Shown piece by piece: positions 1 to 64,000 of a stretch of 64,000 nucleotides of DNA (its first letter is position 1; every line of letters begins with the position of its first letter). Below the pieces are notes generated by a model, which did not search any database, was not told the DNA's origin, and saw nothing but the letters and a program-made list of their open reading frames with translations. The stretch is taken from contig OZ316892.1 of assembly GCA_973895155.1 (NCBI GenBank), positions 20,471,869 to 20,535,868 on the forward strand, written 5' to 3'. Position numbers and translations under genes: made by a program. Source of the DNA: Marsupella aquatica. Its lineage: Eukaryota; Plantae; Marchantiophyta.

Positions 1-2926
1 AAATGTTCAGATAACCTTCGTATAGTAATATTGATATGTGACATGTAAAGGTCAGGGAAATGTGAATTGTAGATGGGCTCCTGAACGTTTGCAAATGGGT
101 TTCAATCAATTTATGCAAAGGGAAGGCGCTGCTCAATGCACAACCTACTCAGGGCGTACTTCACATAAGTGAAACATCCTTCCCAAAAGTTGTAAGTTGT
201 TGTTCATGCCCAATGTCCAAACTACTCTGTGTCCTTCACAAAAAGATGTGTGTTTCCCAAAAGAGAAGTGACCTTTCTAAAAGGGTCATTTAGCCAAAAC
301 CACTCAAGGCATCATGCACAAAAGTGAAGAGTGGCTTATAAGATTTGACCATTTTGCACTTATTGGTATTGGAGCAAATGATCTGGGAAAAACTTCAAAA
401 TTTGGAGTGAACTTTTGGAATGACCTTGTAACAGCGTGCACTCCTGCAAGTCACAATGTCAATCCTGCAAGTCACAATGTCATTTGTGACTTGCACACCT
501 TGTAGCAAGAGAAGCACTCTGAAAAACAAGATTCCACCATAGTGCTCCTGCAACTTGCAGCTCACTTCACACAATTATTCAAAGTGCCCCTTCTAACAAG
601 AAAAGCACAGTCATCTCTCTAAAAAAAACATTCTTCAAAGTGCCCCTTGTAACAAGAAAAGCACAGACAGTCACCTCTCTAAAAAACATATTCTGCAATA
701 GCACGCATGCAAGTAGCAGTGTCACTTTGCAAAAGTATTTGAAGCTATCTTCGTAAGAAAGCAATGGTCTCTGAAAGACAGGATTCTACAAGAGTATTCT
801 TGCAAGTTGCAACTTATGTCACTTTGCAACAGATCAATGCCTCTTGAGCAAACTATTCAATTCCATGCAAGTAAAAGTGAAGCGCTCACTCATTTAAAAA
901 CCTAAATGAACCTAAACTTGGAGTCACTGGCAGTGATTTGGTCTCTGTCAGTGATTTGGTCACTTACAGGTTTACATTAGGACAAAAGTATTAATAATAG
1001 TATATACACAGCAAATTTATGTCTTTGGCTCCAGCCCATTCCTCCCTAAACCACCATTGGCCATATAAAAGGAGAAGTGTCTAAGACTAATCACATTCTT
1101 CTCCACTAATGTAAGATTTTGCTCCACAATTTCAGTAAAAAGTACTGGAAATGGTGAATTCTATTTTTTGTCATGGCTAGTGACTCTTTAAACCACAACT
1201 GCCCATATATAAGGGGGAAGTGTCCAAAGACTTATTGCTTTCCACATTACATTCACTCCTTTCCTCTAAGGTGCCACTCTAAGGTGCCACTCTGCTCCAC
1301 TATTTTGGGAGCAATTTAGTGTTAATATTGAAATTTGGATCCTAGAGGTAACCCAGAGCTCTTGAAGCCGCAGCTTTGGTTTAATAAGTGCATCTACAAC
1401 TAACTCATTTCTCAAAGAAAGAAAGACTCAATCTTCCCACCTTCACCAAATATAGTGGGAGAGGCCTGCGAAGGTGCAATCGCTTTGTAGGCTCATCAAA
1501 TGGCGAGAACGCAATCCTTGGTTGACCAACACTCTTAGGCTACCGGATTGCCACTTGCGCCTGGGCATGGGAACGCAAGCTGAAGCAATTAGCCCCTTGC
1601 GACTGTAAAAGTGACGATCTTATCAAAGAAGAACTCACACGCCAAATGAATGATCTGTCGTTGGCAGGACACCAAGGCTCGACGAACACCAATGACACAA
1701 CGAGTGCTTTGCATCAGGTTAATTGCCTGGGAAACTCAAACGAAAGCGATCCCATTCGTCGCCATAGGATTTCTTCTGTATTGTCTCTAGCATTCCCCAA
1801 AAGTACGTAGAACCATGTCACGTGTACTAGGTGTTTGATCACGGATTCCAACACGTGAATGTCTTACTTGACTCTCATCGCACATCATTCATTAATGCAT
1901 ACATAGGACCTTGCCAACTCTTAGCTGGCTTGCTCGATAGTCAAATGTTCCACTATGTGTCCTAAACAAATCGAGCGGATGTGTAGAGCTCTGACTGTTA
2001 GTTGGTCAGTTTTCTGCCCCAATGCTGAATGCTTGCGATTACTGCCCACGATCCAACGTACTCTTAAATTTGTACTGACCGAATTAGAAATTAAGGATCC
2101 GCTCTGTACCAAGTATTTGACTGAATTACTAAGCTGTTGGTGAAGATGGAAGCAAATTTAACGCTAGTTTAGTTGCTCTCGTTGTTATGGGGTGAATTAA
2201 AAAAAACTTTTTACGACGTACGCAGCTTATTATTTCATATACATATGCAGCAGATACGGTATTGTCCTGGCCGGTGCCGATTCCAAGTCGCAAATTGCGC
2301 CCTGCGCACATGCCGTTGGTGCAGTCGCTGATGCAATCGTACTCATGTATGTACAGAAATCTTATATGCATGAACTGTCCGATTACTGTTTCTGTTTCAA
2401 CGATCCACCAATTCGGACCCAACTTGGCCAGAACGTAGGCCCGGCCGGCTCCGTCCTCGTGATCTTCGAGGGCAAAGGGATCTGTCCAGTCTTCATACGC
2501 AGATCCTGATATAAATTATTTATATCATGAAGACAGAACTCTGGAACTTGAGCTGCAAACCAACCTATGTGATGTATATATCGGGGCGGTTCTCGCTTGG
2601 CTGCACGATCGGGTGGAGCAAGTGAGGCAAAAATGATTTTCGTTTTACTTCATGCCTGTAGTAAGGTTTACCTGTAGGCAAGTTCTTGAAAAACAAATGC
2701 TGCAGGAAGGAAGGTAGGGGATCGAGATCAGCCTTATCTTAAAGTGGTGTTGAAGTCGCTCACCGGGCAGTATTCCATTTATGGAACAGGAAATAATCTG
2801 AAGCTTCCCTCTAGATCGGCAATTCTCCAAGGTGCCAAGCTTCTTAATGTAGAAGTGACTGTTGTGAGCTTAGCGGAGCCCCGCTTATGTCATGCACTCC
2901 ACTAGTAACTGCACATGGAATCCATG

Positions 2927-3309
2927 GTAAGTACGTAAACTTACTCTCCGACCTTCGCAGTCCATCTTTCACCTCAGAGACAGAATGGAGTTACTGAAGC
3001 TCAAATTCTCTTTTTTCGTTAGATTTCTGTGTTTTCTAGTTTTTCATTAAATAGGTTTCTGTGTTGGGTCTTGCTGATGGTTTAGACAAATCACGCTAGC
3101 GGCGCTGGCCCGAAGGATTACTCAACAAAGGGTACAATAGGAACGTAGATGCTCTTCTCCTATTGTAAAACCACGATATTACACCTTTTTTTCCATACAC
3201 AGCAAAGCCGATCGATCTGGAGTTTGCTATTCAAAATGATGGGTTGGGAAATAAGCTAGTGATAGAATCTATGATAGACTTTACGTTTCGATCTCAAATG
3301 TTGTAGCAG
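2927..3309 (+). other. Probable 5'-UTR intron of the two-TM gene
   Basis: Consensus donor ATG|gtaagt at 2927, T-rich interior, acceptor ttgtagcag| ending 3309, upstream of the ATG at 3499. Confidence 0.4.
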
Positions 3310-3498
3310 GTTGGGGTTAGACAGCATAGTTCATCTGGAGCTACAGATTTGTGAGTTGCCGTTGCAGTTGTGAGAGAAAGACATCAGGGACTAGGAGCAA
3401 CGACAAGAACAAGAACAGCAACATTAGCAACAACACCACTAACAATGCATTGATCTCGATGGCAGCAATCGGTGTAGCTTCTGCGTCATAGAGCGAGC

Positions 3499-6400
3499 AT
3501 GGAGAAATCTAATGCAGAGCCAGCAACGCCGTGGTACGAGAAGTGGAGCTTGTTCGAGGAGCCCCAGGCCGAAACGCCACGAATGAAGCACCCGCTGTTG
3601 GTCTTCGTGTTCAGCAGCATTTTCGTGGTCGGGTGCAGCGTGGTGAGCGTGTGGGTGATCTGGACGTGCGTGCAGGAGTGGCCAACAACCCTGAAGATTT
3701 ACAAGAGCAATGATCCGCGGCCTCGACCGGGCTACACTTGCGCGTGTAGCTTGCCTCATGACTGGTCTGGGCCCGAGGCCGACATGGCTTTTGACCCTGC
3801 CATCTTGCACACATGCTACGAAGAACAGAAGCTCGAGACGGTCACCATTCTGCAGGTGCGAAGAAGAAACTCATCCCTCATGAGGCAAAACTCGCAATTC
3901 ACTCGATCAGGTACCTTCCATCATAATTATAACATACGTATGCAGGTAGTTGGATTTACGAGAGACTAGCCTGGTTACCCCTTCCTTTGCACGTAAATAT
4001 AAATAGAGATAACACAAACAAAAAAACAATCGTTTATCATTCGCCTTTCATCCTTGCTCCCATCCCTCCATCCCTGTTTTCTTTGCTCCCATCCCTGTTT
4101 TTTTGTCTTGCTCCCATCCTTGTGTTTTCTTTGCTCCCATCCCTGTTCTTTGGATTTGCCCTTGTCTTTGCTCCAATCCTTGTCTTTTTTATTCATTTTC
4201 AGTTAGCCCCTCATTGTCAAGGTCTAGAGGCTTCATTCTAGACAAAAGCTTTGATCGCACTTTACTAGTAAGACTGGGGCACTTGGGACTTTTTTCTCAC
4301 TAGCTAGGATGAGTGCACATTCTTACTTCTCTGAATGTAAATAGAATGAGAACAAGAACGGCTGACTGCCAATTTATTAGACTCAAATAGAGGTGAGGGG
4401 AGAAAACACATTGCACAAACAAACAAAAATGCCCTATTGTAAACTGTTCAAATTCCAATGTTTTCAATGACTTGATCCCTCCCTAGTTTTGGCCTGTACC
4501 CTCGCCTTAATCATGCCCCTTAGTCACGGTCTAGAGGCTCCACTCTAGACAATAGGCTCCGCAGGTAGCTTTGGATCATGATTGTATACTAGTTAGACTA
4601 GTTAGATTTTGCCAAAGCAAACTGAAGAGCCACTTCTCATTCTAAAGATAGACTCCAGAACAAACCTCATTTGAAATTATTTTCAATAAATGGAGATAGA
4701 TCCCTTGATTGCTGGAGGTGGAGCTTGCAAATGTTTGAATGGATGGGCTATAAACTTGTAGACAAAATAAGCACTCAGATTAAATAGCATGTACTTGAGC
4801 ACAGTCTGTGCCAGATTAAATCCATACACGTTAAACCAGAATGGGCCCCCAGTTATTGTAAAGGCAGTTGTAACAGTTTCCACTCATTATATGGTCCAGA
4901 TCGAGGTCCAGATTTAATCTCGCAGGGAATAGAAAGAAGACATTGGGCCCTGACATCTTGTATATCCATCATGTAACACTACTAGTTCATTCCCATCCAT
5001 TGCACAAATTAATGTTGAACAAATGAAAATGTCATGCAAAAACTACATCGTTAAGTGTGTCACTGTGAAAAATGTTATTGATGTGGGAAATAGTGAAGGC
5101 ATAAAAGGCAATCTTGACCCAGCCTTCCTGCCCAGCCCCTACACTTGTGCTGCCCAGCTGCAAACCTTTGGCCCTCATGACCGTTTTGTAAGTCTAAATA
5201 GTTTCTTTGTGTACTCCATTCTGTGTGTCACTGTTAAACAAAATTGTGCTTGCACAACTCAGTCCCAAGAGCTTCTCTCACTAAGCTATGCTTGTCTCAG
5301 CAAAGTCTGCTTTGCTTATAATAAATGTTTGCCCCAAGGTTTGACCCACTGTCTAAGCCAGAGAGTCTGGACCACAGGCACTGCCCTTAGATAAACACGT
5401 GCCCGTCGCATTTGTTAGTTTGAAAAGAACTTTCATCTATAATTAGGAAAATGGTCCAGCATAATGTGGCGAGGAGAGGTGGTAGGGACAGTCAGGGTGA
5501 GAGTAGAGGCATAAAAACATAGATCAAGGCTTACTAGAGAAGACTTGAAAAATTCTTTGAAAAACATTAAGGTTTTTCAAATCCAATTTTGTGTTGTAAC
5601 ACAATTAGAGTTTATTTTATCAAATTTTTAGAATATTCCAAGAATATTTTAACTAAGTTGTAGGGTAAAAATGTTCTTGAAATCTTACATTTTAGGGGGT
5701 TCAAGGATGGAGTGATGTGGGGCCTCCATATAGTGAGACCCCCAAGTCAGGAACTTGTTCAATATGTCTTATTCCCAAATATAGAATAGTATTCATTAAG
5801 CACAAGCCAGGGTCTCTGCTAGCCTTGACACTTGCCTGGCTTCCTTCAATATTAAAGTAGTTGTTTAAGTAGAAATATGTCCTAAGTGGCTCGATGCACA
5901 GCAAAGACATCTTGTGTTATTCTCATATGCTGCTTGGATTCAGGTCTTTCTCTATCTGGTGGTCGCACCCTACTTGACTTGGGCTAAGTAAAGTGAAGTG
6001 CCCGCTAAAGTGGGACTAATTCACTGTGAAAATTGATTGCAGTATGACCCTTCCATCACCTTGTTGGGGACTGAAATGCAACACATTCTTGTGGACAACA
6101 AGCTGGCAGTTCTTAGAAATTTCACAGGAGCTTACGAAATTGAAGTGGATTCGAGGGTTAGTGAGCTAACTTTGAGGAAGGGGGATCCAAAGGGATATTT
6201 CAATTCACTCCACGCTTACAAAGGTATCAAGTCTGGTTATGGTAATTGTGTGCAACGTCTTTGAATCAGCTTCAATCAGCTTATTTGAGAGTCAGGCATG
6301 CCAGTTCAGGGTTTATACATTTCACAGGAATATTATATGGAGTGTTTTCTTTGAAGAATTTTTGCCAAACTCTTACCCAATGTTTGTATTGGTTGCTAAT

Positions 6401-9400
6401 AAATACAAAGAAAGAAGCGTGAGCCAAATCCATCATGAAATTGTAGACGATCAAGCAATGCAGATGACATCTGTTTGAGGTGACTAACAATACGTAGCAG
6501 ACTTCCTTCGGACCAAAGTGACTCGACACCACATCCTATACCAAACTCTAAAAGTGTATTCATTTACTTGTATGCAGGCATTGACTCAAATACACTTGAT
6601 ATTCTTTTTGATGATATCTTGAATTCACATGGAGTTCTGGACATTCCCTCCTCTTATGTGCGATGGGGTTTTGAATTTGATTGCATGGATTGCTCAACTT
6701 GCAGCCCCTCCCATCTCAGTGACAAAATTCCCAACTTCTCCTTGAGTGAGGACATCCAGTGGGCATCCTGCTTTCCTTATGGGAAATTTGCCAACAAGTG
6801 CTCCCAAAACAACTCCTATCATGGAAAATGTAATCTTTATCCCACTTCTTTTGTCCCTCCTTTGTTTGCCTTAAAGGAGTTTCTCCAAAACTTCAAGACC
6901 TTCCAAAATATTACCAACATTACTGGTGAGTCTATCTCATTAATCCATTAGTACCCACTAAAGGTGTGTTCACACATGCAATTGTGCCATGTATTATTAT
7001 ATATAAACAAATCTGCAATTGATACTCTACAATGTGAAAACAGTCAACAACACAAATTAAAGTACCTCTTCAATTATTGTACTTTAGTACATATTTGCTT
7101 TTCAGTTTTTAAATAAATTGTCACTAAAGATGTTTGAATTTACAATATTATCACTGTTTATTTTTGTATTTACAAAAATGTCATGGTTTCCATATATAAT
7201 TTCCCTGTTTACCTCGGTAAACTTGTCATCGGTATATGAAACCGTGATATTTCTATAAATATAAAAAAAACAATGACAATAATGTGAATTAGAACATCTT
7301 TAGTGGCAAAATAATTAAAAGTTATTTTACTTTTAATTTAGTTATGTGGGAAGGGAAGGGAAATCAATCATGAGAGAGGAGGCTAATCAATCATTTTCAA
7401 AGTGAAAACTAACTAAGGTATGTAAAGTGAAACAACATTGAGTTACTAATTAGGTATAAGCTGGGATGGGATCTCCTTCCCAAACCTTTTAATAGGATAG
7501 GATTCCATAACTTAAGAGAGAGATCTATTAAATCATGCAGTTACACTAGAACAACATGGATTTAGCGGAACAAAAGCAAGCTCCATTAATAAAAAGTTTA
7601 TAACTGTAATGATAGGTCTAAATCCAGGTAGGCGTACACCTGATGCATTGACACTGGAGTCAAGTTTCATGTACTTGGTGGAGAGTGATGTTAAGGAGAT
7701 ATCAACCGTATCGTGGGGATTCGTGGAGGTGGATGATCAACACCCATGGTGGCAAAATTTACATGACATGTATCCAAATATCTCACAACAGTGCAGGACA
7801 ATGTCAAGTGTACAAGTGTGTCACCTCCCTAAGCTTTGCAGCTCTGCAATTCAAAGATTGGACCAGGATGACACATTTCACTCACATACCAGGTACAAAC
7901 TAAGGGTTACCTAAGCACTCACCTTGTTGCGAACAATTCTTGATTATTTATCAAGTAACTTCCAGGCATGAATTACTACAGTAACGACTGAATGCCAATG
8001 TTGTCCACAGTAGATCTCAACCAATAAGGAGGAGGAACAGCCAAGAAAACTTAGAAATGAAACATGGTGATATAATTTTGTTTGTAATTATAGCTTCTTC
8101 TCTCATTGCACGAATTAATGCTCAAGAAGACAGTATTTTTCTTGTGATCACTTAAGAAATCTTCTATATCCCATGTGTCACATTCTGCTACTATTCAGCA
8201 ATGTTGAGAGCTTTGGTTTCAAGATCTCATGACCTGCCTATAATGAGCTGGTAAGTCCATGCGTTGTATACAATCAACTATGAATAAGTGCAGGCTCCCC
8301 AGAAGACACCAAGTTTGCACGTAATGCACTATCCTATAAGGGCATGGGATACTATTGTTGCACTTCTCCATAATTATGTGCACGGTTTGCACTACCTTAC
8401 AAGTGCATGGGAATGTCGTATGCACTACCCATGTGTTGTCAAGTCACACACCTGAGACTCTTGATACTCTGACCGCTTATATATAGATCACATAGATAAG
8501 TGCATGTAATTACTTTATGTAGTTGGTTGCTGCACTTAATATCAAGAAATGCCTCCTATGTATAAGTCACAGTAACTGATAAATGCATGTGTACACTTAT
8601 ACATGTAAGTGCATATATTTTTGTTGTTGATGCCGGTGTAGATGCAAATTGCATTTTCTGGGTGCATTTACAAAGTTATAATATTAGGGAGCTACATGGC
8701 CGGTCCGCACTTATATATGCCTTGATATATACTACACTTATGAACATTTGACTGTAATGAGGAATTAGCTCTCTTAAAATTGAAGAAGAATTTTTGTTAC
8801 TCTCATGAACAGATGAATCAGTTGCAACGTCAGTAGAAGTACATAAACTAAAGTTAAATGTACTCAGTTAAATTTTCAATTGTCCATGAATAGGTGCATT
8901 CAACATGCAAGTGAAACCTCCTCCTGTCAAGATATGGTGGCATCAACAGGGATGGAAATAGACAATCTGTTGGTTGGTACTGAGGGAGAGAAAAATCAGA
9001 TGGCCAGAATATGTCCGCAGTCAAGTACTTGCGATTCAGTTCCTCCAAATTATGTCACTTATAAGCCTCCTGTGAATTCAAGGACTATTGAAATTGATAG
9101 CAAAAACTACATCCATGGATGGTGCATAAATACCTACAATGGTGTTGTGAGGTGACTCTCAAATTCTGAGCTAGATCAAGAGATAAAAGTACTACAGTAG
9201 CCTGATAGTCGTCTTCAGTTTTAAATTTTTGTTTGGTCTTCTTTGAATCAATCTCAATGTGTGTGGTCATCCTGTCATCATACGTGTTGGGTTTATACAG
9301 ATGCATTCTTGGGATATCATCTAACATAAGGTCTTTGGATAATTATGCCAGGCACAATGAGAGTAAATTCTTGGGGACAAGCTGCCTCAATGGGCTTTGT

Positions 9401-10364
9401 TACTTGACTGGCAAGTAAGTGAATTACATTCCTTATGCCCTTTGCATATTCAAACTTCCAAACAATACTTAACCAGGCCCCTCCTGGGTCTTGAGGACTT
9501 GATGGACAACAAAGATAGATTTAAGGACTTGACCAGGCACTTTCGAGCATGGGCCGTATGAACTCTTAAAATGCAGTAAATTTGCAGATTTTGAGATAAA
9601 AGATTGAGTGTTGGAGATGTCCTAAAAGTCTCAACTTTTGTCACTAGGTGGGTCACTAGGTGACTAACTTTTATCACTAGGTGACTTGACTTTCAAAGAT
9701 CACCCCAAACGCTTTTCAGCTTGACAAACAGAGCTCATTTTGTCATCCAAAACAATATTGGGTTTTACCATCTTAGCAATTGACTGGTTTTGCAGTGCCC
9801 TGTGTAATCAAGGCATACGCACAATATCTGTCACGGAATTAGTACTGCACTTTGAGCATTAAGTTGAGATGGCCCACCATTGAAAGGGCCTGGGCAAGTC
9901 CTCAATTGATCTCTGCCGGGTGTCCATTAAGTCAGGAAGCTAGATGCAGAAGGGCCCTGTTAAGTCCTTTGTAGAAACTTCTATAAAAGTTCAGTTCAAT
10001 AGGGAAATTTTTGAGGCCTTGCTATTGTCCAACTCTTACAACTGCTCGCTTTCAATTTTTGGGGCAATGTTTTTGATCCTAAGCTAAAATCGTTCATGAT
10101 TGTGGCAGATACAATGAAATGGATGATGTGGGTGGTGACTTTCATGTCTTGTCACTTCAAGAATACAACCCCAAGAGTAAGGAAGAATCATTCACATGCT
10201 ACAAGGTGAAGAAGAAATCAGCAATGAGATGGACCATTGATACATTTGGAGTTTTGTTTGGATGGATTGGGACATTGCAGTTGGCGTTTGTCATTGTGCT
10301 CCCTATTCTACTTGATTATATAAAAGCAGTGGAAAAAGATGAAGAGATTCCTATGGACCTCTAA
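3499..10364 (+). CDS. Six-exon gene for a 558-aa two-TM protein with a large Cys-rich loop (DEG/ENaC/P2X-like topology). Exons 3499-3855, 6043-6223, 6578-6925, 7616-7892, 8894-9151, 10109-10364
   Basis: Six separate ORF-track fragments join through canonical GT..AG introns with matching phases 0,1,1,2,2. Donors: CAG|gtgcga, AAG|gtatca, CTG|gtgagt, CAG|gtacaa, GAG|gtgact. Acceptors: ttgcag, atgcag, tgatag, gaatag, tggcag. Summed CDS is 1677 nt = 558 aa + stop. TM1 LLVFVFSSIFVVGCSVVSVWVIW; TM2 WTIDTFGVLFGWIGTLQLAFVIVLPILLDY. Confidence 0.85.
4050..4190. repeat. Degenerate tandem repeat (ttgctcccatccctgttt-like, ~25-30 bp) in intron 1
   Basis: Five imperfect copies of 'ttgctcc(c/a)atcc'. Explains the spurious K/Q-rich ORFs at 3975-4303. 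Confidence 0.7.
7107..7320. mobile_element. Fold-back MITE-like palindrome in intron 3
   Basis: ~90-bp imperfect inverted arms (tgtcactaaagatgttt...atggtttccatata / tatatgaaaccgtg...aacatctttagtggca) around a central gtttacctcggtaaac. Confidence 0.7.
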
Positions 10365-12041
10365 AATGCAAAATGCCACATCATCACGTGATTGGATTAG
10401 AGTTACTTGAAGTTTTTCTTTGGAAGGGCTTACAAAAAATCACGGACACTCGTTTAGGATTTGAGGTGGGGAGCCCACAAATAGTGACCCCCCTACCTGG
10501 ATATAATTGCACACGTGAAGATAATCTGATTGGCACAAAATGATCCTTGAGGTTATTTGAGAGGTTGTATATGTATAGGTAAGGCATAATTTTATCCCAT
10601 GGAAAGGCTTTAAGAGGCTCAGCTTCTATGTACCATGTTGCTATAAGACACCATATAACCTGATTGATACAAAAAGATCCAAGAGGCTATTTGAGTGCAG
10701 TTCCATTCGGGTTCCATTGCATTGCTCACTTCCTCATTGAATGACGTAATATGAAATCTGCACGAAAAAATCTTTTGCAAATCATTAACTATTAACTAAT
10801 CTGAACCACCGCTGTTCATTTTCTAAAATCTGGCGATCTGAGAACGTCACCATAATTAGTCATTTACAATGTTCTTCACACAGTAAAAAGGTGAGGAAAA
10901 AATGATCTGGGTCACCCTAACTAATGTAGTCCATCATAATGTTCTTAACAAAGGAAAAAGTGAGGGAAAAGTGACCACTTAATCCTCCCACAACTTCTGG
11001 GACGGTGGACTAAACTAACTGGACCTCACTAAACCCGGGACTAAACCAAAGATTCCCCCAAAAATGTCTTGCCACAAATTTTATAAGTCACTTACACTCG
11101 AGGTTACATTCAATTATAAATTCAGAATTTAGCTCCCTTTGAACACTTGAACTTGATAGGATCCCAAAATGTTCTTGAATAAACTTTGATACTCTTTGTA
11201 AGTAAATAAAGTTATTTTATTTCCATAATTTGTGCCACTTTTACTAGAATCTTGGTTAAAATATTTCCATACATCATGCAAGTTTAAGAATTCTAATCCA
11301 AGCAAAATCCTCAGGAAAGGAAAGCCCAGATATACACAAATCCCACTCCCATCCCAGATTCCCAATCCCATCCGTAAATCTTGCCGAATCTGGGCTTTCC
11401 TTTCCTGGAAAAATTCCAATGTGACAAGGGAAATGCCTAGGTGAAGTGAAATGCCCCCCGATGCTTTCCTACAAGGACTTAGGATAAGAGAACTTAGGGT
11501 GATAGGGGGAAGGGCCCATGACAGGCGAATGGTCAGGGTGACAACCAAACTAAACAAAACATTCAAATGAAAAGGATATAGCTTTTGGATCATCAGTAAT
11601 AAAGTAGGGTCCATTTTTCATCAACCGTGCGGAAACTAACATTCAAAATGTCTCCTAATATATTCTTTTACATCCATAATGCCAATAACTAACATTGGTA
11701 CATCATGTTGACAACAAAAGTTTCCCGCAGGTCACCATTTATACTCCACAATGTTATCCTCATAAACTTGTGCCCACCAATGTACACTAGCTGGAGAACC
11801 CTTTTCAGGGCAACCATAACTGATGTCTGGGCAGGAGTTAGTGTGTACAACCTGGCATCCGCAATGCTCAAAACAGCTTCCCAGCTGCAATATTATCTTA
11901 AATATACAAAATGTCACCTCTATGGGAGCTATATGGGCAATAACAGTCACTCCAAACTGGAAGCTCTCGTTTTGGGGGGCATTATACCCCAAAATGCCCC
12001 CCCTCCGGAACTTAACTGTATACAAAATGTTTTCCAGTGTC

Positions 12042-12176
12042 TTTGTATACACCCATTACACCACGAAATCAGGCATTTGTTTACACCCATTACACCACGG
12101 AAGCAGCCATTTGTTTACACCCATTACACCACAAAAGCAGCCATTTGTTTACACCCATTACACCACGAAATCAGGC
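12042..12176. repeat. Tandem repeat, ~33-34 bp x4
   Basis: Unit tttgtttacacccattacaccacgaaatcaggca and variants. Confidence 0.85.
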
Positions 12177-13034
12177 AAAGCAGGTGCAAGGTGCCCTTCC
12201 ATGTCAAGAGTGGGTCGCTCAAACGGATCGATGCCTCCTCACTTTCTTCATCTCATCTCATCCCATCCAATAATAATAATTCGATCTCACAGACGTTTCA
12301 GTGCGCTCACTTTGTCGGGGAGATTCGATTTTGCCTCTCCAGTGTTGACTCTCGAGTGAGTGAGAAGCAAGACACTGATGACTTTCGCATGTTAATAAGT
12401 ACAGTACAGTAGAGATGCAGTGGAAAAAGTATGGCAGTGCAGCTTTTTCTTGTGCAAGTACAGTCCAGTCCTCGCCCACCTCTCGCTGCCCACCCATTTT
12501 GTGAGAGAGACGGAGGTGGGCAAAGTGTGCCTTCCTGTAAGTTGTGATGTTGATGATGGTCACGGGAAGAAACCTCTCGTCGTAGCTGCGTTTGCTGGAG
12601 AAGGCAGACAAGTTGATGCAGCACGATTTGTTAGACACAGGGCGGAGAGAACGGCAAGCTCGAGAATCCACTCTAGAGCGGTGGGACTAATGGCCTGAAG
12701 GTGGGTCACCCAAAGAATCGGCAATAAGTGAGAGTGATTGATGAATAAGTGAGTGAGTGAGTGTGCGAGTGATTGGTGAGGGAGAAACTAGAAAGTGAGT
12801 GCGTGAGCTGGGGAGGGGAGCAATTAGGCTGACCCCACATCGTAAAGGGAACTCTCGGCTCCGGACTGTAATGGACTGGGGCTGTCGTTCACTTGGCTTT
12901 TTGTTCTGGACCTACAGAAATTGGGTAGGCATAACTTGCAGACAGGTCGACAACTCTGCTTTATGACCTCCCTTCACTTATTGTTGCAGCAGCCCTTTCG
13001 CACCACCTCAGCCTCGCTCGTCTAGCTCAGCAAG

Positions 13035-13110
13035 CTCTCCCCCCCCCCCCCCAACCTTCTTTTCTCTCTCTGTCTCTCTGTCTCTCTTTCGCTCTTTCGC
13101 TCTTTCTCTG
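13035..13110 (+). repeat. Poly-C and (CT)n/(CTGT)n pyrimidine tract, probably in the STELLO promoter or 5' leader
   Basis: C-run followed by ctctctctgtctctctgtctctctttcgctc, ~1.45 kb upstream of the STELLO ATG. Splice-like signals (aaatgcag|, gaaag|gtacgt) lie between it and the ATG. Confidence 0.5.
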
Positions 13111-14548
13111 TGTTTCTGCTCGGTTATTGTCATATGCACGGACATCTACGGAAATCCCAGTGATGATGTGTAGGGGAACCCTAGACCATTCCGGAGGACG
13201 GCGGGAGCAGTGTTGTGTAAGCTGTCATTTCCGTAGCGTCGTGGCGGTATCGTTGTCTATTGCTCTCCTCTTTTGCGGCTCGCTCGACTTTCGGTAGTGT
13301 TTTTGGGATGAGCTGAGACTCGAGAAGTTTGATTGAATTCATGGAGAAAATGAAATGCAGGTGTGAGGAGGACGGTCTTTGAACAGACCTTGTTTGACGC
13401 ATTCGAGGTAGTCATTGGCGACTCGGATGCCGAGAATTGTATATCAAGCTTCTGAGAAAGGTACGTTCTGTCTGCCTGGGCTCTCACCTTCTCCATTTCA
13501 GCTCTCTCTAAATGGCACTGACGAGAGAGAGGGAGAGCGAATGGGGAAATAGGTGGATCGATTGATAGCCTTGGGAAATGCTCTGCTTCATCTGAAATAG
13601 ACAGGAAAGCCGAATTCAAGCAATGTTAGTACCAATTCATTGAGAGAAGTGAATGCACACGTGAACGGATGATATTCACTGTCAGAGAGGAGTGGTTCAG
13701 TGGTCCAACTCCGAAGACCACCGCGGTGGCATAATGATTGTGTTCTGAATCTTTGATTGGAGACTCCAGAAAAAATAGATGGTTCTAGGAAGAATCAATT
13801 GCAAAGCGATAGAGCTATGCGTGGAGCTACTCAAGGCGGAAGACGTGAGAGCCGCAGCCCAAGAACATGAGGCGGATCTCTCTGAGGATTTCTTCGTGAT
13901 TGCCGGATATATCTACAGATGGTAAATGAACCTCATATCCTGTGCCCGTTATGGTCTCGTCCGTGTCTGTGTGTCACTCCCAATGTCACCTCTGGCTGTA
14001 CTAGTGGTGCAGGAGCGTTGGCTCTGGTTGTGCTCTCATCCTCTCTCACTCAGTCTTTGGGAGCGCTTTGTTTGATTCGTCAATTCGTTCGCAACGACAG
14101 TAGTAGGTTGAAGCATTTTGTTAAAGCTCCGCGGAGCAATCTTCTTAGCTCTTTCAACTACACTGTCTCGTTCAAGTCGTCCGCAACTACAGCAGATTGA
14201 AGCATTTTCTCAAGCTCCCTCAAGGAAATCTTAGCTCTCCTCACACTGTATCTGGTTTTCGTTTGCTACTACATTTGGTTCAAGGATTTTGTCGAAGCTC
14301 AGCACAGAATCTTACCTTTACAAACACTCTGCCTGTGCACGGGCTTTTCGAGCATTCAGTGATCTTTGAAATTGACGGACTACAATTTCTGCAATTATTG
14401 GCTCCTGCAGTTCACTTGAACGTCTCTACGGCTGTCAGGACTCCTAGTTTCTTCCCCTGTCCCATGCGATTTCTTCCTGCGAACGGACGGACAACACTTT
14501 TGATAGGGAGAGCCCTCACTTCACTCGGGGACCTTCTAGTTGGCGGCC

Positions 14549-17500
14549 ATGATAGTGCAAGAGAGAGGGACTGGGACACGGAAGACAAAGATTATTGGGT
14601 CTGAAGAGCTGAGGACTCTTGTGGGAGGGGATTCTGTAGATGACTCTGAAAAGGATGCGGAGCAGCAGCAGCAGCAGGTCGAGGCGGTGAGGAAGACTAA
14701 GAGTAGTAAGGGTGATCCGAATCAGTCATGGGTGGATTATCTGGGCTGCTTTGCGTGGTGCGACAGCCTCCTTAAGGTCGTCATCGTAGTGCTCATTGTA
14801 TCGAGTCTCGGGGTGCTGGCCTTTTACAGAAATCGTCAGGAAACCTCTGCTTTGATTTGCATCGAGGAACTCCCTAAAATTGCGGCAATTCCCAACCCAA
14901 TCCTTGATTTGAAGCATGTGAAGACGATCAAGGATTACACCAGGCATGTTGGGGTGTCTGCGGACAAATGGATTGTGCTGACTGTGTCAGAGAAACCTAC
15001 CCCGGAGGTTGAAGCATTCGCAAATCTGAAAGGATGGCAGTTGCTGGCTGTGGGTACTGCTGATGCACCGGCAGATTGGAGAGTTCCCAATGTGATCTTC
15101 CTGTCCTTTGAGCAACAGGCGGAACTCCCCTACAGGATCAACCAATTTCTGCCCCGGGGTTCTTATATCCGGAAAAACATTGGCTATCTGTTTGCAATCC
15201 AGCATGGTGCCAAAAAGATTTATGATGCCGACGAGAGTGCATCCCTCGTTAAGGACAAAGTTGAGGATATATTTGATGTTGAGCTCATGGAGTCTTATGC
15301 GCCCGTCTTGCAGTATCGGTACTTTGATACTCGGAAGGTGGTCAATCCGTTTGTGCATTTTGGCCAACGCTCTGTCTGGCCTCGTGGTCTGCCTCTGGAG
15401 GCTGTGAGTGAAATTTCCTCGGAAGTGATGTACGCTGAGGTGACGAGGGGTAGGCAATACATCCAGCAAAGTCTTGCAAATGGCCTTCCGGATGTAGATT
15501 CCATTTTCTACTACACTCGTAAATCACAAGTAGCTCCTCTTGATATTAAATTCGACTCCTTCGCACCACCTGTGATGCTGCCTCAGGGCCTCATGGCTCC
15601 TGTGAATGCTCTCAACACTCTCTTCCATTCCCCGGCATTCTGGTCTCTATTACTTCCTGTTTCCGTGGGGACGAAAACTTCGGACATTATGCGAGGATAC
15701 GTTGGGCAACGCCTGCTTTGGGAAGTTGGTGGGGTGGTTGCGTTCTATCCGCCTATGATTAGTAGGAAAGATACATTACAGGCACTTCCATTCGAGGAGG
15801 AAAAGGATTTACAGGCGAAGGTTCAGCCCCTTGTCTCGTATCTTTTGAAATGGAGGTCCCATAAGCCGAGTCTCTTTGAGAAGGTTCTGCATCTGAGTCA
15901 TTCGTTAGCTGAAGAAGGGTTTTGGGATGGCCAAGATGTGGAGCTAACGGCTGCTTGGCTGCGCGATCTCGTGTCGGTTGGTTATTCACAGCCACGGCTG
16001 ATGTCACTAGAACTCGATAGAAATCGAACCTCATGGACTTCATTAGGACATCGGGAATTTTTGCCGCACGCATTTCCAGCTCCTTATTTGGGAGTGGAAG
16101 ATAATACGGGGATGGCGAGCCAAATGACTGATCTAATCCGATGGAGGCATTTTTTTGGAAATATTGTTTTGGTTCTGCAGTGTGTTGGTCCAACGGACCA
16201 CACAGTGCTTGGCTGGCGGATGTTCTACGGCCGTCTTTTCAAGCACATTGTGGTTCTGGGACCTCAAGCTGATGAGGGGCTTCGAGTAGAGACAGTCAGT
16301 GAGCAACCTTACACGTATGTAACGATTTGACGTCGAAAATTATATTCCTACGTAGATGAACAATCTGAATGAAATGAATTGCAGATAAACACGGCCCTGG
16401 CTTAGGAAGCGATAGAGAAGGGACAGAGAATCAGAGTTAAAAGGGTGGCCCTGCCTATATCTTTGACCGATGTCTATTGTACTGCGTTAAGAAACACGTC
16501 TAGGAGCGTCGCTTATGACTAACTTATTTTATGTGCATTGCAGAACCCTGACCGGTATTTTTGATCGGTATCCGAATTCGGATGGCTTTCTCATGATTAA
16601 GGACACTGTTGTGCTGAACTACTGGAATTTGCTTCTCGCCAACAAAACAAAACTTTGGAATGTTCACAAGGTTTGCTTTCTAACACTGTTCACACTTCGT
16701 TCGTGCTCCTGCCTGTCATTTTGGATGAAGCCTTCTGGATTAGGTCAAGGGACAGAAGACATCGAGCAGAAACTCGATGCTTGCAGACCATCGTTTCAGT
16801 CGAGTCTTATACTGTGAGGTCTATATCGCAAGTCATTGATCATAGAGTGAGATCATTAATATGAGGGAAAATTTTCCCCAGTGTTTATTGAGTGCTCATT
16901 TTCTAAACTGGAAGCTAGAATTCGGTTTTGTTTTGGTAATCATTTGTATACTTATGTTGAGGTACTAGAGTGAATTGCAACGAATGCCGTTTTGATTGCG
17001 TACGATGCACTGTGGGGTCAGAAGAAGGTTTGTCCCCCCGAAGCGTTCACTGAATGTACTTTTTTTTGCAGGTGGCTGGCGCATGGCAAAAATTCAGCGT
17101 GAAGGACAATGGCACCGCAACAGATTTCGAAGCACCAGAAGTGAAAACGAGCTTTATCCAGGCTTTCAAAAGTCTGCCACCTGAGTTTCGCAAATCCTAT
17201 CGGAAGGCAATCGGTGAAGATTTCTACGTCATGAGCCCTTCTGATGTGTTTTATGTCCCTCAGCGATATGTCACTAAATTCATTACCCTGATCACACCGA
17301 TTGCCCAGGCGGGGCTTCGCCAAGAGCTGGCAATTCCAATGATCTTTCTGGCTTTAGATAAGCCCGACAACTACGATTCTTCTGCTCTGAGCAGCATGGT
17401 GTATATTGAAGAAACGAGATTGGAGAAGCTTGGTGGGGATCCAGCTCTCTTCTACAACCCAGACGTGGATGCAGTTTGTCCATGGAGGCCAACTACAGAG

Positions 17501-17569
17501 GCTGAACTAGCGCGGATCTTGAAAACTATTGGCAAGAGTGACTTACATCTGTTGGATGCCTTTGATTAA
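14549..17569 (+). CDS. STL: STELLO-like glycosyltransferase (DUF288), ~796 aa. Exons 14549-16314, 16544-16670, 17072-17569
   Basis: Starts MIVQER (cf. plant STELLO MLVQDR) with an N-terminal TM. Family motifs KWIV, GWQLLAVG, RKNIGYLFAIQHGAKKIYDAD, VNPFVHFGQRSVWPRGLPLE, GLPDVDSIFYYTRK, DLVSVGYSQPRLMSLELDR, LNYWNLL.ANKTKLW, SDVFYVP. Introns are GT-AG with phases 2 and 0 consistent. Confidence 0.93.
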
Positions 17570-18454
17570 TTTCCTTTAGAGACTGAAACCTTCATGTTTT
17601 TCCAGCCAGTCTATAAGAAGGAATAGATCGACTTTCTGTGGACCATGTAAAAAATAAGCTCACCCATTCATCTCAACTATAATGCTTGTTCCCACCAGCT
17701 GCATCAATTATTTGTATTCCACCAATGCCCCACGGGTCAGGTGCATGGTGTTCACTGTTTGTCATCCTGTGCATGATCAGGGTTGGTGTATAAAGTTGCT
17801 TTTACGAGTTGCGATTGTCCCGTGCTGCCAACCGTGTCTACGGCTTTCTTATAAAAGTTTAAAGATTTTGAGGTCGGGGATAAGTTAGTCGTGCCAATCG
17901 TGATGACATAGCAACCAAGAGTCGGGGTTTAGAGATGAATGTACTGTAAACAGGTCTAAATTTAGGGTTTCATGATCATGCCTACTTGAAAGGGACCTCT
18001 CTGCTGAGCAACTGCTCCCAAAATTTCCGATCCTTTCTTTCGAAATTTACTCCCTGCAAGTACCATGGTCATCATCGATGGAACACCCTGTTTACCAGCA
18101 AGGACACTTATTTCTCTGCTGTTGCATGGAAGGGAAAGCTTAGGGTCAGGACAAGAGATGAAGGGTCAGGACAAGAGATGAACGCAGGAGACTCTTGGCA
18201 TCGTTTCACTCGGCTCTGAGTTCTTACAGTAGGCCCATCGTCTCCTGAAGTGTTAGTGATAACCAGTGACTACTATAGACGAGAGGGTGTGCCTCGAAAG
18301 GTCGGGAGGCGAGATTGAAGCTACGAAAACAGCTATGTAGCGGTCATACACATTGGACGTCACCAAGAAACATTCTATTAAGTATGGTCCACAAATTGGG
18401 AACTAACCTTCTTTGTTGTGCAGGCTGGCTATGCAGTTTCAGTGATAGGGTGTG

Positions 18455-18576
18455 TTTTCTTAAACCACAACTGCCCCTATAAAGGGCTAGGGGTGACTTT
18501 TTCTTAAACCACAACTGCCCCTATAAAGGGCTAGGGGTAACCCCAAGAAAACACAACTGCCCCTATAAAGGGCTAC
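18455..18576. repeat. Tandem repeat, ~42 bp x3 (ttttcttaaaccacaactgcccctataaagggctagggg)
   Basis: Two near-perfect copies plus one partial. A related motif (aaaccacaactgcccatatataagggg) occurs at ~1190-1217, suggesting a dispersed repeat family. Confidence 0.8.
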
Positions 18577-20631
18577 TGGTAACCAGTAGTTCTCATTGTG
18601 AAGAGCACAGGTTTAGGAATGGGCTATGAGCTCCACAAAAAGTTTTCTTAAGTAACCCATACTCTTCCCTCTAGGCCCCTTGCTAGAATCATGACCATGA
18701 TTATGGGCCCCCCTTGCCTATCCTCCCCGCCCCCCCCCCCCCCCCCAGTCTGACCACCCCCCTGAGAGGTTGAAAAGTCAGTTCCCCGAAGTGACCTTAG
18801 ACAATCCCACGTTTCATTATAGTTTGTCAAGTTAGTCCCATAGGTTCAATCCGAGTTGCTGGTTGATTGTGGCGAGCGTCAAGGCTCTACATCATCGTTG
18901 TTTTGTGGCAAAAATTTGCCAAATTCCAACTCCCCAAAATGCTTTTGTCACTTTTGGCAAAACATTTGCTAATATTTTTCTGTTTCATTAGCCATTGTAC
19001 AACCTAATCACAGGCCCCATTAGCCAGAATCTAATGGTCATCCTTAAACCTAGGGGATCTGATGGTCAGGAAAATAATCACATAATATTTTGAGCATCTT
19101 CTCATACACTAAACATTCTTCACTCTGGCTAAAAAGTAAAAACCTTAAAAAATCGTCCTTTTCTCATCGTCCTTAAAAAGGAATGGAATTGACGTGATCC
19201 CCCCTCCAAAGACAGGACGTACTATGAACTTTTGTCTCTTTGTGTTTTTCCTCCTGGGTCCACAGATTTCTTACCTTAGCGTGCACAGGTTCTTCTTGCA
19301 GTGGTCCAGTGATTCTTCGTGCACTGGTTCCACTTCAATTTTTGTGGGTGTTATAAATTAAAAAAAAGGGGGCAGATCCCTGCACTACTGTACCTATTAC
19401 TGCATGGACCAGTTTCATCGTGATTTTCGTGACAATTTGTACTCCCCATCGTTGCACAGACCACTCCGACACACAGTACCAGTAGCCCCTTGGGCAGTGC
19501 AACTATTTAATGGGACTGTCGGACGAGCAAGTGGAGCACAGTGCTAAAATCCTGTACATGCCTTAGACATTCGACGATGTAACGCCGCATTCAACTATCT
19601 GTTGCCACATTCAACGAATCAACGACCTGTCTTTCCGCCAGACAGTACTCTGACGATTCAGCATGCCGGGCCGGGGTCCAGCGATCACGCTCCAAGGTCA
19701 AACAACCATGATTGTCCGACGGTATGATGCTGACAGATCGGAATGGGCTCCTGAGCAGTCTTGTATATAGAGCGTGAGCTGAATTCCCTGGCGCTAGAAG
19801 TGGTTTTGGGATCCCACCTCACTTGGATACAACAGCAAAGGTCGGCCCGTGGGCAACTTTTATCTAAGTCAGAGCATCGTTGCGAGCTGGGTCTCCTTTC
19901 GGGACCGAGTGAATCTCTTTAAATTTCCTCTCGCAGGTCGTCATTGTCAGTCCGGCCATCGCTGACTTGTACAAGATTTCGCAAGACGTCTACTTAGCGA
20001 GGAGGAGTTGACGAGCATTGATGGAGAAGCTAAGCAAGTTGGGCTTGGCTTGGTTGACTTAGAGCCTGGTGCTATCATTTTCTGTCGATGCGCGCAGTGT
20101 TCGTGGACTTTATACCTCTCGCTCTCGACAGAAGGAGACCACCTAGAACATTGAGCGACTCGTCTGAGATTGCAATTTGATGAAGGTACTTTGATGTCTT
20201 GTCACTCCATTCTCTGGAGAATGATTCATCAATTATAGATCGAGGATGTTCACGCTGCCAGGTCAGTCAATTGTGTTTCCATGGAAGAGAGACTCATTGA
20301 ATTGTGAATTTTAATGTTCCAAGGGGTGGCGGAGGGACCTTCGATCAATGTACCCGACCCGATCCTATTGCTAAAGTCTCAAAATGCGTAGCCGGCAGCT
20401 TCTTGTGATAGGCAACTGTGTTGTGTTCGTACGAGTTAGTTTGCCTGTCGATTATTTGCGTTCGAGTTGCAAAATATTTTCTATGCCTTGAAAGAACGAT
20501 CACCTCTTCAATTTACTCAGCGTCCTTTGTTTTAGATATTCACAGACTTTGCTTGTCCGTAAGCTATGCACTAATGGTTTTACTCTTTCTACCAGAAACA
20601 AGGCGCAGAAAGCTAAGTGGAACTGCCAAAT

Positions 20632-21906
20632 ATGGCTCAAGCATCCCCGCCACCTGCGCCTTTGGCCTCCTCACCCTCGACAGGATTTTTGTCATCCAAC
20701 TTGCTCCTGCCTGGAATCAATTTATATCCATTCATTCCATGTTTTGTTGGAGCTTTTACCTTGGCATCATATCTGTTCATATTGCTGCTGATGAGATGTT
20801 GGAACTTTAGGCGCTTCAAAAATAAACTTTTGAAAGAAACTCTTCTTTACAAGGACCTGAGTAAGGCATTGAAAGGGATTGGGGGTAACAGCGGTGACAA
20901 ACAGCGATCAATGCAGGATGCTGCTGAGGAGTTTTTACAAGATGAAGACGTTAGGGAAGTACTGGGGGTAGGAGGTTTTGGCAAGGACCTGAATAAATAC
21001 GTATTGAGCAGGATCGCAGATGATGAAGGTCACGACAAAAAGCCATCGACTGCGGATGTTTCTGTGGATCTTTCTCCAGATGAAGACAGTATCGAAACAT
21101 TGGGGATAGAAGTTTTGAGAGCAAAAGAATTTTCCTTGAGACTCCACGATCTTTGTCGCAAGCTTTCAACCATTTTAGCAAGTGAGAGGCGAATTAGATG
21201 CTTTCTGATTCCACGATGGAAGTGGAGTACGAGTGAATATATTATGTCTCTGATTACAGAGAAGAAGCAACCTTCAAAAGTTGCAGACGAAAAGTCATCC
21301 ATCGATCATAGCTCCCTGTTGTGCGTGCCAGTATCAATCACTTACATTCGGAAAAGGATACAGAGATCGAGTTCGGACCCTCATGTGGAAGGAACCCAAT
21401 TATTGGCAAATATTTGCAAGGATGCAAGCTTTGAAGGAGCTCAGTTGGCTGTTGTTTGCAAGGCGGTCCAAATAATGCAAGAAAACCTGGAGGCCCGATG
21501 GAAGATGTCCCTCAGCATTATCAGGTTTACAGCTGCCAATCTTCTGACAATCTATGCTTTCTGGTACACTTCAACCAACTCTATACAGTACCTTGCCACT
21601 TACATCGCTGGAGAGCTGATAAATAGCGTGTACAGTCAACCTTTGACAGATTGGCTGATTCCCAAACTCGATCAGCAGATCGGGAATGTAGTGTTGATGT
21701 TAAAGCTACGTTTGGAGGATGAAGTATTGTCCGGTGCATCGCGAGAGGAGCTTCCTTTCACGGACTGGGTGAGTAGCTATTTCAGGAAATTCGACGAGGT
21801 GAAGGAACTGCTAAGCATTCGTGACCAGGGAATCGGTCGGCTCAGGAAGGGAGGTTTTCCTCGCAAGACAATAACGTCTGTAACTAATTGTGTGTACCTT
21901 TCTTAA
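20632..21906 (+). CDS. Uncharacterised membrane protein, paralogue 1 (424 aa, intronless CDS)
   Basis: Long ORF conserved in frame with paralogues at 31046 and 57962. ATG 20632 aligns with the paralogue starts. Likely 5'-UTR intron 20187-20595 (AAG|gtactt ... ctaccag|). Pro/Ser-rich N-terminus, TM LYPFIPCFVGAFTLASYLFILLLM. Confidence 0.8.
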   Translation: MAQASPPPAPLASSPSTGFLSSNLLLPGINLYPFIPCFVGAFTLASYLFILLLMRCWNFRRFKNKLLKETLLYKDLSKALKGIGGNSGDKQRSMQDAAEEFLQDEDVREVLGVGGFGKDLNKYVLSRIADDEGHDKKPSTADVSVDLSPDEDSIETLGIEVLRAKEFSLRLHDLCRKLSTILASERRIRCFLIPRWKWSTSEYIMSLITEKKQPSKVADEKSSIDHSSLLCVPVSITYIRKRIQRSSSDPHVEGTQLLANICKDASFEGAQLAVVCKAVQIMQENLEARWKMSLSIIRFTAANLLTIYAFWYTSTNSIQYLATYIAGELINSVYSQPLTDWLIPKLDQQIGNVVLMLKLRLEDEVLSGASREELPFTDWVSSYFRKFDEVKELLSIRDQGIGRLRKGGFPRKTITSVTNCVYLS

Positions 21907-23066
21907 TGGAAATTCACCTAGTGTGTCACACACTACTCAGATTTAGCGAGTACCGTGAAGCGAGCTGACCATTTTGAAAGAGTAAAATCTTTCTCCTTAC
22001 CCACCTTCTTAGATGTCTTGCTGTTCACGCAATGCTACCTTGAATCAGTTGACCTATAAGATAGCAATTAATGCTCCACTGGCAGCTTTCAACCTTACGA
22101 TATTGTCTTCAAATCAAGTTCTTGCACTGTTGGCAGCTGGACCTTTCTGTTTCCACCTAAACTGTTCGACACAAGCTTTCAAATTTCGATCAGGAGATGT
22201 AAGGAGCCCCTAGGAGAGGATCATGTTCATTCCACATGCTTTTTGATGCCGTCTGGCAATCGTGGACATTTTGAACGAGACATGTCGTTTGGACACGACG
22301 CCAATTATCTTCCAACTATAGGCTTCAGTTGCAGAATATCGAATATCAGATATGGAATGTGATATCAGATTATTTATCATCTGTTCATGAGTCAAATTAG
22401 TTGACATGCTTGCTGTATTGAGGATAATTTGGACAATCCTGTTTTTGACAACGTACTGTTTCTTCTCCCCAAACGACAGAAACATGTTCAAGGCATTAAG
22501 TTTTAGTGTACTGAATTCTAGAAGAATTTAAAGCTGCTAAGTTGATAAAGCCTGTCCACAGGTGATTCATATATAAAATCTTGGGACATTAAATAGGCAC
22601 ACTCAGTTAATTGCCATCAAAGATATTACGCATCACTTTCGACTCTAGGTATTGAGACACTGTGGATGGCTATTAGTGCACACCAGACTTGATCTGACGC
22701 TCCAATTTGTATTAGTAGTCTTGCACGCATGAATCAAGTAAATGTCAATAACCTGTTTCGTGAATGGCTGAAAGAGATTGAAATCATCAAGTGAGCGGTT
22801 GATAAGAAGTATTCATTATTCAGTTACATTCTTCCTTTAGACAACACCTTTTGGAAATTAATGTTGAATATATTCACCTGGAATGTAAATAGTTGGTAGT
22901 AAAGTTTAGCCGTGGGGTACCGAGCTCACATTTGCCATCAGCACGCAAGTAGATATTCGAAGTGGAGGCAGCCTTCATAGGCGACATCCCGGGTTTAGGG
23001 TTTATGGTCAAGACTTATAAGAAATAATCTGGATCTGTAGTCAAAATGTTAGTCCCAGCAAGGCAC

Positions 23067-23150
23067 GCTGAAAAGTTGACCCCTCCTGTGTTATTTAGTA
23101 TGAAATGTGCTGAAAAGTTGACCCCTCCTGTGTTATTTAGTATGAAATGT
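23067..23150. repeat. 42-bp perfect tandem duplication
   Basis: gctgaaaagttgacccctcctgtgttatttagtatgaaatgt x2. Confidence 0.9.
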
Positions 23151-23475
23151 ATCAGTATATATCCTTTTCAGACATAGATAAGCAGCACAACGTATAAGAC
23201 TATACGACTATAAGCTTATCTATTTCTGAAATCGGTGCAGAGTACTGCACGAATAACGCATTCGACAAGCGGAGAGTTACTGTCCCTGATGCAGGCGATG
23301 GCCGCAGTCACAGATTTCGAGAGACCCTTAATTCTTGTCATTTGCCTGATTGCGCATTTTCACTGTCTTCATCATCACGAACTATATGCTAACGCTAATA
23401 GGGGCGAGGGGTGTAGAGACCTAACGAGATAAGTGACATGATGAGGTCAAGTGGACATCATTGTGGGGGTTTGAG

Positions 23476-23989
23476 CCCTGTTTGACCTTGCCCGTCAAAC
23501 TGGACGATTTGGGGCGTCAAACCAAAAACCTGAAACCCGGTCTCCCGGAATCAGGGTCGGTCCGGTTGTGAGGGGGGACCTGGGAGGCCGGGTCCGGTCC
23601 AGGTTCAGGAGGATCTGGGAGGCTGGGGAGGGGTTTGGGAGGGGTTTGGGAGGGTTTGGGAGGCTGGGTCCGGGTCTAGTTCGGGAGGATCGGGGAGGCC
23701 GGGGAGGGGTTTGGGAGGGGTCCGGGAGGGGTTCGGGAGGGTTTGGGAGGCCGGGGAGGGGTTCGGGAGGCTGGATCCGGGCTGGGTTCGGGAGGATCCG
23801 GGGAGGGGTTTGGGAGGGTTCCGGGAGGGGTTTGGGATGATGCGGGAGGCCGGAGAGCGGTTCGGGAGGGGTTCGGGAGGCCGGGTCGGGAACCGGGGGT
23901 GTTCGGGAGAATAACAGGGAATATACGTCAAATTGGCCGTTTTGGGGGTGCCCGGCAAGCCGACAACTTGCCCGTCAGGTTAAACCGGG
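23476..23989. mobile_element. Non-autonomous TIR element with a G-rich internal minisatellite
   Basis: 13-bp imperfect TIRs ccctgtttgacct / aggttaaaccggg, flanked by the 8-bp direct repeat ggtttgag (23468-23475, 23990-23997). Interior is a (GGGAGGGGTT(T/C))n-type array. Confidence 0.7.
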
Positions 23990-24329
23990 GGTTTGAGGAT
24001 GTTTTAATCGCCTTTAGAAAGTTCAGAAAGAACCGCTCATAAGAACTGAGTGGAAGGGGGATTTGCTAGGCTAGAGTATACTTTTTCTTCCCCTAAGAAG
24101 ATCTGGGCTGCCCTTGTATTCTATTCTCATCGTATCCATGCAAGTGCCGCTAAGGCTAGCAAAAAGGGTACCCTCTTTGTTTTTTTGTGGTTTCCTTGTT
24201 CTTAATTAAACCAAAGCAAACGGATACCAAAAGCCAGACCTGTGAAACCAGGATCAGGACTTAGGCCAGGGAAAACCCTCCTTATTATCAATGGGAAATA
24301 TATATATAATATATATATATATATTATAT

Positions 24330-25060
24330 TTTAAATGCCAAAAACAAAGGGCATCCAACCAGGAGACATGATCCCTCAGGCAAAAGACCCAATCAAGGGG
24401 GGACAACCAAAGGGCCAAGAAAGGCCAAGAAGCAAAGAAACAAAGAATTACTGCAGACCCAAAAATCAGGACCCCAAATCATATCGATCAGCAAACTGAA
24501 GGGCCTGGTATAGCTGGTGTGAACTGCATAGGAGGGTCAAGGAAAGGAATCCTACTAGAGGCCCTAGGACCAACAACCTCACCCCTTCAAAGAATAGTGA
24601 ATGTCTGTGCCTGCTGAAGCACAACTGTGTACCTATGTCTAATAAACGTCGTGATGGCAAACACTAGAGGATAAGGCCTCCGCTGAACATTCTGAACAAT
24701 GGAAGAGCATAGGAAACAGTCAAAAGATGGGTGTAGCACCCCAAATATCTCCACAGCAAACAGATAGAAGAGATCCCCAGGGTATTGCACATAATAAGCC
24801 TCCTCCTTAATTCAAGCTGCCCTCGCAGTGGCGTGGCCTGGTACATAGGCGGCAGAAGCCACATTGGCCCCACTAGTAGGATCAGCAACAATCCCACTAG
24901 AGAGGGACAAAACCCTAGTGGTAACCAAACCCCTGCCCTTGGAGGCCCATCAGGCAACCAATGCTAATAAAGAACCCAGGCAATGCGTGAAACAATGGAT
25001 AAACCTCAGTCGCCTGAGCATCATCACCTTCAGAACATACATAAAGTAAACCCTCAAAGC
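24330..25060 (-). mobile_element. Degenerate LINE (L1-like) 3' remnant
   Basis: Minus-strand fragments resemble a decayed zf-RVT/C-terminal region (CNTLGISSICLL...THLL; RHSLFFEG) and end next to a (TA)n tract at ~24298-24330. Frames are broken and no TSD was found. Confidence 0.4.
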
Positions 25061-26884
25061 TAGGGCCCCACATCATTTTTTTAATTGAAAACCCCAATTT
25101 TTCTTAATAAAAAGTTAAAATACAAAGCCCAGAATCTAGGGTTAGTTGTGAAAGCCGAGATGGATTCCCCAAGCTTTGATGGACCAGTGGCAAAGAACTT
25201 CTCAAAAGAATAGGGTAGCACTGGCAGGGGTAGCACTTTTTACAGTTTTGACCTAAATGTGACCTACTAACAAGCTCCCAACCGTTTGCAACTAGTGCCA
25301 AATAATTACTTTAGCCTGTGGTAAGTTGCTGCTTATGCCTACACTTCTTAGGGTGTCCTGCATAGAAGTGGTAACTCGACACTCATTCCCCAACTACTAA
25401 CATAAGTTTGTCCTAACTTCAGACAGAGAGATCTCTTATAATTTTGTTAAATGCTTGGCTACCCTAAGTGAATGTTTTTCTGGAAAATATTAAGAAAATT
25501 TGGCTTCCTCCAAGACTGCAAACTAACATAAGAAAAATACTGATTTGGGAAAAGTCTCAATCTATATGCACATCATAGTAGGTTAGCAAGATTGATATGA
25601 GGGGCATGTCTCAAGCCAGGAGGTACTGCTCTTTGGTTGAACCTTATGTTCCCATATCAGTACACTACTACATATTTTCCCTCTTTGCAAAGCTGATAAA
25701 CACGAGGATTAATGCAAAACAAACAACATATCTAATCTTGCGATACAAAATGCATTGCACCTATGAAAACTAACTTCAGTCATTTGCAACTTTATTCTGA
25801 GATCCTTAACAATTTGCAAATTGTTGTGAAGCAAACGTCATTGCAAACAATTTCTGAAGCCATGAGCATTTTCCGGATTATCGATTGTGTCACATCACAA
25901 CTTGTTTGGGAAGTGTTGTCCCTCAAAAAATTTGCAAAAATGGGATTATTGGAAATTTGTGTTGCAATTGAAGCTAATTTTCTAATTTGCGATATTATTT
26001 AGCTCGCACCATCAATCCTGGTCTGATGATGGCATCTTTTTGAGAAAGTGCTATATTTGCAGGCTTAAGAAGCGGATAGGTTTGGAAATTTGCAATAAGA
26101 ATAACATGGCAAATAGTAAGGAGCTTGGTCTTGGAAATGGGTTGGGATGAATTTGCATGCATTGCTTTAGGGTTACTTTGCAAGTTGTTTTGCAAAAGAG
26201 TTTTCTTACCTATTGGGTACATAGGAGTGTAGGACTTCTAAGCCTTTGTGCTGTCCACTTCCGATCCGGACCAATGACACAAGCTTCAACCCGGGCTTGC
26301 AACCACTATCCACTGCTGGCACCCCGTGCACTGCTTGCATAATGCGTTCGGCCAAGCGGGTTCTGAAGAGGTGGAAGGGTGAGACCCGGGGTGAGACAAG
26401 GAATGGAGGGAGCTCAGGGGGTCACTCCATGGAAATGACACATCACGTGCAACGAAGTATAGGCCCATTTAAGTGGGTGCATGTGGCGGAAGACTTCCAA
26501 AGTTTGGTGGAAGAACACATAGGGCACGTTTTATTGACTAATTGACTTTAAAGAACACATAGGCCTATTTAATTGTAAAAAGTACTTTCTTTAAAGTTTT
26601 TAGGGGTTTTTTAATTAATAAAAAATGACAAAATTTAAAGGAAAAAAAGGTTTTGCAAAAAAAAATTTTAATTTTACTTATAAGTTAAGGGGGTCAAACC
26701 CTAAAACGTTGCACGTGATGTATGGCCCTCCATATCGTGACCCCCCCCCCCAAGGGAGTGAGGAGGGAGGGTATAGGGTTAGGGAGGGCAAGGAAAGAAA
26801 GGAGGAAGAGGGTATACAAGTTAAGTACTATTCAATATTTTGTTGGGGTACTAGTATAGGAGGAAGATCACCCCGGCAGAGATG

Positions 26885-27189
26885 TCTGGGGTCCTCACTT
26901 CTTTTCTTCCGACCCATCACGCGCAAATAAGTATAGGGTTTTTTTATTGGGTTTAGTGAAATATTTTTAAATTGTTGTTGAAGAACATTAGGGTTATTTT
27001 AATCCAATTTTGAGAATTATAAGAATCATGGGGTTTTTTAAAATCAAATATGAGAATATTCTTGGAATATTCCATTAAGTTAGGGGTAAAAAAATTCCTA
27101 AAAAAACTTTATTGACTTAACTTTTAGGGTGTTTATTCCCCCAAAACTTTGAGCATGATATGGGACACCCCTTGGATTGAGGCCCCCGA
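26885..27189 (+). mobile_element. MITE with 9-bp TSD (Mutator-like)
   Basis: Direct repeat gcagagatg at 26876-26884 and 27190-27198; TIR tctggggtcctca / tgaggcccccga. Homologous inverted copy at ~51656-51945 and partial relatives at ~5550-5740 and ~27860-28030. Confidence 0.75.
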
Positions 27190-30100
27190 GCAGAGATGGA
27201 GGTGGGGCATGGCCCGAATGAGTGTCTATTTTGGCAGATTGACAAATTGTTGGTGAGGGTGTTTACTTCTTGCACCCATTGCATTTTTGTCATGAAATCT
27301 GTAAGCCCATCTGCAATAAATTTATACCCCTTTTTCTTATGTGAAACCAGGCAGCGGAGGAGGGCAGTGAGTCCCATACAAAGGGTGACATGGACAGTAG
27401 GGACGAGTTTACTTGTGTCGGGCCCACTAGCACAGGAGAGCAGTCATTTGCATAGGCCCGTGGAAGTGGTGCTGGGAGCCGGAGTGCGGCAGCCCAAGAG
27501 GATCAAGGAGAGAGATCAGGGGGAGGATGAGGAGGAGGGGGTCCCCCCCCCCCACACACACACACATAGTCACATAATTACACACAAGCCCACAAGGGGA
27601 AGGAGAATGGGAAGGGGAAGAAGTCATAGAGGGGAAGGAATTCCCCTTTGTAGTTTAGAGATATAGAACAGGCTTTTTATTATTGAGGATTTCCATCTCA
27701 GTATTCTGGTATACATTCAGGTATTCAAATCCATAGGGACACCCCCACCCCAAATCCTAAGCCTTACTTAACCCTAACCTTAATTATCCCCAAACCTATA
27801 TATACATAACAGAACCGTTTGCAAACCAATTGCACACCACATATATATAGCAGAACAGAAGAGTCTTTTATATCCAATTTTGAGACTTATGAGAACATTA
27901 GGGTCTTTTTAATCAAAGTTTTGTGATATTCCAAAAATATTCTAATTTTATAGGGATTAAAAATAAAATTAAAATCTTACATTTTAGTGGGTCTGAGACC
28001 CAAGAACGTTGCAGGTGATCGTGAGACCCCCGATGTAAATTCTGACCAGCTAGGATGATTCAATTCTGCAAGGGCTCAAGTGCAACTTGCCTTTTGTAGT
28101 TTCACTCATTTTATCCATCATATGGGAATCTATATGGACTTTGAAGGCTGGCTGTTCAATTTTTGAGTGGCAGTGTTTTTCTTTATACCACATTTAGTGT
28201 CCACAATTTCTTCTTGCATTTGTTTGACTGATGCATTGTGTGCATGTATGCCACTGCTCAGAAATGAAGCTCAGATGGATCTCTAGGTGTGCCAAATACT
28301 CCCATATATTGATTTCTGCCTAAGTAACCCCAATTAATTGTGAATTACTCGCGATGTCTGAAAAATTATTGCATCAGAGTTGCATGGCTCACAATATCTA
28401 CTTTCCACGGGCAGCCCAAATACCAGATGGGCCACCGGGACTCCACTATGCCCGCGTACACAAACACAATCTAAATATCAAAATTTTGTGCTAGCTAAGA
28501 ATTAGTGCGTGACTTCACTGAGTAGGTCATGAATTGTAAAGTTGCTCATGAATTATATAATCATTATTATTATTAACAAAAAGTTGTGCACTACTGTAGT
28601 TCCCCTCTGACTTTCTTTTTAGGCATTAGTTTTAGCAGCGTACAAGTCAGACCCCTGCAGCTCTGTACCTATCCTATACTGCATGTACTGTCGTTTCAAC
28701 ATAGTTGCACTCCCAATCACCCTCCCCATCATTGCAGAGACAATCAGCCATTGCACATCAATTTGGAATCCATGAAGGAACAAAACTATGCATATATTAT
28801 TACTTAGCAAAGATAGCTTAGACCAGTTTTTTTTTAAGGTCTGGGGCGAGTATCCACGGTGTCAACTGCCCATTCGCTTGCCTAAGAAGAGGTGACGACC
28901 TCCTGTTGCATCCCTCAGGAGGGGTGGTGATTTCTTGCCCACCTGGTACATACATAGGCAGGTACATAGCTAGGTATGCTAACATGGGGTATAATTGATC
29001 AAGTACAGTTCTTTGGTAGTACACTGGCGACCAAGAACATTAGTAGGATGCTGACAAGCCATCCCAAGAGTGGCTCACTAGCTTGGGAGGGACTGGCTAA
29101 CCTACACAGTCACATCTCATAACTGCTCCTGGTTACACACGTCAGAATGTGGCCAATTAAATTTTCAAACCTTCCCTTTGTTAAGGCTAGTAGCCCTACC
29201 GAATACTAAGGCAGACTTTGGCCAATTTAAAAAACACTGACTTAGATTCTCCTAGACAGAGTGCCAACAGCATTGATGAGTATATCAGAAAAGCAAGTGG
29301 AGCAAGGTTTTAGCTCATCGCACTATTGAAGTAGACATGTATCATTAGCTCAACACATTATTGCAATGGTACATCTTTATATCTCTCTTAACTACACCTC
29401 TTTTACTTTTCCTCGCTCCATTCTACTTTGCTTGGCTCCTTTTTATAAATTGGCTGTTCTCTTTAAATTTTCAAAACCCTCTCCATGACTTTGAGAACCC
29501 AAAGGAAATTTCGAAGAAGGAACGCCCCATTTAACGATGTGTCGCTAAATTCAACGACCTGGATTCCGGCCATGTGGGAATTGAAGCAACGAGTGTTCAA
29601 ACAATGTTCGGAGGCTATAAAGAGCTGGAACTCCTGAGGACTAGCATAAGTATGGACCAGTACATGCCTTCTCGAAGTGGTGTTGGGAGCCTACCTCAGA
29701 CACTGACTTGGAGCAAGCAAGCAATGTTGGTCTATGGGCGTGACCTTCATCTGAATTGAGTGTAGGATTGTTGCAATCTGAGTCTCCTAGTTTCGCCCCG
29801 ACCGAGTGAAAATCTCTGCGTTTCCTCTCCACATTGCTAGCACGGAATCGAATGGTCTTCGTGGCCCGAGCCTTACTGTCAATCCCGCCGTCTGAGATCA
29901 GGTCAACGACGTTAGAGTTAACGAGCATTGTTGGAATTCGCTGCATTAATAGGTAAGCATGTTAAACTTGGCTTGGTTTGTCAGCGGGAGATCAGCTTGG
30001 TCCACTTAGCTTAGAGACTGGTGCTGTGCTTTTCTCTTGATTCAGTGTTCTTGGACTTGACGAGCCTAGTTTTCAATTGGCTTGGAAAGGTGTTGTATCC

Positions 30101-31045
30101 GTTGATTTTCCTCGTGCATTTCTACTCCTCTAGCTCTTGACTAGAAGAAGGCTACTCTAGAATAATGTGAAAGTTTGAGATCTTTGACCGCATTGTGTCG
30201 CTGCACCTATTTCGAGTTAAGACTAGAAATTGATGTTTTCTGTGAAACTCGTCGGTGAGAATCTTCCAATCACTCGGAGCCTCATGAGCGTGATAACGAA
30301 AAACTCGCCATCGAGAGAGCCAGCGCGCGCAGTAAAAATTCGTGCTACCTTAAAGTTTAATCTAGCCGTTTGCGTGAGTACTACATACGAGATTTGTTCC
30401 ATACAGCGCTCCTCTCCCTCTCCACACTAATAAATTCACTGCGGGAACTACTTCTCTAAGTGTCTCTATTTAGCTGTTACCTCGCCGGCCACGGCTTCTA
30501 TTTGGACACTAACGTACTACGGGTGGCTAGACAGAGTATTTGCCTTGTCAGGAGACTGATTCCGTTGTTTGCAGATGAGAAGGGTTTCTGACTGATTTAA
30601 GAAGAGAGTGCTGGGATCGTCTTGAGGAAAGAGTATCGTCTCTCACGGTAATTTCAAAATCCTGAGTCTACTAGCATGAGAACTTATTGTTAGTACTCCG
30701 GTTCGATGTTCAGACTGCCATTGAGGCCAGCCAGTTGTCTTTCACTGGAAGACCGGCTCATTGAATTGTGATATTTAGTGGTCTGGGAAGGTACCCGACC
30801 CGACCCTATTGCTTCAAGATTCTGACAATGCTTAGCCCGGTAGAGTCTTGCTTGCCTGTCGGTTAGCTGTGTTCGAGTTGCAACAATTTTTTTGCCATAG
30901 TGGCAAAAGCAGCTGCCAAATTTAGTCCTTCTTGTCCCAAATATTAGCAAACTTTTCTTGTCCAAGAGTTTTTAAGTTCTGCACTAATGGTTTTATTTCT
31001 ACCAATCAGAACTCAGACGTAGAAAGCTAAGCGGAACTAGCTATA

Positions 31046-32335
31046 ATGTCGACTCCAGCATCCTCACCACCCGCTCAAACATTCACGCCAACTGCGCCTG
31101 TTACCACCCCAGCATCACCACCTTCGTCAGGGATCTTGTCATCTGACTTGTTCCTACCCGCAATCAGCTTATATCCATTCCTTCCATGTCTGGTTGGAGT
31201 TCTTACGTTGGCATCATATCTGTTCATATTGCTGCTTATGCGATGTTGGAACGCGAGGCGGTTCAAAACGGAACTCTTGAAAGAGACACTTCTTAACAAG
31301 GATCTGAGTAACGTCTTGAAGGGGATCGCGAGTAATAGAGGTGACAAAACGCGATCAATGCTGGATGTCTCTGTGGAAGGTTTTCAAGATGAAGACGCTA
31401 ACGAAATAATGGGGGTAGGAGGTTTTAACGCGGACCTGAATGACGTGATGAAGGGGATCGGAGGTGATGCAGGTCACAAAAACCTTCCGGATGTTACTGT
31501 GGATCTTTCACCAGATGAAGACGGTACCGAAACACTGGGGGTAGAAGTTTTCAGAGCACAAGTGTTTTCCTCGAGACTCCACGATCTTTGCCGCAAGTTT
31601 TCTACCATTCTTGCAAGTGAGAGACGAATAATATCCTTCCTGATTCCACGTTGGACGTGGAGTAGGAGGGAGTATGTTATGTCCCTCATTACGGCGAAGA
31701 AGCAACCTTCAAAAGTGGTAGACGAACAGTCATCCATTGATCAAGGTTCCGTGTTCTGCGTACCAGTATCAATCCCGTTCATTCGGAAGAGGATACAGAG
31801 ATCCAGTTCGGACCCTCGTTTGGAAGGACCCCAAGTATTGGCAAATATCTGCAAGGATGCAACTTTTGAAGGAGCTCAGTTGGCAGTTGTTTGCAAGGCG
31901 GTCCAAATAATGCAAGAAAACCTGGAGGGCCGATGGAGGATGTCCTTCAGCATAATCAGGTTTACAGTTGCCAACCTTCTGACAATCTACGCCTTCTGGT
32001 ACACCAACGTCAACACGATAGAGTACCTTTCCGCTTACATCGCAGGAGAGTTGGTAAGCAGCGTGTACAGTCAGCCTTTGATCGATTGGCTGATTCCCAA
32101 ACTCGATCAGCAGATCGGGAATGTAGTGTTGATGCTCAAGCTGCATTTGGAGCACGAAGTATCGTCTGGTGCATCGCGGGAGGAGCTTCCTTTGACGGAC
32201 TGGGTGCGCAGCTATTTCAGAGGGTTTGACGAAGTAAAAGAACTTCTAAGTATTTGCGATCAGGGAGTTAAGGCGAGGAAGGGAGGTTTCCTTCGCAGGG
32301 CAGCAAAGTCTTTAGCCAGAATGTCCCTTTCTTAA
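31046..32335 (+). CDS. Uncharacterised membrane protein, paralogue 2 (429 aa)
   Basis: Intact ORF aligning full length with paralogue 1. The upstream intron and 3' flank share motifs with paralogue 1 (ctcattgaattgtga, acccgacccga, cactactcaga). Confidence 0.8.
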   Translation: MSTPASSPPAQTFTPTAPVTTPASPPSSGILSSDLFLPAISLYPFLPCLVGVLTLASYLFILLLMRCWNARRFKTELLKETLLNKDLSNVLKGIASNRGDKTRSMLDVSVEGFQDEDANEIMGVGGFNADLNDVMKGIGGDAGHKNLPDVTVDLSPDEDGTETLGVEVFRAQVFSSRLHDLCRKFSTILASERRIISFLIPRWTWSRREYVMSLITAKKQPSKVVDEQSSIDQGSVFCVPVSIPFIRKRIQRSSSDPRLEGPQVLANICKDATFEGAQLAVVCKAVQIMQENLEGRWRMSFSIIRFTVANLLTIYAFWYTNVNTIEYLSAYIAGELVSSVYSQPLIDWLIPKLDQQIGNVVLMLKLHLEHEVSSGASREELPLTDWVRSYFRGFDEVKELLSICDQGVKARKGGFLRRAAKSLARMSLS

Positions 32336-33444
32336 TGGACCCTCGCACTACTCAGAATGTAGCGAGTAGAGTTCAGCGAGCTAGAGCTGTCCACTTTGGA
32401 CAAGTTGCTCTAGACTCACCTTCCTAGATGTGTTTCTGTTCACTAAATGAATCACTTGATACAACCACCGCTGGAAGCTTTCGAACTTACGATATTGCAC
32501 TCAAGTCTGCTGCACACTTGGCAGGAGGACCTTTTGTTTCTACCTAGTTAACTGTAGGGGCACAAGCGAGATATCTACATATATAGCCCATGTCGATTTG
32601 ACATACTGATTAATATCGTCTGTCAATTCTGGAGGTCAATTAGACATGTCAATTGAGCAAGACGCCAATTGTCTTCAGACTACGCTTAGTTCCAAAACCT
32701 GTAATATATGTACGTGACATCTGATTGTTTATCGTGTATTTATTTGTCTCAAATATAATTCACATTCCCCCTGACTTGATAATGCTTTGGACAATCCTCT
32801 TTTCAACAACTTTTGGTTCCGACTGTTCCGCCCAGTTGGTAGAAACATGTCAAGTCATGAAGCTTTCGTCAACATATTTTCTAAAGGGATTTAACGTTGC
32901 TGCTTGACAAAAAACAGGTGGAACATCTATTCATGTAAAACCAGCTTTTCTACCAGGGAGCCCAAATGAATGCCCCCTGGATGCATGAATACAAAAGAAG
33001 CCAGATTGGAGAGTGCTCCAGGTAGACTTCAATTTCTATTGATGTTCGCTGACGCATGGTCATCTGTGGTTTATCATGCGTTACCATGTCTCAAGGACAG
33101 TGGACGGTTAATTAGCTGAAGAAATACGAAGAAATCCTTCTCAAAGGAGAACTCACAAATTCATTTCAAACTTGCTTTCATTAAATGACGCTATCCCAGC
33201 GCCTAATTACGATGAAATCACTTCTGATACCACTACCATTGCCCTTGCAAGATAGAACCAGATTTGATGACGATGCAGAAAAAGTTTTAAACCACACTTG
33301 ATCCTTGGATCTCATTGTACACATTCACTTAAATGACATAATTTATAGATTGAATCACATTTTCAGGCTTTCTACTCACTGTCATCTGGGTGACCTTGGT
33401 GAGGAAGCTTAGCTGGACATCTACCTTTCAAAACAAAGATCTCA

Positions 33445-33771
33445 TAAGCAACTGGCTTCAGTGAGTTGGCCAGGGGATTAGCTTAGAACCAAGCAAGAGA
33501 TCTCAAGTTCAATGCCCCCTTCACACACAAGGGTGCTGAGGGTATGTGTGTGTTTGTGTGGGTGTAGTGTCTGGTAAGAGTACTGGTCTCTCCTCGGCCT
33601 CCGGCTGGCCGCTTTGTATTTGGTTCTGGTCCAACCCTCTCTCTTTCCTGGTACCAGTCTGTCCCTGTTAGATTTCTAGGTTTGGTCCCCCTTGTGGGTT
33701 ACCCTACTGTGGTGCACATTCCAAAGTAGAATGTGTATCCTTGGATGGGTCTACTTTCAAGGACCAAAAAA
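33445..33771 (+). mobile_element. tRNA-derived SINE (~325 bp), copy in duplicate A
   Basis: Head with A-box-like tggcttcagtgagttgg and B-box-like aagttcaat(g)cccc; A-tail; imperfect 15-bp TSD aaaacaaagatctca / aaaacatagatgtca. Confidence 0.65.
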
Positions 33772-35433
33772 AAAACATAGATGTCACTGAGATTTAAGTT
33801 CTCAAGAAACAAATTTATAATCTACATTTATATATTCTCTTATAATTAAAACACAATCCCTGTAGTATAGTTCACTATTGATGGTGGGGACCAGGCAGGA
33901 CAGCTGGGCAGCATGGGCACAGCAACGGGCAGTTGCAGGGCAGGTCATCTGCGATGTATTCAACTTCAATTAGTGACTCCCAATCTGTGAAGTACATTGG
34001 TTCCTTCACTGGCAGGGTTTTTGCAATCTGGAGATTGTGAGGTCAAAACGAGCTACCTTAGTTATTGTTTAGGGGTATGTAATGGAGACTGTGCTGTAAT
34101 AAATACTTCAGTAGTTTCAGCCGTAATTCTGAGGATGTCACTCCTCGTGCTCCTCACATCATTGTTTCATGGACCTCCAGAATGTTATTCTTCGTGCTCC
34201 TCACATCATGTAAAGTCACCTCCACGCAGCTGATGAACTTCGTTGAATAAATTATCAGAATGCACGGATTTGCAGGTGTTAGTAGTTTTTCCCGTGGCCA
34301 TGAACAATCGCAAGGCTATAGACTGTTACCCGTTCACCAGGCAGTGACAATCTCTCTATGACACTATCAAGTCTGCATACTTATTTTTTAAGTAGAGTGC
34401 ATGGATCAATTGATACAGGTGGTTAGATAGAGACAATTCGAGACTCGAGAGTGAATGCAATATGCGCATGAAAGATTATGGCTAAAATCATTCTAGCTAC
34501 TGGCGAGTACAGATTGCGACTCTTCTTCTCTGCAAGAAACTAGCTGATGATGAGTGTGCCATAAAGGTAGGAATCAGGACACAAGGTGTACAGCACGGGA
34601 CGTGCAGATTTACAGTACGTTAGCAATAATACCAAGAGCTAATAATAAATTGTACACCGGCAGTAGCGCTACAGTGCCTGGACGCCCTGGAGCTTGGAAA
34701 ATCTTGGTTCCACTTATTCAACAGCACGTGAAACAATAGCGAAACAGGGGAAGTGGTTTTCTGAGAGTACATCCTTTTCCCGGGTAATTAGAAAATGATG
34801 ATTGAAGCGTTTTATCTCTAAACGCGAGGTGGGACAGTAATTTTTGGTGGTCCCTTGCGCCGTCTCGCTAGTCTGCTTAGCAGCCACTCACTGGATGTCC
34901 AACAGTGAAGACCGTTGACTCTCAATCACTTTAGTGGCATTCGACAAGTTACACTGGGAACGTCATTCTCAAATATCCACGAGATTGCATACATAGGCAC
35001 CTCGCATAGTTCGCTTCGAGTCTTCTCTAAAGGACAGGGTTTTGTCTACACACTAGATAACATCAGGTCAAGTAGACAATGGCCTTAGCAAAGGTGTTTA
35101 GTGCCGCATAAATACAGAGTGGAGAACACGATTAATGAAAGACACTAGTGCTTGCGCGCAGGACGGAGATTATCGAATTATCAAAGCATCTGTGGAAGAA
35201 CGAGTTCGTGCATCGAGACTTGAGATTAACCGGATTACCGAACCAGAATTAGGACCAGTAGAGTCTCGCATGGCAAATTATCAGAGCTTATATAGGATTG
35301 ATTAGCAGACCTCGTGATAAAACGCCACCGTCCTGGGGAATAGACAAAGCGATGACGGACAGAATGAATAGTGCGGGCAAGCGACGAAACCTCACGAGCC
35401 CAGAAATCCGGGTGCTCCCTTTTTAATTGTTTT

Positions 35434-35810
35434 TTTAGCGCGGATACTGCGCTCTCTTGGCAACTGTATTGGTTGCTCTTACAGGACGAGGAGATTCACA
35501 GTTCTTGTCCAACTGGAACTGCATTACACAAGCCTCCAAGTTTTCTACTCGGAATGAACGCAAATGACGGCAGGGCTGTTAGTACAACCGGTACGATGGG
35601 CCCAGGTCCCAAATATTGAATTCGAAAACAAAATCGAAAGCCCGAAAGGATTGGGTAGAGAAGACATGTTACTTTCGACGCATAGATGGATCGGCAGAGA
35701 TGGAATCAAAACTATACGGTAGAAGTAGGACAGGTCCGCTCTGAGGCCGTGAGGAGGAGAATCTAGTTGCCAGAATACAGTTGCCAAGAGAGCGCAGTAT
35801 CCGCGCTAAA
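35434..35810. repeat. Perfect 37-bp inverted repeat bounding a ~300-bp segment
   Basis: tttagcgcggatactgcgctctcttggcaactgtatt (35434-35470) is the exact reverse complement of 35774-35810. Confidence 0.9.
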
Positions 35811-38800
35811 GGAAAAAAATACCAAAAATGGAGTTGAATTCTAAGGAGAATGTTCACCAATTTATATCCTTGGCAGCTGATTGGGAGTTTTCGTCAATTG
35901 GTTGGAAAATGCATAGAACCCCAATCAGTCTGCCAATTAATCTCCTAATTTAGGGTGAAACAGCCTCACTTTGTAACTTGCAATTTTGTAAACTAAAGGG
36001 AATTCATGGTTGAGGCTTCTCGTAAACATCCAAAGGGGGAACTACATAAGCGGCGTTTGTGCCAATCTCTCAAATCTCTTCAGCGTATATGCCACACAGC
36101 AGTCCCGAGTAATCCCTTGTGGCATCTTGTAAACATTGCTCACTCTGACACAACTCTTTTTGAAGTGCTTTACTATCATTCATGAAGGGTAAGGAGAATC
36201 GCGCAATCATACATCTTTCAAGTTAATCACATGTGTTGGATTCTCTCCCACGAGCTACATTGGGAGCCTCGTTGCTGCGATTCCTCACATTCCCCCAGCT
36301 TTGCCCTACTCCTGTTACCCTTGAGCATAGTAGAGCACCCTCCCAATGTTGTTAACTATCCGGCCTTGGCATTTCCCCAACTTACCGTCCTCTGCTTTAA
36401 TGCGTACTCGCCCAGGCCTCGTTATTGAGAATGTACTTTTAACGACATTTCAAACTGTCGAGTCTATTTTAAATCCAACAACGAGATCAGGAATCATGCA
36501 GCTGCCAGGTGATTTCGAACCCAGCTTCACGCGCTGTACTTCGATCCTGGGTGTTTCGTGACACTGGCTTGATTTTGGATTGCTGCTTTGCCCGCCCCCT
36601 AGCGATAAGTAGAGTGCTCTGATCCAAATCATTGTCAGTTCGTCGAACTTATATACACCATAAACAAATACAACGCAATGTCGTGGCCCTAGGTTCTACC
36701 AAGAGTTTGGTTGCAACGCTTCCATTTGCATTGCTCGGTAGTTTCGTTTTTATCAGTTAAGTACGTCATTGTCAAGTCACCAAGGGAATGAGGACGGAGG
36801 CTTTTGTCACTTCCAAAAAATGAGGGGAGAAACCATGGCACGCTTTCGAGAGAGAGGAGGCACACAGGACAGGGAAGGGAGCGAAGCAGGCAAGGTGACC
36901 AGACTCTGCCCCAGTGGCCCCGTCGACTGCAGTAGTTTAAAAGTCTGTCTGGAACAACAAGGATCCTGTCAAGGAAATCATTGGGCTGAGGAGGAGGAGG
37001 AAATGGTTTTGCCCGATGGTGTTTGTTTGCATGTTGGCTCAGCTCGTAGAGCATTCCTGACTGCTGAGCTCTTGTCGTGTGTCCAAAATTATCGCGTAGC
37101 ATCGCAGCGTAGTTGCAAGGCTGGGAAACTTGCCGCTAAGAACTTCAGAAATTTCTTCCCAGCTATGCTAGATAGGCTGCTTCTCTCCACCAAGGTGCGT
37201 GATTGCCTCAGCTTCAGAATTGTAATACATGGTCCAGGAGGAGCTGTTTTAGAGAAGTGTCTGTGGTGGCAGCTCTCGCCCCTGCCCGCCATTGTTAATC
37301 CCGGCCACGCGGGGGCTCTAGTGGGCAAGTCAGTCGTTGGCCAAGCGGGGAGCAGAAACTTCAGTCCTTCTTTCTTTGACCTCACGTCGATTCTCAGCAG
37401 TGGAGGCAGACACTCAATTCGCTTCTAGGATAATCAATAATGATTCACACTTCGACATTTGATCAACATGCCTGGAAATTTCTGGAGCCACACTTGTCTA
37501 TGCAAAACAGGCTCTTACTTGGTACAGGAGTTCGAGACACCGCCGAGATTGTACATACATTGGAGTATTTTAGTTTTTTGAAGAGCTATTTTCGGTCTTC
37601 TCCCAGCTGCTAACGAATTATACCAAACCCCAAGCACCGATAGCTATGAACACAAGCTTCGAAATGTGGTCATTGAAGTACGTAATAGATTGCCTCACAG
37701 TGAAGTCATCAGGCCCTTTGTTCAGTACTTGCTCAAGCTTTCGATGCATGTGCTGTCTTCTGGTGGGGCCTCTTTGTCCCCGTTGGGTCATTCCCTTTTC
37801 CTTTCCTTACCAAGAACGTTAGACCCTTGCTAGGTCTTCACGCCAAGTCTCCAGGACCTAGACCGATTTCTATCCTGGGCCACAACTTCAATTAGCAGGA
37901 CTGAGTTCTCATTGAGCTTCCCAATGTGGAAATATCTACTTCTATAATATGCAATGCCGCCAAAAAGCTCTTTCGTCTCCTTACAAATTCAGACCTGAGC
38001 CCTCACATGTTTTCATTTTTTTTTTGTACCCTTGGATTGATTGACCAGGTATGTCAAATGATATGGTCATTTTAATAGTAAAATATAGAATATAGGAGAT
38101 GATACTGATCTGACATAGTATATGAGAAGATACTTATGTGACATCATCTTAAATGTGTTTTTTTTTTCAAGTAATAAAAGTACACGTGAATGGAAGGAGA
38201 ATCTTTTGGGGCATGAGAAATTTTTGGATTTTTTCAGAGCCTATGAGACTCTAGAAGGAAGGAAAATGGGTTAATTTTCTCCTTCTTTTCTGTCTTTAGT
38301 TGTACATTTTTTCTGTTTATTTAATGGTGCCAATGTAAGGAAAAAAAAGAGTAATGGTGTTGCATAGGAGTGTAAAAATAGGAAAAAGGGGTAGAGAAAA
38401 AATAAAATATTCCCCTCCCAATAGTATCAAAGCACTCCGGGCCATCATCTCCCTTGCACTCACTCTCACCCTCCCACATCCTTGCTCTCCCCAACAATAT
38501 AGTTTTCACAACAAAACAACATCTTCTTCCAAAATAAAATAAAAATGCAAAAGTAAAGTCAACTGTTTTTACATGTTTTGATTGTATTTTTTGTTTTATG
38601 TTTTATAGAAAATCGGTCCCAAATTTGTTATTCCATCTATACCTCCAACATTCTCTTTGAAAATCTTTTCAAAAAATGCATCTTTAATGAAGACCAAGAA
38701 GGTCAAGCTCCCAACATCTTTTCTCCACAAGACATGTATTGTTTGACATGCCCCCTCATCTCTATTAGTCTCGCTTAAATTGCCTTGATTCTTTCCCAAG

Positions 38801-39132
38801 TCGGGAGCCCAGCTCTTTGCCCCCATTTGCATCTTTTGTCCAGTCTTTAGTTCCATCTTTTGTATCAATAACAATAAAGATTTCTTGCCCAACTCTTGCC
38901 CATGTACTCTCATTACCCATTTGCGCCTTATCCCATATGTTGACTTGAATTAATTACATTAATTACTTGACTACATAATTCATGTGCTATTTTGAACAAG
39001 ATCTCCGCATTGACAACACTTTTCACATGAAATGGGCAAGAAAGAATTAGGGAAAATCCAATATTTTAGTTTGATCCACCTAAAAACCCCAGCTTTTAAT
39101 TAACAGTTCTTTACCTTACCTCAATGTATCAG

Positions 39133-39517
39133 TGTTGAGCATAGACGACGATCGCAACGGCAAGCCCATGAACCATCCAACGCACAATAGTCGACACAAG
39201 AGATACGTGGTTCACCTCCTTGAGGCTACGTCCACGGGAACACACAAGAGAGCTTTACTGAACTCTAAGCCCGTCGGCTATACCGAGTCTCCACAGTGTA
39301 AGCTCTCCCTATCTCTCAAGTGGCTCCATAACAATGAGCCTTGGTTCTACCTCTCCAAGCACACATGCCTCTTATGATATAGTGTGCAACTTAGTTGTAC
39401 CTAACCACATAGTTGTACATAATCACGTAGTTGTACCTAACCACGTAGTTGTACCAACCCACGTTGTTGTACCAACCACGTCATACCTAACCTAGACGTA
39501 AGAGTAAATACCCAACA
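39133..39517 (-). repeat. 3' LTR of copia (385 bp)
   Basis: Matches 45171-45591 except one substitution (39419) and a 36-bp repeat-number difference. Adjacent polypurine tract (tcaaggggaagat on the minus strand, 39518-39530). Confidence 0.97.
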
Positions 39518-39708
39518 ATCTTCCCCTTGACTCTGGTCTAGGGGAGAGTAATACTGCCAATGTATATGATCCCTCAGCGAGAAGTTCTGGACAGAAACCA
39601 AACCGGTTTCCCTCTCTAACTAGAGCAAACCAGAACTAAGCCGTAGCCTAATACATAGGAATGAGGAAGAGCATATATCAGTAATTACAATGAATGTTTA
39701 AGAAAACT

Positions 39709-42700
39709 CTACTTGTGATGCAATTGCAAAACCTGCAATACGTCACGGTGTCTAGAGAAACTCTCCAAAGGAATCACTTTGGTAAATGCGTCAGCCGGGT
39801 TGAGTTTACCATCAATCTTGACTACCTCAAACAAATTATCAGACACAGCCTGCCTGATAAAATGGTACCTGACGTCAATGTGCTTCACTCTGCTGTCCAT
39901 CACCTGGTTCACAGCAAGGTGGAGCGCACTTTGACTATCACAATGGAGCTTCACATTCCCCTGTGGCAATCCCATTTCAGTGATAAGTCTATCCAACCAA
40001 ATCGCTTCCTTTGCTGCTTTCGCAGCTGCAACATACTCCGCTTCTGTAGTAGACTGAGCAATACACTTCTGCAAAGTAGACCTCCAACTTATGCATCCAC
40101 CGCCAAGTGTGAACACGTATCCTGTTGTTGATCTCCTTCGGTCCAAATCTTGTCCATAGTCAGAATCTACATAGCCAATCAATGATCTAGCATTCGTTGC
40201 ATTCGCATCAAATAAAAGACCATGATCCACGGTACCCTTCAAGTACCTGATAATCCACTTCACTGCTTCCCAGTGTACCTTCCCTGGATTCGACATGTAC
40301 CTGCTCACCTTGCCCATAGCCATGGCAAGATCAGGTCTAGTGCAAGTCATCAAATACATGAGACTCCCCACTGCCTTGTCATATGGAACCTTTGACATCA
40401 ACCCCTTCTCTGTGTCATCCGTAGGACAGAACGCTGATGATAACTTGAAGTGTGGAGCCAACGGGGTACTTACTGGCTTGCTATTCTCCATGTTGAACCT
40501 TGCAATTACCTTCCTCGCATAACTGCTCTGCGTCAATCATAGCTTGCCAGCCTCCAAGTCCCTAGTGATCTCCATACCCAAAATCCTCTTAGCTGGCCCT
40601 AAGTCCTTCATCTTAAACTCTGCACTAAGCAGTGCCTTGAGCTTAACAATCTCAGACCTATCCTTGGCTGCAATTAGCATGTCATCCACATAAAGTACTA
40701 AAACAATGAACCCAAAGACAACATTCTTCACCGGTTTCAAATACACACAAGGGTCAAATACACTTCTGTGAAAACCTTGTGACCGAATCCAATCGTCAAA
40801 CCGCTTGTTCCACTGTCTTGGTGACTGCTTCAACCCATACAAGGATTTCAGCAATCTGCAAACCAATTCCTCCTGTCCTCTCTTCACAAAACCTAGCGGT
40901 TGTCTCATGAAGATCACCTCTTCCAATGTGCCATAGAGGAAAGCTGTGACAACATCCATCTGATCTAGGAGCAGACCAAACATTACAACAAGTACACACA
41001 ATAGTCGTATTGTAGAGTACTTAGCAACTGGTGAGAAGACCTCATTGTAATCCACACCTTTCTCTTATGTGAATCCCTTTGCTACCAATCTAGCCTTGTA
41101 GACCTTCGATCCACCTCCTATGGAATTATCTTTCAGCTTGTAAATCCACTTGCTGTCCACCACTTGCTGACCCTTAGGCAGCTTAACAAGCTCCCAAGTT
41201 TTGTTGTCCTTTAGTGACTGCATCTCCGTTTGCATTGCTGCAGTCCACTTCTGCTTCTCTTTTGAAGCACTTGCCTCATGAAATGAAGAAGGTTCTCCTT
41301 CTTCCAAAATTAACGCATCACCCTCATCATCAGCTGTAAAATCATCCTCTTGCAGTTGAGATGAATCAACCCACTGTCCATACCTTGATGGAGCGCGTAC
41401 AGTGCGACCAGATGTTCTTCTAGCCGATGACTCCGGTTGATCTGCGTGTGCTGGTACAATTTGAAGCTCAATAGCATCCACTTGTTGCTCACCAGCATCA
41501 ACAAACTCCTCTGGTTCCTCTGGCACAGGAACCAGCTCCATAATTGGAGCAACTCCTTCTCTCCGGTCATGCACCTCATAACCAATCTCCCCCTCAACGA
41601 GATCCGGGATAGGAGATTTTCCTTTGTCAGTACGGGAGACCTGAGTATTCTCCCCCTCCTTCAATAATCTCGATTCATTGAAGGAAACATCCCTACTGAC
41701 AACGAGCTTACAGGCAATAGGATCCCATAGCCTATAGGCTTTCACACCACTCTGGTACCCAAGAAAAACACATTTCCTGGAGGTAGGATCCAACTTGGTC
41801 CTATTCTGCTTTGGTGTGAGAGCATATGCATCACTTCCAAAAATTACCAAGCCATGATAGTCTGCTTGCCGCTTATAGCGCATCTCAAATGGCATTTTGA
41901 AATTGATAGCACTAGAAGGAGAAAGATTTACCAAATAAGCTGCAGTATTGACAGCTTCTGCCCAAAATTCTTGTGGTAAACCTGATTGGCTCAACATACT
42001 CCGTGACCGCTCCAATAGTGTCCGATTGAGCCTCTCAGCGACACCATTCTGCTGCGGAGTATAAACTGTGGTGAGATGGCGAGTTATCCCCTGTTCTGAA
42101 CAGTACTCTTCAAATTCCATTGAAGTGTACTCCCCGCCGTTGTCTGACCTCAGACTCTTCACCCTTGTATCCAAACACTTGATCGTGTTTCCAATCTGAT
42201 TCTCCACCTGGGCCTTCCACTTCTTAAAAATGGACAAGACATCAGACTTATGCATCATGAAATAAATCCACACAAATCTTGAGTAATCATCAATAAATGA
42301 TACATAGTACAACTTTCCAGAGTGTGAGGGAGTCGGGGATGGACCCCACACGTCACTATGTATGTACTCAAGAACCGCTTTGGAACGATGAGTTCCAACA
42401 CCAAAAGCACGACGATGCTGCTTTCCAAGAATGCAATGCTCACAAAACTCTAATTTACAAGATTGCAAATCAGAAATGAGTCCATTCTTCCGTAAGATAG
42501 CCAAACCCTTCTCACTCATGTGGCCTAGCCGTGAATGCCACAGTTGAGTCATCTCCTCGTGAGACTTGGTTACATTGGCCTCTCCACATACAGTATTGCC
42601 CTGTAACACATACAAATTCTTTTGTCTACTCCCCTTCAAAATCACTATCTCTCCCGACCTGACTTGAAGTTCACCATCAATAACGCTCCATTGATGACCA

Positions 42701-44016
42701 TTTGAATCCAACACACCGAGTAAAATCAGATTCTTACGCATGCCAGGTACATACCTGACTCCGGACACTGTGCGCACAGCGCCATCAAACATTTGAATCT
42801 TCACAGACCCAATTCCCTCAATTTGACAGGAGTGATCATTTCCCATCAGAACTGAACCGTTTGAAACAGAGTAAGAACTGAAAAACTCACGAATGTAACA
42901 AATATGAAAAGAGCAAGCACAATCAAGAATCCACACATCATCTGCTCTCCTAGATGACGTGCACAGGGCATACCCCCAGCTTCATAAAACATACTCATCA
43001 TTGAGTAAATCAGCTTCTCCATCAGCCCTAGCCACATTTGCCGATGAAGTTTCCGCTGCCTTTCCCTTACAGTCTCGCTTGAAGTGTCCAACTTGGTTGC
43101 ACTTCCAACATGTCACCTGCCTCCTCTGAGGGGATTTACCCTTGGACTTAGATCTGGATTTAGATCTAAACTGGGTTCTACGGTCCCCAGTTGGTCACTG
43201 CATACTCCTCCCACGGTTAACATTGAGGGCAGCACCAGATGATGAAGGCTGTGATGTGATGTGCATCTTCTGCTGAAGATCATCACTAAGCAGAGAACTT
43301 ACCACGTCATTGTATGAAATGGTATCCCTATCACGATGCAACAACACTCGTGATAGAGACTGGTAAGATGGAGGCAATGAACTAAGAAGCTGTAGAGCCT
43401 TCGTCTCATCATTCAAAGTCTCCCCAAGGTTTTCCAAGTCAACGACCATGTCGTTGAAAGCATCCACATGGTCTTGCAACTTCGTACCAGATTCCTTCAT
43501 CCTGAAACTCATCAGTTTGTAGGAAGTGTAGAGCCGGTTCGACAACTCCTTGCGGTGATACTTGCTCTGCAATTCCGCAAACAAGGACATGCAATCCTTA
43601 TGTGCACCTAACTGCTTGATGATGGGAGGCATGAGATAGAGTGTAACACACCACACTCCCTGCTCCTGCATGTGGTCCCATTGTTTCTCATCAACATCGT
43701 CTTCACGAGGGCTCAGCAGTTGGCCCATCCCTGACGCATAAAGCACTCCCTTCACCTGCTTCTCCCATAGCAAGTAGTCAGAGCGCCCATCATACTTTGT
43801 CACTTCATACTTGGGTCCCCCAAGCTTGAAAGTCCCCATCTTCTTCTTTACCGTGAGCTCCGGTAGTAGTACTGCTTCCTCCACCATACGCCGCACCGGT
43901 GATGGTATTGGTGTCACGTGCTCTTCCTCCTGCTCCTCTCTCTGCCCCTGAAACCTCCGCGGTGATCCTCGTGCTTCAAGTTTCACGTCTTCGAAAAACT
44001 CCTCCGAATCACTCAT
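39709..44016 (-). pseudogene. Copia gag-pol polyprotein in one reading frame, interrupted by four in-frame stops
   Basis: UBN2-type gag, zinc knuckle CWKCNQVGHFKRDC, protease WILDCACSFH, GAG-pre-integrase LWHSRLGH, integrase HSDVWGP/RSDNGGEY/QQNGVAER, RT KARLVAKGF/LYVDDML, RNaseH DSDY/STTEAEY/KHID. Stops at 43195-43197, 42982-42984, 41065-41067 and 40537-40539. Confidence 0.93.
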
Positions 44017-45156
44017 ATGAGAAAGTCACAAAAAATGTTGTTTTTCACAACTTCTCAAAAAACTCGAAACTCAACACCGCCGCGTAGCCCACAAAGCTAG
44101 GAGTCCAATACTGAAAACCAAAATCAAAATCGAAATTTGACGGAAAAGTTATTCAAATTTCGGTCGAGGTGGGTAAAACCTTGGGAAACTCCCCCATTTT
44201 GACCACCTCAGGGAATAACCGAAATACCAAGTACAACCCGTTGTCGGAATTGCGATGTGATTGGTGCGCTGCATTGCCAACTTCAATGGCTACGACCTCG
44301 CCGAAAAATAACCAAAAAAGTTACCGTTCGGCGGATGAAATCTTTGTCGGACGGTCAAAAAATAGCTCTCTGGTTTTTTAGAATATTCTATGACCCTTGT
44401 ACAGGCCCTGTGGGAATTTTGGAAGAACAATCGAGGGGCTGACATGTGTCCTCGAACCCCCAAAACCCCCTACCACCCTTCGTCGTCGAAATCTGGTCGC
44501 GCGCGCAGAAAATACACACGGCAGAATGTACCCCTCGACACCAAACGCAAGATATCTCACTCGGGTTTTGACGAAATCAAGATCCGATTTCAGATTTGGA
44601 AACTAGACTCCGAGGCGATGAAGATCGATATAAGAAGCACCCAAAACGAGGAAAGAACGAGGGAGAAAAAAATTGGTAAAGATGACAGATTTCTCTCAAT
44701 TGCCATAGCCAATTTCGAATCAGTTTTTCAAAGAGAAAAAAATGGTACCTTGTCAACAACGAATGTTGATCAATTGCACTTGGTGCCGTCACCAAGTCCA
44801 ACAAGGTAATTGATTTTGCTTAGCCTTCCTCTTTGCATCAAAGAGCCAATCCCGGACTCAAAAACAATCGTCTTGCCTCAATCTCTCCGTTGAGTCAAAA
44901 CACTTGACGCTTCTCCCTCCGAGTCGATTGCCAACTTTCTTCACAAAATCCAGAACGACGAAAACTTAGATCTCTCTGCACCATGAGCTCCGTTCAACGA
45001 TTTCTTCACACCGTTAGAAAGCTCTTGCCCTGATCTATCCGTTGAGCCCATAAACTCCAAGTTCCATGCGATGGAACTCTGGAAAATCCACCAACACTCA
45101 ACGTTGGAAAAACCGTCATGAAATCCCGTCACGAACACACGTCACCTCCCAAGCAT

Positions 45157-45168
45157 GCTCTGATACCA
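45157..45168 (-). promoter_or_regulatory. Primer-binding site (tRNA-iMet)
   Basis: Minus strand reads TGGTATCAGAGC, 2 nt inside the 5' LTR. Confidence 0.92.
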
Positions 45169-45170
45169 AT

Positions 45171-45591
45171 TGTTGAGCATAGACGACGATCGCAACGGCA
45201 AGCCCATGAACCATCCAACGCACAATAGTCGACACAAGAGATACGTGGTTCACCTCCTTGAGGCTACGTCCACGGGAACACACAAGAGAGCTTTACTGAA
45301 CTCTAAGCCCGTCGGCTATACCGAGTCTCCACAGTGTAAGCTCTCCCTATCTCTCAAGTGGCTCCATAACAATGAGCCTTGGTTCTACCTCTCCAAGCAC
45401 ACATGCCTCTTATGATATAGTGTGCAACTTAGTTGTACCTAACCACATAGTTGTACCTAATCACGTAGTTGTACCTAACCACATAGTTGTACCTAATCAC
45501 GTAGTTGTACCTAACCACGTAGTTGTACCAACCCACGTTGTTGTACCAACCACGTCATACCTAACCTAGACGTAAGAGTAAATACCCAACA
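45171..45591 (-). repeat. 5' LTR of copia (421 bp), with an 18-bp tandem array
   Basis: (agttgtacctaaccacat/gt)n array at ~45431-45553. Confidence 0.97.
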
Positions 45592-45940
45592 ATCAGTGCA
45601 ATGCGTTGGCATTGGGCTTGGCAACAACATTGCTGCAAGACTAGCATATCCACAACACCCTCATGGTCAGAGTGACTACATCGTCTTTGCTCACCTTGAC
45701 ATCTTTTTTCTCTCTTTGACATCTTTTATCACTTGGACATCTTTTGCTTACCTTTATAGTTTTCTCTCCTCAACATCTTTTGTTCACTTTGACATCATGT
45801 ATCTCCTCGACATCTTTTGTCACCTCAACATCTTTCATGCAATGCACGGGCATTGAGTTCTTGCTGGAAAACATGCATGGACCCTTACATCAATCCTATG
45901 GATTACATTGACATATGACAAATCACTTTCTTTTTTATTA

Positions 45941-46173
45941 CGTAGGGTCCAATTTCCCATTCGAGTGGCATATGCAATGACCATAAACAAGCTCAAGGTC
46001 AGACTTTAGAACATGTAGGGTTACAGCTTTCAAAGCTTGTATTTAGTCATAGACAGTTGTATATAGCATTTTCAAGGGCAACATCTCCTACGACTATCAA
46101 GGTTTTACTTTTGGATTCTGAGGAGGGTCAAGCAGAGTTGACCAAAAAAATGTGTATGATGAGGTTCTTTATT
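45941..46173 (+). pseudogene. Helitron PIF1-like helicase C-terminal remnant (frameshifted)
   Basis: Manual translation RVQFPIRVAYAMTIN-/-AQGQTLEHVGLQLSKLVFSHRQLYIAFSRATSP...VYDEVL matches the Helitron consensus QFPxRxAFAMTINKSQGQT...VFSHGQLYVAxSR. Confidence 0.88.
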
Positions 46174-47188
46174 CCTTGAAAGAGACCATTTAATAAATTT
46201 TGATTGTTCCCCCGCGAAAAACCCCACGGGAAGGGCGAACAGAGAAGGCCCAAAAAGGCCAGACAACAGACCCCGCCACAGGGTAACCCCCACGAGTGTC
46301 GGGGCAGACCAAGGGCACAGGACCAACAAGCACAGGGAAAAAGAGACACATCTACCACCTACACATCACATGGACAACGAATCACATCACTAACACCAGC
46401 CAGTCACATCCCAGTGACGATGCAGCCGCTGCCAAAAGAGAGCCAACCCCTACGCCTCTCATCAATCCAGGCTTTGGCCCTAAGAAGTCTGGTGCATTTC
46501 CTACCCGGAAGAGAACGGCGACTAACCGCATACAGATTCTCAGCCGCCTAAGTAAGAACCAGGCCCAAATCAAATGAGCGTCTGCCATGCAATTGGAACA
46601 TATGTGTGTTCCGCCCCATCCAAAGCCGCCACAGAATCTGATGCAAAACAAAAAGTTGTGCAACCTGCTTCGCATCTTTCCCACAAGCAGCCTCCAACAA
46701 GACATTCAGACCTCGACCGAATGGCAAACCCAATCCACTAAGAAAAGCCTGACATATGCTCCAGCTTCTAACTGCATGTGTACATCCGAAAAAAATATGG
46801 GGAATAGTCTCCAATATCCCGCAGCAAAGTTTGCACTCTCCATTGCTTACATCGATTCTGAGCGCACGCTCTCCAGAGAAAAGACCCCCAACAATAATTC
46901 TCCATATAAAGGTCTTGCCTCTGACTGGCAAATCAGAGCTCCATAGCTTAGTCCATCTCACATTCCAAACCATCTCCGGTTGGGAGAGAGACCAAATCCT
47001 GTTAAGCCTCTCATGAGTAGAGGTCTTGGGTCTCAAAAAATCATATACTCGACAGTTCTCAATCCTGAAGTTCCTCAGACCAACTCCCGCCTTGTCACTC
47101 CAGCGCCATTGCTTGGCATACAGGAAGTATTCAGTACAACAGAAATCTGTGCTCCACAGACGCTCCAAGAAAGACCTGGCCAACAGCA
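46174..47188 (-). mobile_element. 5'-truncated L1-type LINE (zf-RVT C-terminus plus 3' UTR)
   Basis: ORF 46548-47189 has KTFIWRI...CKLCCGILETIPHIFFGC...LWRLWMGRN. Perfect 18-bp TSD atgatgaggttctttatt at 46156-46173 and 47189-47206. Confidence 0.9.
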
Positions 47189-47809
47189 ATGATGAGGTTC
47201 TTTATTGAACGGATGAATAAAGATTGAATGTATCACTTTTATATTAATATGTTTGACTTTTTGCCTGAATTACATGTTTGCAATGCACAACCATGTTTGC
47301 CTGGCCTCAAAAACTTACCCTCACCTCGACATCTTGCCCTCGCCTCCAAATCATACCCTCACCTTGACATCTTGCCCTCTCCTTGATATGTTGCCCTCTC
47401 CTCGACATCTTGCCCTCACTCGAAGTCTTTCGTGCAACGCACGGGCATGGGGCTAGTTATTGAATAGGATAGGAAAAAAACACATACTTTTTACAGAAAA
47501 GGGCCAAAAAAGAGTACAAAAGAATAAACAAGAGAGGTCCCAATTGGACAAAACCAAACGCAAAAGAAGTGAGCAAAAAGACACCCCTAAAAACCAAGAA
47601 AGAGGAACTAAAACAAGTGAGCAAAAGGAAACCCCTAAAAACCAAGAAAGAGTAACTAAAATTACCTCAAATGGACCGAGGTCCTCATCATTCCTAGCAA
47701 ATGTGGCAAAAGCTAATGGTCTACATCAAGTGTCGAAACTAAATCAACAAGTGGGATTGGGATGTCCTATAGGGGGCTAGCCACTGTGGAGTCACGCTAG
47801 CACCCACTG

Positions 47810-48870
47810 TCAAAGACCGACAATAGATGGCCCGAGCTTGAGCACGCTATAAGGTGACTGAAATGCGTTGGCGAAAGTGTGTGATCAAAACAGATAGCGG
47901 GGGTCCGGTGGAACTCATCCGGTCGTGAACATCCCGAGTAGCTTGGCGAAGAAGCCCGTCAAACTGATGATGGAGACACCCAAATGTCTCAAGAACAAGG
48001 GGCAGGAAGCTATCAGATGAAGCTCGTGCAGCATATTTGGCCTCCTTCGTTGTTGCTGCTCGTGATGTTGTTGCCCCTGCCGTTGTTGCCGCTGTCCCAA
48101 TGATGTATTGGCGCAATGGGTTTGCCACCACTACATCTGCCAAAGTACGTTGACCCTCACGGACCATGGTAAGATCCACCCGTAACCGTTGTGATGGAGG
48201 ACCAGGTAACTCGAGCACCACCTCCCGCCGTGTGCAGACCAAAGAGAGCAGTGGCATCTCTCACAGCGTCGTGAACAAAAATGGTTTCGCCGCCCAAACT
48301 GCACCGAAGAAGATGGACACATGTGGCATCACAAGGCTTCCCACAAGTGCAAGTAGGAGGTAAACCAGCAAGAAGTGGGTGGGGCAAGCCCATACAAAGA
48401 TGCATGGCTGTCGCAAACTCCACTGAAGACATTTGTAGGTGAGGAATGACTGGATTGGCCTGAAGCCAGCCTCCTGCGCTCTTCCCTCCGGAAGAAAGAA
48501 TCCGAGCTCGATCCATGTCAGGTGCCTCGATGAGGATGTTGGAGAGGGTGAAAGCGTGCATACGCCCAGCAAGGTCTGCCTGGAGACAGACGGGGTCCAA
48601 GGATAAAAACTCCTGAAATGAAGGTAACGCGGCTCGAACAAGATCTGGTAATGATGACCGCACCGAGTGCAAATGAACCTGAAAAGGGAGGGAACCCTCC
48701 TCTACCTCCATGAGAGACGAAAGTAAAAAAGGTCGATCCTCAGTAAGGAAACGATCTGTCAACAATGAGAAGGGGGCCGCCCACGTGCCCAAAAAGGCCA
48801 AAGGTGCAAGGTGTTCAGTGGAAGTAAGCCCAAAATCACCGTGAGAAATAGGAAGATGCGTGGATAGGGC
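47810..48870 (-). mobile_element. CRE-like non-LTR retrotransposon fragment (zinc knuckle plus restriction-like endonuclease)
   Basis: LPISHGDFGL...AGGWLQANP...CTCGKPCDATCVHLLRC..HDAVRD, then after a frameshift RVDL...ADVVV...KEAKY...FLPLVLETFG...QRISVTL*RAQA. This is the CCHC + PD-(D/E)xK RLE layout of CRE/R2-group elements. Confidence 0.8.
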
Positions 48871-49419
48871 AGGATCATACGTAGTAGCTTTTTGTTCTTT
48901 CCCCTCACAACTTGTCCTTCTCTGAACTTCCATGGTTTGCCATATATTAAACATATCTCGATCAATCAACTCACTACTTCCCTCTGTGGGCGCTTTTGTC
49001 GTAATCCAGATCATAGAATAATGTCACAATAGGTGACATAGGGTAAAATTTCAAAGATTATCAATATTTCTATGGCATTTGAGAATCTTACCCTTATGTT
49101 GGTTGTGGTCTAGATATTGGATGCTGGAGCGAGACTTATGGCTTGTGGGGTCGCCACCAGCAAGTTAGACGTGAGAATGTCTAATTAAAGAGTTGTGAAT
49201 TTTAAACTGATCAATCAGCAGGAGCATGCAAGTCCAAGATCTCAATCGGGTCCGGTGACTTAAAAAGCAACGTAGGGCTTTTATTTTGCTTTGCTGCATT
49301 GGCATCTGGAGCTTTTGGCTGGTGCTTCTATCTGTAGTGAAGGGAATAAACTCAGAGTTTGAATCCCTATGCAAAAGCTCAACAATTAAATAACTATTGG
49401 AGCAATTAGTATGTGCCAC

Positions 49420-49736
49420 ATGGGACAGAGCAAAATAATGGTTACTTTACTCAATTTTCTTCTTCTATGATGCTTAAAGTCGTTGTTGAAACCTACGAGC
49501 TATTATATTTGTTTTATAACAATTGACTGAATCATATGATATCCTGTGGAGTCCATTTGTCTGTGTGTACAGCCATATGGGACAGAGCAAAATAATGGTT
49601 ACTTTACTCAATTTTATTCTTCTATGATGCTTAAAGTCGTTGTTGAAACCTACGAGCTATTATATTTGTTTTATAACAATTGACTGAATCATATGATATC
49701 CTGTGGAGTCCATTTGTCTGTGTGTACAGCCATATG
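49420..49736. repeat. 157-bp near-perfect tandem duplication
   Basis: 49420-49576 is repeated at 49577-49733 with one visible mismatch; junction microhomology gcca(c/t)atg. Confidence 0.92.
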
Positions 49737-51655
49737 ACTCGGTGTTTGAATTACATAAGCCAAAGGGCACAACAAAAATACAAGTCATATTTTCCATGGT
49801 TTCCAGCTTCAAGAAGTCAGCGATGCCCATTTGTCTAGTACGTGGAAATGTGGAAATGGCGATTCTGCTTGGCCCCAGACTTGGCTGGAAGATGAGTTCC
49901 CTGTAGCTAAGTAATATTCATGTTCCATGTAACTATTGTAGCTAAAGCTCTTGAAAGTGATAGTGTCGGGGATAGTGTCCTTAGTTTTGACTTCATGGAC
50001 AGGCCCGCAAGGTGAATCTAAAATTTTGGTTTCAGTCCAGACGCCAGTTTGTAGTCTTTCGAATCTCACTCAGATGCTCACTCTCTTGAAAGTGAATGAT
50101 GTAGCTGGAGTATGAAACTACACATATGCTTACAACGTATCTAGTTTGCTTGAATATGGTGTACATATTTGTGGGACCATGTCTGATAGCCATGATAAAG
50201 TTTTTGGAGCATATATCTATATACACCTAGGGGCACTAATGTTGATTCAGAAGAATTTAGCTATGGATAGCCATGAGATTCTATGGCAATCCAAATGGCA
50301 TGGTTTTCATTGAAATATATGCTCTATATAATTGTAGTTGTCCGGTAGAGATTAGATCCAAGGGGGAGATTGCAGATCGGAATTGAATAGCTAGCTATTG
50401 TAGCCAAAATGAGGGTGCTATCTGAGCAATCATTACATAATTGGGATGGTATTTGGGAGCCTTCTAATTTCTGGGTGATTTTCATCCTTCTTTGTATTCA
50501 GTTCTATTGTACATATTTTTCCTCATTGATGGCTAAGGTTTGGTTCAAATGAGGATACTAACCAACATGATCATCTTTGACTGTTGGTGCTTGCCTGTAA
50601 AGCCAGGATTCTAGGAAGGACAACTTTTTGTGTGAAATTTTGACAAGGACTCACATGAGTGTTTTGTAAGTTTTGTCTTAAATCTAGCTCTTTTTTAACA
50701 TGCTGGTAGTGGTATATTTGGAGGAATGTGTCGAAGGACGTGAGGATACAACTACCATTGGTCCCCGTGCCACCCTAGAAAAGGCCGGTGCTTATTTCCC
50801 TTCTCCAAGTTTATTTATCCACCTTGGTCTCTTTAATTGTTGGGTATCTTTTTGCACTGTTGCACTTTTGATTTGTGCTAGGCCCATGCTTGACATGCAA
50901 GGACCAGGATGAACCTAACTGCGTCTTACTTTGCAAGTTGTACAGTAGACATTTGTCTATCTGAGTAGTAAAGTTCACTAACATGCACTCGAGATAGAAT
51001 TTCTTCAAGTGACCTTTATATCTGTTAGAGGTTTTTAATGAAATTGATAATTATTGCAAACTAATTCATTCTTGTTTTTTATCAATGAAACAAGCAAAAA
51101 GCCCATCTTGTGCTGAAACTATTTCAATAAGAAAGAATTTCAAGCTTTCACCATACTATTCTCATGTTCAAGTATGACCAATGATTGGTTGACATAAGAT
51201 ACATCTGACTACTGCAAATGAATATTAGATTGCTCGATGGTTGGTATACATGATAACCAATCAAATTAAAGTTTTTGTTTGACGTTGTGGGTGGGTTTTG
51301 CTTTGTGTGCACCCAAGAATCAAGGAATAAAAGCCAGGAGAAGAATTCAAATAAGGATTGATATAAAGTTTTGCTGGTTGCTAGAAGTCATTGTAAGTTA
51401 CCTCCATATCTTGTTTGTCTTCTTTAGGTCAGTTTTCTCATTTGGGATTTTTGTGCTTGTGGTATTTCTGTATGTTGTAATTGTGGATATATCTCTTCCT
51501 GCATCAATCCCGCTGTCTAGCTCCACCAGTTTGAAGACCGTCCCGGGCTAGAGAGCTTTCGAGTCGTCTAAGAGAGGACTATGTGTTGAGATTTCATCAA
51601 GCAACCCTGACGTTTGTCTTGTTGAGACTACTGAAGATGTCAATGAGGCTCGTTC

Positions 51656-51945
51656 TCCTCAATCCAAGGGGTGTCCCATATCACGCGCAAAGTTTTGGGG
51701 AATAAACACCCTAAAACTTAAGTCAATAAAGTTTTTTATGAATTTTTTTACCCCTAACTTGATGGAATATTCCCAAATTTGATTTTAAGAAACCCTACGA
51801 TTCTTATAATTCTCAAATTAAATTGGATTTAAATAACCCTAATATTCTTCAACAAAAATTTGAAAGTATTTAACTAAACCCAATAAAAAAACCCTATATT
51901 TATTCGCACGTGATGAGTCAGCAGAAAAAAAGTGAGGACCCGGGG
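51656..51945 (-). mobile_element. MITE, inverted homologue of 26885-27189
   Basis: Reverse complement aligns along its length with 26885-27185. Confidence 0.75.
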
Positions 51946-52052
51946 CAATGAGAACATCATCTTTGCAGAAGCAATCAATGACCCCAGGTGGAGCGTTGCT
52001 ATGGCTGACGAATTTGAATCACTTATTAAGAATGAGACTTGGGATCTGGTCC

Positions 52053-52751
52053 CCTGGGCCCTCACTCCTAGAATATATTATACATACATACCTGTGAGCC
52101 TCCCTTCCCCTATATCTCTACTTATTTTTTTTTTCTCATATTGAGATTAACCTTGTTTTTTTGTAAAAACTACATTTTTGTTATTTTTCATGTGTCTTGA
52201 GTATGTTATAAAAAATGGTTTTGGGCTATAATATTTACCCTTCATAGATTACAAATTTTAGTGCATTCAAAAGGATTTAAGGATGGAGAAACATAATGTA
52301 AACTGTGGTGATAACTACTTACATTAAAAGCTAATCTATTGTATTCTACCCACACCCCTAAAACCCTCTACTAGCCTCCGCCCGGCCCCAACCCCCAATA
52401 ACCAAGCCTTTTGGCTAGGATACGCATTTGGGCTAAACCTTGAGCTTTATATACAGTTTGATATATGCAAACATATGTGGACAAAACACATGTGTGGACA
52501 CATGTACCAATTAAGAATGGACATGTGTACCACTAATGTAATGTTGTGTGTTGTTACCTATTGATCCCCCCTTCCATAGAAATAAAAATGAGAACATTTA
52601 AAAGGGTCTTGCCAAATTAGAAGAAGGTTCAAGAATATATGTGGAGGTTACTTACTTGTAAAGTAATTCTAAAAATTATTGTGGGATGGATAAAATTGAC
52701 CCTGGAATGGTTCTCACATCCTCCCGTATTAGAAAGGAGTGGGGGCCTAGG
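52053..52751. mobile_element. ~700-bp TIR element inserted in the copia RT
   Basis: TIR cctgggccctcactcct / aggagtgggggcctagg; degenerate 9-bp TSD atctggtcc / gtttggtcc. Removing it restores WDLVP-LPKGRKAI. Confidence 0.75.
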
Positions 52752-55700
52752 GTTTGGTCCCACTTCCTAAAGGTAGAAAAGGCAATCTCAGCCAAGTGGG
52801 TATAGAGGGCCAAGCCTGAATTTAATCCAACTCATCAATGCCTCAAAGCTTGACTTGTCGCCCGCAGATTTGAATAGCGCTACGACATCAACTTTGAGGA
52901 TACATTTTCTCTAGTAATTAAATGGGCCACACTCCGTCTGGTCATTACGCTTGTTGCAGCTCTAGGTTGGGAATCGCATCACATGGATGGAGTTCACAAC
53001 ATTCCTCAACGGGAAACTCAAGGAACTAAACTACATCATGCTGTGTCATCGTGTCATCTGGTTTTGCAAAACCAGGGTCAGAACACTTGGTTTGCAAACT
53101 CAATCGTTGCCTTTACAGCCTCAAACAATCACCTCAAGCGTGGTATGAGGAGGTGGATGCTTTTCTATGCAGTAATGGCTGGACCCGCAGTGCAGCTGAC
53201 CACAATCTCTATTTCATCAATGACAATTGTAGCATCGTCTTGCTACTTCTATTTGTCAATGACCTGCTCCTGACAGGCAATGATCCTGCAAAAATCAGTG
53301 AAGTCAAGACGCAGCTCAGCAGCAAATATCGAGGCAAATATCAGATGAAAGATCGTGGTTGTGTCCAACGATACCTTAGGATTGAATTCCAAAACACTCC
53401 GACCCGCTGACATTTTCATTCATCAAACATCATTCTACTGCCAAAAACTATTGGCAATTTTTGAGTTGCAAGATTGCAAACCCGCTGCAGTTCCTCTCTT
53501 GGAGGGTATTTTTCTCACTTTTGACACATCTACCCCTGATGTAGATGTTACTCACTATTGTCAAGTTCTATTGTCAAGCTGTTGGTAAGCTTGAACACTA
53601 GGCCTGACCTTGCTTATTCTGTTGGGATCCTCAATCGTTTTATGGTCTTGCCCTCAGCAATGGCACCTTGATGTTGCCCATCATGTCCTTAGATATGTAA
53701 AGGCCACCACTGTCTACAGGCTCTTTTTCCCACGTTCTCAGTCACTCACAATTGTTGGCTACACAGACTCTGACCATGCAGCTTGTAAAGAAACTCGTCG
53801 CTCCATTGGGGTCTACCTGTTTCAATTTGCCGGTGGAACTATCACCTAGTCCAGCAAGCGCCAGGCTACTGTCTCCCATAGCACAATTGAAGCAGAGTAT
53901 AGGGCACCATCAGAAGGGGCATGCAAGGGGGTGACATTCCTACATTGGCTTATTGCAAAACTTACTTTTATCCTTGCATTGCAAGTGGCACTTCATTGCC
54001 CTCAACCTGAAGTTGAACTGTCTGATCTGTCTGTAGCACAATCACCCACAACTCAAGACTTGCATCTCAATTTGCATTGCAACAATCAGGGCTCAATCAA
54101 TCTTGCCAAAAATCTTATCTTTCATGCTCATACTAAACACATTGAATTGCAGCATCACTACATTTGCGAACATCTGCTCGAAGGGGAGGTCTCTATCAAG
54201 TATGTTCCAACAACCAACAATCCAGCAGATATTCTCACAAAAGCACTTTCACGGTGGAAATTTGAGCAGCACAGGAACTTTATTGGCATGAGATCATTAG
54301 GGCGTCTCAAAGCTTGGCCTTAACAAGATAAGGCCCTCCCATACTCAAATATTATGGGAACTCCCGTAAAAGTTATGGGAGCTGATCTTCGGCTCCTATA
54401 AGGAAAGCCCGCGGGCTCAACACTTACCCCATAACTTTCCCACAACTTTAGGCGGAAATGTATCTGGAAATCCAAAAATCAAGGACTCTAGAACCCCAGA
54501 AAGCCCGACTGAAGGCACGTGGCATTGGCGGGGGCATTTTCTCCTGACGTGGTGATTGCTGCTACATTTGAGGCGGCAACTGGTCAAGAATTAAAGCAAT
54601 TTAAATGATATAATATGCTATGAGACAGGTGAGGCCGTAACCCCTGCCTTGTGGGGCGGGTCAATGTTACCTCCCTCCATTTTCTAAATTCTATAACTAG
54701 GTGACCCCATAACTTGAGTCCCCATAACTTGAGTTATGGGATATATCACAAATCCGTAACTTCTCTAATGACCTAGCTTTGAGAAGCCCTATTACAATGA
54801 AGACATTTTGCAATTGGCCAGCTTGCCATCTACATCTACTCAGCAATAGTAACATTTGTCTCTATAAATCTCTAAGCAATACTCACATCGATATATCTCC
54901 TTTCCAGAGTCATCTAATCCTACTTGTTTATACTGGTGCCCCTTGAGCGCATGCTCTTCTGCCTTCCTCAATCCACTCTGTAAATTTCGTTCCACTTTGA
55001 CCCTAGTCTTAAAAGACTTGTATACCTGACCACTATAACCTCAAACCTGAGGCTTACAATCTTCCCATGACTCGTACATGCCAGGTACAAATACTCTCAT
55101 CATGTCATAGTATTTCTTTCGGGTGGTTGGATATGTAAAATATCATGATATTGGCACCAATGCTTGTCGTGGTCCTTTCACACGCTGTATTGCTCCATAA
55201 GGGGTATTTGCCTCCCTTCCCTTGACTTGCGATTCGCCTTCCTTCACCACCAAGTTTGCAGAGGAGCTTGTTGCGCAATCCATTACCATCGGTTCTCTCT
55301 GAAGTTCTCCACCCTTAGGAACATGCTCATTCGTGTGGACGGACCGGAGATTGTTGCTATCGACTACCACTGTCTCCTCTTTCATTGGTGGATTCATACA
55401 TCTGTTCAATCTACGAAGGCAAACTTTTGAACAGTTCATGGAGGCACCCAGCAAGCTTGCTTCCTACTCTCAATATCGACATTATGAGCAGAAAGAACAT
55501 CCGCGCCAACAATCGTAACATTTCCATTGTGTTTCTCTCTCTCTCAACTTCGGATGAGAAGGGGTATTAGGATCCAGCATCCGATGTTGCAATACTTCTC
55601 TCTTGTGTCTGCCACTAGTCGCTTTGTCGTTATTCTACTGAGATATAGGAACGTTAGATTTAGGGCTAATGCCAATTTACGGGTTAGAGTAGGACTCATC

Positions 55701-57961
55701 CCCGACTATTCCACTGGGATGTTCTCGGCCACAATAGATTCGAGGCCTGACTCTATTCGATTCTGCATCATTCAGTAAAGCAACAACATTGTTTTCATTT
55801 TCTACGCATATTTGTGCTTGTCTTCATATTTACCCATTGACCCTGTGCTTTGTTGTCTGAGAACCGTCTGTTAAGTAATTTCTTGTTTTGTAATATTTTT
55901 GTTTTCCTTGGGAGACTTTTGTTTTCCTCCTTCTTTTCTCCTTAATAGTGCATATGCTACTTATCTTTAATCTGACTGAGTACTTATCTGTGTTTGCTTG
56001 TTCCGAGATCTCCATTTGATGATGGAGTCGATGACGTCTCTCCCCAATTGCTCCACCTTCGTTCGCTCTACCTTCGGTCGTTTTCCACGCTAGTTCAAAT
56101 CGCTCGATCGCCTTCGCTAGAAAGTTTCGCAGGCTTGATTCTCACTTCTTATGACGTCAGATTCGATTGCTCCTTCTTCACACCGACTTCACTGGTGCTC
56201 GCTCTCCCATTGCTCGCTAAGCCATGTCCAGCCGTCCAAGCTCGCTCCCCCTTTGGTGCTCCCCCATTGCTTTGTCCGCCATCGCTCGTTCATCCCCCTT
56301 CTCTAGAATGTGTATTTTTCTGCTTGGCTCCTTTTTATAAATTGACTTTTTCTTCTTGAAATTTTTAATACCATGACTTTGAGAACCCAATGGAAATTTC
56401 GAAGAAGGAACGTCCCATGCAACGATGTGTCGCTAAATTCAACGACCTGGATTCCGGCCATGTGGGAATTGAGCACCGCGGGGAGCAGCAACGAGAATTA
56501 AAACAATGTTTCGGAGTCTATAAAGAGCTTGAACTCCTGAGTACTCGTATAAGTATGGAGCAGTATCTGCCTTCTCGAAGTGGTGTTGGGAGCCTACCTC
56601 AGACACTGACTTGGAGCAAGCAAGCAATGGTCTATGGGCGTGACCTTCATCTGAACTGTAGTATTATTGCAATCTGAGTCTCCTAGTTTCGCCCCGACCG
56701 AGTGAATTTGTCTGCGTTTCCTCTCCACATTGCTAGCACGAAATCGAATCAATGGTCTCTGTGGCCCGACCCATATTGTCAATCCCGCCAGCTGAGATCA
56801 GTTCAACGACGTTAGAGTAAACGAGCCTTGTTGGACTTCGCTGCATTAATAGGTAAGCTGTTAGGCTTGGCTTGGTTTGTCAGCGGGAGATCAGCTTGGT
56901 CCACTTAGCTTAGAGACTGGTGCTGTGCTTTTCTCTTGATTCAGTGTGTACACGTTCTTGGACTTGATCGACGAGCCTAGTTTTCAATTGACTTGGAAAG
57001 GAGTTGTATCCGTTGATTTTCCTCGTGCATTTCTACTCCTCTAGCTCTTGACTAAAAGAAGGCTACTCTAGAATAATGTGAGTGTCTGAGATCTTTGACC
57101 GCATTGTGTCGCTGCACCTATTTCGAGTTAAGACAACAAATTGATGTTTTCTGTGAAACTCGTCGGTGAGAATCTTCCAATCACTCGGAGCCTCATGAGC
57201 GTGATAACGAAAAACTCGCCATCGAGAGAGCCAGCGCGCGCAGTAAAAACTCGTGCTACCTTAAAGTTTAATCTAGCCGTTTGCGTGAGTACTACATACG
57301 AGATTTGTTCCATACAGCGCTCCTCTCCCTCTCCACACTAATAAATTCACTGCGGGAACTACTTCTCTAAGTGTCTCTATTTAGCTGTTACCTCGCCGGC
57401 CACGGCTTCTATTTGGACACTAACGTACTACGGGTGGCTAGACAGAGTATTTGCCTTGTCAGGAGACTGATTCCGTTGTTTGCAGATGAGAAGGGTTTCT
57501 GACTGATTTAAGAAGAGAGTGCTGGGATCGTCTTGAGGAAAGAGTATCGTCTCTCACGGTAATTTCAAAAACCTGAGTCTACTAGCATGAGAACTTATTG
57601 TTAGTACTCCTGTTCGATGTTCAGACTGCCATTGAGGCCAGCCAGTTGTCTTTCACTGGAAGACCGGCTCATTGAATTGTGATTTAATTTTTAGTGGTCT
57701 GGGAAGGTACCCGACCCGACCCTATTGCTTCAAGATTCTGACAATGCTTAGTCCGGTAGAGTCTTGCTTGCCTGTCAGTTAGCTGCGTTCGAGTTGCAAC
57801 AATTTCTTTGCCATAGTGGCAAAAGCAGCTGCCAAATTTAGTCCTTCTTGTTCCAAATATTAGCAAACTTTTCTTGTCCAAGAGTTTTTAAGTTCTGCAC
57901 TAATAGTTTTATTTCTACCAATCAGAACTCAGACGTAGAAAGCTAAGCGGAACTAGCTATA

Positions 57962-59014
57962 ATGTCGACTCCAGCATCCTCACCACCCGCTCAAACATTC
58001 ACGCCAACTGCGCCTGTTACCACCCCAGCATCACCACCTTCGTCAGGGATCTTGTCATCTGACTTGTTCCTACCCGCAATCGGCTTATATCCATTCCTTC
58101 CATGTCTGGTTGGAGTTCTTACGTTGGCATCATATCTGCTCATATTGCTGCTTATGCGATGTTGGCACAAGAAGCGGTCCAAAACGGAACCCTCGAAAGA
58201 GACACTTCTTCACAAGCATCTGGGTAACGTCTTGAAGGGGATCGAAGGTGATACTGTGGATCTTTCACCAGATGAAGACGGTACCGAGACACAGGGGAAA
58301 CTCCACGATCTTTCCCGTACGCTTTCTGCCATTCTTGCAAGTGAGAGACCAATGATATCCTTCCTGATTCCACGTTGGACGTGGAGTACGAGGAAGTATG
58401 TTATGTCCCTCATTACGGCGAAGAAGCAACCTTCAAAAGTGGCAGACGAACAGTCATCCATTGATCAAGGTTCCGTGTTCTGCGTACCAGTATCAATCCC
58501 GTTCATTCGGAAGAGGATACAGAGATCGAGTTCGGACCCTCGTTTGGAAGGAGCTCAGTTGGCAGTTGTTTGCAAGGCGGTCCAAATAATGCAAGTAAAC
58601 CTGGAGGGCCGATGGAGGACGTCCTTCAGCATAATCAGGTTTACAGTTGCCAGTCTTCTGACAATCTACGCCTTCTGGTACACCAACGTCAACACGATAG
58701 AGTACCTTTCCGCTTACATCGCAGGAGAGCTGGTAAGCACCGTGTACAGTCAACCTTTCATCGATTGGCTGATTCCCAAACTCGATCAGCAGATCGGGAA
58801 TGTAGTGTTGATGCTCAAGCTGCATTTGGAGCATGAAGTATTATCTGGTGCATCGCGGGAAGAGCTTCCTTTGACGGACTGGGTGCGCAGCTATTTCAGA
58901 GGGTTTGACGAAGTAAAAGAACTTCTATGTATTCGCGATCAGGGAGTTAAGGCGACGAAGGGAGGTTTCCTTCGCTGGGCAAAAGAGAGTATAGCCGGTA
59001 TGTCCTTTCCTTAA
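57962..59014 (+). CDS. Uncharacterised membrane protein, paralogue 3 (350 aa, internally deleted)
   Basis: Near-identical to paralogue 2 apart from four in-frame deletions (44+9+11+15 = 79 aa); no stops. Confidence 0.72.
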   Translation: MSTPASSPPAQTFTPTAPVTTPASPPSSGILSSDLFLPAIGLYPFLPCLVGVLTLASYLLILLLMRCWHKKRSKTEPSKETLLHKHLGNVLKGIEGDTVDLSPDEDGTETQGKLHDLSRTLSAILASERPMISFLIPRWTWSTRKYVMSLITAKKQPSKVADEQSSIDQGSVFCVPVSIPFIRKRIQRSSSDPRLEGAQLAVVCKAVQIMQVNLEGRWRTSFSIIRFTVASLLTIYAFWYTNVNTIEYLSAYIAGELVSTVYSQPFIDWLIPKLDQQIGNVVLMLKLHLEHEVLSGASREELPLTDWVRSYFRGFDEVKELLCIRDQGVKATKGGFLRWAKESIAGMSFP

Positions 59015-60171
59015 TGGAGCCTCGCAATAATCAGAATGTAGCGAGTTTCTGAGTTCAGCGAGCTAGAGCTGTCCACTTTGGAAAAGTTGCTCTAGACTCA
59101 CCTTCCTAGATATATATCTTGTTGACTAAATGGATCACTTAGACACGATAGCAACCACCGCTGGAAGCTTTCGAACTTACGATATTGCACTCAAGTCTGC
59201 TGCACAATTGGCAGGCCGGAGGACCTTTTGTTTCTACCTAGCTAGTTAACCGTAGGGGCACAAGCAAGATATGTACATATATAGCCCATGTCGATTTGAC
59301 ATACTGATTAATATCGTCTGTCAATTGTGGAGGTCAATTAGACATGTCAATTGAGCAAGACGCCAATTGCCTTCACACTAGGCTTCAGTTCCAAAACCTG
59401 TAATTTATGTACGTGACATCTGATTGTTTATATGTATTATTTGTCTCACATGTATATCACATTCCCCCTGACTGGATAATCATTTAGACACTCCTCTTTT
59501 CAACAACTTTTTGTTCCGACTATTCCGCCCAGTTAGTAACCAGTTAGTGGAACCATGATCAGATCAAGAAGCATTCGTCAACATATTTTCTAAAGGGATT
59601 TAACGTTGCTGCTTGACAAAAAACAGGTGGAACATCTATTCATGTAAAACCAGCTTTTCTACCAGGGAGCCCAAATGAATGCCCCTGGATGCATAAATAC
59701 AAAAGAAGCCAGATCTTGGAGAGTGCTCCAGGTAGACTTCAATTTCTATTGATGTTCGCTCCCGCATGGTCATCTGTGGTTTATCATGCGTTACCATGTT
59801 TCAAGGACAGTGGACGGTTAATTAGCTGAAGAAATACGAAGAAACCCTTCTCAAAGGAGAACTCACAAATTCACTTCAAACTTGCTTTCATTAAATGACG
59901 CTATCCCAGCGCCTAATTACGATGAAATCACTTCTGATACCACTACCATTGCCCTTGCAAGATAGAACCAGATTTGATGACGGTGCAGAAAAAGTTTTAA
60001 ACCACACTTGATCCTTGGATCTCATTGTACACATTCACTTAAATGACATAATTTATAGATTGAATCACATTTTCAGGCTTTCTACTCACTGTCATCTGGG
60101 TGACCTTGGTGAGGAAGCTTAGCTGGACATCTACCTTTCAAAACCATCTACCTTTCAAAACATAGATATCA

Positions 60172-60491
60172 TGGCAACTGCCGGCTTCAGTCAGTTGGCC
60201 AGGGGATTAGGCTAGAACCAAGCAAGAGATCTCAAGTTCAATCCCCCCTTCACACACAGGCGGTGAGGGTATGTGTGTATGTTTGTGTGGATGTAGTGTC
60301 TGGTAAGAGTACTGGTCTCTTCTCTGCCTCTCTTTGCATGTGGTCCTGGTCCAACTTTCTCCTTCCTGGTACGGTCCCTGTTAGATTTCTAGGTAACTAT
60401 GGTCCCCCTTGTGGGTTACCCTACTCTAGTGAATATTCCAAAGTAGAATGTGTATCCTTGGATGGGTCTACTTTCAAGGCCCCAAACAAAC
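60172..60491 (+). mobile_element. tRNA-derived SINE, copy in duplicate B
   Basis: B-box-like aagttcaatcccccc; A-rich tail; 15-bp TSD aaaacatagat(a/g)tca at 60157-60171 and 60492-60506. Confidence 0.7.
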
Positions 60492-61973
60492 AAAACATAG
60501 ATGTCACTGCGATTTAAGTTCTCAAAAAACAAATTTATAATCTACATTTATAGATTTTCTTAAAATTAACAAACAATCCCTGTAGTATAGTTCACTATTG
60601 ATGGTGGGGACCAGGCAGGACAGCTGGGCAGCATAGGCACAGCTACGGGCAGTTGCAGGGCAGGTCATCTGCGATGTATTCAACTTCAATTAGTGACTCC
60701 CAATCTGTGAAGTACATTGGTTCCTTCACTGGCAGGGTTTTTGCAATCTGGAGATTGTGAGGTCAAAACGAGCTACCTTAGTTATTGTTTAGGGGTATGT
60801 AATGGAGACTGTGCTGTAATAAATACTTCAGTATTTTCAGCCGTAATTCTGAGGATGTCACTCCTCGCGCTCCTCACATCATTGTTTCATGGACCTCCAG
60901 AATGTTATTCCTCGTGCCCCTCACATCATGTAAAGTCACCTCCATGCAGCTAATGAACTTCGTTGAATAAATTATCAGAATGCACGGATTTGCAGGTGTT
61001 AGTAGTTTTTCCCATGGCCATGAACAATCGCAAGGCTATAGACTGTTACCCGTTCACCAGGCAGTGACAATCTCTCTATGACACTATCAAGTCTGCATAC
61101 TTATTTTTTAAGTAGAGTGCATGGATCAATTGATACAGGTGGTTAGATAGAGACAATTCGAGACTCGAGAGTGAATGCAATATACGCATGAAAGATTATG
61201 GATAAAATCATTCTAGCTACTGGCGAGTACAGATTGCGACTCTTCTTCTCTGCAAGAAACTAGCTGATGATGAGTGTGCCATAAAGGTAGGAATCAGGAC
61301 ACAAGGTGTACAGCACGGGACGTGCAGATTTACAGTACGTTAGCAATAATACCAAGAGCTAATAATAAATTGTACACCGGCAGTAGCGCTACAGTGCCTG
61401 GACGCCCTGGAGCTTGGGAACCTTGGTTCCTCTTATTCAACAAAGCACGTGACACAATAGCGAAACAGGGGAAGTGGTTTTCTGAGAGTACATCCTTTTC
61501 CCAGGTAATTAGAAAATGATGATTGAAGCGTTTTATCTCTAAACGCGAGGTGGGACAGTAATTTTTGGTGGTCCCTTGCGCCGTCTCGCTAGTCTGCTTA
61601 GCAGCCACTCACTGGATGACAATGGCCTTAGCAAAGGTGTTTAGTGCCGCATAAATACAGAGTGGCAGAACACGATCAATGAAAGACACTAGTTCTTGCG
61701 CGCAGGACGGAGATTATCGAATTATCAAAGCACATGTGGAAGAACGAGTTCGTGCATTGAGACTTGGAGATTAACCGGATTACCGAACCAGAATTAGGAC
61801 CAGTAGGGTCTCGCATGGCAAATTATCAAAGCTTATATAGGATTGATTAGCAGACCTCGTGATAAAACGCCACGTCCTGGGGAATAGACAAAGCGATGAC
61901 GGACAGAATGAATAGTGTGGGCAAGCGACGAAACCTCACGAGCCCAGAAATCCGGGTGCTCCCTTTTTAATTG

Positions 61974-62658
61974 TTTCCTTTAGCGCGGATACTACGCTCT
62001 CTTGGCAACTGTATTGGTTGCTCTTTCAGGACGAGGAGATTCAACAGTCCTTGTCCAACTGGAACTGCATTACACAAGTCTCCAAGTTTTCTACTCGGAA
62101 TGAACGCAAATGACGGCAGGGCCGTTAGTACTACCAGAACGGTGGGCCCAGGTTACTTTCGACGCATAGATGGATCGGCAGAGATGGAATCAAAACTATA
62201 CGGTACTTGTCGGACAGGTCCGCTCTGAGGCCCTGAGGAGGAGAATCTAGTTGCCAGAATACAGTTGCCAAGCGAGCGCAGTATCCGCGCTAAAGGAAAA
62301 AAATACCAAAAATGGAGTTGAATTCTAAGGAGAATTTATTGGTGCTCCTGAAGGAAGGGATTCCCGATACATGTTACAGAAAGGCATGGAGCTCGTCGAA
62401 AGTAACATGTCTTCTCTACCCAATCCTTTCGTGGGCTTTCGATTTTGTTTCCCAATTCAATATTTGGGACCTGGGTCCACCGTACTGGTAGTACTAACCG
62501 CCCTGCCGTCGTTTTCGTTCATTCCTAGTAGAAAACTTGTGTAATGCAGTTCAAGTTGGACAGGGACTGTGAATCCTCGTCCTGTAAGAGCAACAAATAC
62601 AAAAAGTGGAGTTTAATTCTCAGGAGAATTTATTGGTGCTCTTGGAAGAAGGGATTCC
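61974..62658. repeat. Compound inverted/direct repeat
   Basis: ~42-bp IR pair (61974-62015 / 62258-62299). 62394-62600 is an inverted, diverged copy of 62011-62164 (and of 35466-35680). 62301-62364 is directly repeated at 62595-62658. Confidence 0.85.
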
Positions 62659-64000
62659 ATTGTCTTTTGCCGTTATATATATATATGAGCCTTATGTTAG
62701 TGCTTTGCATTGTGCAAGGAGGGCAAGCCCATAGAGATTGGTGGGGGCATTATTGGACAGCAGGAAGCAAATAAGTGATAAGAATGTACATTTCTCTCAT
62801 CAATGGTGAGCAAAATTAAACTGCTAATCAAATTCAACTGCTGTAGAATCTTTCCCGCCCAGAAGCTTTTTTGTATGAAGACCAAAGACGAAAAAAGGCG
62901 GGATCCTTTCTTATAATTGTAGATATATATATATATACAAAGGAGGAATGGATTCCTTTGTCTTTTGGTAGTGTGATATATATATAATCCAAATGCCAGT
63001 TGGTAGTGTGATATATATATAATCCAAATGCCAGTCCAAATGGTGTTGAATTCCATCACCAAAATTCTTTTGAAGTACTATCACCGTTTACAGGATATTG
63101 AGGCACCCATGCTTAGGAATGTTCACTAATTTATATCCTTGGCAGCTGATCGGAAGTTTTCGTCAACGGGTTGGAAAATGCATAGAACCCCAATCAGTCT
63201 GCCAATTAGTCTCCTAATTTAGGGTGAAACAGCCTCACTTTGTAACTTGCAATTTTGTAAACTGAAGGCAATTCATGGTTGAGGCTTCTCGCAAACGTCC
63301 AAAGGGGGAACTACATAAGCGGCGTTTGTGTCAATCTGTCTCTCACATCTCTCCAGCGTATATGCCACACAGCAGTCCCGAGTAATCCCTTGTGGCATCT
63401 TGTAAACATTGCTCACTCTGACACAACTCTTTTTGAAGTGCTTTACTATCATTCATGAAGGGTAAGGAGAATCGCGCAATCATGCATCTTCCAAGTTAAT
63501 CACATGTGTTGGATTCTCTCCCACGAGCTACATTGGGAGCCTAGTTGCTGCGATTCCTCATAGTCCCCCAGCTTTGCCCTACTCTTGTTACCCTTGAGCA
63601 TAGTAGAGCACCTCCCAATATTGTGAACTATCCGGCCTTGGCATTTCCCCAACTTACCGTCCTTTGCTTTCATGCGTACTCGTCCAGGCCTCGTTATTGG
63701 GAATGTACTTTTGACGACGTTTCAAACTGCGAGTCTATTGTGTAAACCCAACAACAAGATCAGGAATCATGCAGCTGCCAGGTGATTTCGAACCCAGCTT
63801 CACGCGCTGTACTTCGATCCTGGGTGTTTCGTGACACTGGCTTGATTTTGGAATGATGCTTTGCCCGCCCCCTATCGATAAGTAGAGTGCTCTAATCCAA
63901 ATCATTGTCAGTTCGTCGAACTCATATACACCATAAACAAATACAACTGACTGTCGTGGCTCTCGGTTCTGCCATTAGTTTGGTTGCAACGGTTCCATTT

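What the first reader, a model, noticed from the sequence alone, without database searches (positions are those of the whole stretch)
3499..10364. Hidden six-exon gene encoding a DEG/ENaC/ASIC-like two-TM protein in a plant genome
Seen: six short ORFs splice with perfect phase agreement into a 558-aa protein. It has a ~32-aa N-tail, TM1, a ~460-aa loop with 18 Cys and six N-x-S/T sequons (NFT, NFS, NNS, NIT, NIT, NIS), TM2 and a short acidic C-tail. Established: this size and topology define the trimeric DEG/ENaC/ASIC and P2X channels. ASIC/ENaC have YP.vT just after TM1, then FPAVTxCN, and end with KKAY...LLGDIGGQMGLFIGAS...ELFDY. Here the equivalent positions read WPTTLKIY, RPGYTCAC and KKKSAMRWTIDTFGVLFGWIGTL...ILLDY. 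Inference: this may be a divergent ENaC/P2X-superfamily channel or extracellular sensor, a class not recognised in angiosperms. It lacks the N-terminal HG motif and the canonical GAS filter (GTL instead), so ion selectivity cannot be inferred and the similarity is by eye only.
Basis: partly seen in the sequence, partly recalled or inferred. Interest (0 to 1): 0.85.

Follow-up and report, generated by a model that had tools for sequence, protein, structure and literature searches.

The report
Orphan liverwort ENaC-like channel candidate
An intact six-exon gene, likely from a liverwort, is predicted to encode a two-helix membrane protein with a large cysteine-rich outer loop that is conserved in the liverwort Riccia; it likely assembles like animal ENaC/PAC channels, a type reported absent from land plants, but that fold is only weakly supported.

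Summary
The gene is real. Six exons with GT..AG introns splice in phase to a 512-aa protein (not 558) with two membrane helices, a 411-aa loop, 18 Cys and 7 sequons. A Riccia fluitans hypothetical protein aligns over almost the whole length and shares 15 of the 18 cysteines; five of six exons match it beyond chance. Only one other fragment was found, so this is a rare family with no Pfam or PDB match. No RNA confirms the junctions.

The channel reading is plausible but unproven. For it: the topology; the best-kept stretches are the ones just outside each helix; and ESMFold2 gave weak support for a 3+3 assembly of the two ends (0.55, best control 0.00). AlphaFold2 models were unusable (pLDDT 44 and 40).

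Verdict: an undescribed liverwort two-helix glycoprotein family, not a DEG/ENaC member by defining features, about 45% likely to share the ENaC/PAC trimer fold.

The parts
3499..3855 (+). Exon 1 (residues 1-119): start codon, N-tail, TM1, conserved post-TM1 stretch, three loop cysteines
   Evidence: in-frame stop just upstream of the ATG frame
3595..3669 (+). Predicted TM1 (about residues 33-57)
   Evidence: hydropathy; the matching Riccia helix has pLDDT 76-88
3670..3756 (+). Conserved post-TM1 stretch W..(K)..Y..N.P....YTC.CSLP; predicted two strands; candidate beta1/beta2
   Evidence: invariant in 3 of 3 sequences at W61, Y68, N71, P73, Y79, T80, C81, C83, S84, L85, P86; strands at Riccia 98-101 and 110-112
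6043..6241 (+). Exon 2 (residues 120-186); least supported exon
   Evidence: phase 0 to 1 is needed between exons 1 and 3; 11 of 57 identities, not above shuffles
6578..6925 (+). Exon 3 (residues 186-302): six-cysteine cluster C221-C270 and four sequons
   Evidence: tblastn of the Riccia protein on the window E 9e-14; 6 of 6 Cys shared
7628..7892 (+). Exon 4 (residues 302-390): three cysteines; Riccia has an extra stretch of about 110 aa after the matching part
   Evidence: 1 of 300 shuffles
9301..9414 (+). Exon 5 (residues 390-428): three cysteines, two of them shared with Riccia
   Evidence: 17 of 37 identities, 0 of 300 shuffles
10109..10364 (+). Exon 6 (residues 428-512): pre-TM2 stretch, TM2, acidic C-tail, stop
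   Evidence: (tblastn E 7e-5)
10191..10229 (+). Conserved basic pre-TM2 stretch F.CYKV.K.S; candidate beta12 equivalent (inferred)
10230..10313 (+). Predicted TM2 (about residues 469-496); shared with Riccia: W.I.....LF.W.G.L; no GAS
   Evidence: only synonymous changes here in the diverged copy of run X3

Best explanation
This intact six-exon gene is predicted to encode a two-helix membrane glycoprotein, conserved in liverworts, that likely forms a homotrimer of the ENaC/PAC type and likely works as a ligand- or pH-gated pore or sensor with a filter unlike that of animal sodium channels. Shown: the spliceable frame, two hydrophobic helices, a 411-aa loop with sequons and 15 cysteines shared with Riccia, and the lack of HG and GAS. 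Inferred: both tails lie in the cytosol and the disulfide-bonded loop faces the cell wall or an organelle lumen; the conserved stretches after TM1 and before TM2 pair as the lower strands of a beta-sheet 'palm'; three TM2 helices line a central pore; a cue bound in the loop (acid or a peptide or wall fragment) moves those strands and opens it. The basic stretch before TM2 and the missing GAS would fit a non-selective or anion-leaning, PAC-like pore; this last step is the weakest.
For: Topology and size match the ASIC/ENaC/PAC/P2X class (PMC10378246 passages). The two densest runs of identity with Riccia in the end regions lie directly outside TM1 and TM2, the positions of beta1 and beta12, which tie the palm to the membrane in ENaC (PMC6197857 passages). 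ESMFold2 on three copies each of the exon-1 piece (residues 28-119) and the first 76 residues of exon 6: weak support, score 0.55, best of 3 controls 0.00, runs agree in at least 65% of contacts, partner pLDDT at least 57. The mark was reached by 51 of 78 solved complexes and 2 of 108 mismatched pairs, but at 0.60 or under by only 5 of those 78 and by all 4 mismatches that passed (of 180); on eukaryotes by 39 of 65 solved and 2 of 126 unrelated pairs. PAC shares the ENaC core with no discernible sequence homology (PMC7904269 passages), so blank sequence searches do not exclude the fold.
Against: No Pfam ASC, P2X or PAC match for the 6 exons, the Riccia protein or P0003 at E up to 10; no channel among PDB sequence hits in 6 searches. 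HG absent in 3 of 3 N-tails and GAS absent in 2 of 2 TM2s. The quoted ENaC motifs mostly do not beat shuffles. The complex test joins two pieces of one chain, is unlike the tool's calibration, gave no interface, and cannot tell pairing inside one subunit from a trimer; a pass may also come from likeness to solved structures. The cysteines are spread along the loop (3, 0, 6, 3, 3, 1 per exon), with the densest cluster about 200 residues before TM2, which is not the place of the ENaC thumb as I recall it.
Confidence: 0.45

Rival explanations
1. A real two-helix surface glycoprotein with an ectodomain fold unrelated to trimeric channels, working as a receptor, adhesin or ligand-binding protein (for example for microbes or in gamete contact).
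For: No sequence link to any channel family; motifs not above chance; TM2 glycines not conserved; rare and highly diverged (one full-length relative at 24-38% local identity), which fits recognition proteins (inference).
Against: The window protein has tails of only about 32 and 16 residues, little room for signalling; the conservation peaks flank both helices; weak 3+3 assembly signal, 0.55 against 0.00 (counts given under the best explanation).
Confidence: 0.35
2. A distant relative of TMEM248/TMEM219, or of another two-helix accessory subunit with a beta-rich loop (CDC50-like, CD36-like), which escorts or regulates another membrane protein and forms no pore.
For: The only feature-based Atlas hits of the Riccia protein were two TMEM248/TMEM219 clusters, score 0.76, 134 of 256 features shared.
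Against: 0.76 is below the level that shuffled proteins reach a third of the time (0.8), so it is a lead only. No Pfam hit to PF14940 or to any such family. Those clusters are 305-323 aa and mostly chordate.
Confidence: 0.13
3. The gene model is wrong or the locus is a pseudogene: open frames that happen to splice.
For: No transcript evidence for any junction; exon 2 is not significant against Riccia; syn/nonsyn counts in the diverged copy (5 and 6) do not differ significantly from neutral, P = 0.11.
Against: Collinear homology over five exons with 15 shared cysteines; no stop or frameshift; exon 6 differs from the diverged copy at 8 of 255 sites against 14 of 152 in the adjacent intron, P = 0.012; no indel listed inside exons 5 and 6, several in the flanks (12 of 29 indel rows shown).
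Confidence: 0.07

Closest known systems
Riccia fluitans hypothetical protein R1flu_024929 (KAL2613237.1, 767 aa; P0002)
   Same: Same architecture and order; 150 of 473 aligned residues identical; 15 shared Cys, 6 shared Trp; blastp E 1e-28 and 3e-12.
   Different: Longer tails, about 110 extra loop residues with further cysteines, TM2 keeps one of three glycines; no known function.
DEG/ENaC/ASIC channels (Pfam ASC PF00858)
   Same: Two helices, short tails, large Cys-rich loop of similar size, predicted strands next to the helices.
   Different: No Pfam or PDB sequence match; no HG, no GAS; the seven family disulfides could not be mapped; reported outside animals only in Heterokonta and Filasterea (bioRxiv 10.1101/2022.06.28.497943, passages) and absent from land plants (PMC12806904, passages).
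PAC / TMEM206 proton-activated chloride channel
   Same: Two helices around a beta-rich ectodomain; precedent for the ENaC core without sequence similarity (PMC7904269, passages).
   Different: No sequence match; the loop here is larger and far richer in cysteines (PAC loop size recalled); fold not confirmed.
P2X receptors (Pfam PF00864)
   Same: Two helices, Cys-rich loop, basic residues next to the helices.
   Different: No sequence match; reported in prasinophyte algae but not land plants (PMC11085791, passages); ATP-site residues not mapped.
TMEM248/TMEM219 (Pfam PF14940)
   Same: Nearest Atlas clusters by language-model features, 0.76.
   Different: Score at chance level; much shorter; no Pfam hit.

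Membership tests
DEG/ENaC/ASIC | Two membrane helices, short tails, large Cys-rich extracellular loop | tested here: met
   Hydropathy, Cys and sequons in the window product and in Riccia; orientation inferred from sequons
DEG/ENaC/ASIC | Match to Pfam ASC (PF00858) | tested here: not met
   0 of 6 exons, 0 of 2 homologues at E up to 10; the spliced product itself was not scanned; HMMER filters drop weak hits
DEG/ENaC/ASIC | Pre-TM1 His-Gly motif (PMC7308080, passages) | tested here: not met
   Absent in 3 of 3 N-tails
DEG/ENaC/ASIC | GAS belt in TM2 (PMC7308080, passages) | tested here: not met
   No G-x-S in TM2 of either protein in any register
DEG/ENaC/ASIC | Seven conserved disulfides, thumb and beta-ball (PMC6197857, passages) | tested here: inconclusive
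   15 conserved Cys but no alignment or model reliable enough to map them
DEG/ENaC/ASIC and PAC | Twelve-stranded beta core flanked by the two helices (PMC7904269, passages) | tested here: inconclusive
   AlphaFold2 pLDDT 44 and 40; fold searches on such models are uninformative
DEG/ENaC/ASIC, PAC and P2X | Trimeric assembly with a central pore | tested here: inconclusive
   Weak support only, 0.55 against best control 0.00, on end pieces, no interface given
DEG/ENaC/ASIC | Amiloride-sensitive sodium current (recalled) | not testable with these tools
   Needs electrophysiology
PAC/TMEM206 | Sequence match to the PAC family or to PAC chains in the PDB | tested here: not met
P2X | Match to Pfam PF00864 or to P2X chains in the PDB | tested here: not met
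P2X | ATP-binding basic residues at the subunit interface (recalled) | not tested
   No alignment to P2X could be made
TMEM248/TMEM219 | Match to Pfam PF14940 | tested here: not met
   No hit; Atlas 0.76 is a lead only

The most novel reading that the evidence does not exclude
Liverworts carry a land-plant branch of the ENaC/PAC trimeric channel architecture, so diverged that family profiles miss it, with its own cysteine scaffold and a non-GAS pore: a ligand- or acid-gated channel class that papers list as absent from land plants, kept patchily or acquired in bryophytes.
Probability: 0.45. Interest if true: 0.85.

Novelty: new variant of a known kind. Interest (0 to 1): 0.58.

Why it matters
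Papers state that land plants have no DEG/ENaC (PMC12806904) and no P2X (PMC11085791) channels, and place non-animal DEG/ENaCs only in two protist groups (bioRxiv 10.1101/2022.06.28.497943). A liverwort protein of this architecture would extend the fold to land plants, bear on whether ENaC, PAC and P2X share an origin, and offer a testable apoplast-sensing channel in Riccia. If the fold is different, it is still an old, unannotated family of cysteine-rich surface proteins with no known relative.

Full report
Observation. The six exons are at 3499-3855, 6043-6241, 6578-6925, 7628-7892, 9301-9414 and 10109-10364 on the + strand. All five introns read GT..AG, phases are 0, 1, 1, 2, 2, and the 1539-nt frame has one stop, at its end. 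The product is 512 aa. Hydropathy gives two helices (about 33-57 and 469-496) around a 411-aa loop with 16 of the 18 cysteines and 7 sequons. Donor sites rank in the top 1.0-2.7% and acceptors in the top 0.2-8.7% of candidate sites on a rough matrix with recalled weights.

Independent support for the model. HMMER with exon 1 against 1.84 billion representatives gave 3 hits. One is a repeat artefact. One is a 225-aa fragment from an unnamed source (P0003). One is Riccia fluitans hypothetical protein KAL2613237.1, 767 aa. The spliced product aligns to it at 24% over residues 18-376 (E 1e-28) and 38% over 394-492 (E 3e-12). A multiple alignment gives 150 of 473 identities, 15 shared cysteines (15 of the 16 in the loop) and 6 shared tryptophans. 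Exons 1, 3, 5 and 6 were matched by 0 of 300 shuffles, exon 4 by 1, exon 2 by 69. Exon 2 is needed for phase and spacing and resembles P0003 weakly. Two runs labelled organism B hold both the window's sequence and a diverged copy. In run X3 exon 6 differs at 8 of 255 sites and the adjacent intron at 14 of 152 (P = 0.012); the 11 changes listed in exons 5 and 6 are 5 synonymous and 6 not (P = 0.11 against neutral), and those in TM2 are all synonymous. These tables were cut (40 of 73 rows) and contigs drop variants, so this is suggestive only. No RNA run was listed.

Organism and range. The source is not given. The only named relative is a liverwort, and earlier notes on this genome call it a liverwort (AI notes, unchecked). 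I treat it as likely a liverwort. The Riccia protein found no other relative among 4507 candidates, and nothing was found in metagenome, viral or prokaryote contigs. The word-based searches are insensitive: they missed the Riccia protein when exons were the query. The family looks rare, but its range is not established.

Is it ENaC-like by sequence? No detectable match. Pfam gave no ASC, P2X or PAC hit for 6 exons and 2 homologues at E up to 10, NCBIfam nothing near a cut-off, and 6 PDB sequence searches listed no channel of these families. HG is absent from 3 of 3 N-tails. Of G475, G479 and G482 only the last is kept in Riccia. HG and GAS are described as highly conserved in the family (PMC7308080, passages). 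By defining features this is not a DEG/ENaC member.

Does it work like one? The architecture is that of the ASIC/ENaC/PAC/P2X class (PMC10378246, passages), and PAC shows that the core can be shared without sequence similarity (PMC7904269, passages). The stretches best kept at the two ends lie just outside the helices: eleven invariant positions between W61 and P86 in 3 of 3 sequences and F.CYKV.K.S before TM2. In ENaC these positions hold beta1 and beta12, which link the palm to the membrane (PMC6197857, passages). AlphaFold2 could not test the fold: with 6 and 5 rows the models reached pLDDT 44 and 40, and the four fold searches were uninformative. ESMFold2 on three copies each of the two end pieces gave weak support: 0.55, best of 3 controls 0.00, at least 65% contact agreement, partner pLDDT at least 57. 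The mark was reached by 51 of 78 solved complexes and 2 of 108 mismatched pairs, but at 0.60 or under by only 5 of those 78 and by all 4 mismatches that passed (of 180); on eukaryotes by 39 of 65 solved and 2 of 126 unrelated pairs. The pieces come from one chain, no interface was given, and a pass may reflect likeness to solved structures, so it suggests that the two ends meet, not that a trimer forms. The Atlas offered only TMEM248/TMEM219 at 0.76, a chance-level lead.

Mechanism. Shown: frame, helices, conserved cysteines and sequons, missing HG and GAS. Inferred: cytosolic tails and a disulfide-bonded loop in the wall space or a lumen; pairing of the two flanking strands; a homotrimer with TM2 lining a pore; gating by acid or a bound ligand; a non-selective or anion-leaning pore. 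I put this at 0.45, an unrelated receptor-like fold at 0.35, an accessory-subunit type at 0.13 and a wrong or dead gene model at 0.07.

Literature. Passages state that no DEG/ENaC exists in land plants (PMC12806904), that land plants lack P2X receptors (PMC11085791), and that non-animal DEG/ENaCs were found in Heterokonta and Filasterea (bioRxiv 10.1101/2022.06.28.497943). PMC12485921 (passages) added nothing. Six searches (listings only, apart from the papers named) showed no paper describing such a family in plants; the library lacks most subscription papers, and no supplements were read. Earlier notes of this scan report PAC/ASIC-shaped proteins in fungi and Naegleria (not tested here), which makes a wider range of the fold plausible but is no evidence for this gene.

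Verdict. A real, conserved, unannotated gene and an undescribed family. The channel reading is an open, testable hypothesis at about even odds. Interest 0.58.

Noticed in passing
window 14540-17569 (+): STELLO glycosyltransferase gene in at least two long frames (Pfam PF03385, E 2.4e-8 for the first).
   Followed up: partly
window 20632-21906, 31046-32335, 57962-59014 (+): Three single-frame paralogues (424, 429, 350 aa; 58-73% identical) with one N-terminal hydrophobic helix and no significant Pfam hit; not in the protein collection by exact look-up.
   Followed up: partly
window 39709-44025 (-): Copia-type retrotransposon frames broken by stops (identified from recalled motifs; not scanned).
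   Followed up: no
window 46548-47201 (-): zf-RVT remnant of a non-LTR element (Pfam PF13966, E 7e-11).
   Followed up: no
window 4520-4763, 5496-5739, 6960-7447: High-copy repeats inside introns 1 and 3 (depth 30 to over 100 times the flanks in run X1).
   Followed up: no
window 3300-10600, runs X3 and X4: Runs of organism B hold both the window's sequence and a copy about 9% diverged in introns, at similar depth, in a contig set about twice the size of X1; this would fit a hybrid or allopolyploid.
   Followed up: partly
window 5696-5788 (+): An open, phase-keeping 93-nt stretch in intron 1 with AG and GT ends; it overlaps a repeat and has no support as an exon.
   Followed up: no
window 2129-2515 (both strands): Overlapping open frames of 102 and 128 aa about 1 kb upstream of the gene; not identified.
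   Followed up: no
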